Source: Minisyncoccota bacterium
GTDB taxonomy: Bacteria > Patescibacteriota > Minisyncoccia > Phycocordibacterales > JABAAK01
DNA: 64,000 nucleotides
Direction of reading: 5' to 3'
Assembly: GCA_965204115.1 (NCBI GenBank)
Contig: OZ241963.1
Coordinates: 233,293 to 297,292, forward strand
Part shown: positions 1-64,000 of the stretch, one piece after another
Layout: each line of letters begins with the position of its first letter
How positions within the stretch are numbered: the stretch's first letter is position 1
The notes under the pieces: generated by a model
The model's database searches: none
Told to the model about the DNA's origin: nothing
What the model saw: the letters and a program-made list of their open reading frames with translations, nothing else
Made by a program: the position numbers and the translations under genes

Positions 1-45
1 GATACACAGCATATCGGGCATGCTGGTGTTGTAATAAACAGTCAT

Positions 46-387
46 TTGGATAACTATAAAATCGTAAAACCGGAAGAGTTAGATAAAAAAATATTGAATA
101 TATGTGAATCAGAAAAGATAATAACTTTCATATTTCTTGCTGATCGTAAATTAACTCAAGAGGTTTTTTGTGAATATATTCATAAAACAATAGCAGGTTA
201 TGTTGAGAAGGTACCAAACGAATTGCATGGAACAAGTATTCCATTAAAAATTGATAAATACGATTCGCTCTTTGCTGTTTCACTGCCATGGAATGAGATG
301 CCGGAAACACCAGTATTTGGTTCTATGACATCTATCTCGATTGACGGATCGCAATTGATGCTGGGAATAAAAAGAAAAACGACTTAA
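46..387 (+). CDS. hypothetical protein (113 aa), first gene of the AT-rich island
   Basis: Intact ORF in the track; AT-rich codon usage matches the neighbouring genes; no recognisable motif. Confidence 0.35.
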   Translation: MDNYKIVKPEELDKKILNICESEKIITFIFLADRKLTQEVFCEYIHKTIAGYVEKVPNELHGTSIPLKIDKYDSLFAVSLPWNEMPETPVFGSMTSISIDGSQLMLGIKRKTT

Positions 388-444
388 ATAAGGGCAGGGA
401 AGGATAAGATAAGTACTGTTTGAAAGTTTCTGCAGAGTGATACA

Positions 445-1020
445 ATGAGCATGAGTATGATTAGGGATAAAAAATTAAAAGAAGCGGCGGAGATGGGAGA
501 AGGAATTGCAAGGGAGTTCAATCCCGAAACAAACATCCCCTTCCCTTTTGAGGAGATAGTAAAAAGGCACAGAGATTTAGAGTTGAGATCTGGAGATTTA
601 AGCAATGCAGGTTCGCCAATTAGTAATGACTTGTCAGGATTAATTTTGTATGACGATAGCGAGAAAAAATTTGTCATTTTGATTGAGGAGAGTAAGCCAA
701 AAAATAGAAAGTATTTCACGATTGCGCATGAATTGGGGCACTATTTCTTGCATAAGGAAGATCTAAAAGAAAAAAGTTTGGTGGTTGATGGAGATGCAAC
801 ACTCTATAGATTGGATAATGGACTGAGTAACATACAAGAATCACAGGCAAATTACTTTGCTGCTTCACTGTTAATGCCGGAGGATAGGGTTAGAAAAGCA
901 TGGAAGGCTTTTAATGAGGATGTCGAAAAATGTGCGGAATTATTTGATGTCTCTCTATCTGCTATGAGTATACGGGTGGATATATTAGACTTGAAGTATG
1001 AGTATGAAGACAGGAGATAA
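445..1020 (+). CDS. ImmA/IrrE-family (COG2856-like) zinc metallopeptidase
   Basis: HEXXH motif in the context FTIAHELGHYFLHKED, typical of ImmA/IrrE peptidases. A TTGAAA-N15-TACAAT promoter-like element overlaps the first ATG, so the real start may be M3 or M5 and the transcript may be leaderless. Confidence 0.55.
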   Translation: MSMSMIRDKKLKEAAEMGEGIAREFNPETNIPFPFEEIVKRHRDLELRSGDLSNAGSPISNDLSGLILYDDSEKKFVILIEESKPKNRKYFTIAHELGHYFLHKEDLKEKSLVVDGDATLYRLDNGLSNIQESQANYFAASLLMPEDRVRKAWKAFNEDVEKCAELFDVSLSAMSIRVDILDLKYEYEDRR

Positions 1021-1357
1021 AACACGCAAAGAACTTATAGACCATTTTCGAGAATTTGGGAAAATGTTTGAAAAGTCAGATGCAGGCTCAGGGAGCTTTG
1101 ACGAGCGAATGCAAGATTTAGGTGTGCAGGAAAAGGAGAGTGTTATAAAGTGGAGGGATAAATTTTCGAAGTTTATGACAAGGTTTTTAATGGCGCAGTA
1201 TTTTTTTATCCTCTTGTTTTTATTTTTGCAAGGATTTAAGATAGCAGGATTTCACTTAGATAACTATATTTTTTATATCCTAATAGGTGGAACTTTGGTA
1301 CAAAGTTATTTTCTAGTTAGAATTATATTTCAATATCTTTTTTCTTCGAAAAAGTAA
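998..1357 (+). CDS. small protein with a C-terminal two-TM hydrophobic region, overlapping the end of the ImmA-like gene
   Basis: ORF overlaps the upstream gene by 23 nt, suggesting translational coupling. The C-terminus YFFILLFLFLQGFKIAGFHLDNYIFYILIGGTLV is strongly hydrophobic. Confidence 0.35.
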   Translation: MSMKTGDKTRKELIDHFREFGKMFEKSDAGSGSFDERMQDLGVQEKESVIKWRDKFSKFMTRFLMAQYFFILLFLFLQGFKIAGFHLDNYIFYILIGGTLVQSYFLVRIIFQYLFSSKK

Positions 1358-1524
1358 TGTGCATCGCATGTCTCACAATACTTTTTCAGACCCAACGCAA
1401 TCCTATCAATGGCACCTGAGAGTATAAACTTCTGCAATCTGCCTGTTTTCGCTTACGCAACACTAGTGAAGTTTGCGAAAACGGCGGATTTCCTTATACG
1501 CACGACCCAATATATTTTTATTGT

Positions 1525-3204
1525 TTAATTTGTATTTCCTCTTTCTTTTAGTCTTTGAAAAAGAAAGCCAAGCACATCGGAATCTAATCTGTGAGGGAAC
1601 ACAGAAAGAAAAAAAGGGATAAATTCAGGAAATCTTTTTATTGAATCTGGAAGTGTTCTGCCATCAGAAGAGTTTGACTCATCAATCAGGTCCTTCCAAC
1701 TTTTTTCTTTTTTAGGGATTTCTGTCCTGCACTCTCCTTTCTCCGATTGCATTAAATAGTAGTCATATTTGTTATCAAAAACAAACTCCTCAAAATATAT
1801 AAATGATATTTCTCTCCATTGGTCAGATATAAAATCTTTTTGATTTAATCGTGCCATCATTTCTATAATAGGTTTTAGATAATGTGAATACTGTTTACTC
1901 TGATGTTCAAAAGGCTCTTGAGGTACGCCAAAAAACCTATTAACTACAAAATTTAAAACAAAATTTAAATCAAAGTATGGAGGAAGTAGTCCAGTTTCGC
2001 TCTCTGCATTTCTACCATTGTATTTAATTATTTCACTTATAGCGTGTTCCACCAAACTAACACCTTCCTCTTTGCTTTCATCAGAACATGTCAACATCAA
2101 CGCAAGAAGTATGAGAGGCAATAATCCTCCTTCGCCATATAAAAATATACTGCCCCTGTATTTATCAATTATGTCTTTTTGTAGAATATCTTTTATTTGA
2201 ATATTTTTTTGACTGATAACTTCAGACACTTTGAGCGAAAATATCATTGATACAGCACCATGATTGCGAAATGGGATTAAGTTTATTTCGGTTTGTGGTA
2301 ACTTAATCTTATCAAAGGTGTCCCCTGAAAGCATGGCAAGTCCCTTGCTTTCCACCTCTAATTCCAATTTTTTTGCTGTACTTAACATGTCCCCCCATAC
2401 AAGGTTATATGATTTTAACCAATATTTTTCTGCAAGATTATATCTATCAACCAAATAAAAAATTAATGAGAGCAATAAGGTCATAACTCTTATCACAGAA
2501 ACATGATTTTCTTTCTCCCTGTATGGTCCGGTGATCATAGTCATATACAAAATTGCAGCGGATACATCTCTTTTTCGTTTTTCTTTTGCCCTTTCCTCAT
2601 TGATGCCAAGTATTTGACATAAGAATGGAAATATCTCTGACAAATCTACAAAACTTGTTCCATCTGCAAAAATTAAATTGCTGAGGGTTTTATATGCCCG
2701 CGCATCTTGAGGTAAAACCTCTACGGCAATTTCTTGGAACCCTTGTAACAAATCTCCTCTTGTAAGAACTCTGAGTGGCGTGTTTTTCCACCTTCCGTTA
2801 TTTAAACCATTTATATCAGCCCTTACGCTATCATCTATATTTCCATTTGTTACTAAAAATGATATGTGCTTCTTGTTTTGATCTATGTTTGGATGAGCAA
2901 TGGGTATTTCAATTAGCACTTCAACTTCTGGCTTAACCTCAGTGCGCCAACGATGCAGATTTATATTTCCACCTTTCAGTTGATATGCACAAGGCGCTCC
3001 ATTAAAGTCAACGGCAACAACATCTTTTCCTTGTTCAAAGTTGGTATTCTTTATTTCATATTTAACAGCATACCCTTGGAATGAAAGCCACTCGCAAAAT
3101 AATGACTGATAGCTGAGTTCGTTTACTGAATCCAGCCAGTGTTCGATAACCCTTTGTAAAAAGGGTTCGTTTGTTTCTTTTTGTTTTACTGTTTTTTTGC
3201 TCAT
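1525..3204 (-). CDS. large hypothetical protein (559 aa) with an N-terminal PD-(D/E)xK nuclease-like motif; last gene of the four-gene defence-like operon
   Basis: N-terminal EWLSFQGYAV ... KDVVAVDFNGAPCAYQLKGG fits the E / hhhD / (E/Q)xK spacing of restriction-endonuclease-fold domains. The remainder has no recognisable motif. Separated by 2 nt from the upstream gene. Confidence 0.4.
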   Translation of the reverse strand: MSKKTVKQKETNEPFLQRVIEHWLDSVNELSYQSLFCEWLSFQGYAVKYEIKNTNFEQGKDVVAVDFNGAPCAYQLKGGNINLHRWRTEVKPEVEVLIEIPIAHPNIDQNKKHISFLVTNGNIDDSVRADINGLNNGRWKNTPLRVLTRGDLLQGFQEIAVEVLPQDARAYKTLSNLIFADGTSFVDLSEIFPFLCQILGINEERAKEKRKRDVSAAILYMTMITGPYREKENHVSVIRVMTLLLSLIFYLVDRYNLAEKYWLKSYNLVWGDMLSTAKKLELEVESKGLAMLSGDTFDKIKLPQTEINLIPFRNHGAVSMIFSLKVSEVISQKNIQIKDILQKDIIDKYRGSIFLYGEGGLLPLILLALMLTCSDESKEEGVSLVEHAISEIIKYNGRNAESETGLLPPYFDLNFVLNFVVNRFFGVPQEPFEHQSKQYSHYLKPIIEMMARLNQKDFISDQWREISFIYFEEFVFDNKYDYYLMQSEKGECRTEIPKKEKSWKDLIDESNSSDGRTLPDSIKRFPEFIPFFLSVFPHRLDSDVLGFLFQRLKERGNTN

Positions 3205-3206
3205 AA

Positions 3207-3809
3207 TTAATCAATAATTTTTCTTGATTTGACATCTGCCATGTGTTCTTCAAATTTTTTATCTAGTATCTCTTCTTTTTTTCTATCAAATTCAGCTTTT
3301 TCCTGAGGTGTTTGTTTCTTTTCTATCTCCATAAGCCTCTTAGAGACGGTTGGGTGTACAATTAATGACTGTTCGGATGGTTTATTCCTGTCGTCATTGT
3401 GAAAATAAATTTTTACATTTTCCATTCCCTTAAGGATGATGTCTGGACCAACCTCTGAAACATTTACTATGTTTCCGCTGTCAGCCATACTCTTTGCTAT
3501 CGCCTGGATCGCATCTCCCTCAATTTGATTTGCCACATCTGCAGACATGTCGGAAAACATGGTAAGTACATCCTCTGAAGACATATTTCTCATTTGCTTA
3601 GAGGAAATTGACATCTTGGATGAAGCTTCGTTTAGGTGTTCTACACTGTGTGTTCCATCCTCATATAAAACTCCCGTTTTATCGCCCTCATATAAGGACT
3701 GTTTAGGAACCATTGCGAGCAGAGGAGATTTTGTTTTTATCTCTTGTCTTATTGAAATATCGACGAAAATCCTTAGTTTTTCTTTTGCTTTTGGAAAATC
3801 TGGTATCAT
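3207..3809 (-). CDS. hypothetical protein (200 aa), third gene of the operon
   Basis: Intact AT-rich ORF, 27 nt downstream of the DUF262-HNH gene and 2 nt upstream of the 559-aa gene; no recognisable domain. Confidence 0.4.
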   Translation of the reverse strand: MIPDFPKAKEKLRIFVDISIRQEIKTKSPLLAMVPKQSLYEGDKTGVLYEDGTHSVEHLNEASSKMSISSKQMRNMSSEDVLTMFSDMSADVANQIEGDAIQAIAKSMADSGNIVNVSEVGPDIILKGMENVKIYFHNDDRNKPSEQSLIVHPTVSKRLMEIEKKQTPQEKAEFDRKKEEILDKKFEEHMADVKSRKIID

Positions 3810-3836
3810 TCTTGTATTTTACCATCTAACTATACT

Positions 3837-4928
3837 TTATTTTCCAGATTTTCTTCGATTACATTCTTTATATAACATCTGACAGTTTTCTGCGACTGTT
3901 TTACCGCCTTCATGCCAAGGGGTGATGTGGTCGGCTTCCATGTCTTCAATTTCAAAATGCTCTTCACACACCGGGCAGATACCTTTTTGTCTTTCGTATG
4001 CTTCACGCTTCATATTGGGAGTAAAGGCACGGATTGAAAGAGATTTCTCTTGGCGAGTTAAAACATATGGGTAGATGCCTGATTTATCCGTGACATCTTC
4101 ATCTTGCATGAGTCTGGTAATTTCGGTTTCCAATTTTTCGGCATTCAGTTTTTTATCTTTGAATTGGTTGTACAAATCGCCCCATTTTACACCTTTCATT
4201 TCATTACGATAGTTAGTGAAAACCTTGCGCACCCATGTAATGACACTTTGAAAATAATCCCAGAGTTCATTTGCATTATTATCATGCTGGTGTTTTGCCA
4301 TATAGTCTGCGACCTCCCCATCATTGATCCACAAAAGAGCGGTTTCCAAGTACTCTTGCCTGATGGGTGAACCTTTTATGAGTGACCCTCCATCATTTGC
4401 TAAAAGATACGCTGCACAACCTGTTTTACTGAATTTTAATTTTGCGTCAGAGAGCCATGGGCCGGTGTAGACCGCGTTTCTGATCTCTTGATCCGTTAAT
4501 TTTTCGCCTGCGATATTAATGGTAAAGAACCAATCCAAACGCTCTTTGTCTGTGCCTTCACAAAAGTAAATCATAAGTTCGTAGTCAAGAATCTGTTTCT
4601 GCTCTTCGGCAGTGAGATTGTGAAAAAAGCGGTCGTTGAGCAAGAAGTCACCATTTACATACTGTCCGATACTGATGGTACGCTGCTGTCCGTCCAACAT
4701 TTCATAGGTGCCATCTCCCTTAACCATCCAGTACATCACATTAAGGGGGAAATTTTGTTTGACGGTCTCAATAACCGCATTGCGCTGTTTGTCGTCATAG
4801 ACAAACTCTCTCTGGTATTTTGGACGAACATCCAATTTGCCATCATAGGCAACAACGCCTTCTTCTTTACTATCTTTATACCCTTTAACCACATCACGAA
4901 CTTTGATTTTCTCTAAGTCAATTTTCAT
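3837..4928 (-). CDS. DUF262 (GmrS/ParB-like NTPase) + C-terminal HNH nuclease fusion; GmrSD-like / type IV restriction-like protein
   Basis: DUF262 signatures KYQREFVY and DGQQRT. C-terminal HNH: CPVCEEHF...DHITPWHEGGKTVAENCQMLYKECNRRK. Confidence 0.7.
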   Translation of the reverse strand: MKIDLEKIKVRDVVKGYKDSKEEGVVAYDGKLDVRPKYQREFVYDDKQRNAVIETVKQNFPLNVMYWMVKGDGTYEMLDGQQRTISIGQYVNGDFLLNDRFFHNLTAEEQKQILDYELMIYFCEGTDKERLDWFFTINIAGEKLTDQEIRNAVYTGPWLSDAKLKFSKTGCAAYLLANDGGSLIKGSPIRQEYLETALLWINDGEVADYMAKHQHDNNANELWDYFQSVITWVRKVFTNYRNEMKGVKWGDLYNQFKDKKLNAEKLETEITRLMQDEDVTDKSGIYPYVLTRQEKSLSIRAFTPNMKREAYERQKGICPVCEEHFEIEDMEADHITPWHEGGKTVAENCQMLYKECNRRKSGK

Positions 4929-4929
4929 A

Positions 4930-5979
4930 CTATTTTTTGTTTTTGATTAAGATACGCTTAAACTTCTTTTTTCCACTGATGTAAATTGCATTTGCAAACG
5001 AATATACACCGTCCGCTCCAACCGATCCTACATGACCAATGATTTCAAATTGTTTGGGGTTGTATTTGTCCACAAAGGTTACAGGCACACCCATTACACC
5101 ACTATAATCCATCGGGATGTCAGTATATTTGTCTATATTGATTGCATCATAGTTATCATATTTTGGATATTCTTTTGGAGTGTATTTTTTATATAGAGTC
5201 AATTCCTCGTGACGCTTGGCGACATCTAAATTGGTAAACCATAAGATGCTGCCCATACTGAAGTACTTAATACCGTCCTCAACTTTGATTCTGGATTCGG
5301 TTTGAATGTCGTAATCCTCAGGCACTTGAAACCATTTGGTTCCGCCGTTATCGTACCCCAACCATAATCGGTTTTCCTTGATAAACTTAAAAATTTCTTT
5401 GTAAGTAATGGCGTTTTGATTCCCTAGGATCAAAAATTCCTTTTGGTGTTCCATTAGTTGTGCAACATAGTCTCGAAAAAGCGAAAACGGTGGATTGGTT
5501 ACCACTATATCTGCCTGTTTAAGCAGGCTGATACACTCATCGCTGCGAAAATCTCCATCACCTTTAAGCGGTGTGGCAACATTGGCGTCTTGTCTTAGTA
5601 ATTGCTTAACATCTCCTAAACTAACCGCTCCGTCATTATTGAGGTCTTTAACTTCGTTAATCTCAATTCTAAATGGCTCTTTTCCTTCTGGCTTCAATCC
5701 TTCTATCTCAACGAGTGGTAATTGCCCGCCAGCAATTGGTGATCTTATGTAGCTTGTGGCAATGAGTTTTTTAAGTCCTAAGGCATTAAAACTGGCAGCA
5801 AAATACTTGAAGAAATTACTTTCATAAGGGTCATCGCAGTTACAATATACAACCTTACCGCGGAACTGCTCTTTATAGTGTCTTAGTTCTTTTTCAATGT
5901 CAACAAGTTGAGTGTAAAACTCATCCTTTTTTGCCTTAGCTGCCTGGTGAAGACCTGTATTGTTCACTTTTGTATCCAT
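4930..5979 (-). CDS. N6-adenine DNA methyltransferase (NPPF catalytic motif IV)
   Basis: IVVTNPPFSLFRDY is motif IV ((D/N)PP(Y/F)) of amino-MTases. N-terminal DEFYTQ and CNCDDPYES resemble the EcoRI-methylase-like adenine MTase family. Stop lies 1 nt before the next gene. Confidence 0.65.
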   Translation of the reverse strand: MDTKVNNTGLHQAAKAKKDEFYTQLVDIEKELRHYKEQFRGKVVYCNCDDPYESNFFKYFAASFNALGLKKLIATSYIRSPIAGGQLPLVEIEGLKPEGKEPFRIEINEVKDLNNDGAVSLGDVKQLLRQDANVATPLKGDGDFRSDECISLLKQADIVVTNPPFSLFRDYVAQLMEHQKEFLILGNQNAITYKEIFKFIKENRLWLGYDNGGTKWFQVPEDYDIQTESRIKVEDGIKYFSMGSILWFTNLDVAKRHEELTLYKKYTPKEYPKYDNYDAINIDKYTDIPMDYSGVMGVPVTFVDKYNPKQFEIIGHVGSVGADGVYSFANAIYISGKKKFKRILIKNKK

Positions 5980-6175
5980 ACATTAATATGGTACATTGCT
6001 TTTACTTGTTTTTATTATTCCGCATTGAACATATAAAGCAGTAGCGCCCCTTGTGGGGCCTGGTTCGTATTTGGGAGCATGAATTAAAAGGAGACGGCAA
6101 AACCGCCACAAGAAAAATCTAAAAGTTTTTCAAGTATTAGCTGCTTATTCACCCTCACATTATTTGTTCAAGTCT

Positions 6176-6772
6176 TTACCTTTCTGGCGGACGAGGATGC
6201 AAACTACTTACAGGTATGTTTTTTTCTCCCAGTACGACATCCCTTAATCCTATTGCCATTATCACAGCAAATTGCTCAACCTCCCTTCCTTCACTAAACA
6301 GGTATTCTTTTATTTTCTTTAACTCGGGTGAAGCGTCATTTTTACTTTTTAATATTTCTTTCACAATATCTTTTGATTTTTCCTGTATATCAAAAGCACC
6401 GTCAACATTTTTAAACTTTTCTATCAGGATGTCCTTATTTTTTTTAATGTAGTCTTCAGCACCACTGTTACGAAAAGTTTCCTTTCCAACATCAGTGAGG
6501 GACAGAGGGCTTTGGGTTGCAACTTCTTGCCTTCCTTTCATTTGATTTAACTCTTTTGAGTTTTCTTTTACATCATCCTCAAGGGTTTTTATTTTTTTGT
6601 CCGCATTTTCCAAATTTGTCTCAAGTACACTTAATTTTACTTTCATTGTTACTAACGCAACAACAAGTGCTATAGCTGCAGACACTCCGAGGTCAATAAG
6701 CGAAGGCAGAGAGTTGGTATTACTGGCAGCAGATTCAGAGGTAGATTGAGCTATTACTTCAATAGGAATCAT
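6176..6772 (-). CDS. membrane-anchored coiled-coil protein, hypothetical
   Basis: N-terminal TM helix (LGVSAAIALVVALVTM) followed by a K/E-rich heptad-like sequence. Confidence 0.35.
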   Translation of the reverse strand: MIPIEVIAQSTSESAASNTNSLPSLIDLGVSAAIALVVALVTMKVKLSVLETNLENADKKIKTLEDDVKENSKELNQMKGRQEVATQSPLSLTDVGKETFRNSGAEDYIKKNKDILIEKFKNVDGAFDIQEKSKDIVKEILKSKNDASPELKKIKEYLFSEGREVEQFAVIMAIGLRDVVLGEKNIPVSSLHPRPPER

Positions 6773-6983
6773 ATGTTCAGTTTAACATAAACCAATTGAT
6801 TATACAAGAATATGTGGACACTGGTGACATGATTGATATGTTGAGTACATGATGCTGGATAACCTATAAATGGCGGGTTAATTAAAGTCTATATTTCTGC
6901 TACCCTGTTGCACGGAGCGGAGCGGAGATGGTGCAGTGTTTGTGTACACAATCGCTGCACTGTTTTGAATGGGCGAGGAGGGT

Positions 6984-7673
6984 TTATAAAATAGATGTAA
7001 ATAGGTTGTGGTATTTATCAAGATAGTGAGACAATTCTTTTCTCTTGTACTGCATGATGTAGCGTGGGTGTTCTAATGAATGCACCCTGTTGAACCATTT
7101 GTACTCTTCATTCAGTTCGGTAAAAAATTTATAATTTTTTCCGGATCCGAGAATGATGACGGCATCACTTCTGACACCACATTCAAACTGTGCAAGCAGT
7201 GAATTGACAATAAACGGCTTAAGCATTGTCTGCATTTCTATGCTGTCATAGTAATTATAGTTCTTGCCATGCTGTGTGAAGCCAATTGGCGACACTGCGG
7301 TGAGAAAAAAATTGCTGTAAAATGTTTCTGCTCCTCCGAATTTTTCAATAAAGGTGTACAGGAACTTTGATGAGAGTTCACGACGCTCCTTAAATGTGTT
7401 TGGAATATCACAGTGCTCAGAGAGTGCGATTGGATCGGTGAAAGGGATTCCGGTAACACCTGATCCGAATCTCCCCGGGTTAATACCCAGAACAAAAACC
7501 CTTTCATTGGTATCGTAAAAATACTTTTTTAAAAACATCTTTACATACTTAAAAATTTCCCCATCTTTATGCGGCTCTATTGCTTCAACACCACTTATCG
7601 TGATTTCAGGGACACATACATTTTCGAAGAAGTCAATAATTTTGTCATAGAAAGTTTTTTGGCTTGATAACAT
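6984..7673 (-). CDS. uracil-DNA glycosylase superfamily protein, SMUG-like
   Basis: LGINPGRFGSGVTGIPFTDP closely matches the SMUG1 catalytic motif GMNPGPFGMAQTGVPFGE. A second His-containing motif (HPRY) lies near the C-terminus. Confidence 0.55.
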   Translation of the reverse strand: MLSSQKTFYDKIIDFFENVCVPEITISGVEAIEPHKDGEIFKYVKMFLKKYFYDTNERVFVLGINPGRFGSGVTGIPFTDPIALSEHCDIPNTFKERRELSSKFLYTFIEKFGGAETFYSNFFLTAVSPIGFTQHGKNYNYYDSIEMQTMLKPFIVNSLLAQFECGVRSDAVIILGSGKNYKFFTELNEEYKWFNRVHSLEHPRYIMQYKRKELSHYLDKYHNLFTSIL

Positions 7674-7837
7674 GTCATTCCTCCGTGTTCACAATGATCA
7701 AGTGTTTTATAGCAAAAACACTCCACACCTCATTTTATCACACAGATAAATCTTTCAGAGAGACGGTTTGTCCAACTTGTTTACCTATTCCCTAAAACAT
7801 AACAAGGGGCAGCCGATGGCTGCCCCCATAAATTTGT

Positions 7838-8230
7838 TTATGCTTCTACACCTTCATCATCTTCGGACGACTCATCCTGCTCATCATATCCTACTTTCCA
7901 TAGAGAAAATATCCAGGGAAGGAATAAAAATATCATTATTATGTGAATATAGTAGGCACCATACTTACTCATTTCATGAAGGCCTCTCGGATCAAGCGAT
8001 TCGCCAGACATGTCAATGAATATCACAGGAGGTAATCCGAAAACTATAATCACATAATGCAGTGCTAACGGTATCCAAGATATGACAAGGAAATGATTAA
8101 TCAGCCATCCAGCAAAACGACCGAGTTTGGAGGACGGGTATCTTGATGTCGTGATAGCATAGCATGCAACACCGACCGCAAACAAGATGTACAACTCTTG
8201 TGGTGCAAAGTGGTACTTCACACTTTCCAT
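7838..8230 (-). CDS. integral membrane protein, hypothetical (130 aa)
   Basis: Multiple hydrophobic helices with an acidic C-terminal tail. Confidence 0.35.
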   Translation of the reverse strand: MESVKYHFAPQELYILFAVGVACYAITTSRYPSSKLGRFAGWLINHFLVISWIPLALHYVIIVFGLPPVIFIDMSGESLDPRGLHEMSKYGAYYIHIIMIFLFLPWIFSLWKVGYDEQDESSEDDEGVEA

Positions 8231-8232
8231 AA

Positions 8233-8430
8233 TTAAATACCCTTACCTTTTTTGAAAAAACGCTCATAGATCCATTCGACAAAGGGATCGTTTGCAGCCA
8301 TGATTGTCACGACAACGCATGACAATACAAATATTCCTCCAATCGTATTTGTAACTGGCAAAATAAACAAAAGCACTATTACACAAGGTACCCCAATAAA
8401 TACATATGTCATCCATTTAAAGCGCTTCAT
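8233..8430 (-). CDS. small membrane protein, hypothetical (65 aa)
   Basis: Two hydrophobic helices; 2 nt upstream of the 7838..8230 gene, operon-like. Confidence 0.3.
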   Translation of the reverse strand: MKRFKWMTYVFIGVPCVIVLLFILPVTNTIGGIFVLSCVVVTIMAANDPFVEWIYERFFKKGKGI

Positions 8431-8619
8431 TGGATAATACCTCCTTTTAAGAGATTAAATGTAGTACATAGAAATGAACATACTAGTAATAGTATACACT
8501 GTTATGCTAAAATGCCTTATTTTGTCATATTATGAATCTGTCAGAGAAAAAGATTGGCTGATTTTTCAGGACATCATTTTTTATTATGAGATAGTGGTAT
8601 ATACTATACTTTGTCTATT

Positions 8620-8691
8620 GGCCCCATCGTCTAGCGGCTAGGACGCCGCCCTTTCACGGCGGAAACCGGGGTTCGATTCCCCGTGGGGTCA
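8620..8691 (+). tRNA. tRNA-Glu (anticodon TTC)
   Basis: Manual cloverleaf: acceptor GGCCCCA/TGGGGTC, D-arm GTCT-AGCGGCTA-GGAC, anticodon stem CCGCC/GGCGG with loop CTTTCAC, T-arm CGGGG-TTCGATT-CCCCG, discriminator A. CCA is not encoded. Confidence 0.8.
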
Positions 8692-8737
8692 CATTTTGGT
8701 GGTGTTATGGTTATCGTGTTGTACGACACCTACTCTG

Positions 8738-8818
8738 TTCGGTTTCCGCCTACGGCGGTCTGATAGTCAGGTTTTTGTCAAAGCCAAAAACAGGGGGTTC
8801 GATTCCCCGTGGGGTCAC
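8738..8818 (+). pseudogene. tRNA-Glu-derived remnant: near-identical T-arm, 3' acceptor and trailer, anticodon stem with a 3-nt loop, no 5' acceptor
   Basis: GGTTCGATTCCCCGTGGGGTCACATTT.GGTGGTGT at 8671-8720 recurs at 8790-8840. The CCGCC-TAC-GGCGG stem is retained, but there is no D-arm or 5' acceptor strand. Confidence 0.4.
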
Positions 8819-8851
8819 ATTTCGGTGGTGTGGTGGCTGTGGTGTTGCTCA

Positions 8852-10000
8852 TTATTGCAGCGGCAGGCGGATTATTTTGTCGTCTCTGGGTTGGGTTGTG
8901 CCTCTGCCGTCGGTGTTGCTGGTTGTTATGTAGAGCATGGCATCCGGACCGATGATGGTGGTGCGGATTCTTCCGAATTGTTTGTGATGGTATCTTTGTA
9001 TTTCCGTTATTGTTGTGCCGTTTAGTACTGCTTTGTATACTGCTTCTCCGCGCAATCCTCCGAAGTAGATACTTCCGTTGTGGTATGCGGCACCTGCCGG
9101 TGCCCAGGTGATATTTGCACCGGAGTGTGCTTTCGGTCCTTCGGTTCCCTGCTTCACTTCGTCACCCTGGCTGTCAGGCCATCCATAGTTGCTGCCTGCG
9201 GTGATGAGGTTGACTTCATCAAGACCTGAGCGTATGCCTGAGCGTCCATGTTCGGTGCTCCATAAGTTCCCTTCTGAATCCCAGGTTATTCCCTGCGGGT
9301 TGCGGTGTCCGTATGAGTAGATTGGTGAGTTGGGAAAAGGGTTATCGTTCGGAATGGAGCCGTCATCGCGTAGGCGCAGTATTTTTCCCGCGAGTGAGTT
9401 GGTGTCTTGCGCGAGGTTTGGTTTGCCCGCGTCTCCGGTGGTTATGTATAGGTGGGTGTCGGGGCCGAATGCAATGCGACCGCCGTCATGGTATCGGGCG
9501 CCGGGAATGTCGTCTATGATAACCAGTGGCCCTGTGAGTGTTTCATCTTGGTAGGTGTAGCGTTCGACTTTGTTTTTTGTTGTGCCGTCGGGGAGTGCCT
9601 GATAGGTGTAGTACAGGTATAGGTAGTTATTTTCTGTAAATTTCGGATGTAGGGTCATGCCGAGCAGTCCGCCTTCTCCGCTTTCATACGAGCCGACTGT
9701 ATGTATCTGTCGTTTTTCAGTTTCTGTAATTAGCAAGATGTTGCCACTTCTCTCACTGACAAGCATGGCACCATTCGGTAAAAACACGATATCCCAGGGG
9801 ACATGTAAGTTATCAGCGATGATCTGCGGTGCTTGCTGTGTTTCATCAGTATCTGCGGCGGTATCTACGGCTGTGGTGTCATTTGTAACCGTGTTTATAT
9901 TGGTAGATTCCGGTTCTGGCAATACAAAAAGATTGGCGCGCGGAAGTATGAAATATAGCACGAGCGCACAGAGGATGCCTATACCGAGTAACCGTTTCAT
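8852..10000 (-). CDS. secreted PQQ-dependent glucose/sorbosone dehydrogenase-family beta-propeller protein
   Basis: Signal peptide. IADNLHVPWDIVFLPNGAMLVSERSG and repeated G-rich blades are typical of the soluble aldose sugar dehydrogenase (YliI/GSDH) family. Confidence 0.55.
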   Translation of the reverse strand: MKRLLGIGILCALVLYFILPRANLFVLPEPESTNINTVTNDTTAVDTAADTDETQQAPQIIADNLHVPWDIVFLPNGAMLVSERSGNILLITETEKRQIHTVGSYESGEGGLLGMTLHPKFTENNYLYLYYTYQALPDGTTKNKVERYTYQDETLTGPLVIIDDIPGARYHDGGRIAFGPDTHLYITTGDAGKPNLAQDTNSLAGKILRLRDDGSIPNDNPFPNSPIYSYGHRNPQGITWDSEGNLWSTEHGRSGIRSGLDEVNLITAGSNYGWPDSQGDEVKQGTEGPKAHSGANITWAPAGAAYHNGSIYFGGLRGEAVYKAVLNGTTITEIQRYHHKQFGRIRTTIIGPDAMLYITTSNTDGRGTTQPRDDKIIRLPLQ

Positions 10001-10064
10001 ATCTCTCTTACTATACCACTAACCAGATGCACATGTCGGGAGTGCTACACTACCTATATACTCT

Positions 10065-10640
10065 ATGCGCGGATCATATCCTATACTCACCACCGATGCG
10101 TTTATCGTGCATACTCGCGGGATTGGTGAGGCGGATCGGGTTGTCACTGCGCTGACTCGGCGGCATGGGATGATGGAGGTGTATGCGCGGAGTGTTCGTA
10201 AGGAGGGCGCGAAGATGCGCGGTGATACGAAGCCGTATGCGCGGGTGTCGCTGTCTCTGGTGCTTGGTAAGCGCAGTATTTTAAAAGACATTACCATCAC
10301 CGACACGCTGGATGCGATATGGGGGTGCGAGGAAAAGTACACGGCGTTTGTTATGCTCTTACAGCATCTTCGGGTGTTTGTTCCGATTACTGAATCGTAT
10401 GATGAAACTCTGTTTGCCACGATTGAGGCGGCGGTGCAGCTTTTCCGGGAATCAGATCCGACATATGCGCAGCACATCCTTTTGATTGGGCAGGTGATGC
10501 TGCTTGCCGCGCTCGGCTATGTGTCCGATCAGGATATCGTGCCGGCGCGTTTTGCAGATATACTCACCGAAACAGCAGACAGTCCGCAGCAGCAAAAGGT
10601 AATGCAGCAGTACCTTCGGGATGCCCTGCACTACCAATAG
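10065..10640 (+). CDS. recO: DNA repair protein RecO (short form)
   Basis: N-terminal OB-fold pattern (DAFIVHTRGIGEADRVVTALTRRHGMMEVYARSVRK...) matches the RecO N-domain; divergent from ileS, as is common. Confidence 0.5.
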   Translation: MRGSYPILTTDAFIVHTRGIGEADRVVTALTRRHGMMEVYARSVRKEGAKMRGDTKPYARVSLSLVLGKRSILKDITITDTLDAIWGCEEKYTAFVMLLQHLRVFVPITESYDETLFATIEAAVQLFRESDPTYAQHILLIGQVMLLAALGYVSDQDIVPARFADILTETADSPQQQKVMQQYLRDALHYQ

Positions 10641-10645
10641 CAGCG

Positions 10646-13600
10646 TTATACAATGTCCGCGACAATTTTTGCGGTCAGTTCGTCACTCTCTATGGTAAAT
10701 TCAGTGCCCTCCTCCGGACTTGTCGCAACATAGGCGACGCTGCGTACCCGCACCTCCTGTTTTATTTTCTCTTCGTGTGCCTGTATATGTTTTAACTGCT
10801 CGGTAGGTATGTGTACCGACAGTGTGTCTGCTGTTCGTGTCGGTGAAAACCCTTTTTCTTTTCGTATTTTTTGGATATTGCGAACATACTCGCGTACGAA
10901 TCCTTCGGCGCGCAGTTCGTCTGTCAGCGTGGTGCTGAGCTCAATTGGCTTGGCAGCGGCAGGGTCAACAACCACCTCTTTCACATTCACCTCATCCCGA
11001 ATCAGTGCCTGCTGCTCCTCGTCAACTTCCTGCTGCACGATGACTTTCTGCAATGGCTGCCGCACCTTGATTCCCGCTTCCGCCCGCTGTTCGTGTGCCA
11101 CCGATACAATATCCCGCACCACAGCTGTTTTTTCTATCGCGTCTCTTTGAAACCACATTTTTTGCGGCCACTTTGTGAGGTGGACACTGTCCGGCAAAAA
11201 CATTTTTTGCGGATGGTGCTTTCGCATCTCTGAGAATAGGTGCTCGGCGTAGAATGGCGCGACCGGCGCGAGGCATTTTGCAAACTCGGTCAGGATGAAC
11301 CGCAGGGTCTCCCGCGCTTCCGCACCGTCGTCCGTTCGGTTCTTTATCCTGTCTCGTGAGCGGCGGATGTACCAGGTTGATAAGTCCTCCACAAATGCGC
11401 CGATTGGCGCGACTGCTTCGTCGATGTGGTACGACTCAAGCCCTTTCGTCATTGCATCCCGCATTTCAGCAAATCGGGAGCAGATATACTCGTCCAATAA
11501 GCTTCTGCCGCCCCGCTTGTGTGGTAGGTGCGCGTATATTAAATAGAATTTGAGGCAGTTATGCAGCCGCGCGTACACTTTTTTGTATACCTCATCAACC
11601 TGCTCATCCCGAAAATCAAGATCTTCTCCGCGCACCACCGGCGAGCCGAGGAGGTAGTGTCGCAGTGAATCCGCACCGTATCGATTAATGATCTGCATTG
11701 GGTCGGTGTAGTTTTGCAAACTCTTGCTCATCTTTTTACCGTCCGCGGCGCGAATTAAGCCGGTTACCACCACCTGCCGGTACGGCGACCGATCAAACGC
11801 TCCGACCGCGATCGTCATCAAACTGTAAAACCATCCTCGTGTTTGATCCAGCCCCTCACAGATGAAATCTGCCGGAAATCCGCGGCGCAGCAGCGGGTTA
11901 AAGATTCGCTTGTTCTCAAACGGATAGTGGTGTGATCCGTACGGCATCGCCCCTGATTCAAACCAGCAGTCAAATACCTCTTTTGTGTGGTACGCCGGGT
12001 TGCCGTCTGCGTCATTGAGCACCACCTCATCAATGTACGGTCGGTGCAGGTCAACCTCGCCGTTTTCATCCCGCCTCACATGCACATAGCGAATGGGGCA
12101 CACGCTCGCGTTGGCAAGCGGTTTTAAGATGGTGGTTTTTCTGTAGTTTTTTTGAAACTGTGCTTTGGTCGGCGCGATGGAGCGTGCCGTGTTGACAACC
12201 GCCCGATGGGTAACCACCACGATGTTCGCATCCTGATACTCTCTGTCCACTTTTTCAAAAAATCGCAGGATTCGTCCGTAGATGTCTAAAAATGATTCAC
12301 CGCCATCAATGGACTTGCTCATATCACGAAATGCGCCGACTTCGCGGATTGCCCGCCATAGCTCCTGCACCGGTCGATTATGTAAATTCGGCACCTGTAG
12401 TTCGGTCAACAGCGGCTCTTCAATCATTCTCGCGTCGGTCTCTTTTGCAATGTACTCTGCTGTTTCTTTCGTGCGGGTGAGCGGTGAATGAAAAATGATG
12501 GTCGGTTTCATGGGCTTCAGTTTCTGCGCCGTCTTTGCTGCCTGCTCTCTTCCCTTTTCGGTTAAGCCATCCCCCGGTTCTTTTTGACAGTTCAAAACAT
12601 TTTTTTCATTACTCACCGACTGCCCGTGTCGCACAAAGAAATAGCGGTTTCTCGGACGCATTTTTGCGTACATCTCTTCCAGCGAGCCGACGATGATGTG
12701 CTCTCCTGTCTTCTCCACCTTCCACGCCGGTATCGGCGCGCCCCAGAAGCGGTTTCGCGATACCGCCCACTCCCGCGCTCCGGCAAGCCAATTGCCGAAC
12801 CGTCCGTCCCGAATATGCCCCGGTACCCACTTGACCTTTTTGTTCTCGGCAACCATGCGATCTTTGATTTGTTCCGAATGCACAAACCACGAATCGGTGG
12901 CATAGTTCAGCAGCGGTGTTGTGCATCGCCAGCACACCGGGTAGGCGTGCTCTATCGGCTCGCTGTGCAGTAGCAGACCTTTGTTCTGTAAATCTTGGAG
13001 TATTTTTTCGTCCACTGTTTTTGTGTTGCCCGCTTCTTTCGGACGCAAGCCGGCATACTCTTCCAGCTGCGGCACAAACACGCCGTCTTTCGTCACATGG
13101 TGTCGAATCGGCAGTCCCTCCTTCTCCGCGGTTTCCATGTCGTCGGCTCCGTATGCCGGTGCGAGGTGTACAATGCCGGTGCCGACCCCCTGCTCAATAT
13201 ATGGCACCCGCTGCACGCGCCATAGTTTCTTTTTTACCTGCGCATCGTCTTTGGCGTAGAGGTGGTCGAAGGGTGGTGTGTACTCTTTTCCGACCAGTTC
13301 GGAACCCTTTTTTGTCCCTGTGGCTGTGCCGCCGTCCACGATGTGTGCTGCGTCCTGATGCAGGATATATTTCTTTCCTTCCCGCTCGACGACCGCATAC
13401 TCCATACTCTCGTCCACACCGAGTGCGACATTGCCGAACAGTGTCCATGGCGTTGTTGTCCACGCAACGAGACAGGTGTTCGGATCATCTTTCAGCGGAA
13501 ATAGCACATACACTGCCGTGTCGGTCAGCGGCTCATAGCTATCCGCGACCTCTGCGTTGGAGATGACCGTCGAGCAGCGCGGACACAGGTGTAGTGACTT

Positions 13601-14167
13601 GAAGCCATTGCTCACCAAGCCCCGCCGGTGCAGCCGATGAAAGACTGACCACACCGATTCCATATATGGTGTGTTGAGCGTGCGATAGTCGTTCTCCATG
13701 TCCACCCACCGACCGATCCGCGGAATAATCTGTTTCCACTCGTCCACATAGGTAAAGATGGTGTCGCGAATACCGCGGTTAAATTTTTCTATGCCGTATT
13801 CTTCAATGTCCCGCTTTGTCTTTGTCCCGATTTTTTTCTCCATTTCCACCTCAGGCGGCAGTCCGTGGCAATCCCATCCCCACCGACGCAGCACCTGATA
13901 CCCCCGCATCGTCTTATACCGCGGCACCACATCTTTCACGATGCTCGCCAAAATGTTGCCGAAATGCGGCAGTCCCGTCGCGAATGGCGGGCCGTCGTAC
14001 ATAATAAATTGTCTTTTCGGGATGAGTTTTTGTGTTATTCGCTGCAAAAAGCTTTTTTTCTCCCGCCCCTCACTCTTTTCAAAAATGCTGTTTTCCCGCC
14101 AAAACCGTAGCACCCGTTCCTCCCGACCGGCAACCGTTTCCCGTTTTTCGCCTCCCTTTTCAGCCAT
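10646..14167 (-). CDS. ileS: isoleucyl-tRNA synthetase, type 2, carrying an inserted histidine-phosphatase-like domain
   Basis: PPFATGLPHFGNIL (HIGH region), WAVSRNRFWGAPIP, DLHRPYIDE and KMSKS are present. 1173 aa is ~130-150 aa longer than typical type-2 IleRS, due to the RHGQ...VVVTHRAVV block between the PIPAW and DLHRPYID segments. Confidence 0.9.
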   Translation of the reverse strand: MAEKGGEKRETVAGREERVLRFWRENSIFEKSEGREKKSFLQRITQKLIPKRQFIMYDGPPFATGLPHFGNILASIVKDVVPRYKTMRGYQVLRRWGWDCHGLPPEVEMEKKIGTKTKRDIEEYGIEKFNRGIRDTIFTYVDEWKQIIPRIGRWVDMENDYRTLNTPYMESVWSVFHRLHRRGLVSNGFKSLHLCPRCSTVISNAEVADSYEPLTDTAVYVLFPLKDDPNTCLVAWTTTPWTLFGNVALGVDESMEYAVVEREGKKYILHQDAAHIVDGGTATGTKKGSELVGKEYTPPFDHLYAKDDAQVKKKLWRVQRVPYIEQGVGTGIVHLAPAYGADDMETAEKEGLPIRHHVTKDGVFVPQLEEYAGLRPKEAGNTKTVDEKILQDLQNKGLLLHSEPIEHAYPVCWRCTTPLLNYATDSWFVHSEQIKDRMVAENKKVKWVPGHIRDGRFGNWLAGAREWAVSRNRFWGAPIPAWKVEKTGEHIIVGSLEEMYAKMRPRNRYFFVRHGQSVSNEKNVLNCQKEPGDGLTEKGREQAAKTAQKLKPMKPTIIFHSPLTRTKETAEYIAKETDARMIEEPLLTELQVPNLHNRPVQELWRAIREVGAFRDMSKSIDGGESFLDIYGRILRFFEKVDREYQDANIVVVTHRAVVNTARSIAPTKAQFQKNYRKTTILKPLANASVCPIRYVHVRRDENGEVDLHRPYIDEVVLNDADGNPAYHTKEVFDCWFESGAMPYGSHHYPFENKRIFNPLLRRGFPADFICEGLDQTRGWFYSLMTIAVGAFDRSPYRQVVVTGLIRAADGKKMSKSLQNYTDPMQIINRYGADSLRHYLLGSPVVRGEDLDFRDEQVDEVYKKVYARLHNCLKFYLIYAHLPHKRGGRSLLDEYICSRFAEMRDAMTKGLESYHIDEAVAPIGAFVEDLSTWYIRRSRDRIKNRTDDGAEARETLRFILTEFAKCLAPVAPFYAEHLFSEMRKHHPQKMFLPDSVHLTKWPQKMWFQRDAIEKTAVVRDIVSVAHEQRAEAGIKVRQPLQKVIVQQEVDEEQQALIRDEVNVKEVVVDPAAAKPIELSTTLTDELRAEGFVREYVRNIQKIRKEKGFSPTRTADTLSVHIPTEQLKHIQAHEEKIKQEVRVRSVAYVATSPEEGTEFTIESDELTAKIVADIV

Positions 14168-14240
14168 AATACCAGTATTGTACCATAACCACCCTGCTGC
14201 TTGCGGTCTAAAAGGTCGGCACGAAATCGGTAGCTATGCC

Positions 14241-16808
14241 TTATTGAGAGGTTTTACTGAGGTCTCCGATGGCGACCCAGCCCTCTTCGTAGCTTACGGG
14301 TGGTGCCTGTTTTTCTCTCTTTGGTGCGACTTTGAGATCTTTTTGTAGGCCGGTTGATTTTGTTGATTTTACTAAATCACCCAATCCGCCGCTGATGTTT
14401 GGGCGTGGTTGCGGTTGCTGTTTTTTTGGTGCTTCCTGCTGTTTGTTTTCTGTATCCGGCTTTGTGACCGACTGCTCGGTCGGTGGTGGCGCTGCCATAC
14501 TGCGTGCAATGGTTCCGGTGATCACGCCGTTTGGTCGGCGGACGGTGTCGGGTTCCTGCTGCTGCCTTTCCTGCCTTCTTCGCTGAGTCAATCTTTCATT
14601 TTTTGCTAATCTGTTTCTCTCTTGCTTTGTTTGTGCGATTGGCTTGTGCGAAGGTGTCTGCCTTTGTGTGTTCTGCCGGGGGTGTTGTGGCCTTTCCGAC
14701 TGCTGGCGCCTGTCCAGTGCAGGAGTTCTACCTCTCTGCCTTTCAGTGTTTCTGTGCTGCTGCGGTTTGCGTTGCTCGGGTCGCTCAGGTCGCTGTCTAC
14801 TGTTGTTGTGGCGTGTGTCATTTCTTTCTCTTTGGGAGGGGCGCTTGTTTCTTAGTTCGCGCGGCCTTTCAGGAGCGGCATCTCGTGTGCGCTGTGGCGC
14901 AGTGTTTCTTGGTTCACGCTCCTGCCGTCTTTCGTTTCTTTTGCGGTCGGTGCGCTGTGGTTTCTGTATGTCCGCTTTGCGAGTATCTCTTTGTATATTC
15001 ATACCATCGTCTTTCTTTTCGGACACAGCAGGCGTGATGGGGTACTCTTTTTTCTCTTTTGGTTCGTGTGCTGTCTTCTGTGCCGGTGTTGGGGTTGGCG
15101 CTGCTTCAGTACTTTCTGTATCTGACACCGGCTCCGGCTCCGGTTGATTTCGTTTGAAAATTCCTTTGAGTAGCGGCGCGCGCTTTTTTTCAGTGCTTGC
15201 TGCATCTGCTCTCTCATCTCTGCTGTCTGCTTTGCTGTCTGTCTTAACGATAGGGACCGACTTGGCATCTTGTTTTTCTGCCTTGGCTTTGCTGTCGTCT
15301 TGTGCGGTTTGTTTTTTCGGCTTTTCTGTTTTTTGTTTTTCGGTATTCGTCTGTCCGCTGCCGTGTTGCTGTATCTGTTGCACTAATCCTTTCAGCGGGG
15401 TGTGCGTCTCGTTTCCTTTTTGGCCGCCCTGTTTCTTTCTATCAGAGCCCTGCTGTTTGCCGCCTTTCCCTGTTTTTTCTTTTGCCTTTTCATCCTCCGC
15501 CAAGTTATCCGCGACTATTTTTTCTATCACATCCCGGTCAACGCCGTAGGTGTCCATTGTCCGCTGCACCACCTCTTCTTCCATTGAATCTTCAGTCGGC
15601 GGCGGCTCAAAGAAAGTTCGCGCAGAAAACGGCACAGACCCCGCGCCGTCAATGTTCAAGGTGAGGTAGATGTGGTATCGTGGCAGCGCGACTAAGTCCT
15701 CCTCCGCGATGTCCGGCGCGAATTGCTTTGAGATAATTTCCGCGTCAACCGGACCAACCCGAAACGATACAAAGGTGCCGACATTGCCGAACACTGCATC
15801 CCGAATCGCGTCTCCTCCGCCGGTGTCATCGGTATACAGCTGCCCTAAATACTGGTGCGCCATCACCAAATTCAGCTTGTACTTCCGCGCCTCGGATAGG
15901 ATGTCGGAAAAAGAGGAGTTTGCGAATGATTGGAACTCGTCAACGAAAAAGTTGCACGGGTTTGCTGCTTCCAGATGGGCGCGATCCAGATCGCTCCGTG
16001 ATAGTGCGGCGAGGTAGATTTTGGTCGTGAACAACACGCCGAGCATGCGCGCGTTGTTCTCGCCGACCTGCCCTTTTGAAAGGTTTACCAGCAGTATCTT
16101 CCCTTCATCCATAATCTCCCGAAAATTAAACGCTGACTTTTCCTGCCCGATGATGTTTCGCATCAGCGGGTTGGAGGTGAACTGTCCGAGCTTGTTTTGG
16201 ATGGATGGTGTCGCCTCCTGTGCGTACCGCTCGGTATAGTTTGCGTATTCCTCAACCCAGTATTTCCGCACCTGCGGGTCTTTCAGGTTGGCAACCACCT
16301 TTTCACGAAAATCTTTGCTGGAATACATCCGCCCCACATCAAGCAGCGTTGTTCCCGGATACTCAATCAACGCCAACAGTGTGTTCTGTAAAATGTACGC
16401 CATTCGATCCGACCAAGTTCCCGCTCCCCAAATCTTTTCAAATGAGGCCATTAAGCTGCTTACCACCAAATGCCGTTTATCGTATCCGATGTCCTCCATA
16501 ATGTTCAGCCCAATCGGTTTTTCCTGGTAGTGCGGTGCGAAGTAGATGATCTTGTCCAGATGCTCCGGTGTCACATACTTCAGCAGTGCCTCAACGGATT
16601 GACCGTGCGGATCCATAAATATCAGCCCGGTGCCGTTGCGAATGTCCTGCATCGCCAGCATTTCTAACAGCGTTGACTTTCCGGTTCCTGTCTGCCCGAT
16701 GACATAGATATGCCGTGACCGATCCTTTTCCTTAATGCCGAAGCGCACGGTATTCCCCCGCTTTTCTAATTCTCCCACTTGTACTATTCTTTCAGGATCG
16801 TATGCCAT
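14241..16808 (-). CDS. TraD/TraG/VirD4-family type IV coupling-protein-like ATPase (cytoplasmic, no N-terminal TM) with a long charged low-complexity C-terminal tail
   Basis: Walker A YVIGQTGTGKST and Walker B NFFVDEFQSF. The AAA-like fold resembles T4SS DNA-transfer ATPases. Residues ~438-830 are K/E/R/Q/P-rich and disordered. Confidence 0.5.
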   Translation of the reverse strand: MAYDPERIVQVGELEKRGNTVRFGIKEKDRSRHIYVIGQTGTGKSTLLEMLAMQDIRNGTGLIFMDPHGQSVEALLKYVTPEHLDKIIYFAPHYQEKPIGLNIMEDIGYDKRHLVVSSLMASFEKIWGAGTWSDRMAYILQNTLLALIEYPGTTLLDVGRMYSSKDFREKVVANLKDPQVRKYWVEEYANYTERYAQEATPSIQNKLGQFTSNPLMRNIIGQEKSAFNFREIMDEGKILLVNLSKGQVGENNARMLGVLFTTKIYLAALSRSDLDRAHLEAANPCNFFVDEFQSFANSSFSDILSEARKYKLNLVMAHQYLGQLYTDDTGGGDAIRDAVFGNVGTFVSFRVGPVDAEIISKQFAPDIAEEDLVALPRYHIYLTLNIDGAGSVPFSARTFFEPPPTEDSMEEEVVQRTMDTYGVDRDVIEKIVADNLAEDEKAKEKTGKGGKQQGSDRKKQGGQKGNETHTPLKGLVQQIQQHGSGQTNTEKQKTEKPKKQTAQDDSKAKAEKQDAKSVPIVKTDSKADSRDERADAASTEKKRAPLLKGIFKRNQPEPEPVSDTESTEAAPTPTPAQKTAHEPKEKKEYPITPAVSEKKDDGMNIQRDTRKADIQKPQRTDRKRNERRQEREPRNTAPQRTRDAAPERPRELRNKRPSQRERNDTRHNNSRQRPERPEQRKPQQHRNTERQRGRTPALDRRQQSERPQHPRQNTQRQTPSHKPIAQTKQERNRLAKNERLTQRRRQERQQQEPDTVRRPNGVITGTIARSMAAPPPTEQSVTKPDTENKQQEAPKKQQPQPRPNISGGLGDLVKSTKSTGLQKDLKVAPKREKQAPPVSYEEGWVAIGDLSKTSQ

Positions 16809-16813
16809 AGGTA

Positions 16814-17008
16814 TTATTCTTTGGTAGCGTGCTCTGCTTCGTCTTCTTCTCTTTTCTCAGCAATATGCCGTGTGCCGCTGTACACCGAGTAGATAAAGAA
16901 TAAAGCTCCTAATCCAAATGCTACCCATCGCATCCACTCCGACGGCACTCCCACAAACGGAAACGACAGCAGCACAACACTCGCGACAAATATGAGACGG
17001 TATATCAT
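16814..17008 (-). CDS. small two-TM membrane protein (64 aa)
   Basis: Two hydrophobic helices; 6 nt downstream of the ATPase gene. Confidence 0.3.
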   Translation of the reverse strand: MIYRLIFVASVVLLSFPFVGVPSEWMRWVAFGLGALFFIYSVYSGTRHIAEKREEDEAEHATKE

Positions 17009-17033
17009 ATAGTTTTAGTATACAGCACGCATT

Positions 17034-17966
17034 CTATGCCGCTTTTCTTCCGCTAATGTGTGACTCCGGGTCGCAGATGATGAGTGAGGCAATGTCCTCC
17101 TCGAAGTTTGTTGCGTTACTTTCCTCCCTCATCGCCCTCCCTCTTTCATAGAGGTGCAGAGAAATACTCTTTCCGTCTTCGTGTTCGGCAATAAATTTTT
17201 CTGTCGCATCCGGTCCTATGCCGTACTGCTTGACATCCATGATGTACACATCATCTCCCACAATAACCGCCTCTGTGTAGATAGATTTGGTGGTGGTTGC
17301 CGTGTCATGCACACTCCCCCAGTGGGGAATTTCTTCTCCCCACTTGTCTTTATCGCTCTGAATAATGTCTGAGTATTTTCTCGGCGGCTCTTCGGTTATA
17401 TGTATCTCTTTCGGTCGCACATAATATGTTTCTTTTACTCTTTCCAGAATTTTTTGTTTCAGCATCTCTGCTCTTTCTTTTCGCATTTGTTCCTTAATCT
17501 CTTCTCTTTTCAATCTTTCCCTCTCTTTGCGATCAGATTCCACTATCGCTGCAAGCTCCGGGCTAATCAACTCCTCTTTCTGTAATATGAGGAAAAAAAC
17601 ATTGTTGTCAAAATGCTCGCTTTGGATATCGTCATCGTCAAAGTGCTCATTTTGAATGAGGGGTTCCAAAGTGTCAAGAAGGTTCGGGACATTTTTCATC
17701 CATCGGGGAAATTGATTCAGGAGGTCTCTCGCCTCTGCCTTGCTTTCTTTGTATTTTTCACGGGCAGAATACCATCTTCCTTTCACGGTCAGAAAGCCGT
17801 CCAGTGTCAGACGGGCGGCTTTGTCATCATCTTCCAGGAAAAATTTTCCCACCCCTTCCCGGTTTCTGTGCCTAAACTCATTCTTCTTCGGGCTAAACTT
17901 CCGTCTGTGTTCTGCGTTGACTCTTATTCTCTTCATACAGTGATAGTATCGCCTGTGTCCTATCAC
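17034..17966 (-). CDS. hypothetical protein (310 aa), basic N-terminus with an acidic/coiled-coil middle
   Basis: Intact ORF with genome-typical composition; no recognisable motif. The start may be an internal Met. Confidence 0.35.
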   Translation of the reverse strand: MIGHRRYYHCMKRIRVNAEHRRKFSPKKNEFRHRNREGVGKFFLEDDDKAARLTLDGFLTVKGRWYSAREKYKESKAEARDLLNQFPRWMKNVPNLLDTLEPLIQNEHFDDDDIQSEHFDNNVFFLILQKEELISPELAAIVESDRKERERLKREEIKEQMRKERAEMLKQKILERVKETYYVRPKEIHITEEPPRKYSDIIQSDKDKWGEEIPHWGSVHDTATTTKSIYTEAVIVGDDVYIMDVKQYGIGPDATEKFIAEHEDGKSISLHLYERGRAMREESNATNFEEDIASLIICDPESHISGRKAA

Positions 17967-17987
17967 TTATCAAAACTTTTGCACGCC

Positions 17988-18686
17988 TTACTTTTGTTTC
18001 TGCAAACTGGAGATGATAAGTACGATTTCGCCGCGTACTTTGTCCGAGTGTGTCGTGTAGTATGCCAGCACCTCTTCTGCGGTTCCGCTGACGATTTGCT
18101 CGTGCACCTTTGTCATTTCACGGGCAACGATGACTTCTCGCACAGGGTCAAGGTGTTCTCGGAGCGCGCCCAATGTTTTGAGCAGTCGGTGCGGTGCTTC
18201 GTAGCACACGACAGTTCGCTTTTCATCGGCGATTTCCTGAAACAGCGTGTTTCGTCCTTTCTTGCGCGGGAGAAACCCAAGAAACAAAAATGATGAGCTC
18301 GGCGCGCCGGAGGCGGATAGCGCGGCAGTAACTGCGGATGCGCCCGGCACCGTGCGGATGTCCGCCGTCTCCCCTAACTCCTCGCGAACACGCCGGACAA
18401 ACTTCACTCCAGGATCAGAGATGGTCGGCGTGCCGGCATCAGACACCAGCGCGATGGATTTCCCCTTTTGCAAGAGTGTGATCGCCCGCGCGATTTTTCC
18501 GAACCCGCTGTATGAATGGTACGATACGCAGTTTGTGTCAATCGCATAGTGTGCCAGCAATTTTTTTGTCACCCGTGTGTCTTCACAAAATATAGTGTCC
18601 GCTGCCCGTAGAGTTTCAATGGCGCGATATGACATATCGGCAAGATTGCCGATTGGCGTTGCGACGACGAAAAGCGTTCCATACAT
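17988..18686 (-). CDS. rsmI: 16S rRNA (cytidine1402-2'-O)-methyltransferase RsmI
   Basis: LFVVATPIGNLADMSYRAIETLRAADTIFCEDTRVTKKLL plus the tetrapyrrole-methylase-like fold signature. Confidence 0.8.
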   Translation of the reverse strand: MYGTLFVVATPIGNLADMSYRAIETLRAADTIFCEDTRVTKKLLAHYAIDTNCVSYHSYSGFGKIARAITLLQKGKSIALVSDAGTPTISDPGVKFVRRVREELGETADIRTVPGASAVTAALSASGAPSSSFLFLGFLPRKKGRNTLFQEIADEKRTVVCYEAPHRLLKTLGALREHLDPVREVIVAREMTKVHEQIVSGTAEEVLAYYTTHSDKVRGEIVLIISSLQKQK

Positions 18687-18738
18687 TACCTACAGTGTAA
18701 CAACATTCCCCTTTTTGTGCTACACTGCAAAAAAAGAT

Positions 18739-19089
18739 ATGGAGGGAACAGTAAAATCATTTGAGGAGTATCATACGAAGACCGACGCAACCGCTATCTA
18801 TGATCGCGGTGATGCAATCAGAGAATTGTCATACCTTTCTCTCGGCTTAAACGGCGAGGCAGGTGAAGTTGCTGACAAGGTGAAGAAAGTTATTCGCGAT
18901 GATGGCGGCAACCTCTCTTCCGAGCACAAAGATGCTCTGGCGAAAGAGCTCGGTGATGTGCTGTGGTACCTCACACAACTTTCCCGAGCAATCGGCACCT
19001 CGCTTGAAGCGGTGGCGACTATGAATATCAAAAAGCTTGCGGAACGCAAGAAGGGCAACACTTTGCGCGGCTCCGGGGATGATCGCTGA
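18739..19089 (+). CDS. MazG-like nucleotide pyrophosphohydrolase (small NTP-PPase)
   Basis: EAGEVAD....ELGDVLWYLTQLS matches the MazG/NTP-PPase EExGE...E..D signature. The track ORF starts at 18577 inside rsmI; the first sensible ATG (MEGTVKSF) is at 18739. Confidence 0.55.
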   Translation: MEGTVKSFEEYHTKTDATAIYDRGDAIRELSYLSLGLNGEAGEVADKVKKVIRDDGGNLSSEHKDALAKELGDVLWYLTQLSRAIGTSLEAVATMNIKKLAERKKGNTLRGSGDDR

Positions 19090-19129
19090 AAACCTGACCA
19101 TAGCCCTATAGCAGCGCTCACCTTAAGCG

Positions 19130-19324
19130 CTACTTGGTTTCCTTGTAGGTGGTATGTTTGCGGAGTTTTTGGTTATATTTATTCAGCACAAGCGGATCCG
19201 GGTTTTGCTTCCGGTTTTTACGGGTAACATAATGGATATCCCCGGTCTCCTCACATTTCATCCTTATTAGGTTATCTTGTGACATATGTGCTTTAGTATA
19301 CCACACTGTCGCATTATTTTTCAA
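19130..19324 (-). CDS. rpmG: 50S ribosomal protein L33 (zinc-ribbon-less C- form)
   Basis: HYVTRKNRKQNPDPLVLNKYNQKLRKHTTYKETK matches the bL33 C-terminal consensus. Only one Cys remains. The start is probably an internal Met. Confidence 0.65.
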   Translation of the reverse strand: MKNNATVWYTKAHMSQDNLIRMKCEETGDIHYVTRKNRKQNPDPLVLNKYNQKLRKHTTYKETK

Positions 19325-19347
19325 AAAAGTGGTATACTCACTTCATC

Positions 19348-19433
19348 GCGTCGGTGGCAGAGTGGTCAAATGCAGTGGGCTGTAAACCCGCCGCCTTCGG
19401 GCTTCGCAGGTTCGAATCCTGCCCGGCGCACCA
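19348..19433 (+). tRNA. tRNA-Tyr (anticodon GTA), long variable arm, CCA encoded
   Basis: Acceptor GCGTCGG/CCGGCGC, anticodon loop CTGTAAA, variable arm CGCCTTCGGGCTTC, T-arm GCAGG-TTCGAAT-CCTGC, ACCA end. Confidence 0.85.
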
Positions 19434-19505
19434 GGCAGTTCTGTGGTGTGTACCGAGGATTGTGTATTAGTAAAAATGTGAAGCAGATATGGTATACTTT
19501 TGTTA

Positions 19506-19676
19506 ATGAGTAAAAAGAGGAAAAAAAATAAGGGGTACACCTATGATACGCCCGTTAGCACTCTTGCAAAAGATCATGGTATCAATTTTGATGTTCCACC
19601 TGATACAAAACTTGGTGATTTTTTCAAAGGTACGGAACTTGACGGTCTCGCGCGGTTCTTAAAGTGGAAGATATGA
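19506..19676 (+). CDS. small ORF (56 aa, MSKKRKKNKGYTYDTPVSTLAKDHGINFDVPPDTKLGDFFKGTELDGLARFLKWKI), overlaps the downstream HEPN-like gene in an ATATGA junction
   Basis: Read directly from the sequence; below the 60-aa cutoff of the ORF track. AT-rich like its downstream partner. Protein-like composition. Confidence 0.3.
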   Translation: MSKKRKKNKGYTYDTPVSTLAKDHGINFDVPPDTKLGDFFKGTELDGLARFLKWKI

Positions 19677-20197
19677 AGAATTTTGACTTTGTCGACGATC
19701 CTCCGTTGCGGGAGAGAGTTGAAGGGGTGCGGAATGATGTTGCTACACTCGGAGTATTACTGAGGGAGCAAAACAAGCCAGAGGTAAAAAGTTGTCTTAG
19801 GAAAACGATGATTATTTACATTGCATCAATTATAGAAGCACTATTGCTTTGGAAATTGAAAAAAGAAATTGCATCAGACAAGGTGGTCTTGAGTAGTGAA
19901 TGGAAGTATCTTGATCTCAAGAAATTTTATAAAACTGACGAGTTTGAGCTGATTGCCGGTAAACGAAAACAAGAGGTTAAGAAAATTGATGATCTGGATT
20001 TTAACCGCGCGATAGATGTGTGTGAGAAGCATCGAGCCGTGAAGAGTACAAGACTTATTAAAGATTTGCACAAGGTAAGAAAGTTAAGAAATGAGCTGCA
20101 CATTGGTGGCATTGCAGCTATTAGAAAAACATACACGCGGAATGATTTAACATTTGTTTTTGACACCTTGGAAAAAACGATGTTGTCAATGAAATGA
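19673..20197 (+). CDS. HEPN-like (Abi/RiboL-PSP-like) protein, hypothetical
   Basis: C-terminal VRKLRNELHIGG fits the HEPN Rx4-6H / RNxxH motif seen in Abi-type HEPN proteins. GC is markedly lower than the flanks. The track ORF begins at a GTG at 19664; the first ATG is 19673. Confidence 0.4.
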   Translation: MKNFDFVDDPPLRERVEGVRNDVATLGVLLREQNKPEVKSCLRKTMIIYIASIIEALLLWKLKKEIASDKVVLSSEWKYLDLKKFYKTDEFELIAGKRKQEVKKIDDLDFNRAIDVCEKHRAVKSTRLIKDLHKVRKLRNELHIGGIAAIRKTYTRNDLTFVFDTLEKTMLSMK

Positions 20198-20219
20198 TTT
20201 TTATGCTGCGGGTCTGTTC

Positions 20220-22928
20220 CTACGCCAACATCTCTTCGCGTTTCTTTGTTTTTGCTTTCGCTTTTTTGGTGGCGGTGCGTTTTTTGGTGGTGTCAAATTT
20301 GTATTCGCCGTTCTCAATGCAGATGTTGACGCTTGAACCCTTGCCGAGGTTGCCCTCAATGATGGCGTTGGCGAGTGGGTTGAGGAGGTCGGTTTGGACT
20401 TTTCTGCGGAGCGGGCGGGCACCGTATTCGGCGTGATAGCCCTCCTTGCCGATTTTTTCGTAGACCGCGCGGTCAACGGTGATGGTAATTTCTCGTTCGG
20501 CGAGGCGCTGTATTGCCTCGTCTACTACCAACGTTACCACTTTTCTGATACTCGTCTTATCAAGCGGCTTGAAGACGATTATTTCATCCAATCGGTTTAA
20601 AAATTCCGGCCTGAATGATTTTTGCAAAGTTTCCATCACTCTATTTCGAACCTCGTCATACTGTCTTGATCGCTCTTCGGATTTTTTCACCGCCTCTTCA
20701 AACCCAATTTGGTTCATATTGATCAGTTTCTCAGAGCCGACATTAGAGGTGAGAATGACCACCGTGTTTTTAAAGTTTACCACCCGCCCCTTACTGTCGG
20801 TGAGGCGGCCGTCATCCAGCACCTGCAGCAGCACATTGAACACATCAGGGTGCGCTTTCTCCACTTCGTCAAACAATACGATGGAGTACGGTCGGTGGCG
20901 AACTGCCTCGGTCAATTTCCCCGCTTCTTCATAGCCGACATAGCCGGGAGGCGCGCCGAGTATTTTAGACACCGTGTGTCGCTCCATATATTCAGACATA
21001 TCAAGTCGTATTAATGCCCTTTCGTCATCAAATAGATACTGCGCGAGTTGCTTTGTCAGCTCGGTTTTTCCGACCCCGGTCGGACCGAGAAACAGGAATG
21101 AGCCGACCGGTCGGTTTGGGTTTGCTATGCCGGCGCGTGACCGCTTAATTGCCGCGGCGATTTTTTCTATAGATTCATCCTGTCCGATAATACGCTTTTT
21201 TAATTCTGCTTCCATTCTGGTCAATTTTTTCGCCTCGCTCTCAAGCATTTTTGTCGCCGGAACGCCTGTCCACCGCGCGATCACATGCGCGATGTCTTCT
21301 TCGGTCACCTCTTCCCGCAGTATCTTTCTGTTCTTTTGTAATCGCTTCAGTCGTGCTTGTGCCCGCTTAAACTTGCTCTCAATCTGCGGAATGTCCTTGT
21401 ACCGAATTTCTGCTGCCTGGGTAAAGTCGGCCTTACTCTCTGCCTCTTCGCCGGCATAGCGTTTCTGCTCAAGGTCGGACTGCATCTCCTTAATCTGCTC
21501 GATGGTTTCTTTCTCATTCTTCCAACGCACTTCCAACTCCCTGCTTTCCTCCTTTACATCGGCGATTTCTTTTTCCAGCTGCTTCATTCGCTCTTTGGAA
21601 CCTTCATCCTTTGTTGCTTCGTGGTCTTTTTTCACCGCCTCCATCTCAATCTCCAGCTGCATAATTTTGCGATGCGCCGAATCCAGTTCAGGCGGCTTGT
21701 TCTCAAGCGACACCCGTATCAGGGAAGCCGCTTCGTCCACCAAGTCAATCGCCTTGTCCGGCAAAAATCGTTCAGTGATATATCGACTGCTTAGCTGCGC
21801 TGCCGCCACGATTGCCGCGTCAGTAATGCGTACCCCGTGGTACACCTCGTACCGTTCCCGCAAACCGCGCAGAATAGAAATTGCGTCTTCAACGGACGGT
21901 TCAGATACATACACCGGTTGAAACCGTCGTGTCAGTGCACCGTCTTTTTCAATGTGCCGCTGATACTCTTTTAAGGTGGTTGCGCCGACCATGCGCATTT
22001 GCCCCCGAGCAAGTGCCGGCTTTAGGATATTCGCGGCGTCCATCGTCCCTTCAGCATTTCCGGTGCCGACCAGTGAGTGTATTTCATCCACGAACAGAAT
22101 ATATTTATCCCCTGCGTCTTCCACTTCTTTCATCACTTTTTTCAGACGATCTTCAAACTCTCCCCGAAACTTTGTCCCGGCGAGCATAGACACCACATCC
22201 AAACTGTACAGCTCCTTTGAGCGCATAGATTCCGGCACATCACCGGAGACAATTCGCTGTGCTAACCCCTCACCGATCGCGGTTTTACCGGTTCCCGCCT
22301 CACCGATGAGAATCGGGTTGTTTTTTGTCCTGCGCGATAGTATCTGGATAACCCGCGCGGTTTCCTCATCCCGCCCGATAACCGGGTCCAGTTTATTTTC
22401 CCGCGCCATCTGTGTGAGGTTGCGTCCGTATTTTTCTAAACTTTTTGCTTTTGGGTTCTGCACCTCCTCCTTGCTTTCCTTTCGCAGCTGTACGATTGTT
22501 TCGTGGACTTCTTTGGCGTGCAGTCCGTACCCTTCCAGCAAATTGCGCAGGATACCCGGCTTTTCAAGCACTGCTAAAAATAGGTGTTCAGTTGAGATGT
22601 GCTTTTCTTTCATTGCGCTCGCAATTTTACCTGAATGCTCAAGCACGATGGCAAGCTCCGGTGTCGGGTAGAGCTGCACAATCGGTGACCCCTCTATATC
22701 AAATGATGAAGCGCGGGATTCTAACAGCCCAATCGCCTGGTTGTATAGCGCGTAGGGGTCAATGTTTAATTTTTGCAGCACCGGCTGCACAATACCGTCT
22801 TCCTGCCCGACCAATGCGGTGAATAAATGTACCGGGCTGATATTTTGATGTCCGTTATCAACGGCAAGTTCCTGCGCCATCCGAAAGGCCTCTTTCGCTT
22901 TCGCGGTAAATTGCTGGAACGATGACAT
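20220..22928 (-). CDS. clpB: ATP-dependent chaperone ClpB
   Basis: Clp N-domain, two AAA modules ([15 protein letters not shown]; [15 protein letters not shown]), long coiled-coil M-domain between NBD1 and NBD2, and a Lys-rich C-terminal tail. The start is probably MSSFQQF at 22928 rather than 22946. Confidence 0.85.
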
Positions 22929-22985
22929 ATATGGATATGGTAGCACACCCTTTCGGCGGTTTCAACCACTTTACACTCCCCTGAT

Positions 22986-23876
22986 TTATGGCGCTATCGG
23001 AGGTGTTGCCACAGGGATAGCTTCCGTTGCTGTTTCGATATTTGTTTTCGTCTCTTTGCCCTGTATTGCCTGTATCGCCTCGGTAATGAAAACACTACCG
23101 GGCAGCCGTACCCAATCCGAATACGGTCGCGCAAATCCGACAAAAGTATTTTCAACGAACACAACTGATATATCGGTAATGTCTGATGCGTTGACTGAAA
23201 TGCGGAACGACTCAACCTCACCTGCTGCTGTTTCCCGCTGCGAGATAACGCCCGTGTGCAGTCGCGCATTGTTCCCTGATCCACTGAATACCACCACCGC
23301 CTGTCCGAGCAGCACTTCCGCACTGCGCTCCAACGGCACATAGTGCTGCACGGTATGCGCTTCGGCTTCCACCGGTGCCAGCAGTGAATACTCTTTCCCG
23401 CTGTGCAGTGTTGAGAAGAACATCGGATTCCCCGTCTCATCAAGCACGCTGTATCGTCGCTGCGCATCCAGCACCTCTGCCGCGAGGATATGTCCGTCCG
23501 CTGAGACATACATGCCCTCGGCAAATGGCTGCGAGCCAAAGTAGAGCTGCACCAATGACTGCTCAATCATTTCTAAGGTAAGCGCAGTATCCACTGCGCT
23601 TGACACTTCCCGCACACTTGTGATAATGGACTCTGGCGATGAGAATGTCGGCTCCCGCTCAATAATTCGGTTGATGGTCTGCCGAATCACCGTCGGCTGC
23701 GCCTCCGCTTCGCCACCCACCTCCAGTGCCAGCCGCTCATACACCACCGACAGTGTCGCCACTGCCGTCGCCGCAGACACCACCAGCGAAATCAATAGCA
23801 CCAACAGTACCAATTGCGAATTACTTATCTTGTCTACATGGATGTCGCTCATATAGTGGTAGTATATCGTATACAT
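22986..23876 (-). CDS. membrane-anchored hypothetical protein (N-terminal TM, extracytoplasmic domain)
   Basis: The single N-terminal helix LVLLVLLISLVVSAATAVATLSVV is the only recognisable feature. Confidence 0.4.
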   Translation of the reverse strand: MYTIYYHYMSDIHVDKISNSQLVLLVLLISLVVSAATAVATLSVVYERLALEVGGEAEAQPTVIRQTINRIIEREPTFSSPESIITSVREVSSAVDTALTLEMIEQSLVQLYFGSQPFAEGMYVSADGHILAAEVLDAQRRYSVLDETGNPMFFSTLHSGKEYSLLAPVEAEAHTVQHYVPLERSAEVLLGQAVVVFSGSGNNARLHTGVISQRETAAGEVESFRISVNASDITDISVVFVENTFVGFARPYSDWVRLPGSVFITEAIQAIQGKETKTNIETATEAIPVATPPIAP

Positions 23877-23968
23877 ATGGCAAGGTAGTTCCTTGTTTGT
23901 TTATAAAAAGTAGCGGGGCAGGTGCTTCGCACCTGCCCGCCAAGAATGTCCATTATTGTTTTACCTCA

Positions 23969-25150
23969 TCAACTATCCATCTTCCACCCATATGTCTTAT
24001 AGTAGGCGCGCATTCTCGCCTGCGCCCAGACGAAGTATGAGTAGAAGCGCTTGGTGTACCCTTTCCCTAGACCACTAAAGGCGTTTTTGGGTCCGGCGAA
24101 GTATGCACCGGTCGCATACTTCGGTCGGTTGACTATGCCGCTCTCTTTCATTATGAGAGCACCGGCTGTCAAGGACACAACCGGATCCCAAGGGTTGTGA
24201 GGTCCGGGTACTCCGAGGGTCTTTGCGATTTGATCTCTTCCTGGATGGTAGGTCAGTTTATATCCCCCTTGAACCGTAAAGAGGGTCTTCACAAACCCTG
24301 CGTCCCTAATGCGGCTTGCCAGGTCTTTTGGCATGTGTTTCCTTTTTATCGTCTTTCGAAAGTACTTCACCAGCCACCTGTTGGTGTTCGGACCAGGCAT
24401 CCCATCAACCGCCACCACCTTGCGCTTGAAGTATCGATTCAGTTTCCTCTGAATATAAACCAAATCTTTACCTTTCGCGTCATAGGACTTATGGCAGTTG
24501 GAAAATATCTTCTTGAACTTAAGTTCCCAACCACCCAGCCGAATATGGTTCGACGGAAGCACTTGTGCGCCACCAGAAGCGGACCCGTACCCACTTCCGG
24601 CGCTTTTTGAGGACTTTACTTCAGATGCGTTGTGCCCGAAGTGGTCTGCTAACGCATACGATGCGACACCGTCTCTATTGACGTGCGCATCCGCCAGTCC
24701 TTTTCCGGGTCTCCCGATATTCCTGAACATCTTACTCTCTTCTGAGAGCAGGCACATCAAGTATTCGGAAGGCACTCCGGTCTTACTGGCGACGAAGGCC
24801 ACCAAGTCCTCAATGGCGTACCAATCCATCTCCAGAATGTTCTTCACATTTCGGTACTGAATTGGCAGCACCTTGAAGATGTCACCCTCGCCCCACTTCT
24901 TGGGGTATGGCGTCGGCAGCAGGCCACCCTTCTTTCCCTTTTTCCCATTTACCGTTATGGTAGGTAGAGTGAAGGAGTGGGTGACCCGCTTGGTGGTCAC
25001 AGCCTGGTACCTCCTCTCCACATTAACAACCCTATACTTCGGCTGCCGTGTGAAGATTTCTTCCAAGAGGCCTGGGTTGGTTCCTTGGGTCAAGAGCCCT
25101 ATCCCAACCAGCATCATACATAGGGTGAAAAAAAATTTCAAAATTTTCAT
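23969..25150 (-). CDS. secreted protein with a putative peptidoglycan-binding (PG_binding_1-like) segment, possible cell-wall hydrolase
   Basis: Signal peptide MKILKFFFTLCMMLVGIGLL. KRKVVAVDGMPGPNTNRWLVKYF resembles the PG_binding_1 consensus. No catalytic motif could be confirmed. Confidence 0.4.
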   Translation of the reverse strand: MKILKFFFTLCMMLVGIGLLTQGTNPGLLEEIFTRQPKYRVVNVERRYQAVTTKRVTHSFTLPTITVNGKKGKKGGLLPTPYPKKWGEGDIFKVLPIQYRNVKNILEMDWYAIEDLVAFVASKTGVPSEYLMCLLSEESKMFRNIGRPGKGLADAHVNRDGVASYALADHFGHNASEVKSSKSAGSGYGSASGGAQVLPSNHIRLGGWELKFKKIFSNCHKSYDAKGKDLVYIQRKLNRYFKRKVVAVDGMPGPNTNRWLVKYFRKTIKRKHMPKDLASRIRDAGFVKTLFTVQGGYKLTYHPGRDQIAKTLGVPGPHNPWDPVVSLTAGALIMKESGIVNRPKYATGAYFAGPKNAFSGLGKGYTKRFYSYFVWAQARMRAYYKTYGWKMDS

Positions 25151-25367
25151 GGGGCAGAGCCCTCCTTTCCCCTTTCGAGGTTAGATTTTTTTAAGAATTA
25201 CGAAAAAATACAAGTATATTATAGCGAAAATTTGCTTAAATGTCAACCTTATTGCTCAAAAAACTCTTGTAAAATAAGGGTTTATTCTGGTGAGATCCTT
25301 ATATTCACCAAAATACCCCAAAAATCCCCCTATTTCGCTATATGTTGGTATACTGGTTATATTGCCT

Positions 25368-26861
25368 ATGACACAAACCAGGCCCCCAATTATTGCCGTA
25401 GTGGGTCATATAGACCACGGTAAATCAACCCTCCAACACGCCCTTCGCAAGGCGGATAGTGAGTTGTCTGAAGCAGGTGATATCACCCAGCATATCGGGG
25501 CGTATGAGCTCCACGCCCAGTACGAGGGAGCGGAGCGCAGAGCGACTATTATAGACACCCCCGGACACGAGGCGTTTTCCATGGTGCGGGAGCACGGACT
25601 TGATCTTGCCGATATTGCCCTCCTCGTCGTCTCCGCGGAAGAGGGCTGGAAAGAGCAGACCGCAGAGGCGTATAAAACGATACAGGAGAAGCAGCTGCCA
25701 CATATCATCGTCTTCACCATGCTTGATAAACCACAGGCGAATATAGAGCGGGCAAAACAAACCGTTATGCAGGAAGGAATACTCCTTGAGGGACTCGGCG
25801 GCTCGGTGCCGTGGATTGGTGTCTCATCAGTCACCGGCGAAGGCATCAGTGATTTGATAGAACTCATATTCCTCACGACTGATGTGTATGAAATCATAGA
25901 AGACCGCAAAGACGGCTCGGTCGGCATTCTTGTGGAGGCAGTGGTTGACCCGAAAATCGGCATTACCGGTGCGGTCATTGTGCTGCAAGGCGTGCTGGAG
26001 CAGAGCAAGTATGTTCGTGTCGGCGACACTATCGCCCCGCTGCGCATTATGAAAGACGACCGAGGTAAAACTGTTTCAGAGGCACGACCATCTATGCCGG
26101 TGCAGGTTGCCGGATTCAGTGCTATCCCACCGGTCGGCAGCCCGGTGTTCCTGCATGACACAAAAAAAGAGGCAGCGGAAGCAGCGATAGAGCAGCGGTC
26201 GCTCGGCAGCCAAAATCAAAACAGAGTGGCAGACAGCGCAGAAAAAATTGTCATCCCCCTTGTCCTGCGCTCAGACACTGCGTCCGGGCTCTCTTCCATA
26301 CAGCAGGCGATTGATGCCGTCACCTCTGACGGCGTGCAGTTCACCGTCATCAAAAGCAGTGTCGGCGACATCACCGAAGAAGATGTTCGTCTTGCCCTTG
26401 CCCAAAACGGCGGGCAGGTACTCGGCTTTCACACCAATGCCGATCAGCGGGCAAAGCAGCTCGCTGAACGCAGCGCTATCAGTTTGCATCTCTTCCCCAC
26501 CATCTACGAGGTGACCAAATGGGCAACCGCGCTCTCCACGCAGCAGCGAGAAGCACATGAGATGCAAAACCCAACCGGCACCGCAGAAATTATCCGTATT
26601 TTTGAAGAGCAGCCCACACAGCATATCCGCATTGTCGGTGCGCAGATACAGGATGGCTCTTTTGCCGTGGAACAGATTATTGCCATTATCAGAAACAAAC
26701 AAACCGTCGGGCGGTTTGCCATTGAATCCATTGAACAGCGAAACAGTACCCAGGAAACCGCGTCTGGTGAAAAAACACAGTTCGCGATGCGTGTTCGTGG
26801 TGATGGTGAGATAAAGACCGGTGACACTGCGCTTGCGCTGCCAAAAACACCAACGCTATAA
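25368..26861 (+). CDS. infB: translation initiation factor IF-2 (short form lacking the long N-terminal region)
   Basis: G-domain AVVGHIDHGKSTL, DTPGHEAF, and the beta-barrel and C-terminal domains are present. The track ORF starts 26 codons earlier; ATG at 25368 (MTQTRPPIIAVVGH) is the likely start. Confidence 0.85.
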   Translation: MTQTRPPIIAVVGHIDHGKSTLQHALRKADSELSEAGDITQHIGAYELHAQYEGAERRATIIDTPGHEAFSMVREHGLDLADIALLVVSAEEGWKEQTAEAYKTIQEKQLPHIIVFTMLDKPQANIERAKQTVMQEGILLEGLGGSVPWIGVSSVTGEGISDLIELIFLTTDVYEIIEDRKDGSVGILVEAVVDPKIGITGAVIVLQGVLEQSKYVRVGDTIAPLRIMKDDRGKTVSEARPSMPVQVAGFSAIPPVGSPVFLHDTKKEAAEAAIEQRSLGSQNQNRVADSAEKIVIPLVLRSDTASGLSSIQQAIDAVTSDGVQFTVIKSSVGDITEEDVRLALAQNGGQVLGFHTNADQRAKQLAERSAISLHLFPTIYEVTKWATALSTQQREAHEMQNPTGTAEIIRIFEEQPTQHIRIVGAQIQDGSFAVEQIIAIIRNKQTVGRFAIESIEQRNSTQETASGEKTQFAMRVRGDGEIKTGDTALALPKTPTL

Positions 26862-26867
26862 CCGCTT

Positions 26868-27164
26868 ATGCAAAAGAACCCATTTCGCACCGGTAGAGCA
26901 CACACCATACTGCATCAGGCAATTGCCCAGTTCCTCAAAGAAAACGCCAATACTGAGCCGTTCATCACCATATCTTATATTGATCTTAATAAAGCAGGGA
27001 CTACCGTCACGGCCTGTTGTTCTGTCTTCCCGAAAGAGCAGCAGGAACAGGCACTTACTTTCCTCAAACGCAAAGAATCCCACTGCCGCGTGTACCTCAA
27101 AAAACACACCGCGCTTCGCGTAGTCCCCACCGTCCGCTTCACTCTCGCGAAAGAAGTTTATTGA
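26868..27164 (+). CDS. rbfA: ribosome-binding factor A
   Basis: KH-like RbfA pattern (R..R....I...FITISYIDLNKAGTTVTACCSV), immediately downstream of infB as in the canonical operon. Confidence 0.7.
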   Translation: MQKNPFRTGRAHTILHQAIAQFLKENANTEPFITISYIDLNKAGTTVTACCSVFPKEQQEQALTFLKRKESHCRVYLKKHTALRVVPTVRFTLAKEVY

Positions 27165-27225
27165 CATATACTACCGAATATGGCATACTCTGCTTGCGCT
27201 GGAGAAGCGCGAAGGAGGGATACAT

Positions 27226-27343
27226 TTTGGAAACGCTGATTCTGTCAATGTGTGCCTTTTTGATGGTCGTCGCAGGTGTCGCCACGCCAAGGTTGGTGGC
27301 TTGGCTGGTGAATAGGCCGATCACTGACATTAGCAAACAGTAA
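27226..27343 (+). CDS. small hydrophobic peptide (39 aa, TTG start) with a strong RBS
   Basis: GGAGG at 27214-27218, 7 nt before the TTG. Product LETLILSMCAFLMVVAGVATPRLVAWLVNRPITDISKQ contains one TM helix. Confidence 0.25.
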
Positions 27344-27453
27344 ATCCCCAAGCATTATAATCCGCATGCCTCACAACGGCGTGCGGATTTTCTTTTCCTT
27401 GATTCGCACTGTCTTACCCTTTCTGTTTTGTGTGGCAGAATATCAATAACCCA

Positions 27454-27525
27454 GGCGTGGTAGCCAAGTGGTAAGGCAGGGGTTTGCAAAACCTCTATAC
27501 GCGGGTTCGATTCCCGCCCACGCCT
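27454..27525 (+). tRNA. tRNA-Cys (anticodon GCA)
   Basis: Acceptor GGCGTGG/CCACGCC, D-arm GCC-AAGTGGTAA-GGC, anticodon loop TTGCAAA, T-arm GCGGG-TTCGATT-CCCGC. Confidence 0.8.
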
Positions 27526-27592
27526 CTTTATAATAGCGATATCTGCTATACTGGTGTAGGATTAATCTCTCTAGAAAAGGAGGAATATTCTG

Positions 27593-27901
27593 ATGAAGCG
27601 TTTGATTTCATTTTTTGCTGTGACCGCACTCCTCATCACGATAGGGTGTGCCGGTACTTCTTCACTCTGGTCAACAGCGCAGATGCATGGGCAGAACCGT
27701 GTTTTCTCCGTTAATATCGGCGGAAAAATGCAGCGGGCTGTCTGGACCTCTGCTGTGGGTCATCCGGAGCAGGTTGCGCGGCACCGTGCGCATCAGCAAG
27801 GGCTTCGCCTGCTGGGCAGCAATGCGTATGATGTGGATGTCAAAGTCACCCACAGGAGTGACGGACAATGCCGTGTTGATATGCTAATGACCGTGCCGTA
27901 A
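27593..27901 (+). CDS. lipoprotein, hypothetical (102 aa)
   Basis: Signal peptide with lipobox LITIGC; followed by a hairpin terminator. Confidence 0.45.
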   Translation: MKRLISFFAVTALLITIGCAGTSSLWSTAQMHGQNRVFSVNIGGKMQRAVWTSAVGHPEQVARHRAHQQGLRLLGSNAYDVDVKVTHRSDGQCRVDMLMTVP

Positions 27902-27923
27902 AATTTCTTATTGAATGAGTTAA

Positions 27924-27955
27924 GCGAGGTGTGTAACAGCACCTCGCTTTTTTTG
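27924..27955 (+). terminator. rho-independent terminator
   Basis: GCGAGGTG-TGTAACAG-CACCTCGC hairpin followed by TTTTTTTG. Confidence 0.45.
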
Positions 27956-27964
27956 TGCTTTATG

Positions 27965-28047
27965 TGCCGGAGGTGGGACTTGAACCCACATATCTTGCGA
28001 TACACGATTTTAAGTCGTGCGCGTATACCAAATTCCGCCACTCCGGC
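27965..28047 (-). tRNA. tRNA-Leu (anticodon TAA), long variable arm
   Basis: The reverse complement folds with acceptor GCCGGAG/CTCCGGC, anticodon loop CTTAAAA, variable arm TATCGCAAGATATGT and T-arm GTGGG-TTCAAGT-CCCAC. Confidence 0.8.
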
Positions 28048-28118
28048 TCTTGCTCAGTATAGCAAATGTACAGAGATTTTAAACAGTTTTTACGGTATAC
28101 TGGAGGTGCCTGCTCACT

Positions 28119-28191
28119 CCGCCCATAGCTCAGTTGGTAGAGCAACCGGCTCTTAACCGGTAGGTCCTAGGTTCGAGCCCTAGTGGGCGGA
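28119..28191 (+). tRNA. tRNA-Lys (anticodon CTT)
   Basis: Acceptor CCGCCCA/TGGGCGG, D-arm GCTC-AGTTGGTA-GAGC, anticodon stem ACCGG/CCGGT with loop CTCTTAA, T-arm CTAGG-TTCGAGC-CCTAG. Confidence 0.8.
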
Positions 28192-28195
28192 CATC

Positions 28196-28279
28196 GCCGA
28201 GGTGGCGGAATTGGTAGACGCACTGGTCTTAGGAACCAGCGGGGTAAAACCCATGGAGGTTCAAGTCCTCTCCTCGGCA
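28196..28279 (+). tRNA. tRNA-Leu (anticodon TAG), long variable arm
   Basis: Acceptor GCCGAGG/CCTCGGC, anticodon stem CTGGT/ACCAG with loop CTTAGGA, variable arm CGGGGTAAAACCCATGG, T-arm with TTCAAGT loop. Confidence 0.8.
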
Positions 28280-28315
28280 CAAACAATTCCGCCACCTCGG
28301 TGGCGACTAGTTAGT

Positions 28316-28409
28316 CAGCACCAATCGGAGATTGGCGGCACGGGTAGACGCACTGGTCTTAGGAACCAGCGGGGTAAAACCCATGGAGGTTCAAGTCCTC
28401 TCCTCGGCA
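28316..28409 (+). pseudogene. partial duplicate of tRNA-Leu(TAG): 67 nt identical from D-loop to 3' end, with a non-pairing 5' acceptor
   Basis: GGTAGACGCACTGGTCTTAGGAACCAGCGGGGTAAAACCCATGGAGGTTCAAGTCCTCTCCTCGGCA is repeated exactly. The upstream TCGGAGA cannot pair with CCTCGGC (3 mismatches). An inverted copy of the tRNA 5' end (CAATTCCGCCACCTCGG, 28284-28300) lies between the two copies. Confidence 0.45.
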
Positions 28410-28528
28410 CCTTGCGTTTCGCTATGTGTTGTGTTTGATGTCTTGTATTAAAAACAAAATTGGGTTCCGTTTCCTGCTATACCGTATATGGTAAAGAGAA
28501 AACGAAACCCAATTGTAATGATCAAGTG

Positions 28529-29503
28529 CTAGTAGTCGTACTCAACTGATTCCCAGTAGCACTCCTGGGAGCCAACGAAGTGGGAACCGCTACCACCGCC
28601 CCCGCCAAAGTTGTAGTAGTTGTTGTACACAGGGCCTCTATACTGGTCGCCCCCGATGAAGTCGCGACCGACTTCCTCAACTTTGACGCCTGAATTTTTT
28701 GCGATTGCCTCGAGCAATCGCATCTGATTCCCCAGTAGATAGCCTTGGTGGTTCAAGGTGTCTACGAGGGCTATAAGTTGCTCAAACTCCTGGGTACCGT
28801 TCTCCCGTATGGCATCAATCAGCTTATTGGCCATCTCGTTCGCGCTGTTCATAGCGCTTATAAGGGCCGCATTCTTCTGATTGAGTTGGAACTGTAGCCA
28901 GGCTTCCCGCTCCTCCAGATCCTCGAGTCGTTGAGTGGAGGCCGGTCTTAGTAGGGAAAGTAGTTCTTTGTTGTACACTACTGTCCCTCTTTTGTTCAAG
29001 AACTCCCAGATCATTGCCTGATATTCCAGGGTTAGCCGCTTTTCATTTAGCTGTGCCTGAAACTCCGTTTGCTGCGCGGATGGGAGTGTCTGCGCAAACG
29101 GATTGAGGACGCTCTGCGGCGTCTGGGCGTTTCCAGGAGGTGTCGTTGTGGCAGTGCCTCCACCGCCTGTCCACGCTGGGTCTATGCGGCTCAGGCGAAC
29201 GATTGCCTTTTGCCCTTCTTTGATCGCGGGTGTCGGCGTTACTGACGCCGGGTTAACGAGGAACAGTGTGTAGCGTGCGGTGTCGCCGCCGCGTTTCAAT
29301 TCTGCTATCTGGGTGGTAGTCACCCCGCCGTTTGCATCAATGAATATCTGATTCTGCTGCACCCATTGCAGGATCTCTGTGCCTGTTCCTATTTTTCGGC
29401 CTTCGGGACATTGTTCAAGCCCGGTGACCAGGGTTATCTCTGCCGTTGCTGTTGTCGTTGCGAATGTGAAGATTGCTAATATTACTATTGCTGCGAATTT
29501 CAT
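28529..29503 (-). CDS. secreted hypothetical protein (324 aa)
   Basis: N-terminal signal peptide MKFAAIVILAIFTFATTTATA, Thr/Gly-rich linker, Gly-rich C-terminus. Confidence 0.45.
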   Translation of the reverse strand: MKFAAIVILAIFTFATTTATAEITLVTGLEQCPEGRKIGTGTEILQWVQQNQIFIDANGGVTTTQIAELKRGGDTARYTLFLVNPASVTPTPAIKEGQKAIVRLSRIDPAWTGGGGTATTTPPGNAQTPQSVLNPFAQTLPSAQQTEFQAQLNEKRLTLEYQAMIWEFLNKRGTVVYNKELLSLLRPASTQRLEDLEEREAWLQFQLNQKNAALISAMNSANEMANKLIDAIRENGTQEFEQLIALVDTLNHQGYLLGNQMRLLEAIAKNSGVKVEEVGRDFIGGDQYRGPVYNNYYNFGGGGGSGSHFVGSQECYWESVEYDY

Positions 29504-29562
29504 TTTTTCTCCTTTTTACGAGGAGGTGTGCAGCGACGCTGCAACACCTCTCTCTCTGTTAT

Positions 29563-31491
29563 CTATCGGTGCCCTCCCCTCACGAAGCGTCTCTTCTTTT
29601 TGTCGGAGGAGGGTTGTTCGGTTGTGATAAACTCAAAATCAATAGATGTCTCTGTACGACCGGACCGTGGCAGTAGGTATTCGGTGGTTGTTATCACCAC
29701 TTTGTACCCTGTTGCCGTTGGATTGGCCGACAGAAACTCTTGCTGTGCTGCCGCCATCTTCCGCATATGTGGATTGCGGAGGTACTGCTGGTACTCCGCC
29801 TTGCTCAGGAGGTCAGCGGCCGAAACGGTGATTGACGTCGGTTCTCCGATGAGAACCCTTTCTTCAGAAGAAGTTTCGGCGCTGTCATTGGTGTCGGTGT
29901 CCGTTGCTTCGCCACTTGCGTCTGGGGTCTCTGGTTTTGGCTGCCCCAGGAGTGCGAACCGGATCTTCGGCCCCAGTTCAGGGGTCCGGTCAAAAATCAC
30001 CTGAAAAGGTTTCTCTTTGAACGGATAGGCCTTGTGGTCCGTTATCTCGATCTTCATTTCATTTTTTGCCCACCATACAAGGCGGTCAAAGAATTCCTGA
30101 GGATCGAAATGATCCGTTTTGTCGGCAAAGTACACCAACTCGGTGAGTGATGTGATGTTCGCTCTGTCCGCTCCCGGCTCAAATCGCACCTTCTTGCCGG
30201 TCTCCCCTTCCTCTATGAAATAGATGATGGGGAAATCGTTTTCAGTGATTTGTCCTGGGTGTTTCCCTAATCCCTCGCCGATCAGGGTGAATAGCTCTAA
30301 GCTGGTTAGGTCTACGCTGTGCTTCTGTCTGAGCGTGTTCACCCGCAGAGATACGATGTCCTCGTACCTCTGAACGGTGTCACGGACTGCCGTTATGACC
30401 CGTTCGACCTCCATCGCACCTTCCGGGGTCAGGGTGTCGTATCGGATGATAACCGAGCGCTTCCACTTCCCGCCTTTTTCAGGGCGGTGTAGGAGCCCGT
30501 TATTCGAACGGAGGAAGCCGTACACCCTTTCGGGCTCAATACCCCACTCTTCGGCAACCTTAAGTGCCTCAAAGTCGGTATTGATTGGTTTGCTCTCCTT
30601 GTATCGCTTTTTGAACGCAACGGACACTTTTCCTTCTGCGTCTCGCCATTGGTAGACGATAAACTCAGGAAGAGGTTCCTCTGGTGAGACCTCCAATACC
30701 TCGTACAAGTTCTCTAAGCCGGCGGTCCAGTTCTCAACCTTTACGCCGTTTTTACTGAGGTAGGCAAGCGCCTTCTCCGTACTGGTGAACGGTTTCGGCT
30801 TGATTTTGATTTCTTCCGGCGTGGGTGGGGGCGCTGGGGCCTTATACCACTTCGGCGGGAATACATACAACGATGGTTTCCCGTCGGGGCCGAGGAATGG
30901 TCTGCCAGTTGTCGGGTCAAGGTTGACTGCGATTGACATCCGGTAGTCCGTGACTCGTTTCTTGCCAGCAAAGTATTTGCTGGACAAGATTTGTGACATC
31001 ACGAAACTCTGCGGCTCTGATACACTGAGCTCGCTGCCAACCCATTCAACGAATTCGTTGAAATGGGAGCGACTCTTGATCTCATTTGCATGGATCAAGC
31101 TGAATTCGAAGTCAGCAGAGTTCTCATCAATCCTCGATGCCGTTGCGTCTCCCGGAATAGTGACCATTATTTTGACCGCTCCCTCGCCCTGTTCAGGGAC
31201 GGGGACGATTTGGGCCACGACTGGTGGGTACACTCCGTCCTTGAACCGCACTGAGTGTTGTTCCTTTGCGGCAGCTTCAAATGCGGCAGGGTTTACCAAC
31301 ACCGCCTTGAATTTTTCGATCTTCTCCCATGTGTCGAGCGTTTGTGGGAGATCCGGGTTCATTCCCCTTGCTGTTAGTTCAGTCAAGATGGATGAATCTA
31401 ATACGCCGATCCCAATTAACGCGAGACCTGTTACTCCCCCGATTAAGAGGAGTAGCCCTATGACGAACAAGAACTTTTTCATCTTTTGCAC
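29563..31491 (-). CDS. large secreted or membrane-anchored hypothetical protein (642 aa)
   Basis: N-terminal hydrophobic signal/anchor FLFVIGLLLLIGGVTGLALIGIGVL; no enzymatic motif recognised. Preceded by a consensus sigma70-like promoter. Confidence 0.45.
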   Translation of the reverse strand: MQKMKKFLFVIGLLLLIGGVTGLALIGIGVLDSSILTELTARGMNPDLPQTLDTWEKIEKFKAVLVNPAAFEAAAKEQHSVRFKDGVYPPVVAQIVPVPEQGEGAVKIMVTIPGDATASRIDENSADFEFSLIHANEIKSRSHFNEFVEWVGSELSVSEPQSFVMSQILSSKYFAGKKRVTDYRMSIAVNLDPTTGRPFLGPDGKPSLYVFPPKWYKAPAPPPTPEEIKIKPKPFTSTEKALAYLSKNGVKVENWTAGLENLYEVLEVSPEEPLPEFIVYQWRDAEGKVSVAFKKRYKESKPINTDFEALKVAEEWGIEPERVYGFLRSNNGLLHRPEKGGKWKRSVIIRYDTLTPEGAMEVERVITAVRDTVQRYEDIVSLRVNTLRQKHSVDLTSLELFTLIGEGLGKHPGQITENDFPIIYFIEEGETGKKVRFEPGADRANITSLTELVYFADKTDHFDPQEFFDRLVWWAKNEMKIEITDHKAYPFKEKPFQVIFDRTPELGPKIRFALLGQPKPETPDASGEATDTDTNDSAETSSEERVLIGEPTSITVSAADLLSKAEYQQYLRNPHMRKMAAAQQEFLSANPTATGYKVVITTTEYLLPRSGRTETSIDFEFITTEQPSSDKKKRRFVRGGHR

Positions 31492-31571
31492 TCCTTGTAT
31501 TTGCTCCTCCGATGTGTCGAGGGCAAAAAAATTGTTGTTTGGTTGTTATTGGACAGATAAAGTCCATTGCA

Positions 31572-31600
31572 ATTATACCATTTTGCTATTGTTTTGTCAA
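31572..31600 (-). promoter_or_regulatory. sigma70-type promoter for the 642-aa secreted-protein gene (TTGACA-N17-TATAAT with extended TG)
   Basis: On the minus strand this reads TTGACAaaacaatagcaaaaTGgTATAAT, ~75 nt upstream of the ATG at 31491. Confidence 0.5.
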
Positions 31601-31721
31601 GGCACCACAGCGACACCTTTGCTGTCTGTGAGTATAGTAGCATAGGTGCTTTTTTTCCTTTTTTTTACGGGATATTTTGTGTGATTAGTGAGTTCTAAAA
31701 ATAGGTGTATTGGGGGGTTGT

Positions 31722-31756
31722 TTTAAAACAGAAGAAGGGACGGCTGGGCCGTCCCT
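31722..31756 (-). terminator. hairpin terminator downstream of the 31797..32777 gene (possibly bidirectional)
   Basis: GGGACGG-CTGGG-CCGTCCC stem-loop with a U-run on the minus strand (ttcttctgtttt). Confidence 0.4.
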
Positions 31757-31796
31757 TCTAACGAACATTACATTAATACAGTTGAGCGAGCTTGTG

Positions 31797-32777
31797 CTAT
31801 TTCAGTTCAACTTTTCCTTCGCCGCCTTCTTCAGATCCGTTATTCCCTTCCTGAAGCTTGTTCGCCTGCGCAATCGCTTCGGCGAGCTGACTTGTTTTCT
31901 TGTCACGGCGCTTGCCCCAGAAGCCCTTCACGCCATCTTTCGTTTCCGTAAAAATGACTTTATAGGCCTTGAAGCCATAGAATAAGACCAAGGGGAGCAG
32001 GATGATTACCGCACCAATCAGCCACCAGTTTATACCGTTGTCGTCGTGGACGACGGTGGTGGTTGAACCGTGGTTACCGTTGTGGGTTTCATCAGCAGCT
32101 GGAGGAGCCGAGCTGGACGGGCTGTAAGCGGTTGTTGCAACCAGGCCGTCGGCGATGAGCAAAGGCAAAATGTCCTGATTGGCCTTCATACTGCCAACGG
32201 TGTTGGCGGCCAACAGATACATCTCTTGGACATGGTCGCGATAAGCTTTCCACGCTTCCAGATTTGCACCTGCTTCCGGCACTGTAATTTCTTGGGCCAT
32301 ATCGTTTGCCGCAACCATCATGTCGAATGCGAGCTCTCGTTCTGCCTTGGTCGTTGCGCTCCCAGAGCTTGCAACCACCATTGCTGCTTTGATTTTCTCT
32401 TTCGCAGCTTCGGCTTCGCGTTTTGCGACGCGGGCAGCCTGCATGTCCTCGAACTTCTGTTTTGTAATCTTGTACCCGTACTCAGAGTCCGGGACGAAGA
32501 TTGCGTCTTTCTCAATTGTTCCTTGGAAAACAAACGCTTGGTCAATTAACCTACGCGCTGCGTGCGTCCCGCCGCGAATGTTATTCACGCGGGTTTGGGG
32601 AGACGCGTTTTCGTTTGGCTCCGCCGGGTTGTCTAAACTGCGGGGGGCGTCATGGATTGGCGGTACCGTTCCTGCGGTTCCTCCGCCTTCTCCTGGTTGG
32701 CGAAACTGTGCGTCTGCAGCAAACACTGTCATCAAAACTGTCAAAACTGTTAATGTGAAAATTCTAATGCGGGTCAT
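31797..32777 (-). CDS. secreted hypothetical protein with a C-terminal TM anchor (326 aa)
   Basis: Signal peptide MTRIRIFTLTVLTVLMTVFAADA. C-terminal WLIGAVIILLPLVLFYGF helix followed by a charged tail. Confidence 0.45.
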   Translation of the reverse strand: MTRIRIFTLTVLTVLMTVFAADAQFRQPGEGGGTAGTVPPIHDAPRSLDNPAEPNENASPQTRVNNIRGGTHAARRLIDQAFVFQGTIEKDAIFVPDSEYGYKITKQKFEDMQAARVAKREAEAAKEKIKAAMVVASSGSATTKAERELAFDMMVAANDMAQEITVPEAGANLEAWKAYRDHVQEMYLLAANTVGSMKANQDILPLLIADGLVATTAYSPSSSAPPAADETHNGNHGSTTTVVHDDNGINWWLIGAVIILLPLVLFYGFKAYKVIFTETKDGVKGFWGKRRDKKTSQLAEAIAQANKLQEGNNGSEEGGEGKVELK

Positions 32778-32921
32778 TGTGGGTGACTCCTTTTTATAAG
32801 ATATTTGTAGGTTGGGGGCCTACGAAAAATGAAGATTCACCCAATCTGTGTTCCGATTATCATAATAGCGAAAAAAAATAATTTGTCAACCCTTTAGGGT
32901 ATTTTGGCATATCTCTTTTCA

Positions 32922-32980
32922 GTATTAAAAATAAGTCGGGCACCTCTCACTTATCACTACTGTGCTATGTGAGGGTGCCC
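32922..32980 (-). terminator. rho-independent terminator downstream of the lipoprotein gene
   Basis: GGGCACCCTCACATAG...GTGAGAGGTGCCC hairpin with a U-run on the minus strand. Confidence 0.4.
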
Positions 32981-33031
32981 TTCTTTAAGATTGATCATTG
33001 AAAAATTGAATGAGCTAAAAAATTGAAAGAG

Positions 33032-33751
33032 CTACTGGATCGGGACCAGTTTATAGGGGATCGTTGGGAGACCGCCTTCACTGGACGCCGAAGTTGCGGA
33101 TGGGCTCGGGTAGACTACGAGTGCCCCGGACTTGATCCGGGCATCTTCGCCAACACGAACACTGTTTAAGATCATGGAAAACGCTGCCATTTCTGAGGCT
33201 TCTACGCTCCCGTATTCACCAACCGGTAACAAGTTCGTCGGAATTCCAGTGGCATTGAGCTCATTGATGTGCTCGGACGTCAGTCCCTCAGTGGCGACCC
33301 GCTGTGCGGTCTCGCTATCAACGACATTGTACTTGAAGGACGACGGTATGCCGCCTTCAGATGTCGCGGAAGTCGCGGACGGGCTTGGGTATACAACGAG
33401 AGCCCCGGATTCCAGGACAGATTCTTTGCCCAGTGTGGTGCTTGCGAGTACCATTGAAAATGCTGCTTTCCCGCTTGGGTCAGTGACGATCACATTCCCT
33501 GCCTCGATCCCGCCCTGCTTGCCATCCTTCAGGAGTGCTGCAAGCTGGGCGTTTGCGATGCGGGCGTTTAGCTCGGTTTCTGCCGGATCGGCGTCAACAG
33601 TAGTGTTATCGGTTTCGGACGGGGCGACCTCTTGGTGTGCCTGCATTTGGTGCGGCACCGTCGTACTCAGGCATCCGGAAATGGTGCCAATGATGAGCAG
33701 TGCGCACACGACCAATCCGACTCTTTTCGCGTTCAAAATCATCGCTTTCAT
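33032..33751 (-). CDS. lipoprotein with an internal tandem duplication
   Basis: Lipobox LIIGTISGC. The segment SGALVVYPSPSATSA(T/S)SEGG(I/L)P occurs twice, each time preceded by an AAFSM(V/I)L-like segment. Confidence 0.45.
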   Translation of the reverse strand: MKAMILNAKRVGLVVCALLIIGTISGCLSTTVPHQMQAHQEVAPSETDNTTVDADPAETELNARIANAQLAALLKDGKQGGIEAGNVIVTDPSGKAAFSMVLASTTLGKESVLESGALVVYPSPSATSATSEGGIPSSFKYNVVDSETAQRVATEGLTSEHINELNATGIPTNLLPVGEYGSVEASEMAAFSMILNSVRVGEDARIKSGALVVYPSPSATSASSEGGLPTIPYKLVPIQ

Positions 33752-33894
33752 GGAAATATACCTCTCTGGTTAGTCTGGTTAGTTAGTCAAAAAAATAAGA
33801 TGGTTCCTGGTACTGGTATGTGTAATGTTCGTCGTTAGAGAACTAGCCTTACGGCAAGTTTCCAGAGAAAGTGTACCAAAAAAAAGAGGTTGTG

Positions 33895-34194
33895 TCAACT
33901 GTAGATGGTTTCTGCGAGGTGCTGGAGAGAGGTCTGGATATCTCTTTCCGCTAACCTACTGACAAAGGCAATGATAGTCCAGACGGAGGCGATAATGAAG
34001 ATGCCGAAAATACTCCAGCCGAGTTTGGTGAAGAGGTCTTTCCTTTCGGTTGATTCTGCGCCGGCTATGAGCTTGATGGCAATGATGATAAAAAAGAGGA
34101 TGGCGATGAAGAGCATCCCTGCCATTAATGGGTTTACGATATGATCAAACAGGTTGTCGGCGATCTCTTTGGCTGAAAGGGCAAAGGCGAGCAT
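33895..34194 (-). CDS. small two-TM membrane protein, member 1 of a five-paralog family (VirB2/TrbC-pilin-like topology)
   Basis: Shares the core ...(K/R)..(L/M)G(W/Y)S(I/L)(F/I)G(I/L)F(I/V)..SVW.II with ORFs 34216-34611, 34608-35363, 36604-36951 and 36970-37353. Confidence 0.4.
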   Translation of the reverse strand: MLAFALSAKEIADNLFDHIVNPLMAGMLFIAILFFIIIAIKLIAGAESTERKDLFTKLGWSIFGIFIIASVWTIIAFVSRLAERDIQTSLQHLAETIYS

Positions 34195-34215
34195 ATAGGT
34201 TTAGTATACAGGGGT

Positions 34216-34611
34216 TTATTGGGCCGGAGCGATTGATTCCACTTTTCGAAATTCTATATCCGGATTGCCCGGTCCGGCTGTGCCGAGAATGGCAGTTTGA
34301 AGGAGGGATACCAATCCCCAGACGCTGACCAGCACGAAAATGCCGATGATCCCCCATCCCATCCGCTTTTTTGCGTCTGTATTGGCTTCATTCTTACGGA
34401 TATAGTCCACCAAACCCCAGAAAAAAAGGAGGAATGCTATGGTAGCAGCGATGCCGATACATACTGCGATAAGCGGAGGGATATCAGCGACAAGACCTAA
34501 AATCCTATTAATCTCTTGTTCGGCAGGACCCTCTGCAAATGCAATGCCGGCGCCGGAATAAAAAAGTAGTGGGCAATAGGGTGCGTGTTGTGTGAATCTC
34601 TTCATTGTCAA
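34216..34611 (-). CDS. small two-TM membrane protein, paralog 2
   Basis: IAFLLFFWGLVDYIRKNEANTDAKKRMGWGIIGIFVLVSVWGLVSLL: two helices separated by a basic loop. Overlaps the next gene by 4 nt. Confidence 0.4.
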   Translation of the reverse strand: MTMKRFTQHAPYCPLLFYSGAGIAFAEGPAEQEINRILGLVADIPPLIAVCIGIAATIAFLLFFWGLVDYIRKNEANTDAKKRMGWGIIGIFVLVSVWGLVSLLQTAILGTAGPGNPDIEFRKVESIAPAQ

Positions 34612-35363
34612 CTGCAGTCAAAAGTTAGAAGGCGGCTTTTATTTGTATCGGCTGGGCAGTCACCAGAAACAAGGTCACATTTGTCTGTTGAACCCGTAAC
34701 GCCGTCTGCTTTCTTACACTTTGTGTACCCCTTCTTTTCCGTAGTTTGGTTTTTGCAACAAGGGCTTTTTAGATCTGATTCCTTTACACAAGTTGCTGAG
34801 TTTCCATCAGCATTTCTTGCAGGTCTTCCTTCGCTGTTTATATAACGAATACTCACGCTGCCCCCTCCACATCTCTGACTCCCCACTTCCGGCAGTGCAA
34901 TATTGTTGACCTGCTCTTCGCCGACTCCGACCCCAAGCACTCCACGGATAAATCCGATGATGCCCCATAAGGTTACAATCACAAAAATAGCCCCTAAAGA
35001 GTAGCCCATTTTGGTTTTTGCCTCCTCTTTCCCCTCCTCATCTCGGATATACTTGACCAGATTCCAGAAGAAGTAGAAAAAAGCGGCTGTAACCACAATT
35101 CCCACAAGAAGTCTCAACAGACCGGCAAACAAATTGCTCGCATCAAACAGTTGTGCAATCGGGTAAGAAATACTTCCCGGGCACACCTCTTTTGTGCCTC
35201 CGGGTGGTATGATGCATTCTTCGGATCCTTGCGCATCTGCCGGCAGTGAAACGAGGGAGAGGGTTGCGAAACTGAGGAAAAGCGCTGCCCCGATTATTGC
35301 AATATACAGGGTCTTTCGTATAAAAATTTGCTTTGGAGTCATGTGGTTATTATTATATATCAT
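34608..35363 (-). CDS. paralog 3: two-TM core plus a Cys-rich extracellular C-terminal extension
   Basis: FFYFFWNLVKYIRDEEGKEEAKTKMGYSLGAIFVIVTLWGIIGFI core. The C-terminal ~100 aa are Cys/Lys/Gly-rich (CCKNQTTEKKGYTKCKKADG...CDLVSGDC). Confidence 0.4.
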   Translation of the reverse strand: MIYNNNHMTPKQIFIRKTLYIAIIGAALFLSFATLSLVSLPADAQGSEECIIPPGGTKEVCPGSISYPIAQLFDASNLFAGLLRLLVGIVVTAAFFYFFWNLVKYIRDEEGKEEAKTKMGYSLGAIFVIVTLWGIIGFIRGVLGVGVGEEQVNNIALPEVGSQRCGGGSVSIRYINSEGRPARNADGNSATCVKESDLKSPCCKNQTTEKKGYTKCKKADGVTGSTDKCDLVSGDCPADTNKSRLLTFDCS

Positions 35364-35463
35364 TTTCTATGAAAAATCGTGTTGTTTGTGTGGAAAAGAT
35401 TTGGGTAGGAAAAATCCTATATTTTGTGTATTTTACTCCAATTTGTGTAACTACACCAGAGGG

Positions 35464-35493
35464 TTGACAAATACCCAAAATCAATGCTATAGT
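35464..35493 (+). promoter_or_regulatory. sigma70-type promoter (TTGACA-N18-TATAGT), ~500 nt upstream of the amidase gene
   Basis: Read directly: TTGACAaatacccaaaatcaatgcTATAGT. No ORF of 60 aa or more lies between it and the GTG start at 35995. Confidence 0.5.
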
Positions 35494-35994
35494 GTAATCA
35501 GCAGTTAGGGTAAGAGCCCTGGCGGTTCCTTATCTTAAGTAGTTAGAAAACTGTTGAGTGAGAATCTTGGGAGTGACCCTTTTTGGGGATTAAAGAGCCC
35601 GGAAGTAGTCTGAGGTGGTAGCGTCTGGGAAACGTTTACTATTCTTGGGCTGGCCGGTAGGGCATTCTGCTCCTAGACACAGGTTTAGTGCCAGCTGAAC
35701 CGAGTGAAATTTTAATCTTAATAGTTTTTGCCCTAATCTCAGGAGTGTGAGGCTTATCCAGTAACTCTGGATGAGAGAAATCCGAGCACGGATTAGGGAA
35801 GATATCGTCGGCATACCTTGGTTGGTCAGTTTTAACTGCTGTTTCTGCAGTTACCACTTTAGACCTTCCTTCGTACTCAATCTGTTTCCAGGTCTATGAT
35901 GTCTTGTTCTTTCCTGGCTTAAGCGCTCACACTTATCTTCGGATTTGTTTGAGCGCTTATTCTATATGTAACAAGATACTAAAGGAGGATAAAG

Positions 35995-36546
35995 GTGATT
36001 AAAAAAATTATTGCACTCTTGTTTGTCAGCGCATGTATCTCACTGTATGGTTGCGGTGGTGGTGTTCGCGGTTCCGGAGGCGGCTCGTTGCTTGATGGTG
36101 CCGGCAGACCGGTAACGACCGTTGTCGTGCATCATACTGCCGGTATGGCGAGCAACGACATCAAGCAGGTCGTCTCCGGAATCAACCGCCTGCATGCGCG
36201 AAAGTTTCGGAAGATGGGCAAGAGCTTGGGCCTTACCATTGCGTATCATTATTTGATTACACCGGATGGCAAGGTGTGGCGGACGCGGGACTTACAAGAT
36301 GTCGGCTACCACGCCGGTGACTGGGATGTGAACCTTCATTCCATTGGCGTCTGCTTGGTTGGTGATTTTACAAAATATCGTCCGACTAGGCCGCAGGTGC
36401 GGTCACTTGATCGGTTGGTGCGGCGACTGCGGAGTGAGCGGAATATCTCGAAAGTTATTCCTCACTCTTACTGTCGGGCAACGCTCTGTTGCGGAGAGTA
36501 CCTCAAGCGGGAAGTCCGCAAGCTTTCGTGGGGGAAGCACTTTTGA
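35995..36546 (+). CDS. N-acetylmuramoyl-L-alanine amidase (Amidase_2/PGRP domain), lipoprotein
   Basis: VVHHTAG...AYHYLITPDGKVWRTRDLQDVGYHAGDWDVNLHSIGVCLVGDF matches the zinc-amidase_2 signature. Lipobox LLFVSACISLYGC. GTG start preceded by AAGGAGG. Confidence 0.7.
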   Translation: MIKKIIALLFVSACISLYGCGGGVRGSGGGSLLDGAGRPVTTVVVHHTAGMASNDIKQVVSGINRLHARKFRKMGKSLGLTIAYHYLITPDGKVWRTRDLQDVGYHAGDWDVNLHSIGVCLVGDFTKYRPTRPQVRSLDRLVRRLRSERNISKVIPHSYCRATLCCGEYLKREVRKLSWGKHF

Positions 36547-36603
36547 TGAACATTACTTTTACATAAATACCTGACACTGTCGCTGTGTCAGGTATTTTCT
36601 TTT

Positions 36604-36951
36604 TTATCCGGTGAAGAGGTTGCGAAGGAGGTAGACAATGCCCCAGAGGGAGAAGACAGCGAAGAGGATGATGATGCCATAGAGGAGGCGCTTTTTGGCA
36701 AAATCGGCGAGGTTGCCGTCACCTTTGCTGGCGGCGCGCATATAGAGGACAATGCCGTAGATGAATAAGAAGAAGAGGATGATCACGGCGAGCGGGATCA
36801 GAACTCCGCTGAGTGCCTGAATGCCAAGATCAACGACACCTTTGAGGGAGAGTGTCTCCCAGGTCGGCTGGGCGGATGCACTGCCGGCACTGACGGTTGC
36901 GATGAGTAGTGCGGGCAGGAGTATTGTTTTTGCGTGGCGATGTGTTTTCAT
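36604..36951 (-). CDS. small two-TM membrane protein, paralog 4 (with signal peptide)
   Basis: IPLAVIILFFLFIYGIVLYMRAASKGDGNLADFAKKRLLYGIIILFAVFSLWGIVYLL. Confidence 0.4.
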   Translation of the reverse strand: MKTHRHAKTILLPALLIATVSAGSASAQPTWETLSLKGVVDLGIQALSGVLIPLAVIILFFLFIYGIVLYMRAASKGDGNLADFAKKRLLYGIIILFAVFSLWGIVYLLRNLFTG

Positions 36952-36969
36952 ACTGTATTTTAATGCGTG

Positions 36970-37353
36970 TTAGTTTTCGGTAACGGTCTCTACTTGATAG
37001 TCACTCTCCACCAACTCATTGACCGTGTTTTGAATGACAAAGAGAATACCGCGAGTGCCGAGTACGAGAAAGAGTCCGATGAGCGACCAGCCGAATGCGT
37101 TTTTCCATTTTGTGTAGTCGGCGGTTTTCTCTCTGCCGGCGAGCACCATCTGGAAGCCGATATAGGTGATGGAAAGGACGATGATAGGCATCAGGATGAG
37201 GGTAGCGCCATTTGTCACGCCGATGATGAGGTCGCTGACACTGCAGTATTTTATCGGATTGCAGAAGATTGCGTCGGATGGGCACCCGCAATCTGCGTAC
37301 ACAACAGTAGGAGTGAGCGCGGTGAGGAGTGAGAGTATGGCAGCGTACAACAT
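36970..37353 (-). CDS. small two-TM membrane protein, paralog 5 (Cys-containing N-terminal region)
   Basis: LILMPIIVLSITYIGFQMVLAGREKTADYTKWKNAFGWSLIGLFLVLGTRGILFVI. N-terminal CGCPSDAIFCNPIKYC. Confidence 0.4.
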   Translation of the reverse strand: MLYAAILSLLTALTPTVVYADCGCPSDAIFCNPIKYCSVSDLIIGVTNGATLILMPIIVLSITYIGFQMVLAGREKTADYTKWKNAFGWSLIGLFLVLGTRGILFVIQNTVNELVESDYQVETVTEN

Positions 37354-37416
37354 ATATATTCACTATAGTATACCACCACTGCTTCTGTTGCGGTGTCGTA
37401 TAGCAGTCATGGTTGT

Positions 37417-38760
37417 CTACTTAAACAAATTTTCTATAACCCTTGTTTCCTGCCTCGTGGTGCGGACTCCGATGATCACATTCTTCAGTGCGGTGAGTAT
37501 GGCTGCTCGTTTCTCCGGCACAAGGGGTATATTCCTGCCGGCAAAGAGGGCGTTAAGGAACACTTCTTCTGTTGCGGTTATGGTGTTGAAGAATGCCTCT
37601 ATGTTCCTGACTTCCCCGTCTGTGTTCGCCAGCGCGGTTCTTGTTTCGCGGTCAAAGCCGTTGATCGGCGGCGGCATGGCGATTGCGTTAAAAATCTCCA
37701 AAGGAAATTGTTGCAGCACCGCTGCCATATCAAACACAACCTGATGTGCCGATGCAGCGCGCGTGCCTTTCCATGGGATGGCAAGGGTGTATATTTTTGT
37801 CGGTACGACTGTCGTGCTGTCGGCGGCGAGCTGCGGTAATGGTGCGGCCTGCATGACAACGTTTGGGTTCGCCCGCTGCAGGTCCCGGTACTCACTGACA
37901 AACCCCGGGTAAAAGAGCAGTTTGTTTCCGATAAACATACTTCGCGCCGGCAATAGGGATTCACTCCATGTCTGCACCGGTGATCGGAGTGAGGCGAAGT
38001 TGGTGTAGAACGAGATGAGGTCTGTCGTCGGTGGTGCCGCGCCGCCGAATTCTCGCGCTTGCAGCATCAGTGCTGCGAACAGATACGGTGCATTGGCATA
38101 ATTACCGTATGCCCCGAACGGGATAATCGCTTTGTCGCTTTCTCGGTATGCCTTTGCGATGTCTTGATACTCTCTTTCAGTGAAATCTTTCCACACCGTC
38201 GGCAGTTGGCGCAGGTCATGCTGCCGGCGCAGACCTTCATTGTAGTAGAGCACTAAACTGTCTGCCAATATCGGCAGTGCGATATACCCGCCCGACCGCA
38301 AAAAGATATCCGCTGTTTGTATAAACATATACTGATAATCTGCGACGGTCGTAACCGGGTAGTGTCCGAACGGAATGATTCTCAGTGCGGCCGCGTTCTC
38401 AAACGCGGGTATTTCAGCTGACTCCAGCAGCAGCAAGTCAGGTACCCGCTCGTCATAGGCAACTGCCCGGGCAAACTCACCTTCTATGGTGTCGGCATTT
38501 TTTTCTTCATAGCGGATGGTATCATACCCTTTGTCCACCCCGCCCCGCAAGTTTCTAAAGATAAGGTTTGCTTTGTCGGCGTCCAGTGTTCCCCACACAA
38601 CTATCTCAATTTTTTCCCGCCCTTGTGACGAACCGGACCCTGTGGATGGTGATTGTTTATTCTTTGCCAGCAAGCCGTACAGCGCTAAGCTGCCGAAACC
38701 GACAAGGATAAGAAAGCCGAATACAGCGTAGATAATAATTTGAAAATTTTGCTTGTTCAT
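37417..38760 (-). CDS. membrane-anchored extracellular solute-binding-protein-like protein
   Basis: N-terminal TM anchor, then IEIVVWGTLDADKANLIF..., typical of family-1 periplasmic solute-binding proteins. Immediately downstream of gyrA. Confidence 0.4.
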   Translation of the reverse strand: MNKQNFQIIIYAVFGFLILVGFGSLALYGLLAKNKQSPSTGSGSSQGREKIEIVVWGTLDADKANLIFRNLRGGVDKGYDTIRYEEKNADTIEGEFARAVAYDERVPDLLLLESAEIPAFENAAALRIIPFGHYPVTTVADYQYMFIQTADIFLRSGGYIALPILADSLVLYYNEGLRRQHDLRQLPTVWKDFTEREYQDIAKAYRESDKAIIPFGAYGNYANAPYLFAALMLQAREFGGAAPPTTDLISFYTNFASLRSPVQTWSESLLPARSMFIGNKLLFYPGFVSEYRDLQRANPNVVMQAAPLPQLAADSTTVVPTKIYTLAIPWKGTRAASAHQVVFDMAAVLQQFPLEIFNAIAMPPPINGFDRETRTALANTDGEVRNIEAFFNTITATEEVFLNALFAGRNIPLVPEKRAAILTALKNVIIGVRTTRQETRVIENLFK

Positions 38761-38773
38761 ACGCTCCTGACAA

Positions 38774-41221
38774 TCACTGCACCATAGTGCTTGCTGTCAG
38801 TATATCATCCCCTTTTAGTTTCATAACCCGCACTCCCTGCGTCTGTCGCCCGCGATCAGGTATTTCATCCGTTGCCATCCGTACTATCTGCCCTTTTTTT
38901 GACATGGTTATGAGCTCATCATTTGATTCTTCCAAGAGTATGTGGATACCGACAACTTTGCCGGTCTTTGTGGTTACCTCGGCAGCTTTAATGCCGCTTC
39001 CGCCCCGTTTCTGTATTTTAAATGATCCCACTTTCGTCTGCTTGCCGTACCCTTTTTCGCTGATGGTCAGCAGGCGTCCGGTCGCTTTTGCGTTTTCCTG
39101 TATCACTAATGCGCCGATGACATGGTCGTCTTTTCCGAGTCGTATTCCGCGTACCCCTTTTGCGGATCGTCCGGATGCCCGCACCTCTTTTGCGGTAAAT
39201 CGAATCGCCTTGCCGTCCCGACTTACCAGAATAATCGTGTCCTCATTCGCACAGAACATCGTATTTACCAATTGATCTCCTCTATCAAGGGATACGGCGA
39301 TGATGCCGGTTTTGCGGATATTTTCAAACTGATCTATCGCGACTTTTTTTATCGTGCCGTTTTGTGTGACAAAGAAGAGGTATGAATTTTTCTTCGTGCC
39401 TTGTGCCACCGGCACAATAGAAGTTACCCGCTCGTCTGCGTCTACCGCTATGAAGTTAACGAGCGCGCGTCCGGTGCTTGTCCGTTTTGCCTCCGGTATC
39501 TCGTATGCTTTCAGCTGGTATACTTTCCCCTTATCGGTGAAAAAGTAGAGCATGTCGTGTGAGCTGGCAGCGGTGGAAATGGTAGTGAAATCCTCTTCTT
39601 TGAGCTCCGCCCCTTTGGTGCCGACACCGCCCCGCCGCTGTCGCTTATACTCATCGTTTGTTGTGCGCTTGATGTACCCGCCGCCGGTGATCATGATGAC
39701 GCATTGTTTTTCGGGAATGAGATCTTCATTGGAAACCGCGTTGTGTGCCTGACTCACAATTTTTGTGCGACGGTCATCCCCGAACAACTCTCGCGCTTCC
39801 TGTATTCCCTTTTTCACCTCCTCGTCAATCTTTTTCTTGCTCTGCAGGATGCCCTCCAGTCGCTTAATGGTTTTCTGCAGTGCTTCCAGTTCATCTTCTA
39901 CTTTTTTCCGTTCCAGCCCTGCTAATTTTTGTAATCGCATCTCCAAAATAGCGTTTGCCTGCACTTCAGAAAACTTGAATGCCTGCATCAGTGCTTTTCG
40001 CGCATCGCTTACTTCCCGCGATTTTCGGATAAGTGCGATAATTTTATCTATGTGGTCTAACGCTTTCTTCAGCCCTTCCACAATATGTGCGCGCTCTTTT
40101 GCCCGAGCAAGATCAAACTTAATTGCCCGTTCAATAATTACCCGCCGGTGATCTATGTAGGCCTGCAGGAGTTGATGCAGAGTCAGGGTCTGCGGCACGC
40201 CGTCAAGCAGTCCGACAATGTTGTAGTGATAGGTTTCCTCAAGCTGCGTATGTTTGTACAGCGCGTTCTGAAGCCGGTGTGGCTGTGCGTTTGACTTTAA
40301 TTCGATAACAATCCGTATATCATCTGTTGATTCATCGCGCAGGTCTTTAATGCCTTCTATTTTTTTGTTGCGCACCAGTTCGCCGATCTTCTCAATTAGC
40401 CGCGCTTTGTTCACCCGATATGGAATGGAGCTGATGACTAACCGCACACTTCTCTTATCTTCTACAATTTCAACTTCACCCCGCACCAGCACACCACCGC
40501 GTCCGGTCGCGTACGCTTGCGCTATCGCGTTGGTATCGTAGGCAATCGCGCCCATCGGAAAGTCGGGTCCCTTGATGTGCTGCAAGAGGTCTCCTGTGGC
40601 GGCATCAGGATTTTCAATGAGATGCGTGAGCGCGTCACACACCTCCCGCAGGTTGTGCGGCGGAATGTCGGTTGCCATACCGACGGCGATACCGAGTGTT
40701 CCATTCACCAATAGGTTCGGCACTCGGGCCGGCAGTACGGTCGGCTCTTCAATGGTGTTTTCATAGTTTGGAGCAAAGCTCACGGTTTTCTTTTCAATAT
40801 CTTCCAGCATTTTTTCCGCGTATGCGGACATTTTTGCCTCGGTGTACCGTTCTGCGGCGGGCGGATCGCCATCTATGGAACCAAAGTTCCCCTGCCCGGT
40901 AACCAGCGGATATCGCGTGACAAATTCCTGGGTCATTTTTGCCATTGCTTCGTACACCGCCAGGTTGCCGTGCGGATGGTACTTACCAAGTGTCTCACCG
41001 ACCACCGTCGCAGATTTACGGGTCTTCGCAGAATTTCGCAATCCCATACCGAACATCGCGTAGAGGATGCGCCGCTGTACCGGCTTGAGGCCGTCCCGTA
41101 CATCAGGCAGCGCCCGTGCTGTGATGACAGACATCGCATAGTCCAGATACGCACTGCGCATCTCTTCGGTAATATCCTTACTAAAAATCTTTGACGGCTG
41201 CTTTGCGGTGTCCTCTGCCAT
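38774..41221 (-). CDS. gyrA: DNA gyrase subunit A
   Basis: [16 protein letters not shown] (active-site region), [10 protein letters not shown], and C-terminal GyrA-box-type beta-pinwheel repeats. Confidence 0.9.
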
Positions 41222-41242
41222 ATACCTTGTTAGTATAGCATG

Positions 41243-41428
41243 TTATCCGTTCGGCACGATGTCCTGCTGTGTCTCTTGTGCCTCTTTTTCAAACAGCAGC
41301 GCGGGTTGATACAGGAAGAGGGCGATCGGTATCCATATCACGCATACGACAATGCAGGTAATAAGGGTGCGCCGCTTCTTTTTTTCGTTTCGTTCTTTTT
41401 GCTGTTGGAGAAACTCTTCGGGGTGCAT
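41243..41428 (-). CDS. small single-TM protein (61 aa) upstream of gyrA
   Basis: Basic N-terminus followed by the helix LITCIVVCVIWIPIALFLY; may be spurious. Confidence 0.25.
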   Translation of the reverse strand: MHPEEFLQQQKERNEKKKRRTLITCIVVCVIWIPIALFLYQPALLFEKEAQETQQDIVPNG

Positions 41429-41449
41429 AGCACCCTCTATTGTATCTCA

Positions 41450-42055
41450 TTATATGAAGAGAATAACGCTCGCCTTCCCTTCCAGCAGTGTCTTTTTCTT
41501 GAGTACATACTTACCGGCTATTTCTTCGGTGGCACCGAACTCTTTCGCCAGCTTTTTTTTCAGCGTGTCATTGTCGCCAATCGGGACGATGCGCTGCGCC
41601 TGTGCCTCGGCAGCGATGCCGGCAATACCGGTCGCGTCTAATCGTTTGTCTTTTGTTGTGCCGCAAAATACAATCAGCACATCAATATCGTTGACCTCGG
41701 AGACCACCTGCATTGCCTCTTTCCGTTCGGCGATATCACCCAATATCAATACCCGCATACCTTCTGCGTCAATGCACCACGAGGTTGTTTGCACGCGCAT
41801 TCCCTGCACAGTCGTTTCGGTACCGAACCCTCGGATGTAGATACTATCTTTCTCGTACTCACCGGCAGTGCGGAAATGCGCCTGCTCCTCGCCCTCTGTT
41901 GCGAATGCGCTCATCCAGCCACCAACCGGTACCGGGTAGGTGGAGAGGATGATGGTGGGCATTGACCCCTTATTGTTATCAGGAGGATTCACCGTAACAG
42001 TGCCTTCAGAAAATTTTAAAGCAACGCCGGTGGGGGCTGTCTGATGGATTTCCAT
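41450..42055 (-). CDS. hypothetical protein (201 aa)
   Basis: Intact ORF with genome-typical composition. A metallo-beta-lactamase fold was considered and dropped because no HxHxDH motif is present. Confidence 0.4.
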   Translation of the reverse strand: MEIHQTAPTGVALKFSEGTVTVNPPDNNKGSMPTIILSTYPVPVGGWMSAFATEGEEQAHFRTAGEYEKDSIYIRGFGTETTVQGMRVQTTSWCIDAEGMRVLILGDIAERKEAMQVVSEVNDIDVLIVFCGTTKDKRLDATGIAGIAAEAQAQRIVPIGDNDTLKKKLAKEFGATEEIAGKYVLKKKTLLEGKASVILFI

Positions 42056-42284
42056 ATCGTCAATAGTATAGTATCAGCATAGCACAGTTATTACAGAGCA
42101 TTACACACCTTACTACTCACACTATAGCAAATTTTTGCATATACGCAACCTTGACAGAGCAGCGAACATCTTACAGTTCTCTCGTACCGATGGTGTATGG
42201 GTTTCGTGATGGAAAAAATATGCGGTATACTATTTTCGACGGTTGTCGTCAAAATTATTATACTGATAAATCATAGAAACTATT

Positions 42285-43427
42285 ATGTCAACAGCAACTA
42301 CAACAAGCACAGAAAAAACAGTGGCGAAAACACCCGAGACCCACGGTGTCGGTGATGTTGTAGATGGGGTGGTTGTTGCTGTTGACCGATCAGTGGTGTA
42401 TGTGGACCTCTCCCCTATCGGTACCGGCATTATCTACGGCAGAGAGTTTTCTGTTGCGAAAGACATTCTGCGCAAGACCCATGTCGGTGATGCCATCTCG
42501 GCACAGATTATCGCACTGGAAACACCTGACGGCTATATTGACCTCTCGCTGAAAGAGGCGCGTAAGGCGTTCATCTGGAGTGAAGCAGAGGAGTCGCTGC
42601 AGAGTAAACGGGTTTACGAGGTGACGGTGAAAAATGCAAATCGTGGCGGTCTGGTGATAGAGTGGAATGGTGTCCGTGGCTTTCTGCCGGCTTCACAGCT
42701 CACGGAGGAAAAATATCCGAAGGTGTTGAGCCGTGATAAAGATAGCATTCTGAACGAGCTCAAAAAATTTGTGGATACTAAGTTGATGGTGACGATAGAG
42801 AGCGTTGATCAGGAAAATGATACCATTATTTTTTCAGAGCACAAAGATGGCGTGGCACAGAGCAAACCTGTTGGTGAATCAAAGCCGGCGAATGAGTACC
42901 GAGTTGGTGATGTTAAAAACGGTATTGTGACCGGTGTGGTTGACTTCGGTGTTTTTGTGACCATTGACAATGCAATTGAGGGGTTGGTACACATTTCTGA
43001 AATGGACTGGGGACTGGTTGATGATCCGAGAAAGTTCTGCACAGTCGGTAATCAGGTACAGGTAAAGATTATTGACATTGAGGACGATAAGTATTCGTTT
43101 TCATTCAAAGAGCTGCATAAGAATCCGTGGGAAGAGATTCACGAACGACATAAGACCGGTGATACCGTTTCCGGTGTGGTTATCAAGTACGGTGCGTTTG
43201 GTGCGTTTGCTTCGATCAAAGCCGGTGTATCGGGCTTGGTGCACATTTCAAACTTTGCCGACGAAGCTGATTTGCGCAACGCATTAGAAATCGGCAAGAC
43301 ATATGAATTTGTTATTACCAATCTTGAGCCGCGCGAACAAAAACTCACGCTTGTCCCTGAAGACCGTCATAATGCAGAAGCGGTGCCGAACAATCAATCA
43401 GCAGAAGTGTCTGACGCAGGAGCATAG
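42285..43427 (+). CDS. rpsA: 30S ribosomal protein S1 (four S1 domains)
   Basis: Repeated S1 OB-fold signatures (GDVVDGVVVAV..., GVVDFGVFVTIDNAIEGLVHISEM, GVVIKYGAFGAFASIKAGVSGLVHISNF). Confidence 0.8.
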   Translation: MSTATTTSTEKTVAKTPETHGVGDVVDGVVVAVDRSVVYVDLSPIGTGIIYGREFSVAKDILRKTHVGDAISAQIIALETPDGYIDLSLKEARKAFIWSEAEESLQSKRVYEVTVKNANRGGLVIEWNGVRGFLPASQLTEEKYPKVLSRDKDSILNELKKFVDTKLMVTIESVDQENDTIIFSEHKDGVAQSKPVGESKPANEYRVGDVKNGIVTGVVDFGVFVTIDNAIEGLVHISEMDWGLVDDPRKFCTVGNQVQVKIIDIEDDKYSFSFKELHKNPWEEIHERHKTGDTVSGVVIKYGAFGAFASIKAGVSGLVHISNFADEADLRNALEIGKTYEFVITNLEPREQKLTLVPEDRHNAEAVPNNQSAEVSDAGA

Positions 43428-43975
43428 TCCGCCGCCGCTTTCTGTGTGTGCCGTGTTACTTGTGACGGCAACTGTTTGAGGATGATGTCCGGCAATAGTT
43501 TGTGGACGGTGCCGGTGATTGTCTGCATGTCAACAGTCGGCACCCTTTCTAGTACATACTCCTTGAGGTCACCGCTGTTCTTTCCGACCCCTATTCGCAA
43601 ACGAAAAAATGCGTTTGTCTCCAGCGTTTCGGCAACTGAGGCGACGCCATTATGTCCGCCCGGACTTTTGTTATATGATAGACGAATTTCACCGACCGGC
43701 AGCGCGATGTCATCGTGCACTACCACTAATCGCGTCGGGTCAATTTCCAGCAGTGCCTCCCGCATATCCTGCCCTGTTTCATTCATAAACCCATCAGACA
43801 CCATGCAGGCAACATGCTGCGGACCAAGCAGAAGTGAGGTGACCCGACCGCCGGCAACCTGGTGCCATGCACACTTGTCTTCGCACGCCAACCCCTCAAC
43901 CAGATCTTTTCCGACATTATGCCGCGTTCCCCGATATTTCGGTGGATTACCTAAGCCGAGAAACAAGAAGTCCAT
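43394..43975 (-). CDS. pth: peptidyl-tRNA hydrolase
   Basis: FLGLGNPPKYRGTRHNVG matches the Pth N-terminal motif (LGNPG.KY..TRHN.G). The 3' end overlaps rpsA convergently by 34 nt. Confidence 0.8.
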   Translation of the reverse strand: MDFLFLGLGNPPKYRGTRHNVGKDLVEGLACEDKCAWHQVAGGRVTSLLLGPQHVACMVSDGFMNETGQDMREALLEIDPTRLVVVHDDIALPVGEIRLSYNKSPGGHNGVASVAETLETNAFFRLRIGVGKNSGDLKEYVLERVPTVDMQTITGTVHKLLPDIILKQLPSQVTRHTQKAAADYAPASDTSAD

Positions 43976-44171
43976 ACACTGAATAGTATAGTATTCTTTT
44001 TACCCCTAACCTGCTGCTATGGCATCTGTATTGCCGATAGCACAATAACAATACCATCACCATGCTGATTTGTCATAAGTGAAGGCACTGTTTTTGCTCT
44101 ATGATGTTCCACAACTTGACAGAAGCGGCCATGTAGGGTGATTGTTGTGATATACTGGTATTTGTTTACTG

Positions 44172-44822
44172 GTGTATATGAACAAAGTAATACAAAACAA
44201 TGACACGGTAAAAAAAGTAAAACAGGAAAAGATGGATACAGCTCAGATGGTTGTTATGGCTGTTGGTATCTTGTCTGCGCTGTTTGTGTGGTTTTTTGGT
44301 TTCCGCCCTTTTTTGGTGAACGGTATATCAATGTACCCCTCTTTTAACGCTTCTTTTGCTGATACCACTAAGTCGTCGCTTATAGCGGGTGATTATCTTA
44401 TTATTGACGCATTTTCCTACCGTTTTTTGGAAGATCCGCAGCGGTTTGATGTCATAGTTGCAGAAAGCCCGATAGAGTCGGGAAAGCACCTTTTGAAGCG
44501 AATAATAGGGCTCCCGAACGAGCAAATCCACTTTTCTGATACGGCGATTGAAGTCACCGCTGCCGACAAAACCTCTTTTACCCTGGATGAGCCGTACCTC
44601 AATCGGGAACAATCGCCGTTGTATAAAAACCAGACCATACAACTCAATGAAGGTCAATACCTCATTCTCGGTGATAATCGAATGAACAGTTTGGACTCCC
44701 GAGCATGGGGGGCGCTGACAAAAGAGCGCATCATTGGTCGTGTTGTGCTGCGTCTGTATCCGTTTGATGAGGTGACGGTTCTGCCGGGAAGTGTTGACCA
44801 GAGTCCTTCTAATGTGTTATAA
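44172..44822 (+). CDS. lepB: signal peptidase I
   Basis: Catalytic Ser region GISMYPSF, Lys region KRIIGLP, and GDNRMNSLDSRAWG (box E). Confidence 0.75.
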   Translation: MYMNKVIQNNDTVKKVKQEKMDTAQMVVMAVGILSALFVWFFGFRPFLVNGISMYPSFNASFADTTKSSLIAGDYLIIDAFSYRFLEDPQRFDVIVAESPIESGKHLLKRIIGLPNEQIHFSDTAIEVTAADKTSFTLDEPYLNREQSPLYKNQTIQLNEGQYLILGDNRMNSLDSRAWGALTKERIIGRVVLRLYPFDEVTVLPGSVDQSPSNVL

Positions 44823-44833
44823 TATATTGTATT

Positions 44834-46012
44834 ATGCGATCCTTTACTATCACACCTGAGAAATTTTTTGATAAGGCGCACAAGATCGCCGGTCTCTACG
44901 GTTTTGGACCGATCAATGAGGTGTTTAAGGATTACAAACAGATGAAACGCACAAAAATTACGGCGTATAAAAAGCCGGAGGATAAGCACTTGCAGCATCT
45001 TTCTGTCATACTGCGATTCTATTTTGAACGATCGCTCCATACCTACGAGTATGAGCCGATGTTCCTCTTCCACAGCAACATAGATAAAGAAACTAAATCA
45101 GCAATCACTACTTCAAAGAAACCATCAGACACCTATTTCACCCTGACAGTCGTCGGTGTGCGTGATCCGTATGCTGAAGCCCTGCTGCTTGCCTGCGCTA
45201 ATCACATATTCCGCGCGCTGAAGTCGGACACCCCGCTTATTCGTATCAATTCAATGGGTACTGCTGACGATTCGCGGCTCTACTTTACCAAGCTGGCAAA
45301 GACCTTGCGCAAAGTGCGGAGAAACATAGACCCCGAGTGTCAAAAACTCCTCCGGGAAGATAAGCTCTGCGAAGCACATCCATTACTGCATGATGCCGGG
45401 CATGCCGGTGTGTCGGAGTACATCACCCCGACCCTGCGGCTTCTTTCAGAGAAAGCGCGCCAACACTTTGAGCATGTCATAGAGTATCTGGAGGCACACC
45501 AGTTGCCATATGAGCTTGCGCCCGATGTGATTGAGTTGACCCGATACGGTGTCCACACTGCTTTTGAAATTAACGATGAGAACTCACTCCTCTATGCCCG
45601 TGGCGCACGCTACGACTCACTGCCCCACCATATTTATCGCCGCAGAATACCGACCACCTCTATCACTATTACTCTCCCGGCAAAAGCAGCCGGCAACCAT
45701 GAATCAAAATCTCGCCCGAAGCGGCCACGGGCGTTCTTTTTTCACACTGGGGAGACGGCGCGCCTTCGATCACTCAGGGTTATCTCTCAGCTATATGATG
45801 CAAACATCCCTGTCGCTCACCGCTTGCACTATGTCCGTGTTGCCGATCAGCTCAACGATGAGGCACGATCCTACCCCTACACCATCGTTTTTGGGCAGGA
45901 AGAGGCCGAAAATAATAGGGTTTGTATCCGAAAAACTGACACAAAAGCTTCCAGAATGGTAGATTTAACCGAGGAATCCCTTGAATCTGCCCGAGATTTC
46001 CTTAAAAAATAA
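44834..46012 (+). CDS. histidyl-tRNA synthetase-like protein (class II core + anticodon-binding domain), divergent; catalytic motif 2 not recognisable
   Basis: GARYDSL matches HisRS motif 3 (GGRYD). The C-terminal YTIVFGQEEAENNRVCIRKTD resembles the class II anticodon-binding domain. The N-terminal half aligns loosely to HisRS but lacks the RPE/FRHE motif-2 arginines. Confidence 0.45.
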   Translation: MRSFTITPEKFFDKAHKIAGLYGFGPINEVFKDYKQMKRTKITAYKKPEDKHLQHLSVILRFYFERSLHTYEYEPMFLFHSNIDKETKSAITTSKKPSDTYFTLTVVGVRDPYAEALLLACANHIFRALKSDTPLIRINSMGTADDSRLYFTKLAKTLRKVRRNIDPECQKLLREDKLCEAHPLLHDAGHAGVSEYITPTLRLLSEKARQHFEHVIEYLEAHQLPYELAPDVIELTRYGVHTAFEINDENSLLYARGARYDSLPHHIYRRRIPTTSITITLPAKAAGNHESKSRPKRPRAFFFHTGETARLRSLRVISQLYDANIPVAHRLHYVRVADQLNDEARSYPYTIVFGQEEAENNRVCIRKTDTKASRMVDLTEESLESARDFLKK

Positions 46013-46186
46013 GGGTTTTTTAGTAACAATAAAGGTTGCAGAATGCTTGTTTTTATGGTATAGTAGTAATATGTATAATTTGTAATAGGTGTTTTTCTTT
46101 AACACCTCGAACATTACAAATTATCAAAAAACTTGAAGAAAAAGTTTGAATTTCAACTTCCAAAACCCTTAAAGGAGGGTCTTACA

Positions 46187-47719
46187 ATGGAAATTAGAAA
46201 AGTTTTAGCAACCCTATGGCTCATTTCGATAGCGGTGGTGGCTTTATTTGTTTTTGACTACGAGCCTGTCACCCCCTTTTATGGACCCGTAACCACGCAA
46301 ACGCAACCTACCACTACCACCGAAACACCTGCGGCAGTGCCGCAAATGATTGTGGTTAACCAAAAGGCGATCGACGCGGCGAAGAGCTCTGCCCTTTACA
46401 CGCAGACACTTACTGCACTGATATTGCTGTTGGGCAGCGCGGTTTTGATGTTCGCTCGCAAGTATGAGCGTCCATTTATTCCGCGGCTTGCTGCCGGAGT
46501 GATCGGCATTGCGGCTTTGGGTTTTTCTGCCGGGCTGCTCGCAATGAGTTTGGTGCCCTCACAGGAGTTCCCCGCCTACATCGCTTTGCCTGCTATTTGT
46601 GCGGCGGCACTGGGGCCGGTGCTTGCTCTTCTTGCTCCGGGTCGGCAAACCATCGAGATGGTTGGCGAGGCCGCTGGGCAGATCAACGGCCTCGTAGCCG
46701 CCCAGAAAGAGGACAAGCAGAGGATTAAAGAGCTCGAAAAGGACTTGGGCGAGGAGCAATCTGCCCATGAAAAAACCTTTGAAGAGCTTGAAGCCGTGAC
46801 TGATGAAAGAGAATCTGCGGTTTCTGAGGTCTCTTCTCTGAAAGAGGATCTTGAGCTGGTGCAGGTTCGAGCCGCAAAGGCCGAGTTTACCTCGCTTGCC
46901 GGATCGGCACAGGTCGTCCTCGCGCAGAAGCAGTGTGAATATGATGAAGCCACTGATGTGCTTAGCCGTTTTGATGAAAACACTCCGGCGATTGCCGCTG
47001 GAAAACGAGCGAGCGTTAGTGAGCTCGCACTGCTTGCAAACAGGCTTTCCGATGTCGCAAGAGAGTCTGCGCAGAAGGTCGTCGTTTTGCAGTATGTTGC
47101 TCCAGGCAGCGATGAGCTTTCTTCTGCTGAAGCAACGGCGGCATCAGATAAGAAGGCAGCAGAGCGGGCAGTGGGTGTTGCCTACCTTGCTGACCTTGAT
47201 GCCCAGGCGGCAGAACGCCGAGCAAAACGCTTTGCTGAAGCACAGCGTCTCGCGCAGGACGCGACGGCAGCCCTTGAAGAGGCAAGGGTTGACGCAGTGG
47301 CCGAGGCCCGTCGATGTGAGATTGTTGCCAACGCTGAGATTAAGTTCTCTGAGGCAACGCGTTTGAGTGAGACCGCTGAAGCCCAAATCCGTGAAGCCAA
47401 GCGGATTATCTCACTGGTTAAAGTGGGCGAGACAGACGGGGCGGAATTGTACAGTCCGACATTGTCCATGCCACAGACGGACACGATTCATGTCGTCATG
47501 AAGGCCAGCGGAGGGTCGGACAGTGCACTTCATCGCACGATCGAGCCCGGAGAAGAGACTGCGGATGCGGTTGAAATACCGAAAAGGCTTAACATCACGT
47601 TGGAAGTCGTTGATGTGTCAATGGTCAACATGACCGACACCTATCGTCAGCGGCATGGGTTACCAGCCATCTTACCGCCTTATGGAGTGGGCGACGAATC
47701 AATTGTGACGATTAACTAA
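46187..47719 (+). CDS. polytopic membrane protein with a long C-terminal coiled-coil domain, hypothetical
   Basis: Four hydrophobic helices (residues ~20-160 of the track ORF), then an Ala/Glu-rich heptad-like sequence. AAAGGAGGG RBS before the ATG at 46187; the track ORF starts upstream at 46133. Confidence 0.4.
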   Translation: MEIRKVLATLWLISIAVVALFVFDYEPVTPFYGPVTTQTQPTTTTETPAAVPQMIVVNQKAIDAAKSSALYTQTLTALILLLGSAVLMFARKYERPFIPRLAAGVIGIAALGFSAGLLAMSLVPSQEFPAYIALPAICAAALGPVLALLAPGRQTIEMVGEAAGQINGLVAAQKEDKQRIKELEKDLGEEQSAHEKTFEELEAVTDERESAVSEVSSLKEDLELVQVRAAKAEFTSLAGSAQVVLAQKQCEYDEATDVLSRFDENTPAIAAGKRASVSELALLANRLSDVARESAQKVVVLQYVAPGSDELSSAEATAASDKKAAERAVGVAYLADLDAQAAERRAKRFAEAQRLAQDATAALEEARVDAVAEARRCEIVANAEIKFSEATRLSETAEAQIREAKRIISLVKVGETDGAELYSPTLSMPQTDTIHVVMKASGGSDSALHRTIEPGEETADAVEIPKRLNITLEVVDVSMVNMTDTYRQRHGLPAILPPYGVGDESIVTIN

Positions 47720-47736
47720 ACTCTATTGAACTTTCT

Positions 47737-47768
47737 GAAGGAGGGACCTTGTCCCTCCTTCTTTTGTG
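47737..47768 (+). terminator. rho-independent terminator
   Basis: GAAGGAGGGAC-CTT-GTCCCTCCTTC hairpin followed by TTTTGTG. Confidence 0.5.
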
Positions 47769-47911
47769 TCTTATGAAAATTGACAATACAGGAAATTATG
47801 ATATTTCCTTATTTTGTTGCGAAATATAGTGTTTTATGGTATGATGTATGGTAAATGTACATTTCTCCGCTTGGAGAATTATTATGAATTCAGAGAAGAG
47901 AGGTATACACC

Positions 47912-48538
47912 ATGAACAAAGAACAGAGAGAAGCAGCGATTGATGTGATGGTTCCTGCCGTTCGGAATATGGTCAAAGATGTCGTCGATGGTATAGACAT
48001 TGGCGACGAGGAACTTGATCAGATGATTCGAGAAACCCTCCTTAATCTGGGCGAAAACGCTTCGGCCAGCGATGTGGCGGATGCGATGAAAAAACGCTTT
48101 GAGGAAGCTTTTCCGGGCGCCAAGATAAAGGATCCTGAGTCTGGGAACTCTCAACCGTCTGTTGTGTCTGTGCAGGAGGAGTCCGAGCAAGAATCTCCTG
48201 AAAGGCCTCAACTGCCCACTATTTCCTTAAAACGGGTTGGGGAGAATAAAAAGAAGGGAACAGTGCGTGTTGCCCTGGTACTGGAGGGGGACCCTTTGGA
48301 GTACGATGTTTTTGGCCGGGTGCAGGCAAGCGGGGGATCGGACTCACGCCCCGCACGCCGGATCAATGCCGGCTCTAACGAGTCCCATCCGATTTCTGTT
48401 CCGAAGGGACACGACATTCACCTTGAATTACTCGCCTACAATCAATGTAATTTTTCCCCGGATACTCGGAAGCAAGTTAGATCTCCGAAAAAGATTCCGA
48501 TTTACCGAATTGGGAAAAAACACCTGCACATTGAATAA
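47912..48538 (+). CDS. hypothetical protein (208 aa)
   Basis: Intact ORF; acidic N-terminal half; no motif recognised. Confidence 0.4.
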   Translation: MNKEQREAAIDVMVPAVRNMVKDVVDGIDIGDEELDQMIRETLLNLGENASASDVADAMKKRFEEAFPGAKIKDPESGNSQPSVVSVQEESEQESPERPQLPTISLKRVGENKKKGTVRVALVLEGDPLEYDVFGRVQASGGSDSRPARRINAGSNESHPISVPKGHDIHLELLAYNQCNFSPDTRKQVRSPKKIPIYRIGKKHLHIE

Positions 48539-48567
48539 TATATCGGGGGCATAACTACTTAATACTA

Positions 48568-48600
48568 GGGAGGAACGCAGGTGTCCTCCCTTTTTCTTTT
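48568..48600 (+). terminator. rho-independent terminator
   Basis: GGGAGGA-ACGCAGGTG-TCCTCCC hairpin followed by TTTTTCTTTT. Confidence 0.5.
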
Positions 48601-48636
48601 GCATACACACATTTTTCCTGCTATACTATATACACT

Positions 48637-48876
48637 ATGGCAGATAGTATTATAATGACAAAACATGATAACGAAGGGGCGCCGTCTTTGTATCGTCGCT
48701 TCGTGAAGCATTTTCGGTCGTCGGGTATTCAAACAGCGGCGAAGCAGAAACGATTTCATGGGCGTAAGCTGTCAAAGAATATTCGGCGGAAAGATTGTTT
48801 GAATCGTTTGACCAAGCGGGTGGCGTATGAAAAGGCGTTTCGTGAGGGGAAGATACCGACATCACATACTAATTAA
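48637..48876 (+). CDS. rpsU: 30S ribosomal protein S21
   Basis: LYRRFVKHFRSSGIQTAAKQKRFHGRKLSKNIRRKD matches the bS21 consensus (RRF...G.....R.FYEKPS..RKR). Confidence 0.7.
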   Translation: MADSIIMTKHDNEGAPSLYRRFVKHFRSSGIQTAAKQKRFHGRKLSKNIRRKDCLNRLTKRVAYEKAFREGKIPTSHTN

Positions 48877-48887
48877 CTACCGCACCG

Positions 48888-49271
48888 ATGGTACACACAC
48901 TCCATATTTTTAATGAAACCAGTGTCCGAATGCCGCGGAAGGCAATGACCGTTGTGTACACTGACCTGCTTAAAAAAACCTGCTCCCTCAATGTTATCGG
49001 CATCGGTAATGTGCGGGCACAAAAACTAAACAAAACCTATCGAGGGAAGGATGTGCCGGCGAATGTGCTTACCTTTCCCCCGAATGATGATGGTGTTGCC
49101 GAGCTCTATGTCAATACTGCAATAGCCGCAAATATGGCAAAAGAACACCACACCTCGCTGAAGCAGGAGATACTCTTCTTCTATGTCCACGGCATACTGC
49201 ATTTACTCGGTTATCGGCATGGTGCGCAAATGGAGATGTTGGAGGATCGGTATATTACAATGTATACATAA
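48888..49271 (+). CDS. ybeY: endoribonuclease YbeY
   Basis: HGILHLLGYRHG matches the YbeY zinc-binding H3xH5xH motif (HGxLHLxGYDH). Confidence 0.75.
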   Translation: MVHTLHIFNETSVRMPRKAMTVVYTDLLKKTCSLNVIGIGNVRAQKLNKTYRGKDVPANVLTFPPNDDGVAELYVNTAIAANMAKEHHTSLKQEILFFYVHGILHLLGYRHGAQMEMLEDRYITMYT

Positions 49272-49284
49272 CTGAAAACATTGT

Positions 49285-50487
49285 ATGAAGCAACGAGAAA
49301 GAAACATCGTTTCGATGGATGTGGGGAATGTGCATATAAAAGTGCTGGTTGGTTCGTATAATGAGCCGGTGCGCATGGCGAAGCCATTTTTTGAACTGCA
49401 GGGCGCGATGGTGCCTGCACGGGGTATATCAAAGCAGGGGGTTATTACCCATAAAAAAAATCTCACGCATACGATGCACCGAGCACTGGATGCACTGACC
49501 TCGTTTTCGGGATATGATATTGACGAAATTCTGCTGTCCTATACCCACCCGAATCTCTCCTTTTTTAAAAAAACAATCGGTTTGACGGACATCAGTAACA
49601 AAAACGGTATTTACATCACCGAGCAGTGGTTGGATGCGCAGAAAGAAAAAATACAAGAACGCATACACCACAATCATCGGCACCGACGGTGTGCTTATTT
49701 CGCTATTGTTTCTCTTGTTGCAGACGGTGAAGAAATTCTCTACGATCCGTATGAATTTACTGCGACAAAATCACTGCACCTGACCTATGTATACCTTTTA
49801 GTGCCGGCGGCATTTTTGGGTGCACTTTTGGAGAGTGCCGAGCATATAGCGGCAGTTCGTGCGGCGCAGCCGGCAGCCGTGGTCAATGGCGCGCTCCTGT
49901 CAGACCGACAGAAAGAGCAGGGTATTGTGGTGTGTGATATCGGCACCGAATTTACCAATGTGACGGTGTATAAGGATGGGGTACTGGCGGGTATCTGTGT
50001 CCTACCATTCGGCGGCAATACTATCACTAATGCGATAGCGCTTTTAAAAAATGTCTCGCCGGAGGAGGCGGAGCAGTACAAGATGGGGCTCGCTATTGAC
50101 GACTCGCCGCTGAAAAAAAAGGATATTCAAAGTATTAACAAAAAAATTGTTCTTGCGCTTAAAAAACATCTCCTTCCTTATCTTAAAGAGATAGACCTGA
50201 AAAAAGATTTTCCCGCAGGCATCATGCTGCTCGGGAAAGGGTCGCTCTACCCCGATTTGTACACGCTGGTGGAAAAGGCGGTTGACCTGCATTCATTCCA
50301 TGCGAAAACACCCTACCATATCCAAAGTCAGCAGCATACCCATCAAACAGCGTGGCATACCGCATATGCAACGCTGTGCAGCGCCCTCGCCCGTCAGGAT
50401 TATGGGAGCATAGATGACTATGAAAAATCCTCTTTTTGGCGGCGATTGGTCAGCTTTTTATACGCAATAACAAAGATATTGCGGTGA
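49285..50487 (+). CDS. ftsA: cell division protein FtsA (actin-like ATPase)
   Basis: N-terminal VSMDVGNVHIKVLVG phosphate-1-like and IVVCDIGTEFTNVTVY phosphate-2-like segments; position immediately upstream of ftsZ. Confidence 0.65.
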   Translation: MKQRERNIVSMDVGNVHIKVLVGSYNEPVRMAKPFFELQGAMVPARGISKQGVITHKKNLTHTMHRALDALTSFSGYDIDEILLSYTHPNLSFFKKTIGLTDISNKNGIYITEQWLDAQKEKIQERIHHNHRHRRCAYFAIVSLVADGEEILYDPYEFTATKSLHLTYVYLLVPAAFLGALLESAEHIAAVRAAQPAAVVNGALLSDRQKEQGIVVCDIGTEFTNVTVYKDGVLAGICVLPFGGNTITNAIALLKNVSPEEAEQYKMGLAIDDSPLKKKDIQSINKKIVLALKKHLLPYLKEIDLKKDFPAGIMLLGKGSLYPDLYTLVEKAVDLHSFHAKTPYHIQSQQHTHQTAWHTAYATLCSALARQDYGSIDDYEKSSFWRRLVSFLYAITKILR

Positions 50488-50542
50488 TGCAAGGTGCGTG
50501 ATTTGATGTTTTTGTTGTGTCGGTGTATAGTATTAATACACT

Positions 50543-51790
50543 ATGAAGAAAGTCATCCCGCCGGAGAGTGAAACTTTTGCCAGAATCCGTGTCATCGGTA
50601 TCGGTGGTTCAGGGAAGAATGCGACCAATCACATGATCAAGGTTGGTATACCGGGTGTTGAGTTCATTGTCGCAAATACCGATTCGCAGGACCTGCAGCA
50701 GTCAAAGGCGGATCGGCAGGTGCACCTCGGCAAGCGCTCAACGCAGGGACTCGGCACCGGCATGAACCCAATGCTCGGCAGATCATCGGCGGAAGAGTCG
50801 CTTTCTGAAATCAGCGAGGTGATTAAGGGTGCGGATATGATTTTCATCGCCTGCGGCATGGGTGGCGGTACCGGCACCGGAGCGGCACCGGTTGTCGCGA
50901 AAGCAGCGCAGGATCTTGGCATCCTCACTGTTTCGGTGGTTACGAAACCATTCACCTTTGAGGGGGGTAAACGGAAACAGATTGCTCAAGAGGGGCTTCA
51001 GGAACTGGCACAGACCACCGACGCAATGGTGACCATACCGAATGACAATATCCTCGCTGCTGCAGCCGACGATACCACTATGGCAGATGCGTTTATGCTG
51101 AGTGATGAGATTCTGTCTCAGGCGGTGAGCGGTATCGCTCAGCTGATTACAAAGCCGGGAGATATTAATATAGATTTTGCTGATGTGCGGGCAATTCTTG
51201 AGAATTCAGGCGCGTCATTGCTTGGTCTCGGATCAGGGCGGGGCGCGAACAAAGCGGAGATAGCGGTTACTCGGGTTGTCTCTTCACCGCTCCTGGAGGT
51301 GTCTATCAATGGTGCGCAGCGGGTCCTTTTCTCTATTGCATCCCGCACCCGATCGGAGGTAACCATGCGTGAAGTGCAGACCATTGCCGAGCAGATATCA
51401 GAAGCGGTTGACCCGAATGCAAAGATTATTTTCGGCACTTCTACGGATAAGGACATGAAGCAGGGAGAGTTGCGTATCACCTTGATAGCAACCGATTTCA
51501 AAGAGTCGGAACCGGAACCGGAGCAGCAAGCACCCACCACTGCTGAAGCAAGCACAGAGCAGGTTGCGACGACACCGGCACCTGAATCACCAAGAAAAAT
51601 TGTGCCGATACAAACGCCGGCAGCGGATATGGGTCATGAACGCCTGAGTGACTATGCTCCGGCGAGTGCCTCGGACACCTTAGACACTAACACTTCAGAT
51701 GATGGTATACTGCTTGATGACGAGTATGTGATGGATAATGAGCAAGATACTAAAAAAACAGGATGGAGAAAACTTTGGGACAAGCATTAG
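50543..51790 (+). CDS. ftsZ: cell division protein FtsZ
   Basis: GIGGSGKNA, GGGTGTGAAPVVA tubulin signature, NTDAQ-like NTDSQDL, and an acidic C-terminal tail. Confidence 0.9.
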   Translation: MKKVIPPESETFARIRVIGIGGSGKNATNHMIKVGIPGVEFIVANTDSQDLQQSKADRQVHLGKRSTQGLGTGMNPMLGRSSAEESLSEISEVIKGADMIFIACGMGGGTGTGAAPVVAKAAQDLGILTVSVVTKPFTFEGGKRKQIAQEGLQELAQTTDAMVTIPNDNILAAAADDTTMADAFMLSDEILSQAVSGIAQLITKPGDINIDFADVRAILENSGASLLGLGSGRGANKAEIAVTRVVSSPLLEVSINGAQRVLFSIASRTRSEVTMREVQTIAEQISEAVDPNAKIIFGTSTDKDMKQGELRITLIATDFKESEPEPEQQAPTTAEASTEQVATTPAPESPRKIVPIQTPAADMGHERLSDYAPASASDTLDTNTSDDGILLDDEYVMDNEQDTKKTGWRKLWDKH

Positions 51791-52701
51791 AAGTCGTAAT
51801 TATTGGCGGTGGTCCTGCGGGTACCGCAGCGGGTGTGTATGCCGCGCGAAAACAGCTGAAAACCGCGCTGGTTGCTGAGTCGTTTGGCGGGCAGAGCGTC
51901 GTCTCCGCTGATGTCAAAAACTGGATCGGCACCCCGAGTATCAGCGGCACTGACCTCGCTGAGTCATTTAAAAACCACCTGCAAGAATATGCCAGTGATC
52001 AATTTTCTATTATTGAAACACGGGTGGAAGCGATAGCAGAGAAAGGCGACATATTTACGGTCACGCTGGCAAACAGTACTACCCTCTCAACGAAAACTGT
52101 TTTTCTCGCTACCGGCTCCACCAGACGAAAACTTGCTGTGCCGGGCGCTGACACCTTTGAGCATAAAGGGCTCACCTATTGCGCCTCCTGTGATGGTCCG
52201 CTTTTCGCAGGTAAGGATGTCGTCGTTATTGGTGGCGGTAATGCCGGCTTTGAAACTGCCGCACAGCTCCTTGCCTATGCAAAAAGTGTCACCCTTCTCC
52301 ACCGCAGTGCTGAGTATACCAAAGCTGACGCGATCACGGTTGAAAAAGTACTCTCTCATCCGAACATGACCGGCATCACGAACGCGCAGACCACTACTGT
52401 CTTTGGCGAAAAATTGGTGCAGGGGCTCACCTATGAAAAAGACGGTAAGGAGCACACCCTCGCTGTTGAAGGCATCTTTGTTGAAATTGGTCTCATCCCG
52501 TCAACAGATATCATCAAAGACCTCGTCTCATTAGACCCGGTCGGCAGGGTTTCCGTTGACCAAAAAACCCAGCAATCATCACACGCCCGCATCTGGGCAG
52601 CCGGCGATTGCACTGATGGACTCTTCCACCAAAACAACATCGCTGCCGGCGATGCCGTTAAAGCCATAGAACACATGTACCTCACGCTTCATACGCAATA
52701 A
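51763..52701 (+). CDS. trxB: thioredoxin-disulfide reductase
   Basis: FAD site VVIIGGGPAGTAAGVYAAR, redox-active CASCDG, NAD(P) site VVVIGGGNAGFETAAQL. Overlaps the ftsZ 3' end by 28 nt. Confidence 0.75.
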   Translation: MEKTLGQALEVVIIGGGPAGTAAGVYAARKQLKTALVAESFGGQSVVSADVKNWIGTPSISGTDLAESFKNHLQEYASDQFSIIETRVEAIAEKGDIFTVTLANSTTLSTKTVFLATGSTRRKLAVPGADTFEHKGLTYCASCDGPLFAGKDVVVIGGGNAGFETAAQLLAYAKSVTLLHRSAEYTKADAITVEKVLSHPNMTGITNAQTTTVFGEKLVQGLTYEKDGKEHTLAVEGIFVEIGLIPSTDIIKDLVSLDPVGRVSVDQKTQQSSHARIWAAGDCTDGLFHQNNIAAGDAVKAIEHMYLTLHTQ

Positions 52702-52723
52702 CACTCAATCCTATGCACAAACA

Positions 52724-54355
52724 CTATTTTTCAAGACGGTATAGGACACGGGCGAGGGTGATGAGTGAGTAGTCGTATTGTTCGTTGCAGTATTCAAAGA
52801 GTGGTTTGAGGTATTCGTCGGTGTGCTGCTCGATTGCCGCGCATACATCGTTATATATCACATCCCAGTTTTTTGGGAGGAGGTGTGCGATATCGGCACG
52901 GCTGAGTTTGCCGTTCTCTGCCAATGTTTCTATATGGCCGCGTACTGTCCCCTCTTGGATGTCGCGCTCGGCGGCAATTTCTTCTAAGACCTTCCCTTCC
53001 TGCAACAGTTCCAGAGTGATGGTGTAGGTGTCTTTCCTTGGTGAGCTGATAGGTCGCATGACGGTTGCTGCCCTATCTTTTTGTATCGCTTCGGGCACTA
53101 CCCCGGCAAATGCCGCCTGTGCTTGTTCGCCCGCTTGTTTAAATATTTTGTCCTGCTCCTGTATGACTGGCGAGACCGCAAGTGATCTTGAGTTTATACC
53201 GCCGACCAGTCGCAACCCCGCTAAACTTCGCACCCGGGAAAGCGCGACATACCCCTGCCCTTCCACGAATACGCGGGAGAGGTTTATTTCCGCCGCGTCC
53301 AGCGACGCTCCCTGACTCTTATGTATGGTGATAGACCAAGCGAGCCGCAATGGTACCTGTCGGAGGGCGGCTATCCGCTCGCCGCCATCGTGCATTTCCC
53401 ACAGCATCTGCCCGGCGATGATTTTCCTGCCGTCAAAGGTCTCCACCATCGGTAATCCTTCTTGGTCAAACCCCGTCACCGTACCCAGCGTTCCGTTGAC
53501 AAATGCCTGCTGAGGATCATTCTTGGTAAACATCACCACCGCTCCTTCTTTTATCGCCAGCACTTCCGGTGATATGCACCCTTTCACCATCGCTTCAACC
53601 GCCGCTTTCGGTCCTTCTTTTTCCATAGTGAACACCCGCTGCTCACCCGGTAGCGCATCAAGCCGAGCTGTGTTGTCCTGATCCACTTCACGGTTGTGCG
53701 AGTGGAGGATTGTTGGTTCTTGCCCGCTGTTTGTAATACTGTCCTGCACTTGTAGGAGTGTGTAATGCTCTTCTGTTAGTGCGCCATTTCGGATTGCGCG
53801 CAGGAGATCAAGAAATGCATCATCTTCCTGCCGGTACTGCTCGGTGAGATAGCTCACCTGCAGATCCGCCCGATCCCATACCTCTGACTGAAACGCATAC
53901 GGCACATTGTTGTCGCGGGATATTGGCGGCAGCTGAAAAAAATCGCCGACCAACACCACCTGCATACCACCGAACGGGCGAGTGTCTAACCGCACAGCAC
54001 GAAACAGCGCATCCAACGAATCAAGTATTTGCCCGTTCAGCATGGATATTTCATCAATAATCAGCACATCGGTGTCGCTGATCCGCCGAGCGCTTTTCCC
54101 CCGCTGAATAATCTGTGCAATATCTTCCTGCCCCAACACATCTCGCACACCAATCCCGCTCCATGAGTGTATTGTTCTGCCGCCTAAGTGACTCGCCGCG
54201 ATGCCGGTGGAGGCAGTAACCGCGACCTCCTTCCCTTTTTCCTGCAGCCATGCGATGTAGTCGCCGATGGTGTGTGTTTTTCCTGCCCCGGGTTCACCGG
54301 TCAAAAAAACATTGCTGCCTGACTGTAATACTGCCATCGCACATTGTTGGTCCAT
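52724..54355 (-). CDS. Pif1/RecD-family ATP-dependent DNA helicase with a C-terminal HTH domain
   Basis: Walker A FLTGEPGAGKTHT, Walker B LIIDEISML, downstream SF1B motifs, and a C-terminal helix-turn-helix-like segment. Confidence 0.65.
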   Translation of the reverse strand: MDQQCAMAVLQSGSNVFLTGEPGAGKTHTIGDYIAWLQEKGKEVAVTASTGIAASHLGGRTIHSWSGIGVRDVLGQEDIAQIIQRGKSARRISDTDVLIIDEISMLNGQILDSLDALFRAVRLDTRPFGGMQVVLVGDFFQLPPISRDNNVPYAFQSEVWDRADLQVSYLTEQYRQEDDAFLDLLRAIRNGALTEEHYTLLQVQDSITNSGQEPTILHSHNREVDQDNTARLDALPGEQRVFTMEKEGPKAAVEAMVKGCISPEVLAIKEGAVVMFTKNDPQQAFVNGTLGTVTGFDQEGLPMVETFDGRKIIAGQMLWEMHDGGERIAALRQVPLRLAWSITIHKSQGASLDAAEINLSRVFVEGQGYVALSRVRSLAGLRLVGGINSRSLAVSPVIQEQDKIFKQAGEQAQAAFAGVVPEAIQKDRAATVMRPISSPRKDTYTITLELLQEGKVLEEIAAERDIQEGTVRGHIETLAENGKLSRADIAHLLPKNWDVIYNDVCAAIEQHTDEYLKPLFEYCNEQYDYSLITLARVLYRLEK

Positions 54356-54400
54356 AGCACTTATAGTATACAGACGCAGTTAAAAACCAGCAAGCGCTGT

Positions 54401-55750
54401 TTAGTAGCTCTCCAGCTTTTTTAGTTCGGTGTGTGTCCGGAGTTTCTCAAGAGCGCGGGACTCAATTTGCCGTACCCGTTCTCGGGTGACACCGAGTGCC
54501 ACGCCGATTTGCTCTAGGGTGTGCTGTATCCCGTCCTGCAAACCATGCCGCATTTCTATCACTTGCCGCTCCCGCTGGGAGAGGTCCTTAAGAATACCCT
54601 GCACCTGATCTTTCAGGATGTCTTTCGCGACCATTTTTTCTTGCGTTTCCTGGTCGTGATCCTCAACGGTATCGGAGATACGGGTGTTCCCCTCCTCATC
54701 ACTGCCGCCCAATGGTCGCTCTAATTGTACAATGTCTTGCGATATCCTTCGTATCATATATACCTTTTCCGGATCAATACCGAGCTCGGTTGCCACCTCC
54801 TGCACCGTCGGTGTGCGTCCTAAGTCTTTTTCCAGTTGCACCATTGCTTTCTGGTAACGCTGGGTTGTCTCGGACATATGCACCGGTATGCGGATGGTTC
54901 GTGATTTATCCGCCAGACCCCGAACGATTGACTGCTTAATCCACCAGGTCGCATAGGTTGAAAATTTGAAACCGCGCTGCGGCTCAAACTTATCTACTGC
55001 CTTATACAAACCCTCTGATCCTTCCTGCACCAAATCAAGCAAGCTGAGATCGCGGCTTCTGCCGGCGTAGTTTTTCGCGATAGAAACGACCAACCGCAAA
55101 TTAGCAGTCGCCAGTTTATTACGCGCCTCAAGCCCCTCTTCTAATATCTTCTTTTCTTTTGCCGGAGTCAGCCGCTTTCTGTTCCTCTTCTCTACTATAT
55201 CCCGCCTTGCCATTATCTTTTTTCCGAGCTCCTGCTCCTCTTTCGCGTTTAACAGCGGATACTTTCCGATATCCCGCAAGTACATCTGTATGGAGTCATA
55301 TGAAGAGGAATCAAATTCAGGGAATCTCGGATCCGATTCTAAGCTCACCTCTTGTAATAATCCTTCATTCTCCACCAAATCGACACAGCTTGTTTTTAGC
55401 ACGCCTTCAATGCAGCCCCATATATCGCCGGTGTTATCACACTCCTCTAGCCCGATATACTCTAATACCTCTTCTGAGGTCACATACCCCTTGCTCTTAC
55501 ACTTGCTGATCATGCTCTTGATTTTTTTCCGGTACTTGTTCGGAATTGATTCATACAACTTCTTCTCGTGCTGCGCACTGTCAATTAAATCCTCAAGTGT
55601 TTCCACCGGCTTGGTATGCTGCTTTTTTACCGCTTTTTTTACTTTCTTTGCCGTGCGCTTCTTTTTCACACCCACCGAACGCTTCTTTTTTACTGTTCGT
55701 GTTTTCTTCTTCGCAGCCGGCTTTCTTTTTTTACTCGCTTTTTTTTTCAT
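54401..55750 (-). CDS. rpoD: RNA polymerase sigma-70 factor RpoD with a Lys-rich N-terminal tail
   Basis: Region 1.2 YLRDIGKYPLL, region 2 TYATWWIKQSI, region 4 LEQIGVALGVTRERVRQIESRAL. The first ~45 residues are K/R-rich. Confidence 0.85.
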   Translation of the reverse strand: MKKKASKKRKPAAKKKTRTVKKKRSVGVKKKRTAKKVKKAVKKQHTKPVETLEDLIDSAQHEKKLYESIPNKYRKKIKSMISKCKSKGYVTSEEVLEYIGLEECDNTGDIWGCIEGVLKTSCVDLVENEGLLQEVSLESDPRFPEFDSSSYDSIQMYLRDIGKYPLLNAKEEQELGKKIMARRDIVEKRNRKRLTPAKEKKILEEGLEARNKLATANLRLVVSIAKNYAGRSRDLSLLDLVQEGSEGLYKAVDKFEPQRGFKFSTYATWWIKQSIVRGLADKSRTIRIPVHMSETTQRYQKAMVQLEKDLGRTPTVQEVATELGIDPEKVYMIRRISQDIVQLERPLGGSDEEGNTRISDTVEDHDQETQEKMVAKDILKDQVQGILKDLSQRERQVIEMRHGLQDGIQHTLEQIGVALGVTRERVRQIESRALEKLRTHTELKKLESY

Positions 55751-56129
55751 TATCTTCTCTTAAAAGTCCGTTACAAATATGTAGATTTATTGTATCATAT
55801 TCACTCCTACCACGCAGACATCATTTCTGGAAAACTTCTGGAAAACCCCTCCCGCCCACATTATCAAAAAACTCCTACCTCACTTGACATCTATACATTT
55901 TATAGCATGCTACGAGCAACTCAAACTTGGTTTTTATACGGTCACTAAAAATTATTTTCATTATGTAAAAAAGAAAATCCCCTCGGCTGACCGAGGTTGT
56001 TCGTAATAAATTATTAGAACTCTCTTTGTCTAACCGAGGGGTTGTGAGAACACCCTCTGATGTTACTTTCTCTTTTGAGAAAGATAGAGAGTGCATAAAG
56101 AATATTGCTGCTGCCCCTGAGCAGTTAAT

Positions 56130-56525
56130 TCTTCAAGTGGCTTTCGGCCACCACAAAACAGCGTAAGCTGTCTGACAACACGAGGCTGTCGTATAGAGTA
56201 ACTACAATGAGTTACTACAAACGGGGTAAACTGTTCGGCAACACGAGGTCGCCGGTAGTATCGTGGCTTTCGACCACGAGCAGTATAGAGCCGCTTAACA
56301 GCACCGAGGTGTTTTTGATCATTATGGTTTTGAATCACAATGACAGGGTAAGTTATTTCAGCAACGCAAGGTTTCTTCTCTCATGGCTTTCACCACGAAG
56401 TGCTTACCGTCCATTGAGATAACACGAGGTTATCTGAATGTCGTGGCTTTTTAGAACCACGAACAGCTAACTGTCTGACAGCAGATGACTGCCGTCTTAT
56501 CATTGCGGCTTTCGGCCACACGGTA
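56130..56525. repeat. array of at least 5 imperfect tandem repeat units, each with a GTGGCTTTCG(G/A)CCAC-type hairpin and an upstream (A)ACACGAGG box
   Basis: Hairpins at 56137-56151, 56263-56279, 56383-56399, 56442-56462, 56506-56520. ACACGAGG-like boxes at ~56180, ~56243, ~56303, ~56365, ~56423. Spacing is irregular (~60 or ~125 nt). Confidence 0.5.
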
Positions 56526-57098
56526 ACAGAATAAATCTTGTTACCCAGTAACAGTAGTGTGTTGTACACTTCAAATTTTTTGAAGTGCTGTTGTTGTTGT
56601 GTTACATCATAAAACTAATTATAATGTTAATGTGAAAGAACAGTTTGCAAGAGAAAGAAAATTTTTCTTGCAAAGGATCAATTGCAGGGTAAGCAGGCTC
56701 CACCCATCCGGCGTTACGCCGACGTTATGGTGGATGCGTGCGCTTATTGTGTTGTACCCGTTTATCGCAATCAAGTACTTAATTATATATAAGTGCTTGT
56801 GCAGCATGGTTGCTTTTTGCAATCTCTTGCTGCGAATAATTGTGATTTTTTCCAGGCAACTTTTACATTCCCTGTCTGATAAATATATTAAACCATATAT
56901 CACCTGCCTGACAACTCTATGTGGAAAACGGTGCCTACCGCCGAAAGCAACTCAAAAATACCGTGTAATTATGGATGATTTTTACCTCTATCTCCGCATG
57001 GTCATTACCCTTCACTTATACCCTGTTGCAGGTCGCCGGAGGATGCCATGATTCGGGTCCTCATTATATGTATAAAAATATGCAATACTACACACACC

Positions 57099-57171
57099 GC
57101 CATCTTAGCTCAGTCGGTAGAGCACTCCCATGGTAAGGGAGAGGTCGCCGGTTCAAATCCGGCAGATGGCT
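57099..57171 (+). tRNA. tRNA-Thr (anticodon GGT)
   Basis: Acceptor GCCATCT/AGATGGC, D-arm GCTC-AGTCGGTA-GAGC, anticodon stem CTCCC/GGGAG with loop ATGGTAA, T-arm GCCGG-TTCAAAT-CCGGC. Confidence 0.8.
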
Positions 57172-57221
57172 CAACGCTGTCGGCAGCTTGTGGTATACTG
57201 AATGCACTTACAGAAAGTAGT

Positions 57222-57455
57222 ATGAGTATTCAATTTGTTATACAGGCAGTTCAGGTTACCAGTGCGATCTTGCTGATCATTGCTGTGCTTTTGCAGCGAG
57301 GGGAGGCGAATGTTGGGAGTGCGTTTGGTGGTGGTGATATTTCTGAGACCGGCAATGCAAAGCGACGAGGGTCGGAGAGAGTTGTGTTCATAGCAACATT
57401 TGTTATTGCGATAATCTTTGTTGCCAGTATCATCTTCCCATTCATTGTCGGTTAG
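57222..57455 (+). CDS. secG: preprotein translocase subunit SecG
   Basis: ILLIIAVLLQRGEANVGSAFGGGD matches the SecG LLQ.GKG.G...FGGG signature; a second TM helix follows. The track ORF starts at 57048 and overlaps the tRNA; ATG at 57222 is the likely start. Confidence 0.65.
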   Translation: MSIQFVIQAVQVTSAILLIIAVLLQRGEANVGSAFGGGDISETGNAKRRGSERVVFIATFVIAIIFVASIIFPFIVG

Positions 57456-57546
57456 CTGACGATGCATCATAATCCGTTTGTAGGTGCGGTATACTGCAAG
57501 AGCAGATGGATTTATTGACCCCTTATTGTTAATGCGCATTAGCACA

Positions 57547-59304
57547 ATGAAAAAGTCATTCATAGCATTTCGCCCATACCCGGGCATGTACAAAAAAGTA
57601 CCGCCGTCAGACGCCTGCCTGTTGCTCATTTTAATGAGCGTTCTTTTTGTGCAGATTGTGTTTCTTCTCACCGCTCTTAACAAAACTTTTTTGCATGAGT
57701 CAACAGTGCGTCGCGGAGAAATTAATGAGGGCGTTGTCGGTGTGCCGGTATACAAAAATCCTCTCTATGCGGATAACGCCGCTGAAAAAGATATCGCGGC
57801 ATTGATGCACGCCGGATTACTGAAGCGCACTATCGCCGGCGACTTCATGCCGCACCTTGCAAAAACATGGAAGCAGGCAAGCCCGACTAAGTACACATTT
57901 ACCCTGAGAGAAAATATTTCGTTTCACGACGGTTCCCTTATCACGACAGCGGATGTTCTGTACACCATTGATATGATTCAGCGAGAACAAAAATACAAAA
58001 ACTATTATCACGAAGCATGGGAAGGGGTGACTGTGGAAGCTGTGGATGATATCACCCTTTCGGTCACCATTCCGGAGGACAACCTCCACTTCCCCGAACA
58101 GTTCACTGCCCCAATTCTTCCTGAACATATTTGGAAAAAAATACCGACCGACAAGCAGCGCAACTATAACGGCTCAGGTGTGCACATCGGCGCGGGGCCG
58201 TATAAGTATAGCCGGGAGACGATAACGCTGGATGAGCGTCCGACAAATATAACTCTTGAAGAATTTTCCGGTTATGTCCTCGGCAGGCCATTTATCAAAA
58301 AAATCACCCTTCATTTTTTTGTTGATGTTGTCAACCTCTTGCAGGCGTATCAGGTCGGTATTATTGACAGTGTCTACGGCATTGCCGGCGGCGAGGCGGC
58401 GACCCTGCTGAAGCAGAAGAGAGAAGAGCGAATTAAGCTGCACACCATTAACACCAACCGTGTCTTTGGTGTATTTTTCAATGCTGAAGACGGTCGTATC
58501 CTGCAGGACTCTTTTCTTCGCAGTATTCTTTCTCACCTGGTTAAGCGTGAATATATTACCACGCAGATATTTAATGCTCACGCCACGCCAATACAGCACC
58601 CACTCCCGGCTGATACTGACATAAAAGAGCAGGACATAACGCCGGAAGTCATTAACCAGACACTGGATGACATTGGTTGGGATTTTGAATCCGCCGCCGG
58701 TCGCCGTGAGCAGGATGGTGTTCCGCTCAAAATTTTATTTGTCATTCCGGATATCAAAGAGGCGCGGGACATAGCAGACACCCTCAGCAAAGGGTGGCAG
58801 CGGCTTGGTATTGCAGTCACTATACAAGCTGTTCCGGAAGAAGACATCCCTGAAACTATTCAAGCGAAGAAGTTTGATGCGATACTCTATGGCTATGAAG
58901 CGAATACTGCGAAAGATTTGGTTGCACTGTGGAAATCCGGCGATCGCGAAAACCTCGCGTCAATCACCAGTTTCGGCAGCCCGACTCTTAATAACCTCCT
59001 TACTGATTTAGAGCAAATAGTCCCGCCAGACCGCCTTATTGAGCAGTTATCCCAGCCCTCTGATGACATTTGGCAAAATATAGTGTATGATGCTATTAAG
59101 GTAGAGATGATGAAAAATGTTCCGGCAATTTTCCTTTATTCGCCTCACTTTCTCTATATACTGCCCGAGAGTGTCAGTGGAGTAGGGCTGCAAAAAGAAC
59201 AGCAACCTCTCGGTAGAATAACAGACCCGAGTGACAGATTTATAAATGTGCATAAATGGCATATGCAGCAGGAGAAGGTTTGGAGACCCTTCATTGAGAA
59301 TTAA
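57547..59304 (+). CDS. ABC-transporter substrate-binding protein, family 5 (Opp/Dpp-like), membrane-anchored
   Basis: N-terminal TM anchor, then AKTWKQASPTKYTFTLRENISFHDGSLITTADVLYTI typical of SBP_bac_5. Start taken at MKKSFIAF (57547). Confidence 0.55.
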   Translation: MKKSFIAFRPYPGMYKKVPPSDACLLLILMSVLFVQIVFLLTALNKTFLHESTVRRGEINEGVVGVPVYKNPLYADNAAEKDIAALMHAGLLKRTIAGDFMPHLAKTWKQASPTKYTFTLRENISFHDGSLITTADVLYTIDMIQREQKYKNYYHEAWEGVTVEAVDDITLSVTIPEDNLHFPEQFTAPILPEHIWKKIPTDKQRNYNGSGVHIGAGPYKYSRETITLDERPTNITLEEFSGYVLGRPFIKKITLHFFVDVVNLLQAYQVGIIDSVYGIAGGEAATLLKQKREERIKLHTINTNRVFGVFFNAEDGRILQDSFLRSILSHLVKREYITTQIFNAHATPIQHPLPADTDIKEQDITPEVINQTLDDIGWDFESAAGRREQDGVPLKILFVIPDIKEARDIADTLSKGWQRLGIAVTIQAVPEEDIPETIQAKKFDAILYGYEANTAKDLVALWKSGDRENLASITSFGSPTLNNLLTDLEQIVPPDRLIEQLSQPSDDIWQNIVYDAIKVEMMKNVPAIFLYSPHFLYILPESVSGVGLQKEQQPLGRITDPSDRFINVHKWHMQQEKVWRPFIEN

Positions 59305-59313
59305 TGAACGAGT

Positions 59314-61095
59314 ATGGCAATACAAAAAAGAAACTATAAACGATCACAGCAAACACGATCAAGAGGCAAAACAGCTTCTGTAAAAAAACCAAAAAAAGTA
59401 TTTATTCCGAAACCGAGCAGAGGTGAGATTCGCACGCTTATATTCGGCGGCATATCAGAAATCGGTAAAAATATGTACGCTATTGAGTACAACAACAATA
59501 TCATTATATTGGAGTGCGGCACCATGTTCGGCGAGCGCAGTACCCCGGGTATTAGTGCGATTATGCCGAATATCCAATACCTCAAAAACAGAAAGCAGGA
59601 TGTTAAGGCGCTCATTGTCACCGACGCTTCAATGAAGCACATCGGTGCTATTCCTTATGCTATTCAGGATGTGGGCAGTCCGACTATATATACCAGAAAG
59701 CTCACTAAGGCGATTATAGAGAACCACCAAAAAACTCTCCGCAAAAAGCCGACTACAACATTCCATGAAGTTGAGGAAGCGGAGTCAGTTACTATCAACG
59801 ATGAAATCACGCTTCACTTCTTTGGTGTCACCAATGATGCGCCGAGTACTCTCGGTGTTCTTATAGAGACCCCTGTTGGCTGCATCGCCTACACCGGCAA
59901 CCTGAAGGTGAGCCACAATAAAGAGGTCATTCGCGCTGAAGAGGAGAAAGTGTTCAAAGCGGCGAAAGAGAAGGAGGTTGTTCTCTCTCTTGCTGACTCC
60001 GTCGGCTCAGAGCGCCCCGGCTTTGCTATCACTGACCAGGAGATCGCTGAAGAAATTGAACAGATGATACAAGAGGCGCCGTACCGCGTTATGACCTCTC
60101 TCTTCCCTTCCCAGATAAAAAGGAACGCGATGATACTGGAAAAAGCTCTCAAAGCCGGCAAGAAGACCTATATAGAAGGCGCACTTCTGTTGGAAAACCT
60201 CCAGACCGCCTGTGACCTCGGGATCGTGCAAGTGCCGAGAGAAGTGCTCATTCCCATACAGGAGATGAAAAAGGAGGAGGATGACGCTGAAAAAGTATTC
60301 ATCGCTTTTACCGCTGAAGAGAATGAAATCTGTGAAGCATTAGAGAGCATCTCTCGGGAAAGTTATCGATATACCTCCGTCATCACGAAAGATACTGTCA
60401 TATTTCCCTCACCGATGATTCCCGCGAATGCGCAGGCAATACAAAATCTCAAAGACCGTCTCTCTCGCCTCGGTGCGATAACCCGCTCGTATGACACAAG
60501 CGATGTCAGGGGCAGCGGACATGCTAACAAGAGCGAGCTCCGCTGGATGCACCAGCTCCTTGACGCGACATTCTTCATTCCTTTGCAGGGCTATCACTAT
60601 ATGCTTAATGCGCACACGCACATCCTTCGTGAACTTGGTATGGCACAGGACTCATTCGTTATACCTGAAAATGGTGTCATAATAGATATTAGCCCTGACG
60701 GTAAGGTCATCAAAAAACAAAAACAGCGGATGGAGACAACTGCAGTATCTGTTGACGGGCACACCCTCGCCCCGATACAGGAGGTTGTGGTGCAGGATCG
60801 TAATACACTTTCACAGGAAGGTATATTTATCATCATTGTCTTTGTTGACCGTAAAACACTTGAAGTTAAAAAATCCCCTGATATTATCTCTCGCGGTTTT
60901 ATATACTTGCGGGAATCACAGGACCTCATCGCGCGTGTCCGCATTGTCATTAAAAAAGCCGCTGAAAAAGAAATGAAAGAGACCGGTAAAATAGAAATTG
61001 ATAAAATGAAGAAAGCAATACAGAAAGAAGTGCAGACCTTTTTGGTGAATGAGACCAACAAACGACCGATTATTGTTCCGGTTATATTCACCTAA
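59314..61095 (+). CDS. RNase J paralog with a degenerate metallo-beta-lactamase active site (HxHxDH replaced by TDASMKH)
   Basis: Full RNase J architecture (MBL, beta-CASP with SGHAN, C-terminal domain). Aligned against the downstream copy, SHAHLDHIGG becomes TDASMKHIGA. Confidence 0.7.
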   Translation: MAIQKRNYKRSQQTRSRGKTASVKKPKKVFIPKPSRGEIRTLIFGGISEIGKNMYAIEYNNNIIILECGTMFGERSTPGISAIMPNIQYLKNRKQDVKALIVTDASMKHIGAIPYAIQDVGSPTIYTRKLTKAIIENHQKTLRKKPTTTFHEVEEAESVTINDEITLHFFGVTNDAPSTLGVLIETPVGCIAYTGNLKVSHNKEVIRAEEEKVFKAAKEKEVVLSLADSVGSERPGFAITDQEIAEEIEQMIQEAPYRVMTSLFPSQIKRNAMILEKALKAGKKTYIEGALLLENLQTACDLGIVQVPREVLIPIQEMKKEEDDAEKVFIAFTAEENEICEALESISRESYRYTSVITKDTVIFPSPMIPANAQAIQNLKDRLSRLGAITRSYDTSDVRGSGHANKSELRWMHQLLDATFFIPLQGYHYMLNAHTHILRELGMAQDSFVIPENGVIIDISPDGKVIKKQKQRMETTAVSVDGHTLAPIQEVVVQDRNTLSQEGIFIIIVFVDRKTLEVKKSPDIISRGFIYLRESQDLIARVRIVIKKAAEKEMKETGKIEIDKMKKAIQKEVQTFLVNETNKRPIIVPVIFT

Positions 61096-61112
61096 ATACA
61101 TTTACACTGCTT

Positions 61113-63044
61113 ATGCCAGAAAAAAGAAAAGTTACAACAAAAAAAACAATAGAGCGTACCGATAAGGATGCGGTCAATAAGAGTAAAAGTGCTCCTGCAA
61201 AAAAGAGTGCGTCAAAAAAAGCGACGAAGAAGCGACCGGATGCGCCGAAGAAAAAGGTGCCGTCAGGGCTCTATCAAAAACCCCTTCGCCGTCAGGGCGG
61301 ACTCATCGGCTCTCGAGAACTCACCGGCGGATTTGATGCTGAATCAACCTTGAATATACCACGACAAGAAAAAGGAGCCATCCGTGTTCTCTTCTTTGGC
61401 GGTGTCGGAGAAATCGGTAAAAATATGTACGGGATTGAGTATGAGGATGAGATCGTGCTCCTGGACTGTGGCATGAAATTTGCCCAGAACGACACTCCCG
61501 GCATTGACTTTATTGTTCCGAATATTCAATACCTTGAAGAACGGAAAGAGAAAATAAAAGGGCTTGTTATCTCTCACGCCCACCTTGATCACATCGGCGG
61601 TATTTCAGTTGTTATGAACAGGATCGGCAACCCGCCGATTTTCTCCCGCAAACTCAGCATAGAACTTATCAGGAATAGGCAGGGCGAATTTGAAAACAAA
61701 GAGGCGATTAAGTACCATGAGGTGGAGAAGAGTACTGTACTGAAGCTTAGCGATAATCTCACCCTCACCTTTTTCTCTGTTACGCACACCATCCCCGACT
61801 CAATGGGTATTGTTATAGACACCCCTGTCGGCGCGATTATCTTTACCGGTGATCTCAAGCTTACTCACGAAGATGGTGTTGTCGGCCCTGAAGAGGTTAA
61901 AGAATTTGCCGCGATTAAAAAGAAAAATGTTCTCTTAACGATGGCAGATTCAACCAATGCGGAACGCCCCGGCTTTTCCCTTCCGGAAAAGCGTGTGGTG
62001 GAAACCATCGGTAAAATAATTAAAGAAACCAAAGGCAGGGTTATCCTTTCCGCGTTTTCAACGCAGATAGAGCGCACCATCAGAGTTATTGAGCATGCCA
62101 TTGAAAATGGCAGAAAGGTAATTGTGCAGGGCAGGTCAATGATTACTAATCTTACCATCGCCTCGGAGTTGGGGCTTCTTAAAATACCACTCACTGCGAT
62201 TATCCCGGCTGAAAAAATGGGAGATTACCCGAAGGAGAAACTTCTCGTCCTTGCAACCGGCGCTCAGGGAGATAATTTTACCGCGATGGACAGGATGTCT
62301 CGCGGCACCCACCGGCATATTAAACTGGACAGTAAAGATACCGTTGTCTTTTCCTCCTCGATTATTCCCGGCAATGAAGAGCCCGTACAAAACCTCAAAG
62401 ACCGCCTTTCCAAACTCGGCGTGGATCTTATCACCTACCAAACAAGTGATGTCCATTCCAGCGGACATGCTAACCGTGATGAGCTTAAATGGATTCACGA
62501 AAACATCGGCGCAAAATTTTTCACCCCTATCCATGGTTACCACTTTATGCTCTCTGCGCATGCCCAAATTCTTCGCGATATCGGTATGCCTGAAGAAAAT
62601 ATCATTATTCCCAACAATGGCTCCATTGTGGATATTAATCCTGATGGGTCAGCAATTACTATGCAGGAGTACACCATGCCCACAGAGGTTATTGTTGTGG
62701 ATGGTAACGCCGTCGGAACTGCGCAAGCCGTTGTTCTTAACGATCGCATAACCCTTAAAGAAGAAGGTATTTTCGTTGTTATTGTTCTTATCAACAAGCG
62801 GCTTAAAAAAGTTAAAAAATCTCCCGATATTATATCCCGTGGCTTTGTCTATCTTAAAGAATCTCAACAGCTTATTAATCGTTCCCGTATGATTGCTCGT
62901 CGCTCTGTAGATCAATCTCTTCGTCGTGGCAGAATGATAAACCTTGACGCAATAAAACGAAACCTCATTCGCGAAACCCAAAATTATCTCTATAACGAAA
63001 CGAAAAAACGCCCGATCATCGTCCCTGTCCTCTTTGTTTCTTAG
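61113..63044 (+). CDS. rnj: ribonuclease J with a Lys-rich N-terminal extension
   Basis: VLFFGGVGEIGKNMY, intact ISHAHLDHIGG motif II, SGHAN beta-CASP motif. The first ~70 residues are K/A-rich. Confidence 0.8.
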   Translation: MPEKRKVTTKKTIERTDKDAVNKSKSAPAKKSASKKATKKRPDAPKKKVPSGLYQKPLRRQGGLIGSRELTGGFDAESTLNIPRQEKGAIRVLFFGGVGEIGKNMYGIEYEDEIVLLDCGMKFAQNDTPGIDFIVPNIQYLEERKEKIKGLVISHAHLDHIGGISVVMNRIGNPPIFSRKLSIELIRNRQGEFENKEAIKYHEVEKSTVLKLSDNLTLTFFSVTHTIPDSMGIVIDTPVGAIIFTGDLKLTHEDGVVGPEEVKEFAAIKKKNVLLTMADSTNAERPGFSLPEKRVVETIGKIIKETKGRVILSAFSTQIERTIRVIEHAIENGRKVIVQGRSMITNLTIASELGLLKIPLTAIIPAEKMGDYPKEKLLVLATGAQGDNFTAMDRMSRGTHRHIKLDSKDTVVFSSSIIPGNEEPVQNLKDRLSKLGVDLITYQTSDVHSSGHANRDELKWIHENIGAKFFTPIHGYHFMLSAHAQILRDIGMPEENIIIPNNGSIVDINPDGSAITMQEYTMPTEVIVVDGNAVGTAQAVVLNDRITLKEEGIFVVIVLINKRLKKVKKSPDIISRGFVYLKESQQLINRSRMIARRSVDQSLRRGRMINLDAIKRNLIRETQNYLYNETKKRPIIVPVLFVS

Positions 63045-63074
63045 TTGCGTGTGCTGTTGCTTGATCTCATTGCG

Positions 63075-63902
63075 CTATGAGCAGCCATTTCCGGAATCTT
63101 TCGCCCGAAATCCGATCAGTCCGGTTCGAAATACATCAATGCTCCGTAAATGCCCTTTTTCTGTAATGAACACTATCCGCACTCCTTCGTATACGCTTGA
63201 CATCCGCGCTGATGCCCCATTCGGCTCTGTGTTTTTGTATTGAGAGGTCTCCTTGTTCCCCGAAATGGTGACTGGCACGACATTTGCGTGCACCTCTCGG
63301 GACGGCTGTTCAATAGAAAGATGAATATCAAAATTATTCTGCGCTGTTTGTGCTGCGTTATACCCTGCTGCCGTCGGGTTTGGCACACTACAGAGCATGG
63401 AGTCAGCCGTACACGCTGTATCATTGTTTACCGTCAGTTGCTTTCGTGTATATCGCGACGCGCCCTCTTCATCAATGAAGCATACATCAACATAGTATTG
63501 CTCAGATGACCCCAGTCGCACTTGTCGTGAGTCCGGCACGACAGAATCACGCCCAAGCGCAAAAACTTCCCCTTCCGCAAAACTCGTGAATACTCCCGGC
63601 GCCTTCTCCAGCCGAAAAAGATCTACCACCCCATTACGCACTTTTAGTCGTACCACCTGAAATCCCCCCGCTGATACTATTGCGCTTCTTGAAAGATTTT
63701 CTGCTGCTCCCGATGATTCCTGCGCAAACCGAATATACTCTCCTACTTCTGCTATCCGCACTCGCAGTAACGACCGACTGGTGAAAGTTCCGTAATTAAT
63801 AAACACCGTCCCGATAATAATCCCCATAATAGCAATAGAAACTACCACTTCCATGAGCGTAAATCCGCTATGATTAAAAGGGGAAAGGTGCGCAGTTCGC
63901 AT
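63075..63902 (-). CDS. type IV pilin / pseudopilin-like protein (prepilin N-terminal cleavage/methylation motif)
   Basis: HSG|FTLMEVVVSIAIMGIIIG is the class III signal-peptide consensus (G|FTLxE plus a hydrophobic helix). Start taken at MRTAHL (63902) rather than 63938. Confidence 0.6.
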   Translation of the reverse strand: MRTAHLSPFNHSGFTLMEVVVSIAIMGIIIGTVFINYGTFTSRSLLRVRIAEVGEYIRFAQESSGAAENLSRSAIVSAGGFQVVRLKVRNGVVDLFRLEKAPGVFTSFAEGEVFALGRDSVVPDSRQVRLGSSEQYYVDVCFIDEEGASRYTRKQLTVNNDTACTADSMLCSVPNPTAAGYNAAQTAQNNFDIHLSIEQPSREVHANVVPVTISGNKETSQYKNTEPNGASARMSSVYEGVRIVFITEKGHLRSIDVFRTGLIGFRAKDSGNGCS

Positions 63903-64000
63903 ATATTCTTTATTATACGCTACCCTTGTTTCACCCAAGCGTCATGCATGCCACTTGTACTACGATGTTCGCAGGAAGGAGTGCTCGGCGATTATGCCGA

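Follow-up and report, generated by a model that had tools for sequence, protein, structure and literature searches.

The protein of 855 aa encoded at positions 14241-16808 on the minus strand of the window (the whole stretch of 64,000 nucleotides that was analysed) raises the question of what an ATPase resembling the coupling proteins of type IV secretion systems (T4SS), with a long charged tail, does in a housekeeping neighbourhood of the chromosome. Recently, the family was counted among the orphan coupling protein (T4CP) homologues of Patescibacteria (Quinonero-Coronel et al. 2025, PMC12102498). According to the accessible portion of that survey, VirD4-type homologues occur in 2,918 of 3,035 genomes (~96%) and lie near virB4 in just 148 of them, VirB4 itself being found in 2,417 genomes or 80% of the assemblies; T4CP genes are often sited far from virB4, and the MPF-FATA prototype elements include C. 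difficile CTn2. The same portion makes no mention of the absent transmembrane domain (TMD), of a mini-protein encoded upstream, of tails with conserved motifs, or of the division into two architectures that we found, type 1 being the ATPase studied here and type 2 consisting of a TM segment, DUF8128 and the core; the text of PMC12102498 never uses the term 'disordered'. The reading that we favour, with confidence that is evenly poised, is that of a Patescibacteria-wide, vertically inherited and TM-less ATPase of the VirD4/TrwB branch, which would act as a membrane-tethered, hexameric split translocase with basic tails that recruit a nucleic-acid substrate or a partner, a function that we infer.

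Based on Pfam, Foldseek and an AlphaFold2 (AF2) monomer model built on an alignment of 119 sequences, the first 437 residues (15498-16808, minus strand, as all features below) form a TrwB/VirD4-like nucleotide-binding domain into which an all-alpha domain is inserted, and their composition is that of an ordinary globular protein. The Walker A motif GQTGTGKST (residues 38-46; 16671-16697) aligned to the P-loop of TrwB, and G38, T40, G41, G43, K44 and S45 were invariant in the 119 sequences. The same was seen for Walker B, FFVDEFQ (residues 287-293; 15930-15950), with D290, E291, F292 and Q293 invariant, and for the sensor AHQY (15849-15860), of which the HQ pair was invariant and the glutamine aligned with that of TrwB. 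Between the two Walker motifs, at about residues 109-235 (16104-16484), the model places the all-alpha domain with eight helices. In total ~80 residues were invariant in this alignment; identity was 52-58% across orders, and the core had 56-91% identity to thousands of Patescibacteria proteins.

The Foldseek search against the PDB ranked TrwBdeltaN70 and the TrwB-nucleotide complexes first (E 8e-14, target TM 0.65-0.69, ~420 aligned columns), followed by Cagbeta, HerA (target TM 0.49), DotL and VirB4. The first-pass annotation had described a Walker A/B ATPase similar to T4SS coupling proteins, and this description was borne out: the modelled core has the fold of the soluble domain of TrwB, a P-loop nucleotide-binding domain plus an all-alpha domain, with its catalytic residues intact. 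This fold is shared with TrwB of R388 and other VirD4-type T4CPs (PDB 1E9R, 1E9S, 1GKI, 1GL6, 1GL7; Cagbeta 8DOL), at ~17% identity to TrwB over ~420 aligned positions. At the level of sequence families, both Pfam TrwB_AAD_bind (PF10412; 27.3 bits, cut-off 20.5) and DUF87, the HerA central domain (35 bits, cut-off 23.2), were matched, the latter with the best Pfam E-value (2e-8), and a PDB sequence search gave matches limited to the P-loop stretch of TrwB and HerA, which are informative to superfamily level only. The NCBIfam matches were all far under cut-off, including every curated T4CP model, and mostly covered the P-loop only, the best equivalog score being 45.6 bits where 366 were required; the best full-length curated match, though weak (28.5 bits against 250), was to the VirD4-like family of CD1115, which we take to be part of C. 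difficile CTn2. VirB4 was considered as an identity and rejected, as TIGR00929 matched nothing but the P-loop stretch, with 23 bits where the cut-off is 643, and the VirB4 N-terminal domain is missing.

The ATPase has no hydrophobic segment along its whole length on the Kyte-Doolittle scale, and none of the type 1 orthologues has an N-terminal extension. The earlier statement that TM helices are lacking therefore holds in cis; in trans it does not, as a conserved ORF of 64 aa with two TM helices (MIYRLIFVASVVLLSFPFVGV and WMRWVAFGLGALFFIYSVY) and a charged C-terminal tail lies directly upstream (16814-17008), its stop codon 5 nt ahead of the ATPase ATG. Of 70 related loci, about 59 had such an ORF on the same strand upstream of the ATPase. 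An HMM made from 13 of these ORFs and searched against the window and 85 loci gave 61 matches, all of which precede the ATPase on its own strand. The two are direct neighbours in 13 loci, have one gene between them in 26 and lie further apart in 18. Most Parcubacteria have one or two genes in between, usually a DUF4015 glycosyl-hydrolase-like gene, so the linkage is one of operon level and not always of translational coupling, and the mini-ORF remains with the ATPase also in loci that lack rsmI. A natural fusion of the two-TM hairpin to a type 1 core was not found among 11 N-extended representatives, which were fragments of the type 2 (DUF8128) architecture or had unrelated extensions. The TMD of TrwB and TraJ comprises ~70 residues in two helices (PMC7431656), a size and topology that the mini-protein matches. 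We propose, from gene order only, that the mini-protein is a membrane anchor supplied in trans.

The remainder of the ATPase, residues 438-855 (14244-15497, followed by the stop codon at 14241-14243), is a basic, predicted disordered tail with conserved islands, as judged from composition, AF2 pLDDT and orthologue comparison. It consists of K 11.7, Q 11.5, R 11.5, P 9.6, E 8.9 and T 8.4%, with a net charge of +37 against -6 for the core and Kyte-Doolittle means of -1.1 to -2.9. In the AF2 model pLDDT was >90 over residues 1-450 and <50 over ~320 tail residues (459-470, 482-563, 565-674, 676-726, 750-807 and 820-828), and the only tail helices were short (474-481, 727-749, 809-818 and 847-854). 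The first-pass annotation had placed a low-complexity, charged and disordered tail at residues ~438-830 (14320-15497); composition and the pLDDT values, which served as disorder check, agree with this up to residue ~830, whereas the last ~50 residues are not featureless and contain two motifs conserved in frame across all close orthologues. Tandem or direct DNA repeats were not found in the tail of this genome, which rules out a repeat-expansion or assembly artefact for this tail, and together with the in-frame conservation of the terminal motifs it follows that neither an assembly nor a frameshift artefact is involved. A second paralogue of the ATPase was not present in the 64-kb window.

A tail was present in all 190 orthologues examined, so that its absence from relatives, which had been named as grounds against the earlier claim, was not observed. 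The lengths ranged from 49 to 669 aa and 94% of the tails were net basic. With 418 aa the present tail is the second longest of the 190, and among the 50%-identity cluster representatives listed, tails of ~400 aa or more occur in roughly a dozen, as calculated from protein lengths minus match ends. The qualification 'unusually long' is thus right in that the tail is at the upper end of the range, and wrong in that a tail is a family-wide trait and not singular. The closest relatives, with core identities of 91% (L006, the closest complete genome), 91% (P0121) and 87% (P0001), have tails of 669, 484 and 321 aa, respectively, and even among these the spacer is unalignable; the L006 tail contains a 369-nt repeat in 2.9 copies of 100% identity. 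The tail therefore changes in length by expansion of the spacer between the motifs, and the 418 aa found here are a lineage-specific expansion of a non-conserved Arg/Gln-rich spacer and not a new domain. In two of the proteins examined, P0138 (79 bits) and the paralogue P0234 (25.7 bits), an S1 RNA-binding domain is inserted in the tail, whereas S1-like sequences were not found in the 190 local orthologue tails. Basic low-complexity extensions were also seen elsewhere in this genome, on sigma-70, both RNase J copies and ClpB, so the composition of the tail may partly be a genomic habit.

Along the tail the islands follow a conserved order in close orthologues. Island 1, PLKGLVQQIQQ (residues 471-481; 15366-15398), is a predicted basic amphipathic helix ~35 residues past the core (AF2 helix 474-481, hydrophobic moment 0.56), and its position and character were conserved in 17 close orthologues and also in a three-way tail alignment. 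In a hydrophobic-moment scan its moment and hydrophobicity were similar to those of the FtsA membrane-targeting sequence (MTS); R-rich segments scored equally high, which makes this weak evidence for membrane targeting. The Arg/Gln-rich spacer follows at residues 610-749 (14562-14981) and ends in the charged helix 727-749; residues 600-752 contain 25% R and 16% Q, and in the three-way alignment this expandable stretch had no counterpart in the P0001 tail and a different sequence in L006. The next island, RRPNGVITGTIARSMA (residues 757-772; 14493-14540), is common to the closest relatives only, with RRPNGVVVGTVSRSMA aligned to it in L006 and RRPSGVVVGTVSRSV as its counterpart in P0121. Island 2, or motif A, GGLGDLVKSTKSTGLQKDLKVAPK (residues 807-830; 14319-14390), which reads GGLGDLVKST...KDLKV in this protein, is conserved in the close clade; helix 809-818 is modelled here at a pLDDT of about 71, and the family-wide equivalent sLKxALxxVL occurred in 96 of 190 tails, where shuffles gave 1.2.

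Island 3, or motif B, PPVSYEEGWVAIGDL (residues 836-850; 14259-14303), ends five residues from the C-terminus and is a putative docking motif. Two types were distinguished, a GW type in 27 tails and an EVPEExL[KR]x[IL][LF] type in 130, together 157 of the 190 tails against 0.5 expected from shuffles, with a median distance of 4 residues from the end. Its pLDDT of 62-76 here, and of about 79 in the model of P0014, is compatible with docking on the core or on another protein. In its low predicted order, in the variability of its length and sequence and in its conserved motif at a near-constant distance from the C-terminus, the tail has the properties of an intrinsically disordered tether with a terminal short linear motif. 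The C-terminal ends of FtsZ read TGWRKLWDKH in the window, IGWKKLWGKK in L001 and PPFLRRKKK in L073; a comparison of these three gave no convincing co-variation of the FtsZ peptide with the motif type of the ATPase.

The gene order around the ATPase, clpB-rsmI-mini-ORF-ATPase-ileS-recO, is identical in the closest complete genome, and synteny with rsmI was seen even in loci with only 53-66% identity, in agreement with the chromosomal housekeeping context that had been noted before. Genes for VirB4, VirB6, a relaxase or competence were not found beside the ATPase in the 64-kb window or within 10 kb on either side of it in 85 loci, and the role in DNA uptake or transfer that had been suggested earlier is not supported by these neighbourhoods. 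Mur ligases were encoded upstream in 21 loci and GT4 glycosyltransferases downstream in 52; FtsW and SecDF are nearby in L004, and trxB-ftsZ-ftsA follow directly downstream in L001. Between rsmI and the mini-ORF there is an additional ORF of 310 aa, which had no family match in any of the libraries searched, is low in GC and is absent at the syntenic locus of L006, and was therefore treated as a lineage-specific insertion outside the system.

As a membrane-tethered split translocase, the ATPase would assemble into a ring, as TrwB does, and the mini-protein would hold this ring at the cytoplasmic membrane, replacing the TMD of ~70 residues that the core lacks. From each subunit the long, flexible and basic tail would extend as a capture arm, six per ring if the ring is a hexamer. 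The basic spacer, which in some relatives contains the S1 domain, would bind nucleic acid, the terminal motif would dock on a partner protein or back on the ring, and a polymer, with RNA or DNA as the most likely substrate, would be fed to the membrane motor. The oligomer, the membrane association, the nucleic-acid binding and the partner are what we infer. Such an arrangement would amount to a 'split' coupling protein comparable to TraJ-TraI of pIP501. T4CPs that lack a TMD and are paired with a membrane protein, such as TraJ/TraI, are a recognised subclass (PMC7431656), which that paper cites from Llosa and Alkorta 2017 as class iii. In pIP501 a soluble T4CP and a separate membrane protein likewise occur in a monoderm (MPF-FATA-related) setting; however, this plasmid is conjugative and encodes a relaxase along with a complete T4SS operon, whereas the pairing proposed here follows from gene order only.

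In comparison to TrwB and VirD4, the ATPase has no N-terminal TMD, is chromosomal and vertically inherited, is unlinked to virB4 or a relaxase, and belongs to a family with a basic disordered tail of 50-670 aa. TraD, the coupling protein of the F plasmid, likewise carries a flexible extension at its C-terminus, the extreme residues of which dock TraM. The tip of TraD is unrelated to the motif that ends the present tails (YEEGWVAIGDL / EVPEExLKxIL), a TraM-like gene is absent, and the match to PF12696 (TraG-D_C), which is sub-threshold here (20.1 against 22) and above threshold in relatives, sits in the core (residues 284-360) and not in the tail. FtsK is built from a membrane anchor, a long low-complexity linker and a ring motor. 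FtsK and SpoIIIE, which belong to the same ASCE FtsK-HerA superfamily, thus have a similar design, although the parts are reversed here, with the motor N-terminal and the linker C-terminal, and the alpha and gamma domains are missing. In FtsZ (CTL and CTC) and SSB (IDL and acidic tip) an oligomerising core is followed by a variable linker and a conserved C-terminal peptide that acts as interaction hub, a layout analogous to that of the ATPase, to which their folds and functions are unrelated.

Other functions would fit parts of these data. It is possible, if rather doubtful, that the ATPase is the T4CP substrate receptor of the MPF-FATA-type T4SS of Patescibacteria, encoded away from virB4, with tail motifs that dock VirB4, VirB6 or effectors. 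The T4CP fold, the weak full-length match to the CD1115 family, and at least three above-threshold T4SS_pilin (VirB2-like) genes of the same genome, located within the window 17-20 kb from the ATPase and next to an Amidase_2 gene, are in line with this, as is the distance between T4CP genes and virB4 in a phylum with VirB4 in most assemblies (PMC12102498, accessible portion). Against it, no virB4, virB6 or relaxase gene was found anywhere in the window or near the ATPase in the 85 loci, the accessible portion of the survey reports VirD4-type homologues in more genomes (2,918) than VirB4 (2,417), and it describes the t4cp homologue of S. epibionticum as non-essential for epibiotic growth, unlike other T4SS genes, which were essential (PMC12102498). 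Moreover, the identity across orders, the ~80 invariant residues and the conserved position near rsmI, mur and glycosyltransferase genes resemble a core cellular function. Another possibility is a T4SS-independent translocase of the chromosome or nucleoid in division or envelope growth, comparable to FtsK, with the tail as a tether to division or envelope proteins. We consider this unlikely: the neighbouring envelope and division genes (Mur ligases, FtsW, SecDF, trxB-ftsZ-ftsA, GT4) would suit it, and so would the layout of anchor, long low-complexity linker and motor that recalls FtsK, but this synteny may merely be conserved gene order. FtsK/SpoIIIE as an identity was rejected, with no match to the FtsK_SpoIIIE motor or the gamma winged-helix domain in Pfam or NCBIfam and no FtsK among the 50 Foldseek matches listed. 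A literature search gave nothing usable on the presence or absence of FtsK in Parcubacteria; FtsK does occur in TM7x transcriptome papers.

That the protein is a HerA-type repair or defence ATPase and not a transfer protein is very improbable. DUF87 gave the best Pfam E-value, HerA is in the Foldseek list, and PADLOC returned weak matches to mad8 (51 bits) and HerA models, confined to the P-loop region. However, TrwB fitted the structure better (target TM 0.65-0.69 versus 0.49) and along its entire length, the all-alpha domain included, and the modelled N-terminus is only a beta-hairpin and not a HAS barrel. A firm HerA-like placement, which the earlier proposal had named as contrary to it, was not obtained. 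NurA, Sir2, other HerA partners and other MADS genes were not found near the ATPase, and the defence reading was rejected, as its PADLOC matches lack companion genes. Finally, the spacer could be neutral junk that drifts in length and composition by replication slippage, in a genome prone to basic low-complexity extensions, so that nothing would matter but the core and possibly the motifs at the end. This is most unlikely, as the tail was lost in none of the 190 orthologues (minimum 49 aa), nearly all tails are positive against an acidic core, and the order of the islands is conserved; the independent S1 insertions also indicate that selection maintains at least a tether with a certain length and charge. 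The failure of the spacer to align at 87-91% core identity, the wide span of tail lengths, the perfect recent triplication in L006 and the K/R-rich extensions on other proteins of the window all speak for neutrality, and for the excess length of this particular tail it is compatible with the split translocase that we favour.

Patescibacteria make up a large part of bacterial diversity and live on macromolecules taken from host cells, and a lifestyle that 'feeds on host RNA' has been proposed for them in a 2026 preprint (10.64898/2026.06.21.733656). In a speculative and rather improbable extension of the split translocase, the ATPase and the mini-protein may be the cytoplasmic motor that moves host-derived RNA or DNA into, or out of, the cells, by way of T4SS-like tubes or another channel. 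If true, this motor would be the missing energising component of that lifestyle (10.64898/2026.06.21.733656), and it would explain why VirD4-type homologues are found in ~96% of genomes regardless of linkage to virB4, as counted in the accessible portion of PMC12102498. The orphan ATPase in any case gains an anatomy, with a soluble TrwB-like motor, a candidate two-TM anchor in trans, a basic arm, terminal motifs and sometimes an S1 domain, and this makes its 'possibly exapted' status experimentally testable. For the specific finding the outcome is more sobering, as the long tail is the extreme of a family trait.

Homologous cores also occur outside Patescibacteria, in phrog_5156 (SPO1 gp27.4 and gp156 of Bacillus phage G; 188.7 bits) and in the DUF87/T4SS-DNA-binding ATPases on plasmids of Sulfolobus, haloarchaea, Bacillus and Streptomyces, with 25-37% identity over >80% of the core. 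In contrast to the chromosomal ATPase, these are encoded on mobile elements, and the phage proteins have an N-terminal extension of ~390 aa. A homologue on a Sulfitobacter plasmid (37% identity) is an isolated, core-only gene of 395 aa among transposases.

The ATPase gene (14241-16808, minus strand) comprises 855 codons, and its product falls into two parts: residues 1-437 (the core) have a composition of globular type, and residues 438-855 (the tail) consist mostly of K, Q, R, P, E and T. The core was modelled with high confidence by AlphaFold2 on a 119-sequence alignment (pLDDT >90 for residues 1-450). In a Foldseek search against the PDB the top matches of the core were TrwBdeltaN70 and the TrwB-nucleotide complexes (E 8e-14, target TM 0.65-0.69; about 420 aligned columns, 17% identity), followed by Cagbeta and then by HerA, DotL and the VirB4 C-terminal domain. 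Walker A (GQTGTGKST, residues 38-46) and Walker B (FFVDEFQ, residues 287-293) are separated in the model by eight helices (around residues 109-235), an insert that is the equivalent of the coupling-protein all-alpha domain, and the Walker catalytic residues and the HQ sensor were invariant in all 119 sequences. By Pfam, the DUF87/HerA central domain (35 bits) and TrwB_AAD_bind (27.3 bits) matched the core above threshold, with a sub-threshold match to TraG-D_C, and the NCBIfam and PDB sequence searches gave matches that barely extended past the P-loop; the protein scored below all curated equivalog cut-offs. The first-pass annotation of this protein as a VirD4/TraD-like ATPase is right at the level of the fold, the structural comparison being what separates the candidate families. 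The protein has the fold of a type IV coupling protein (T4CP) but two defining T4CP features are missing: it has no transmembrane domain (TMD) in cis and is unlinked to any type IV secretion system (T4SS) or relaxase.

A hydropathy scan detected no hydrophobic segment along the whole 855 aa, and no N-terminal anchor was present in the orthologues examined. The first-pass annotation was therefore correct that N-terminal TM helices are missing in cis, but it overlooked a 64-codon ORF directly upstream (16814-17008, minus strand), whose stop lies 5 nt before the ATPase ATG and whose product consists of two hydrophobic helices, with only a very short loop between them, and a charged tail after the second. 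In size and topology this mini-protein matches the two-helix TMD of about 70 residues of TrwB/TraJ, and the TrwBdeltaN70 crystal form matched by the core had exactly that TMD removed. T4CPs that lack a TMD and are paired with a separate membrane protein form an established class, of which TraJ-TraI of pIP501 is an example (PMC7431656). From this likeness and from the gene order, we infer that the ATPase and the mini-protein may together form a split coupling protein. An HMM built from 13 of the mini-ORFs gave 61 matches in the window and 85 related loci, all of them located upstream of the ATPase and on its strand, and these cover about 59 of the 70 loci with enough upstream sequence. The mini-ORF directly adjoins the ATPase in 13 loci, is separated from it by one gene in 26 (usually a DUF4015 glycosyl-hydrolase-like gene) and lies further off in 18; it also stays beside the ATPase where rsmI has been lost, for example in the related locus L001. 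As a side observation, the spacer between mini-ORF stop and ATPase (16809-16813 in the window) was 2 mod 3 in ten of the 13 adjacent pairs (gaps of 2, 5, 8, 8, 17, 38, 50, 59, 74 and 119 nt), a relation of frames that translationally coupled genes typically show, with the loci being phylogenetically dependent and the ATPase starts alignment-inferred.

The disordered K/E/R/Q/P-rich stretch of about 390 residues described earlier (14320-15497, residues 438-830) was confirmed. Mean hydropathy ranged from -1.1 to -2.9 over residues 438-855, and pLDDT was below 50 for nearly all of residues 459-828, with short helices at 474-481, 727-749, 809-818 and 847-854. The query tail was free of tandem and long direct repeats at the DNA level, and all close orthologues conserve, in frame, the motifs in its last 50 residues; it is therefore translated sequence, and neither a frameshift nor an assembly artefact explains it. 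A homology search found a tail in 190 of 190 non-redundant orthologues (49-669 aa, median 168), so it has not been lost anywhere in this set. The tail was called unusually long, and with 418 aa it is indeed the second longest of the 190; it is, however, the upper extreme of a trait that the whole family shares and not a singular invention, and roughly a dozen tails of about 400 aa or more were estimated among the cluster representatives listed, by subtracting match ends from protein lengths.

Tails are net positive in 94% of the 190 orthologues (median +7, query +37), in comparison to a net charge of -6 for the core, and they could not be aligned apart from short islands in a fixed order. The first island (PLKGLVQQIQQ, residues 471-481) lies about 35 residues past the core and is an amphipathic helix of basic character. 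Motif A (GGLGDLVKSTKSTGLQKDLKVAPK, residues 807-830; sLKxALxxVL elsewhere) lies about 40 residues before the end, and motif B (PPVSYEEGWVAIGDL, residues 836-850) a median of 4 residues from the C-terminus, with the form (F/Y)EVPEExL[KR]x[IL][LF] in most Parcubacteria; the terminal peptide of the query, PPVSYEEGWVAIGDLSK, has EVPEExLKKIL as its counterpart in other clades. Regular expressions recovered motif B in 157 and motif A in 96 of the 190 tails, compared to 0.5 and 1.2, respectively, in composition-matched shuffles. Tail length varies between the first island and motif A, and in the query this expandable stretch is a spacer rich in Arg and Gln, which make up 25% and 16%, respectively, of residues 600-752. 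Tails of 321, 484 and 669 aa are found in the three relatives closest to the query (core identity 87-91%). The 669-aa tail belongs to the closest complete genome (L006); within it, a 369-nt unit occurs in 2.9 copies that are 100% identical and in frame (11723-12788 of that locus). This reflects a tandem triplication of very recent date or, with lower probability, an artefact in the assembly of that genome. In two family members, one per architecture, the tail carries a bona fide S1 RNA-binding domain (type 1, P0138, residues 506-579, 79 bits; type 2, P0234, residues 689-753, 25.7 bits).

These two architectures differ in what precedes the core. In type 1, to which the query belongs, the core stands at the very start and is followed by the tail; in type 2, one or two TM helices and a DUF8128 domain of about 350 aa precede the core and a disordered tail, and the core is 42-48% identical to that of the query. 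Type 2 paralogues were located in Patescibacteria (L088, 8477-11269; L090, 3996-7397; L091, 1761-4631), where a Sigma70_r4 (HARE-HTH) protein of about 340 aa directly precedes the gene in all three contexts fetched and dprA-topA lies upstream in one of the three. A word-indexed search returned at least 8,000 relatives, the named ones nearly all from Patescibacteria (Kaiserbacteria, Paceibacterota, Adlerbacteria and others) and 56-91% identical across the whole core; exhaustive HMMER searching gave 20,549 clusters (50% identity) at E<=1e-3 and 5,030 at E<=1e-30, and a scan of species-representative genomes gave more than 590 loci. Distant relatives (25-37% identity) occur on Sulfolobus, haloarchaeal, Bacillus and Streptomyces plasmids and in SPO1-like Bacillus phages (phrog_5156). 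PGAP names family members 'type IV secretion system DNA-binding domain-containing protein'. The family is already flagged as orphan T4CP homologues and known as an HMM match, since a 2025 survey (Quinonero-Coronel et al., PMC12102498) found VirD4-type homologues in 2,918 of the 3,035 Patescibacteria genomes that it covered; of the 5,713 counted, just 148 were close to virB4. According to the same survey the homologue was dispensable in S. epibionticum Tn-seq and exaptation 'cannot be ruled out'; the survey passages that give these data contain no description of the anatomy of the proteins. What we regard as new is the proposed split anchor, the tail grammar (three motifs in a set order with a basic spacer), the way in which the tail expands and its fusion to S1 domains.

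The housekeeping setting noted before (ileS, rsmI) was borne out by the order clpB-rsmI-mini-ORF-ATPase-ileS-recO, which is the same in L006, and no terminator-like site was found on the minus strand between ATPase and ileS. Across 82 loci the recurring neighbours were rsmI, Mur ligases and DUF4015 upstream, and a secreted LTD+PKD protein and GT4 glycosyltransferases downstream. A 310-aa E/K-rich ORF between rsmI and the mini-ORF (17034-17966, minus strand) had no match in Pfam, NCBIfam, PADLOC or PHROGs; its stretch has a GC content of 0.43-0.44 compared to about 0.52, it is missing from the otherwise syntenic L006 locus, and it is probably a lineage-specific acquisition.

In the model that we favour, a TrwB-like ring would be tethered to the membrane by the mini-protein and would carry one flexible basic arm per subunit, six per ring if the assembly is hexameric. 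The spacer of each arm may bind nucleic acid and its terminal motif a partner or the ring itself, so that the arms would hand a polymer substrate to the motor. One rival reading, a largely neutral spacer, can be reconciled with this model where the excess length of the query tail is at issue. That the system serves as a motor for the uptake of host nucleic acid seems rather unlikely.

A rival explanation is a classical T4SS coupling protein that is encoded away from virB4. No VirB4, relaxase or competence gene adjoined the ATPase in the window or the 82 loci, and VirB4 was absent from the 64-kb window altogether. The window does contain a cluster of VirB2-like T4SS_pilin (PF18895) genes, three above threshold (33895-34194, 34216-34611 and 36970-37353) and two weak paralogues (34608-35363 and 36604-36951), all on the minus strand, so the query genome very probably has a Patescibacteria T4SS. 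This cluster flanks an Amidase_2 gene (35995-36546, plus strand), adjoins gyrA and stands among unannotated secreted or membrane proteins (28529-38760). The synteny with envelope and division genes suggests another rival, a translocase that would act in division or segregation as FtsK does. A role as a HerA-like ATPase in repair or defence is disfavoured in spite of the DUF87 match, as HerA reached a target TM of only 0.49 in comparison to that of TrwB.

Some other features of the window and of related loci were also observed. In L001 the ATPase gene adjoins trxB-ftsZ-ftsA. FtsZ of the window (50543-51790, plus strand) ends in TGWRKLWDKH, its L001 counterpart in IGWKKLWGKK, and that of another related locus (L073) has the classical PxFLR peptide. 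The pattern G-W-x-x-[LI]-x-D loosely resembles the ATPase terminal motif EGWVAIGDL, and no co-variation between the two ends was established. IleS (10646-14167, minus strand) owes its length of 1173 aa to a complete His_Phos_1 histidine-phosphatase domain (residues 510-691, E 5e-31) inserted in the class-I catalytic domain, and the insertion is conserved, as the L006 IleS has 1166 aa and is 77% identical over its full length. Lys/Arg-rich low-complexity N-terminal extensions were found on sigma-70 (54401-55750, minus strand) and both tandem RNase J paralogues (59314-61095 and 61113-63044, plus strand), and ClpB (20220-22946, minus strand) has an internal K/R-rich stretch of 40 residues and is Lys-rich at its C-terminal end; such basic additions to housekeeping proteins seem habitual in this genome. 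An EcoRI-type adenine methyltransferase (4930-5979) and a GmrSD_N + HNH endonuclease (3837-4928), both on the minus strand, form a restriction-modification pair, with unannotated ORFs of 559 and 200 aa downstream.

Follow-up and report, generated by a model that had tools for sequence, protein, structure and literature searches.

HepT, the HEPN protein of the HepT-MntA module, carries the motif Rx4HxY, the tyrosine of which is AMPylated, while the HEPN toxins RnlA and LsoA are directly inhibited by Dmd, a protein of 60 amino acids. The sequence signature of HEPN ribonucleases is Rx4-6H with a polar residue after the arginine, and HEPN domains without catalysis usually lose this motif (PMC3710099). 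The same paper describes the anticodon nucleases PrrC and RloC as HEPN proteins, notes that DUF4145 is also associated with restriction-modification (R-M) systems, and considers an insert that separates helix 2 from helix 3 to be typical of the HEPN domain (PMC3710099). The locus described here was found in a 64,000-nt stretch of DNA, referred to throughout as the window, and consists of two overlapping genes, one for a very small basic protein and one for a protein with a predicted HEPN fold.

Layout and composition of the cassette

The landmark of this locus is a tRNA-Tyr gene (GTA) at nucleotides 19348–19433 of the + strand, which was detected by ARAGORN, scores 57.9 bits with the Rfam tRNA model and lies outside the cassette. 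After a gap of 72 bp comes the ATG of an ORF on the same strand (19506–19676; ATG at 19506, TGA at 19674–19676) specifying a basic protein of 56 amino acids, MSKKRKKNKGYTYDTPVSTLAKDHGINFDVPPDTKLGDFFKGTELDGLARFLKWKI, putatively the antitoxin of the HEPN protein or a regulator of it. The stop codon of this ORF overlaps the start of the next + strand ORF (19673–20197; ATG at 19673, stop at 20195–20197) in the tetranucleotide ATGA at 19673–19676. The first-pass annotation had recognized this overlap correctly and had assigned 175 residues to the downstream protein, the actual length of which is 174. This second product has the HEPN fold and is a predicted endoribonuclease. Beyond it lies clpB, on the opposite strand and convergent with the cassette, which ends at nucleotide 20220 and is considered an incidental neighbour.

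The GC content of nucleotides 19506–20197 is 0.384, against 0.477 for the window as a whole and 0.504 for clpB, and the GC content at third codon positions is 0.37–0.40 in the cassette versus 0.57 in clpB. An AT-rich, two-gene stretch on the 3' side of tRNA-Tyr, as proposed at first reading, is therefore what the measurements describe. Segments of 692 bp that are equally AT-rich make up 8.4% of the window, and apart from the cassette they all fall within one island at 1–8660; the drop in GC is real and local, yet not unique within the window. That second AT-rich island (about 1–8660) stops some 20 bases before a tRNA-Glu gene, and holds an EcoRI-like methylase and a GmrSD_N-HNH gene that shows 70.5% identity to a counterpart directly preceding a cassette at another locus (L032). 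The 200-amino-acid gene following GmrSD-HNH (3210–3809) was considered as a possible relative of the cassette and proved to be unrelated (hhalign probability 0.1%).

Comparison with the related loci L002 and L003 gave dN/dS ratios of 0.20–0.36 for the small ORF and 0.06–0.11 for the large one. Because both are under purifying selection, both are genes and not chance ORFs. A tblastn search revealed no second copy of the cassette in the window, in which there is also no nucleotidyltransferase gene adjoining the cassette and no cas gene near it. An Rfam scan across 19200–20400 returned the tRNA and no further structured RNA family.

An element that reads as an extended -10-like promoter, TGGTATACT, is located at 19490–19498 on the + strand, 7 nt ahead of the ATG of the small ORF. 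A second copy is found at 19330–19338, 9 nt ahead of tRNA-Tyr, and its reverse complement at 19295–19304 is the L33 promoter site of the minus-strand promoter scan. No + strand site was called by the consensus scan because there is no -35 element. Since the same element is present at tRNA-Tyr and at the L33 promoter, the cassette is probably transcribed from a host-type promoter of its own, and its message is probably leaderless or nearly so.

The 56-residue protein has a pI of 9.7 and possesses a lysine- and arginine-rich N-terminal tail, followed by a body of about 45 amino acids which forms a domain of three short helices. The median pI of its family is 10. The family consensus, x-K-G-x-F-x-x-K-R-x-DTKVxTIEKKYGVDLGVRxDMKLGNYLKxKGYPSLSxMLK, looks like two D-x-K-phi-G-x-phi-phi-K-K-x-G units and a final helix. 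A profile search yielded 932 clusters, not one of which carried a Pfam domain or an informative name. The protein itself has no significant sequence match in Pfam, NCBIfam or the PDB, the NTP_transf_2 domain is absent, and it shows no sequence similarity to any solved chain. Neither a recognisable fold nor a fold relative was detected, and this includes the HTH and RHH folds. In PHROGs, one member of the small-protein family matched a phage transcriptional-repressor family with an E-value of 0.019, which is at chance level, as are the PHROGs matches of both cassette proteins. Many antitoxins are acidic, unlike this protein. Because it is basic and has no detectable fold relative, it is the arrangement of the genes that points to an inhibitory role. 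At L002 one of the two cassette genes is uncalled.

Fold and predicted active site of the HEPN protein

Like its partner, the 174-amino-acid protein has no significant sequence match in Pfam, NCBIfam or the PDB. A homolog search recovered 65 proteins of about 175 amino acids, all of them unannotated, and those assigned to a named organism are from Patescibacteria. Clustered at 50% identity, the family is represented by about 616 clusters, almost all of them stand-alone proteins of 100–216 residues; among 150 listed representatives the single one longer than 216 residues is P0322, with 252. P0322 was examined as a possible fusion of the two cassette proteins. The underlying DNA (L036) contains two TAG codons in frame, which were read as glutamine during gene calling; P0322 is therefore a gene-calling artefact and provides no evidence of interaction.

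Modelling with AlphaFold2 on the family alignment (pLDDT 89.8, pTM 0.82) gave four long helices in an up-and-down bundle, the arrangement that defines the HEPN superfamily, with a β-hairpin and short helix of about 35 residues inserted between helices 2 and 3. The closest structural matches to this model include AF0298, TTHA0636, HI0074 and YutE. Further matches are to the HEPN domains of Roquin, sacsin and AbiA, and then to Csm6, RnlA, LsoA and HepS. The model thus shows that the large protein has the HEPN fold, which the first-pass annotation had predicted from a motif.

Two collections of sequence profiles touch the family faintly. The PADLOC CARF_HEPN model matched the window protein with an E-value of 0.0038 and the best family member with 2e-5, both below the thresholds; the matches pair residues 75–143 of the protein with positions 189–257 of the 454 in the model, and stop at RNxxH. 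In Pfam, DUF4145 (PF13643) is the sole family touched, matched by 3 of 34 members (best E-value 0.0026), although the best score of 18.2 bits is below the gathering threshold of 23.1 bits and the window protein itself gave no match. The DUF4145 match covers the motif and the helix preceding it.

The motif sequence, VRKLRNELHIGG, occupies residues 135–146, and not the C-terminus at which it had originally been placed. Its predicted catalytic portion, R136-K-L-R139-N140-E-L-H143, is specified by nucleotides 20078–20101 of the + strand. In an alignment of 34 family proteins, designated A1, residues R136, R139, N140 and H143 are invariant, as are K44, T45, S52 and E55 of helix 2. Among all 54 members analyzed, RNxxH is present without exception (54/54), and the position three residues upstream of it is arginine in 53 and lysine in one. 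The first-pass annotation had fitted this sequence to both forms of the HEPN motif, Rx4-6H and RNxxH. The RNxxH part of that proposal holds for every member. For Rx4-6H the fit depends on which arginine is counted: R139 is separated from H143 by three spacer positions, one short of the range, and R136 from H143 by six, which would correspond to Rx6H. The residue following R139 is the polar N140, and the R136 position is followed by K, E or N across the family. Since the arginine, asparagine and histidine are retained among proteins that are only 28–40% identical, they suggest an active site and not a degenerate HEPN domain. By analogy with other HEPN toxins, RNxxH with its upstream arginine is most likely the site of a metal-independent endoribonuclease.

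Pairing, distribution and gene neighbourhoods

A homolog of the small gene is located directly upstream of the HEPN gene in 48 of 48 non-redundant cassettes, all 48 on Patescibacteria-type contigs. Conservation of the 56-amino-acid ORF had been suggested as a check on the original reading, and wherever the DNA of a related locus extended far enough upstream, the small gene was indeed found directly ahead of the HEPN gene. In the genomes it encodes about 55–65 amino acids, lies on the same strand, and overlaps the HEPN gene or stands within a few bases of it. In the metagenomes it is directly upstream in 38 of 38 loci, a count that leaves aside two with upstream DNA too short for the small gene. 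It is also present with a distant, 200-amino-acid HEPN subfamily, and each of two look-ups begun with the small protein led to a HEPN-like gene downstream. Across 54 pairs, the degrees of divergence of the two proteins correlate with each other (Mantel r=0.55, p=0.001). In sum the layout is that of a generic type II-like toxin-antitoxin (TA) system: two small, co-directional, overlapping genes with a patchy and mobile distribution and sometimes in multiple copies.

The interval between tRNA-Tyr and clpB was compared in relatives, as the first-pass annotation had advised, and the cassette does not occupy this site in all of them. At L002, whose HEPN protein is 86% identical, the pair is present at the same tRNA-Tyr/clpB site. 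At L028, with a ClpB that is 92% identical, the order clpB, tRNA-Tyr, L33, RsmI and DUF87-ATPase is maintained and neither cassette gene can be traced; in place of the cassette the interval from clpB to the tRNA contains 2.8 copies of a 225-bp tandem repeat. Two other relatives with 85–86% identical ClpB proteins differ in gene order and lack the cassette in the fetched flanks. The relatives with an empty site were found through ClpB homologs, an identical L33 protein having led only to the same genome. At L003 the cassette (77% identical) is at another locus, between two complete tRNA-Val(TAC) genes which constitute a 92-nt direct repeat. Four paralogues of the cassette are carried on one contig of 1.1 Mb, and at L019 the HEPN gene is split into fragments, a decayed copy. 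Everywhere it was compared with its flanks (23 of 23 loci) the cassette is the more AT-rich, by 0.01 to 0.19.

Transfer RNA genes are found within 300 bp of 8 of the 48 non-redundant cassettes. Their density is 9 in the 28 kb of the near zone versus 12 in the 248 kb of the far zone, or approximately 6.6-fold over expectation (Poisson probability 1e-5). At seven of these eight loci, six of them independent, the cassette faces the 3' end of the tRNA; at L060, the eighth, the 5' end is the one faced. A search for an att-like repeat, in the form of the tRNA 3' end copied beyond the cassette, was negative in the window and at L002, L008, L015 and L021, and flanking repeats occur only at L003, where they are the whole tRNA-Val genes. 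There is no integrase in or beside the cassette in the window, which consequently shows neither of the hallmarks, integrase and att direct repeats, of a tRNA-targeting integrative island. Searches of IMG/VR contigs, INPHARED phages and PLSDB plasmids returned no relatives of the cassette. The cassette is horizontally acquired, and its family is so far known only from Patescibacteria/CPR-type contigs; to judge from the sequences compared, it is also mobile.

Most of the loci, including that in the window, are among housekeeping genes, which is no surprise in genomes of this size, and a sizeable minority has a defence or mobile setting. Translation-related neighbours are seen at many loci, namely YqeY/HflX, YchF, HisRS, TyrRS, L25, NusA and tRNAs. 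As for R-M genes, the cassette is positioned between hsdS and hsdR at L024 and L070, directly ahead of hsdR at L064, and between hsdR and a Phd antitoxin gene at L038. It directly follows a GmrSD_N-HNH gene at L016, L032 and L039. At L031 it lies between a type III R-M system and an SNF2/DUF4391 pair, and at L018 an MmeI-type enzyme is followed by a 242-amino-acid ORF of unknown function and then by the cassette. Elsewhere it precedes an Mrr nuclease (L011), cas12a (L041) or RhuM (L067), is found beside large serine recombinases (L033-35 and L040), or is near PemK (L027). Enrichment of the cassette near tRNA genes and in defence neighbourhoods is thus evident.

Function and comparison with known systems

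The reading of this locus as a mini defence or TA island, offered in the first-pass annotation, gains support from the related cassettes at many loci, often next to R-M or other defence genes. None of the three refuting outcomes named there came about: a HEPN fold is predicted, the small ORF is conserved, and not all relatives have the pair at this site. From the fold, the gene arrangement and the neighbourhood we infer a TA or defence function. Because the cassettes frequently sit within clusters of restriction or other defence genes, they probably represent a TA or anti-phage module, and we consider it fairly probable that the family is a new HEPN module of the toxin-antitoxin or abortive-infection type. 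The same applies to the RNase activity, to the RNA that would be cut, to inhibition by the small protein and to the trigger. In the proposed mechanism, the product of the small upstream gene, which is translationally coupled to the HEPN gene, would bind the HEPN protein and keep it silent; the basic tail may also repress the operon. Events such as phage infection, stress, or the disappearance of the cassette or a nearby R-M system would remove or displace the small protein, and the freed RNase would then cut cellular or phage RNA (tRNA, rRNA or mRNA) and bring translation to a stop. Here the insertion lies on the 3' side of tRNA-Tyr, beside clpB. Several observations count against a toxin-antitoxin or abortive-infection module: the arginine-to-histidine spacing of three is outside Rx4-6H and the Rx6H fit requires R136, which is lysine in at least one member; the small protein is basic and without a detectable fold relative; most loci have a housekeeping context; no viral, phage or plasmid homolog was found; and the window shows no att-like repeats around the cassette. 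A more far-reaching version, which we put forward tentatively and hold to be the less likely, is an autonomous anti-phage or anti-plasmid system of Patescibacteria, in which a HEPN nuclease of the anticodon type, its RNxxH site non-canonical, would be under the control of a novel class of proteins about 57 amino acids long and with a new fold. It would act as a second line behind R-M, following the logic of PrrC but lacking the ATPase, and insertion beside tRNA genes would be its means of spread.

The main rival to an inhibited toxin also makes the HEPN RNase a defence effector, and takes the small protein for a nucleic-acid-binding regulator, sensor or specificity subunit instead of an inhibitor. 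It might, for example, be an operator-binding repressor or an adaptor bringing the RNase to tRNA or the ribosome, with activation by the state of neighbouring R-M systems or by a phage product, in the manner of a PrrC-like guard. The cassettes in or beside type I R-M operons, including the position of prrC between hsdS and hsdR (L024, L070, L064 and L038), and the recurrence beside GmrSD-HNH (L016, L032 and L039) are in keeping with such a guard, and a basic protein with a lysine- and arginine-rich tail is just as compatible with a regulator or adaptor that binds DNA or RNA. The faint match of one member to a phage transcriptional repressor (E-value 0.019) leans the same way, but it is at chance level and no HTH or RHH fold was detected. 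Moreover, most cassettes have no adjacent R-M genes, yet the small gene is always kept, so that the pair looks self-contained; we judge this alternative unlikely.

A quite improbable explanation is that the HEPN protein is a housekeeping RNase for RNA processing or regulation, engaged for example in the maturation or turnover of tRNA or rRNA, with the small protein as cofactor, in which case proximity to tRNA genes would reflect co-expression with the substrates. The many loci among translation-related genes, the enrichment of tRNA genes near cassettes and the strong purifying selection on the HEPN gene are what it would predict. It accords poorly with a patchy distribution, in which the cassette is missing from the same site and from the fetched flanks of the closest relatives, with loci that differ between lineages and up to four copies on one contig, with DNA that is always AT-richer than that of the host, with the links to recombinases and defence genes, and with at least one decayed copy (the fragmented HEPN gene of L019). 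Equally doubtful, or slightly more so, is a non-catalytic HEPN domain serving as a binding or scaffold module in a non-toxic regulatory pair, as in nucleotidyltransferase-associated HEPN proteins, sacsin and MtlR. The spacing of three between arginine and histidine, outside the canonical range (PMC3710099), and the presence of non-catalytic sacsin, GlnE and kanamycin nucleotidyltransferase among the structural neighbours would agree with this. However, arginine, asparagine and histidine occur in 54 of 54 members at 28–40% identity, which is the pattern of an active site, whereas HEPN domains devoid of catalysis usually lose the motif (PMC3710099), and the best structural matches are active toxins. 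Both the housekeeping and the non-catalytic reading are therefore disfavoured by a distribution that is patchy, multi-copy and compositionally foreign, together with the invariant motif, and a toxin-antitoxin or abortive-infection module is preferred.

Patescibacteria are abundant episymbionts with tiny genomes, in which few defence systems have been recognised. Their immune or addiction repertoire would be extended by a two-gene signature, open to searching, that recurs near R-M, GmrSD-HNH and Cas12a genes. Should RNase activity be confirmed, the spacing in RNxxH would widen the sequence definition of active HEPN sites. The partner protein, for its part, may exemplify a new kind of inhibitor or regulator for RNases of the HEPN class. 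For genome annotation, two hypothetical proteins become one defined mobile cassette. Full-text literature searches found no paper on such a pair in Patescibacteria.

Among the described systems, HepT-MntA (HEPN/MNT, DUF86; Shewanella SO_3166/SO_3165, PDB 5yep; Aphanizomenon, 7ae2) resembles the cassette: each is an operon of two genes for a small, stand-alone HEPN protein and its partner, with the partner gene upstream, an overlap between the genes, and a patchy and mobile distribution. The partners differ, that of the cassette being a 56-amino-acid protein with neither a nucleotidyltransferase domain nor a Pfam match, and thus no MNT antitoxin; because it lacks this domain, neutralisation by AMPylation is not expected. 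The HEPN proteins differ as well: in place of the HepT motif the cassette protein has RNxxH-I-G (RNELHIGG), no member of A1 has a tyrosine two residues after the histidine, the hairpin of about 35 residues between helices 2 and 3 sets it apart, and it shows no sequence match to the 5yep and 7ae2 chains.

With the PrrC/RloC anticodon nucleases the cassette shares a predicted HEPN RNase and, at L024, L070 and L064, the classic position of prrC. Unlike them, its HEPN protein is stand-alone (170–215 residues) without an N-terminal ABC-type ATPase domain, a dedicated small partner is always present, and most cassettes are outside R-M operons; those at L024, L070, L064 and L038 lie in type I operons, and in the window the neighbours are tRNA-Tyr and clpB. 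In the RnlA-RnlB and LsoA-LsoB systems, Dmd of phage T4 sets a precedent for a tiny inhibitor of HEPN RNases (PDB 5hy3), whereas RnlA and LsoA are multi-domain proteins of about twice the length of the cassette HEPN protein. The weak Pfam match relates the latter to the DUF4145 HEPN domains found in R-M and defence proteins, the RNase RAZR (PMC13017515) among them; DUF4145 is usually fused to other domains, unlike the stand-alone cassette protein with its small partner. The weak PADLOC matches concern the HEPN part of the CARF-HEPN effectors Csm6/Csx1 of type III CRISPR systems; in contrast to these, the cassette protein has no CARF domain, its whole 174 residues making up one HEPN domain.

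By its predicted fold the protein is thus a member of the HEPN superfamily that lacks the defining features of HepT-MntA, PrrC/RloC, Csm6/Csx1 and DUF4145. The module is solid and testable in an under-studied phylum and is not a conceptual surprise: the effector fold and the logic are known, and what is new is an unannotated, lineage-specific family, the unusual spacing of its motif and its partner protein.

Promoter-like element of the cassette

The element TGGTATACT is present at 19330-19338 and 19490-19498, lying 7-9 nt upstream of tRNA-Tyr (19348-19433) and of the small, 56-aa ORF (19506-19676) that precedes the gene for the HEPN-fold protein (19673-20197). Its reverse complement is found at 19295-19304, where the promoter of the minus-strand L33 gene was called. 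Judged from the sequence, TGGTATACT probably represents this organism's extended -10 promoter type, which implies leaderless or near-leaderless transcripts.

AT-rich island and neighbouring genes of related cassettes

Only one other part of the window, a second island at 1-8660, matches the cassette in AT-richness, and its end lies approximately 20 bases before tRNA-Glu (8620-8692). Among its products are an M78/IrrE-like peptidase (445-1017), a GmrSD_N-HNH nuclease (3840-4928, minus strand), an EcoRI-like adenine methylase (4933-5979, minus strand) and a UDG-family protein; several of the island proteins had no Pfam match. A GmrSD_N-HNH gene also directly precedes a small+HEPN cassette at locus L032, and its product shares 70.5% identity with the one from the island.

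On a metagenome contig (L041), the gene directly downstream of a small+HEPN cassette (4601-8518) specifies a Cas12a-like protein of more than 1300 aa, possessing RuvC_1 and REC1 domains and a TLRFEL motif in its N-terminus. The 1.1-Mb contig ctg717281l (L027) contains four paralogous HEPN genes (products P0008, P0009, P0025 and P0028); one cassette is situated between two giant ORFs, coding for 9096 and 13082 aa, with a PemK-like toxin gene nearby.

Broken or joined copies

At L036 (381-1139 of a 1.3-kb contig), the small and HEPN frames are continuous in-frame except for two TAG codons, which in the public gene call are read as Gln to give a 252-aa "fusion". Beyond the second TAG, the HEPN part lacks a canonical start codon. 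The joined frames could represent TAG recoding, a pseudogene or an artefact of the gene caller. In a Shapirobacteria locus (L019, 3713-4465) the small gene is present and the HEPN gene is likely a pseudogene, since it is broken into fragments of 25 and 132 aa; the locus is situated about 800 bp upstream of a clpB gene.

tRNA genes at the cassette sites

In L028, the close relative which has no cassette at this site, the clpB/tRNA-Tyr spacer (5730-6364) is made up of a tandem repeat with a 225-bp unit, present in 2.8 copies with 98% matches, the final unit of which extends into the 3' end of tRNA-Tyr. In the units before it, 18 of 22 bases of this 3' end are matched, a weak copy that did not rise above shuffled controls. 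Recurrent recombination at tRNA-Tyr may have left the repeat as a scar. In the window (18739-19089), as in the cassette-bearing relative L002, a MazG-like gene separates rsmI from the L33 gene; it is absent from the syntenic L028 region, a further small presence/absence difference near the cassette site. Elsewhere in the window, two tandem tRNA-Leu(TAG) genes (28196-28280 and 28325-28408) are clustered with tRNA-Lys, tRNA-Leu(TAA) and tRNA-Cys.

The 77% identical cassette at a different locus, L003, is flanked by two complete tRNA-Val(TAC) genes (4527-4618 and 5638-5729). The pair constitutes a 92-nt direct repeat, 98% identical, which includes 10 nt of 5' leader. This is a duplication of the whole tRNA, whereas the usual pattern is a duplicated partial 3' end.

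Follow-up and report, generated by a model that had tools for sequence, protein, structure and literature searches.

Four consecutive minus-strand genes, here called A, B, C and D, combine a conserved architecture with hypervariable sequence in the 64,000-nucleotide stretch of DNA that we analysed (the window). The block is restricted to its lineage, is preceded gene by gene or in pairs by consensus and near-consensus promoters, is replaced between close relatives, and evolves under purifying selection within each of its types. We give about an even chance (probability roughly 0.5) to the reading that it is a recombinationally exchanged surface module, tied to the adjoining array of pilin genes and having a role in contact or recognition. 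Found in a Kaiserbacteria (CPR) bacterium with a tiny genome, the cassette is a candidate for a surface module that recognizes partners or is exposed to phages.

Anatomy of the block and its pilin-array setting

The locus runs from gyrA through an SBP-like gene, five VirB2-like "T4SS_pilin" genes with an amidase gene, and A-B-C-D to a tRNA cluster, an order that is conserved in Ca. Kaiserbacteria. Its features are as follows:

27964-28408, both strands: tRNA cluster and conserved right boundary, with Leu(taa) on the minus strand and Lys(ctt) and two Leu(tag) on the plus strand
28458-28514, minus: hairpin downstream of D, 18-nt arms, 89% complementary; probable terminator of the C-D unit
28529-29503, minus: gene D, 324-aa secreted protein with a classical signal peptide (MKFAAIVILAIFTFATTTATA/E)
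29563-31482, minus: gene C, 639 aa (642 aa from a GTG start at 31491)
31572-31600, minus: promoter of the C-D unit, TTGACA-17-TG-TATAAT, 12/12 plus an extended -10 (TG at -15/-14)
31733-31759, minus: intrinsic-terminator-like hairpin after B, 12-bp stem with 8 G-C pairs and a T-rich tail
31797-32777, minus: gene B, 326-aa type-I membrane protein
32862-32889, minus: promoter of B, TTGACA-16-TATTAT, 11/12
33032-33751, minus: gene A, ORF with hydrophobic N-terminus, 239-aa predicted lipoprotein
33870-33898, minus: promoter of A, TTGACA-17-(TG)-TACACT, 10/12 plus TG
33895-34194, minus: pil99, last VirB2-like pilin gene, PF18895 28.9 bits
34216-34611, minus: pil131, VirB2-like pilin gene, PF18895 34.0 bits
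34608-35363, minus: pil251, VirB2-like pilin gene, PF18895 25.0 bits, below cut-off
35995-36546, plus: lipoprotein-type N-acetylmuramoyl-L-alanine amidase, PF01510, E 2.8e-23
36604-36951, minus: pil115, upstream VirB2-like pilin gene, PF18895 17.7 bits, below cut-off
36970-37353, minus: pil127, upstream VirB2-like pilin gene, PF18895 33.5 bits

The gathering cut-off of PF18895 (T4SS_pilin) is 26.6 bits, which is reached by pil99, pil131 and pil127. The amidase, whose N-terminus contains ...LYGCGG, is embedded in the pilin array and holds the same position in each of the six related loci whose sequence covers this part (L003-L007 and L010). Among the pilin genes pil99 is conserved, with 79-98% amino acid identity among all loci compared, and bounds the variable block on the left; pil131 and pil251 are variable (34-93% between loci, most pairs 34-67%), and pil251 co-varies partially with the cassette type.

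An earlier note on this DNA had described four genes with export signals, devoid of enzymatic motifs, in a reduced, probably host-dependent bacterium. All four ORFs are indeed present at the coordinates it gave, N-terminal signals can be recognized on every product, which supports an envelope location, and no recognizable enzyme was matched. The source contig of 661,662 bp, with MAGs of Ca. Kaiserbacteria and Ca. Paceibacterota as its closest named genomes, agrees with the reduced, host-dependent lifestyle. A has the positively charged N-region, hydrophobic core and lipobox ([LVI][ASTVI][GAS]C) that define lipoproteins, its N-terminus being MKAMILNAKRVGLVVCALLIIGTISG-C27 with the lipobox ISG-C27, and is thus predicted to be lipidated; its counterparts in every related locus are likewise lipoproteins, with AGC, SGC or GC lipoboxes. 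It is built of two tandem modules of ~93 aa (...GALVVYPSPSATSA[T/S]SEGG...), which correspond to an internal direct repeat spaced 279 nt. B is predicted to comprise a signal peptide, an ectodomain, a TM segment at about residues 247-276 and a charged cytoplasmic tail ending in GKVELK, an architecture that is alike in all cassette types.

The likelier start of C is the ATG at 31482 rather than the GTG, as the ATG lies 8 nt past AAGGAG and the protein is 639 aa long in its database entry. A single long hydrophobic segment occupies residues 1-34 and probably serves as an anchor rather than being cleaved off as a signal. C lacks cysteine, has a pI of 5.7 and a basic C-terminal tail, and is predicted to be an N-terminally anchored, multi-domain alpha/beta protein; its AF2 model, computed from a 7-sequence alignment, has a mean pLDDT of 65 and a pTM of 0.29, with several alpha/beta modules at pLDDT 70-88. 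A fold search with this moderate model gave no significant match and no adhesin-type fold. D follows C after 59 nt with no promoter of its own; its N-terminal half is variable, and its C-terminal part is conserved and helical, ending in ...GSGSHFVGSQECYWESVEYDY. Both families are rare: that of C is represented by 5 of 1.84 billion protein clusters, and for D only 3 clusters were found among 5.8 billion.

The claim of a near-perfect promoter ahead of C proved an understatement, the TTGACA-N17-TG-TATAAT sequence being perfect; this exact pattern occurs twice in the window against 0.02 times expected from shuffles. That a single consensus promoter drives all four genes holds for the promoter itself and not for its reach, since the block consists of three transcription units with conserved promoters. 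The consensus or near-consensus elements ahead of A, B and C are consistent with the strong promotion that had been proposed. Across relatives the promoter of A keeps its form in 7/7 loci containing the gene (as TATACT in L007), that of B is kept as TTGACA-16-TAT[T/C/A][A/G]T in all loci with B, and the promoters ahead of C match 11-12 of 12 positions in every cassette type. The earlier note had overlooked these three units, the promoters of A and B and the terminator after B, along with the pilin-array setting and the replaceable cassette with at least four types.

Searches of A-D against the Pfam-A, NCBIfam, PHROGs and PADLOC HMMs returned nothing at or near curated thresholds (the best match to A, for example, was Hexapep at 20.9 bits, with a cut-off of 27); B and C had no Pfam or NCBIfam match at all, and none of the four matched a PDB sequence. 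As no Pfam family was matched, no LPXTG anchor (Gram_pos_anchor) or adhesin domain was detected in A-D, and their tails are charged or aromatic rather than LPXTG plus TM. The earlier note had counted folds of lineage-conserved periplasmic housekeeping function as evidence against its reading; that outcome did not arise, and no fold could be assigned to A-D.

These searches bear on the alternative that A-D are fast-evolving parts of a T4SS or pilus machine with no separate adhesion layer, A resembling VirB7, B and C the bitopic VirB8 and VirB10 types, and D VirB5. The gene order would suit it, with A-D directly following the array of VirB2-like genes and its cell-wall amidase, as would the mix of lipoprotein, bitopic and secreted products and the description of VirB7, in the sections of PMC12102498 drawn on here, as small, fast-evolving and lacking an HMM. 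We nevertheless regard it as improbable: neither the family HMMs nor a characteristic fold (e.g. NTF2-like VirB8 or the TrbI barrel) of VirB5, VirB7, VirB8, VirB9 or VirB10 was found in A-D, Pfam gave no match to the VirB5, B8, B9 and B10 families at E <= 0.1, there was no significant fold match, and core parts should hardly diverge beyond alignment at 99% GyrA identity while pil99 stays 84-98% identical to that of the window.

Cassette replacement among relatives

Comparison with related genomes, which the earlier note had proposed, identified A-D as the least conserved genes of the region. DNA homology to L003 ends at window position 33868, past pil99, and resumes at 28393, at tRNA-Leu; L004 and L005 share the left breakpoint at 33868, and their contigs end before the right one. 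Searches with tblastn found no A, B, C or D in genomes with 97.7-98.9% identical GyrA, and the flanking genes are 82-99% identical in genomes where A-D are replaced. The replacements keep the layout of a lipoprotein, a protein with signal peptide and C-terminal TM segment, a ~600-aa protein and a secreted protein, together with the three near-consensus promoters in every cassette type, and in 8 related loci a module of this kind stands directly after the five PF18895-type pilin genes and the amidase.

There are at least four mutually unalignable cassette types among close relatives, and their distribution disagrees with GyrA relatedness, as judged from one marker gene and flank identities rather than a full phylogeny. 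All four proteins of the window cassette share 31-35% identity with their L010 counterparts (GyrA 91%), yet the cassette shows no similarity to the one in L003 (GyrA 99%); the L003 cassette, in turn, is 27-31% identical to those of L006/L007 (GyrA 90%). B is 27-31% identical to its L001 and L010 counterparts and 68.5% identical to that of L013. C is itself a mosaic: between types I and II, identity is 50-75% over residues 1-110 and 12-40% over the remainder; the comparison with L010 gives the opposite pattern. Types I and II occur in one metagenome sample (L002, L011) and types I-IV within one study. Since profile-to-profile comparison between types gave no demonstrable homology apart from the signal regions, calling these the same module rests on position, architecture and promoter layout. 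With ~86-94% identity in flanking DNA, the relatives count as sister lineages and not as strains of a single species, so rapid vertical evolution could account for some of the divergence.

In the L004-L005 pair dS is 1.66 for A, 1.89 for B and 0.87 for C, and about 0.40-0.61 for the flanking genes gyrA, unk447, pil127 and pil99; cassette dS is 2-4 times flank dS in the few pairs available. By this measure the cassette alleles appear older than their genomic background. Within types the dN/dS of cassette genes is 0.09-0.15, indicating purifying selection. With sharp breakpoints next to conserved flanks, discordant types, and elevated dS combined with purifying selection, the locus fits a recombinationally exchanged surface-antigen cassette.

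It is very unlikely, in light of these values, that A-D are ordinary housekeeping envelope proteins or decaying ORFs whose divergence reflects relaxed constraint in a small-population symbiont. That A-D have no assignable function and that L001 carries D as two separate ORFs might hint at this, yet L011, whose cassette is of the same type as that of L001, has an uninterrupted D, and the low dN/dS is joined by intact ORFs, Shine-Dalgarno sites and strong conserved promoters. Moreover, the adjacent genes evolve slowly, and relaxed constraint explains neither the elevated dS nor the sharing of types in discordance with GyrA.

The position beside tRNA genes raises the further alternative of a mobile-element or prophage remnant, integrated at tRNA-Leu and bringing foreign surface or receptor-binding genes. 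tRNA-Leu(tag) is duplicated at full length in the window and duplicated also in L001, and L011, L013 and L007 have the tRNA block in inverted orientation. Against this stand the want of any integrase, transposase or phage family match, a GC content of the block equal to that of the surrounding genome, no relative in viral contigs, and a four-gene module of the same architecture at this site in every related genome. An integrative element would be marked by an integrase and tRNA-3'-end direct repeats, and the only att-like flanking repeat is the whole tRNA-Leu(tag) gene. We therefore accord this origin hardly any credence.

A candidate contact layer

We favor a model in which a lipid would anchor A at the membrane's outer face, B would span the membrane with its ectodomain outside and its charged tail in the cytoplasm, C would be the large exposed component produced at high level from its consensus promoter, and D would be co-transcribed with C and then secreted. 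Exposure at the surface, beyond what the export signals indicate, and assembly of the four into a physical complex are part of this proposal. The module would exist as several old cassette types that are kept functional by purifying selection and that spread from lineage to lineage through homologous recombination within pil99 and the tRNA cluster, the conserved flanks. Most probably it would form an outward-facing contact or recognition layer working with the pilin/T4SS-like apparatus in attachment to, or discrimination of, a partner (host) cell, and frequency-dependent pressure from partners, phages or both would keep the types diverse.

We infer the host interaction from hypervariability and gene context, and adhesion or host recognition, phage exposure, or both may be the function. 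A coupling to the pilins is likewise suggested by the locus; as neither VirB4 nor VirB6 was identified among the window ORFs scanned, it is adjacency to the pilin genes only that links A-D to a T4SS. Only a VirD4-like ATPase was identified, 12 kb off from the block. The earlier interpretation of A-D as a host-interaction or adhesion module is, taken as a whole, partly supported.

A possible though doubtful alternative is an S-layer-like coat, with C as an abundant structural subunit anchored by A, B and D, variation driven mainly by phages using the layer as receptor, and an incidental proximity to the pilins. Purifying selection within types, the consensus promoter of C, and the acidic, Cys-free character and ~600-aa length of the protein accord with it, and type switching between conserved flanks recalls the S-layer cassette of Clostridioides difficile. 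However, the Pfam search detected neither SLH nor CWB2 nor any other domain that anchors S-layers, the C proteins of types I and II begin with a long TM-like segment and no cleaved signal, and the model of C, with its low pTM, suggests beads on a string. The coat would also leave unexplained why every locus keeps the module strictly linked to the pilin array and why pil251 partially co-varies with the cassette type.

Returning to the contact module, we tentatively offer a more specific version, in which A-D would be a new lineage-specific partner-recognition complex of unknown folds at the working end of the VirB2-like pilus/T4SS of Patescibacteria, its missing 'adhesin', the type setting which host cell is attached to. 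If so, recombinational cassette switching would be the mechanism of host-range change in CPR bacteria.

Comparison with known systems

In C. difficile the S-layer cassette in the slpA-cwp66-secA2 region undergoes recombinational switching among about a dozen divergent types. Like the present locus, it is a surface-gene block of several kb between conserved flanks, with deeply divergent types that do not follow the clonal frame, signals of strong expression and purifying selection within types. It differs in its CWB2 domains, organism and envelope, with no sequence or domain relationship to A-D; its types are merely divergent, whereas those described here are unalignable, and the present proteins are not known to form a lattice. 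PrgA, PrgB and PrgC of pCF10 (MPF-FATA) offer another parallel: these surface proteins, secreted or anchored, have their genes next to those of a T4SS and mediate cell-cell contact. No homology to them was found in A-D, whose anchoring is via lipid or TM segments.

VirB2-like arrays are widespread in Patescibacteria, 441 having been described by Quinonero-Coronel et al. 2025 (PMC12102498), and one was reported essential in Ca. Southlakia epibionticum ML1 (PMC12102498). The sections of that paper on which we draw relate the Patescibacteria T4SS to the MPF-FATA class and report no PrgB-type adhesin detected in Patescibacteria (PMC12102498). The published arrays share with the present one small two-TM proteins of PF18895 type, an interrupting non-pilin gene and strongly different paralogues; unlike here, the same sections describe pilin genes only, with neither an attached four-gene variable module nor adhesins (PMC12102498). 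The present array, unlike those, lies beside gyrA and away from any virB4 among the scanned window ORFs. Finally, the variable VirB2/VirB5 paralogues of the Bartonella/Anaplasma T4SS, as treated in PMC12102498, similarly exemplify outward-facing T4SS-associated parts that diversify, presumably for host-surface interaction or evasion. There the variation is tandem paralogue amplification within one genome (PMC12102498), whereas here non-pilin proteins of no known fold are replaced as allelic cassettes between genomes.

Genes, transcription units and products of the envelope cassette

The four consecutive minus-strand genes (A, B, C and D; together, the cassette) that the earlier note had read as secreted or surface-anchored proteins were recovered by ORF calling at the same coordinates, and lie among the following expression signals:

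33898..33870, minus: near-consensus promoter of A
33032-33751, minus: gene A, 239 aa
32889..32862, minus: near-consensus promoter of B
31797-32777, minus: gene B, 326 aa
31759..31733, minus: strong terminator-like hairpin after B
31600..31572, minus: promoter of C, TTGACA-17-TG-TATAAT
29563-31491, minus: gene C, 642 aa from GTG
28529-29503, minus: gene D, 324 aa

Each gene has a Shine-Dalgarno sequence before it. For C, an AAGGAG 8 nt before the ATG at 31482, together with a database copy of 639 aa, makes this ATG (which likewise gives 639 aa) a likelier start than the GTG. The near-perfect promoter claimed for C is present as described, and exact patterns of the TTGACA-17-TATAAT type occur twice in the 64-kb window against 0.02 expected. 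However, the idea that this single promoter drives all four genes had to be given up: given the promoters at A, B and C, the hairpins after B and downstream of D, and the lack of a promoter at D, which follows 59 nt behind C, the cassette instead comprises three predicted transcription units, namely A, B and C-D.

Every predicted product carries an N-terminal hydrophobic export signal, in agreement with the signal peptides and lipoboxes proposed earlier. A has a lipobox (ISG-C27) and two tandem modules of ~93 aa each; in B the signal peptide is followed, near residue 250-275, by a second TM segment and then by a charged tail; C has a single long hydrophobic segment at its N-terminus and D a classical signal peptide. 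The reported lack of enzymatic motifs also holds, in that searches of Pfam, NCBIfam, PHROGs, PADLOC and PDB sequences returned no meaningful match for any of the four. AlphaFold2 models of C were unusable with three sequences (mean pLDDT 49.8) and moderate with seven (mean pLDDT 65.2, pTM 0.29), the latter displaying several alpha/beta modules with pLDDT 70-88 separated by low-confidence linkers. Foldseek searches with the seven-sequence model found no meaningful match in the PDB (best E 0.3) or in BFVD (one match, E 4e-4, TM 0.09).

Genomic neighborhood

Upstream of A, on the same strand, are five genes for small two-TM proteins matching the T4SS_pilin family (PF18895), three of which exceed its gathering cut-off. 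This VirB2-like array, whose last gene, pil99, adjoins the cassette, is interrupted by an oppositely oriented lipoprotein-type amidase gene, and is followed further upstream by genes for a 447-aa SBP-like protein and for GyrA. A VirD4-like ATPase of the DUF87/TrwB/TraG type (855 aa; 14241-16808, minus) is encoded 12 kb from the cassette; the window ORFs that were scanned yielded neither a VirB4 nor a VirB6 gene. Such arrays are documented in Patescibacteria and are widespread, as are T4SS-like genes (PMC12102498); the same study reports the array of Ca. Southlakia epibionticum ML1, the one species tested, as essential, detected no PrgB-type adhesins in the phylum and found no adhesin for the arrays.

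Downstream of D lies a tRNA cluster comprising Leu(tag) x2, Lys and Leu(taa). With the window and the related loci L001 and L003 as orientation reference, this Leu(tag)-Lys(ctt)-Leu(taa) block (27964-28408) is inverted in L007 (19868-20608) and L011 (3096-3417), and probably in L013 (4408-4474). The two tRNA-Leu(tag) copies (28196-28280 and 28325-28408) are 96% identical; the duplicate is found in the window and L001, and the gene is single in L003 and L007. Oppositely oriented tRNA-Leu genes provide common inverted arms of 28-29 nt.

Several further features of the region deserve record. The second perfect promoter (25218-25246, minus) precedes a gene at 23969-25150 (minus), whose 393-aa product matches no family and has a hydrophobic segment at its N-terminus. 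Its identity to the L011 orthologue is 79%, compared with 96-97% for the neighboring IF2 and ClpB; it is a further predicted envelope protein with a strong promoter and faster evolution. Positions 1-8000 form a low-GC island (35-39% vs ~50% elsewhere), probably a laterally acquired restriction/defence island, with two genes of note:

3837-4928: GmrSD/HNH endonuclease
4930-5979: EcoRI-type adenine methylase

Residues 510-691 of a class-I aminoacyl-tRNA synthetase (1173 aa; 10646-14167, minus) form an inserted domain of the histidine-phosphatase type (His_Phos_1). In L003, a zeta-toxin/AAA_33 gene (9034-9753) is inserted between the MBL-fold gene and gyrA; the window has no such gene, its corresponding interval (41221-41450) being short.

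Cassette replacement and cassette types

The cassette proteins are rare in sequence databases: C yielded only three clusters in a set of 5.8 billion proteins and five representatives among 1.84 billion, a seven-sequence C profile recovered the same three proteins from the larger set, and D likewise gave three clusters. Scanned with the SBP-like neighbor, species-representative genomes gave two MAGs, JAPOOC010000007.1 (Ca. Kaiserbacteria) and OY764332.1 (Ca. Paceibacterota, a complete chromosome of 696,550 bp; the source contig of the window is 661,662 bp), with GyrA ~90-91% identical to that of the window; the same type of scan of genome contigs with C recovered no relative. A metagenome-contig scan with pil99 gave two loci only, the 1.3-kb L008 and L009, whose cassette proteins are the same as those of L006. 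Eight syntenic loci besides the window were obtained from contigs with cassette proteins and from contigs with a GyrA of the window's 90% cluster.

In L003, L004 and L005, GyrA is 97.7-98.9%, the S1 protein 96%, and the pilins pil127 and pil99 86-95% and 90-93% identical at the amino acid level to their window counterparts, and A, B, C and D have no tblastn match at 1e-3. DNA homology to L003 ends at 33868, just past pil99, and returns at 28393, at a tRNA-Leu gene; the interruption coincides exactly with A-D. Nevertheless, every relative has the same kinds of gene in the same order at this site: the A counterparts are lipoproteins, which in several types contain two internal repeats; those of B have a signal peptide, a C-terminal TM segment and a charged tail; those of C are 576-666 aa long; and those of D are secreted proteins of 183-324 aa. 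The promoter layout is also the same throughout: A is preceded by TTGACA-17-TG-TACACT (L007 has TATACT instead), B by TTGACA-16-TATNNT, C by an 11-12/12 consensus match and D by no promoter. A mobile element at the tRNA is an unlikely explanation of the cassette, since there is no integrase, C and pil99 have no relatives in viral contigs, the GC content is that of the surrounding genome and none of the genomes has an empty site.

A separate block, at ~46300-48596, has no DNA homology to L003 or L004, with flanks 88-93% identical; the genes here encode a 528-aa N-terminally anchored protein (46133-47719) and one of 208 aa (47912-48538) with no family match.

The cassettes fall into at least four types by sequence. 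Type I comprises the window together with L002 and L013, which are 78-80% identical to it in C, 60-63% in D and, for L013, 68.5% in B; L010 belongs to it more remotely, at 35% in A, 31% in B, 33% in C and 32% in D. Type II (L001, L011) is 34% identical to type I in C, 27% in B and 43% in D, the last over the C-terminal part only; likeness in A is limited to the lipoprotein signal, and profile-profile comparison (hhalign) matched the first ~70 residues only (93% probability). Type III consists of L003, L006 and L007, with L003 ~30% (A) and 27-30% (C) identical to the other two, which are themselves 52-54% identical in A, B and C; the type IV pair, L004 and L005, is 68%, 73% and 86% identical in A, B and C. 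Nothing beyond signal regions was found by BLASTP, tblastn, single-sequence hhalign or profile-profile comparison when types I/II, III and IV were set against one another. A C-terminal motif seemingly common to D proteins of different types was lost on alignment, and two candidate motifs common to A and D, GA[ILV][IV][MV]YP (types I/II) and [VI][VI]G[AL]PK (type III), were not significant. Type I/II C proteins have a basic C-terminal tail (e.g. KKKRRFVRGGHR or KKFRGRYNR), which the Arg-rich tail of type III D proteins (L006, L007; e.g. RRRFRGLRR) resembles, and in both type I and type II the B tail ends identically in KVELK; these tail motifs may be sorting or interaction signals. D of L001 is split into two overlapping ORFs (5006-5904; 140 and 176 aa) and is intact (299 aa) in L011 of the same type, reflecting either a frameshift/pseudogene in one lineage or an assembly error.

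Type does not follow relatedness, as measured on GyrA and flank identities rather than on a genome phylogeny: the window matches L010 (GyrA 91%) and not L003 (GyrA 99%), whose type is common to L006/L007 despite a GyrA identity of 90%. The flanking DNA of the relatives is 86-94% identical, which marks them as sister lineages and not as strains within a single species. Within types the cassette genes are under purifying selection, with dN/dS at 0.09-0.15; these low values and the conserved expression signals make housekeeping or decaying genes an unlikely description of A-D. In the L004-L005 pair, cassette dS (0.87-1.9) is 2-4x that of the flanks (~0.40-0.61). C itself is a mosaic: between types I and II its promoter region and residues 1 to ~110 are 50-75% identical and the remainder 12-40%, and in the comparison with L010 it is residues 400-500 that are better conserved. 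One metagenome sample contains both type I and type II, and a single study all four types. Taken together, these results indicate cassette lineages of old origin that recombination within the conserved flanks maintains and exchanges; they are not explained by vertical divergence that is simply fast.

The variable zone reaches leftwards into pil131 and pil251 (34216-35363), which are 34-93% identical between loci (34-67% in most pairs), and pil251 of L003 is nearer to its counterpart in L006, which shares the cassette type of L003, than to that of the window. At 79-98% across all compared loci, pil99 (33895-34194) is thus a conserved island in this zone. Such extreme variability beside a conserved pilin argues against A-D being fast-evolving machine parts analogous to VirB5/7/8/10, for which sequence and fold also offer no support; although the protein composition of the cassette fits, we consider this improbable.

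Possible role and comparison with known systems

It is well supported that A-D are an envelope module of four genes, restricted to this lineage and conserved in architecture and promoters, that the module closes a VirB2-like pilin array, and that it occurs as deeply divergent, exchangeable cassette types. For its function we infer as most likely, with a probability of about 0.5, that A-D form a complex for contact or recognition that faces outwards and acts together with the pilin/T4SS-like apparatus; host cells and/or phages would then maintain the diversity of types through frequency-dependent pressure. Ancient types, recombination at the flanks and purifying selection within types are a population-genetic signature of molecules facing antagonistic or discriminating partners. 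An S-layer-like coat with phage-driven variation would account for the strong promoter and the cassette behavior, but it leaves the pilin linkage unexplained and A-D have no anchoring domain; we consider it a less likely alternative. Were it correct, A-D would be candidates for the coat of a CPR lineage.

On the favored reading of a contact complex, the locus supplies concrete, testable candidate components for host recognition and attachment by ultra-small CPR/Patescibacteria, as A-D are strongly promoted by predicted promoters and physically linked to the pilin array. Moreover, since primers in the conserved pil99 and tRNA-Leu would bracket a typeable interval, the cassette offers a simple typing marker for co-existing Kaiserbacteria, and its type could be compared with host or phage occurrence to look for a correlation.

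Pilin arrays like the flanking one are already known from Patescibacteria (PMC12102498). What is new is its fixed association with A-D, the extent of divergence between cassette types, and four predicted protein families that match no curated family, C also being one for which the model gave no known fold. Such a cassette in a CPR lineage is likewise new, our literature search having found no description of one. The Clostridioides difficile S-layer cassette is a recombinationally switched surface-antigen cassette, and it is this kind of locus that the present one resembles in its behavior.
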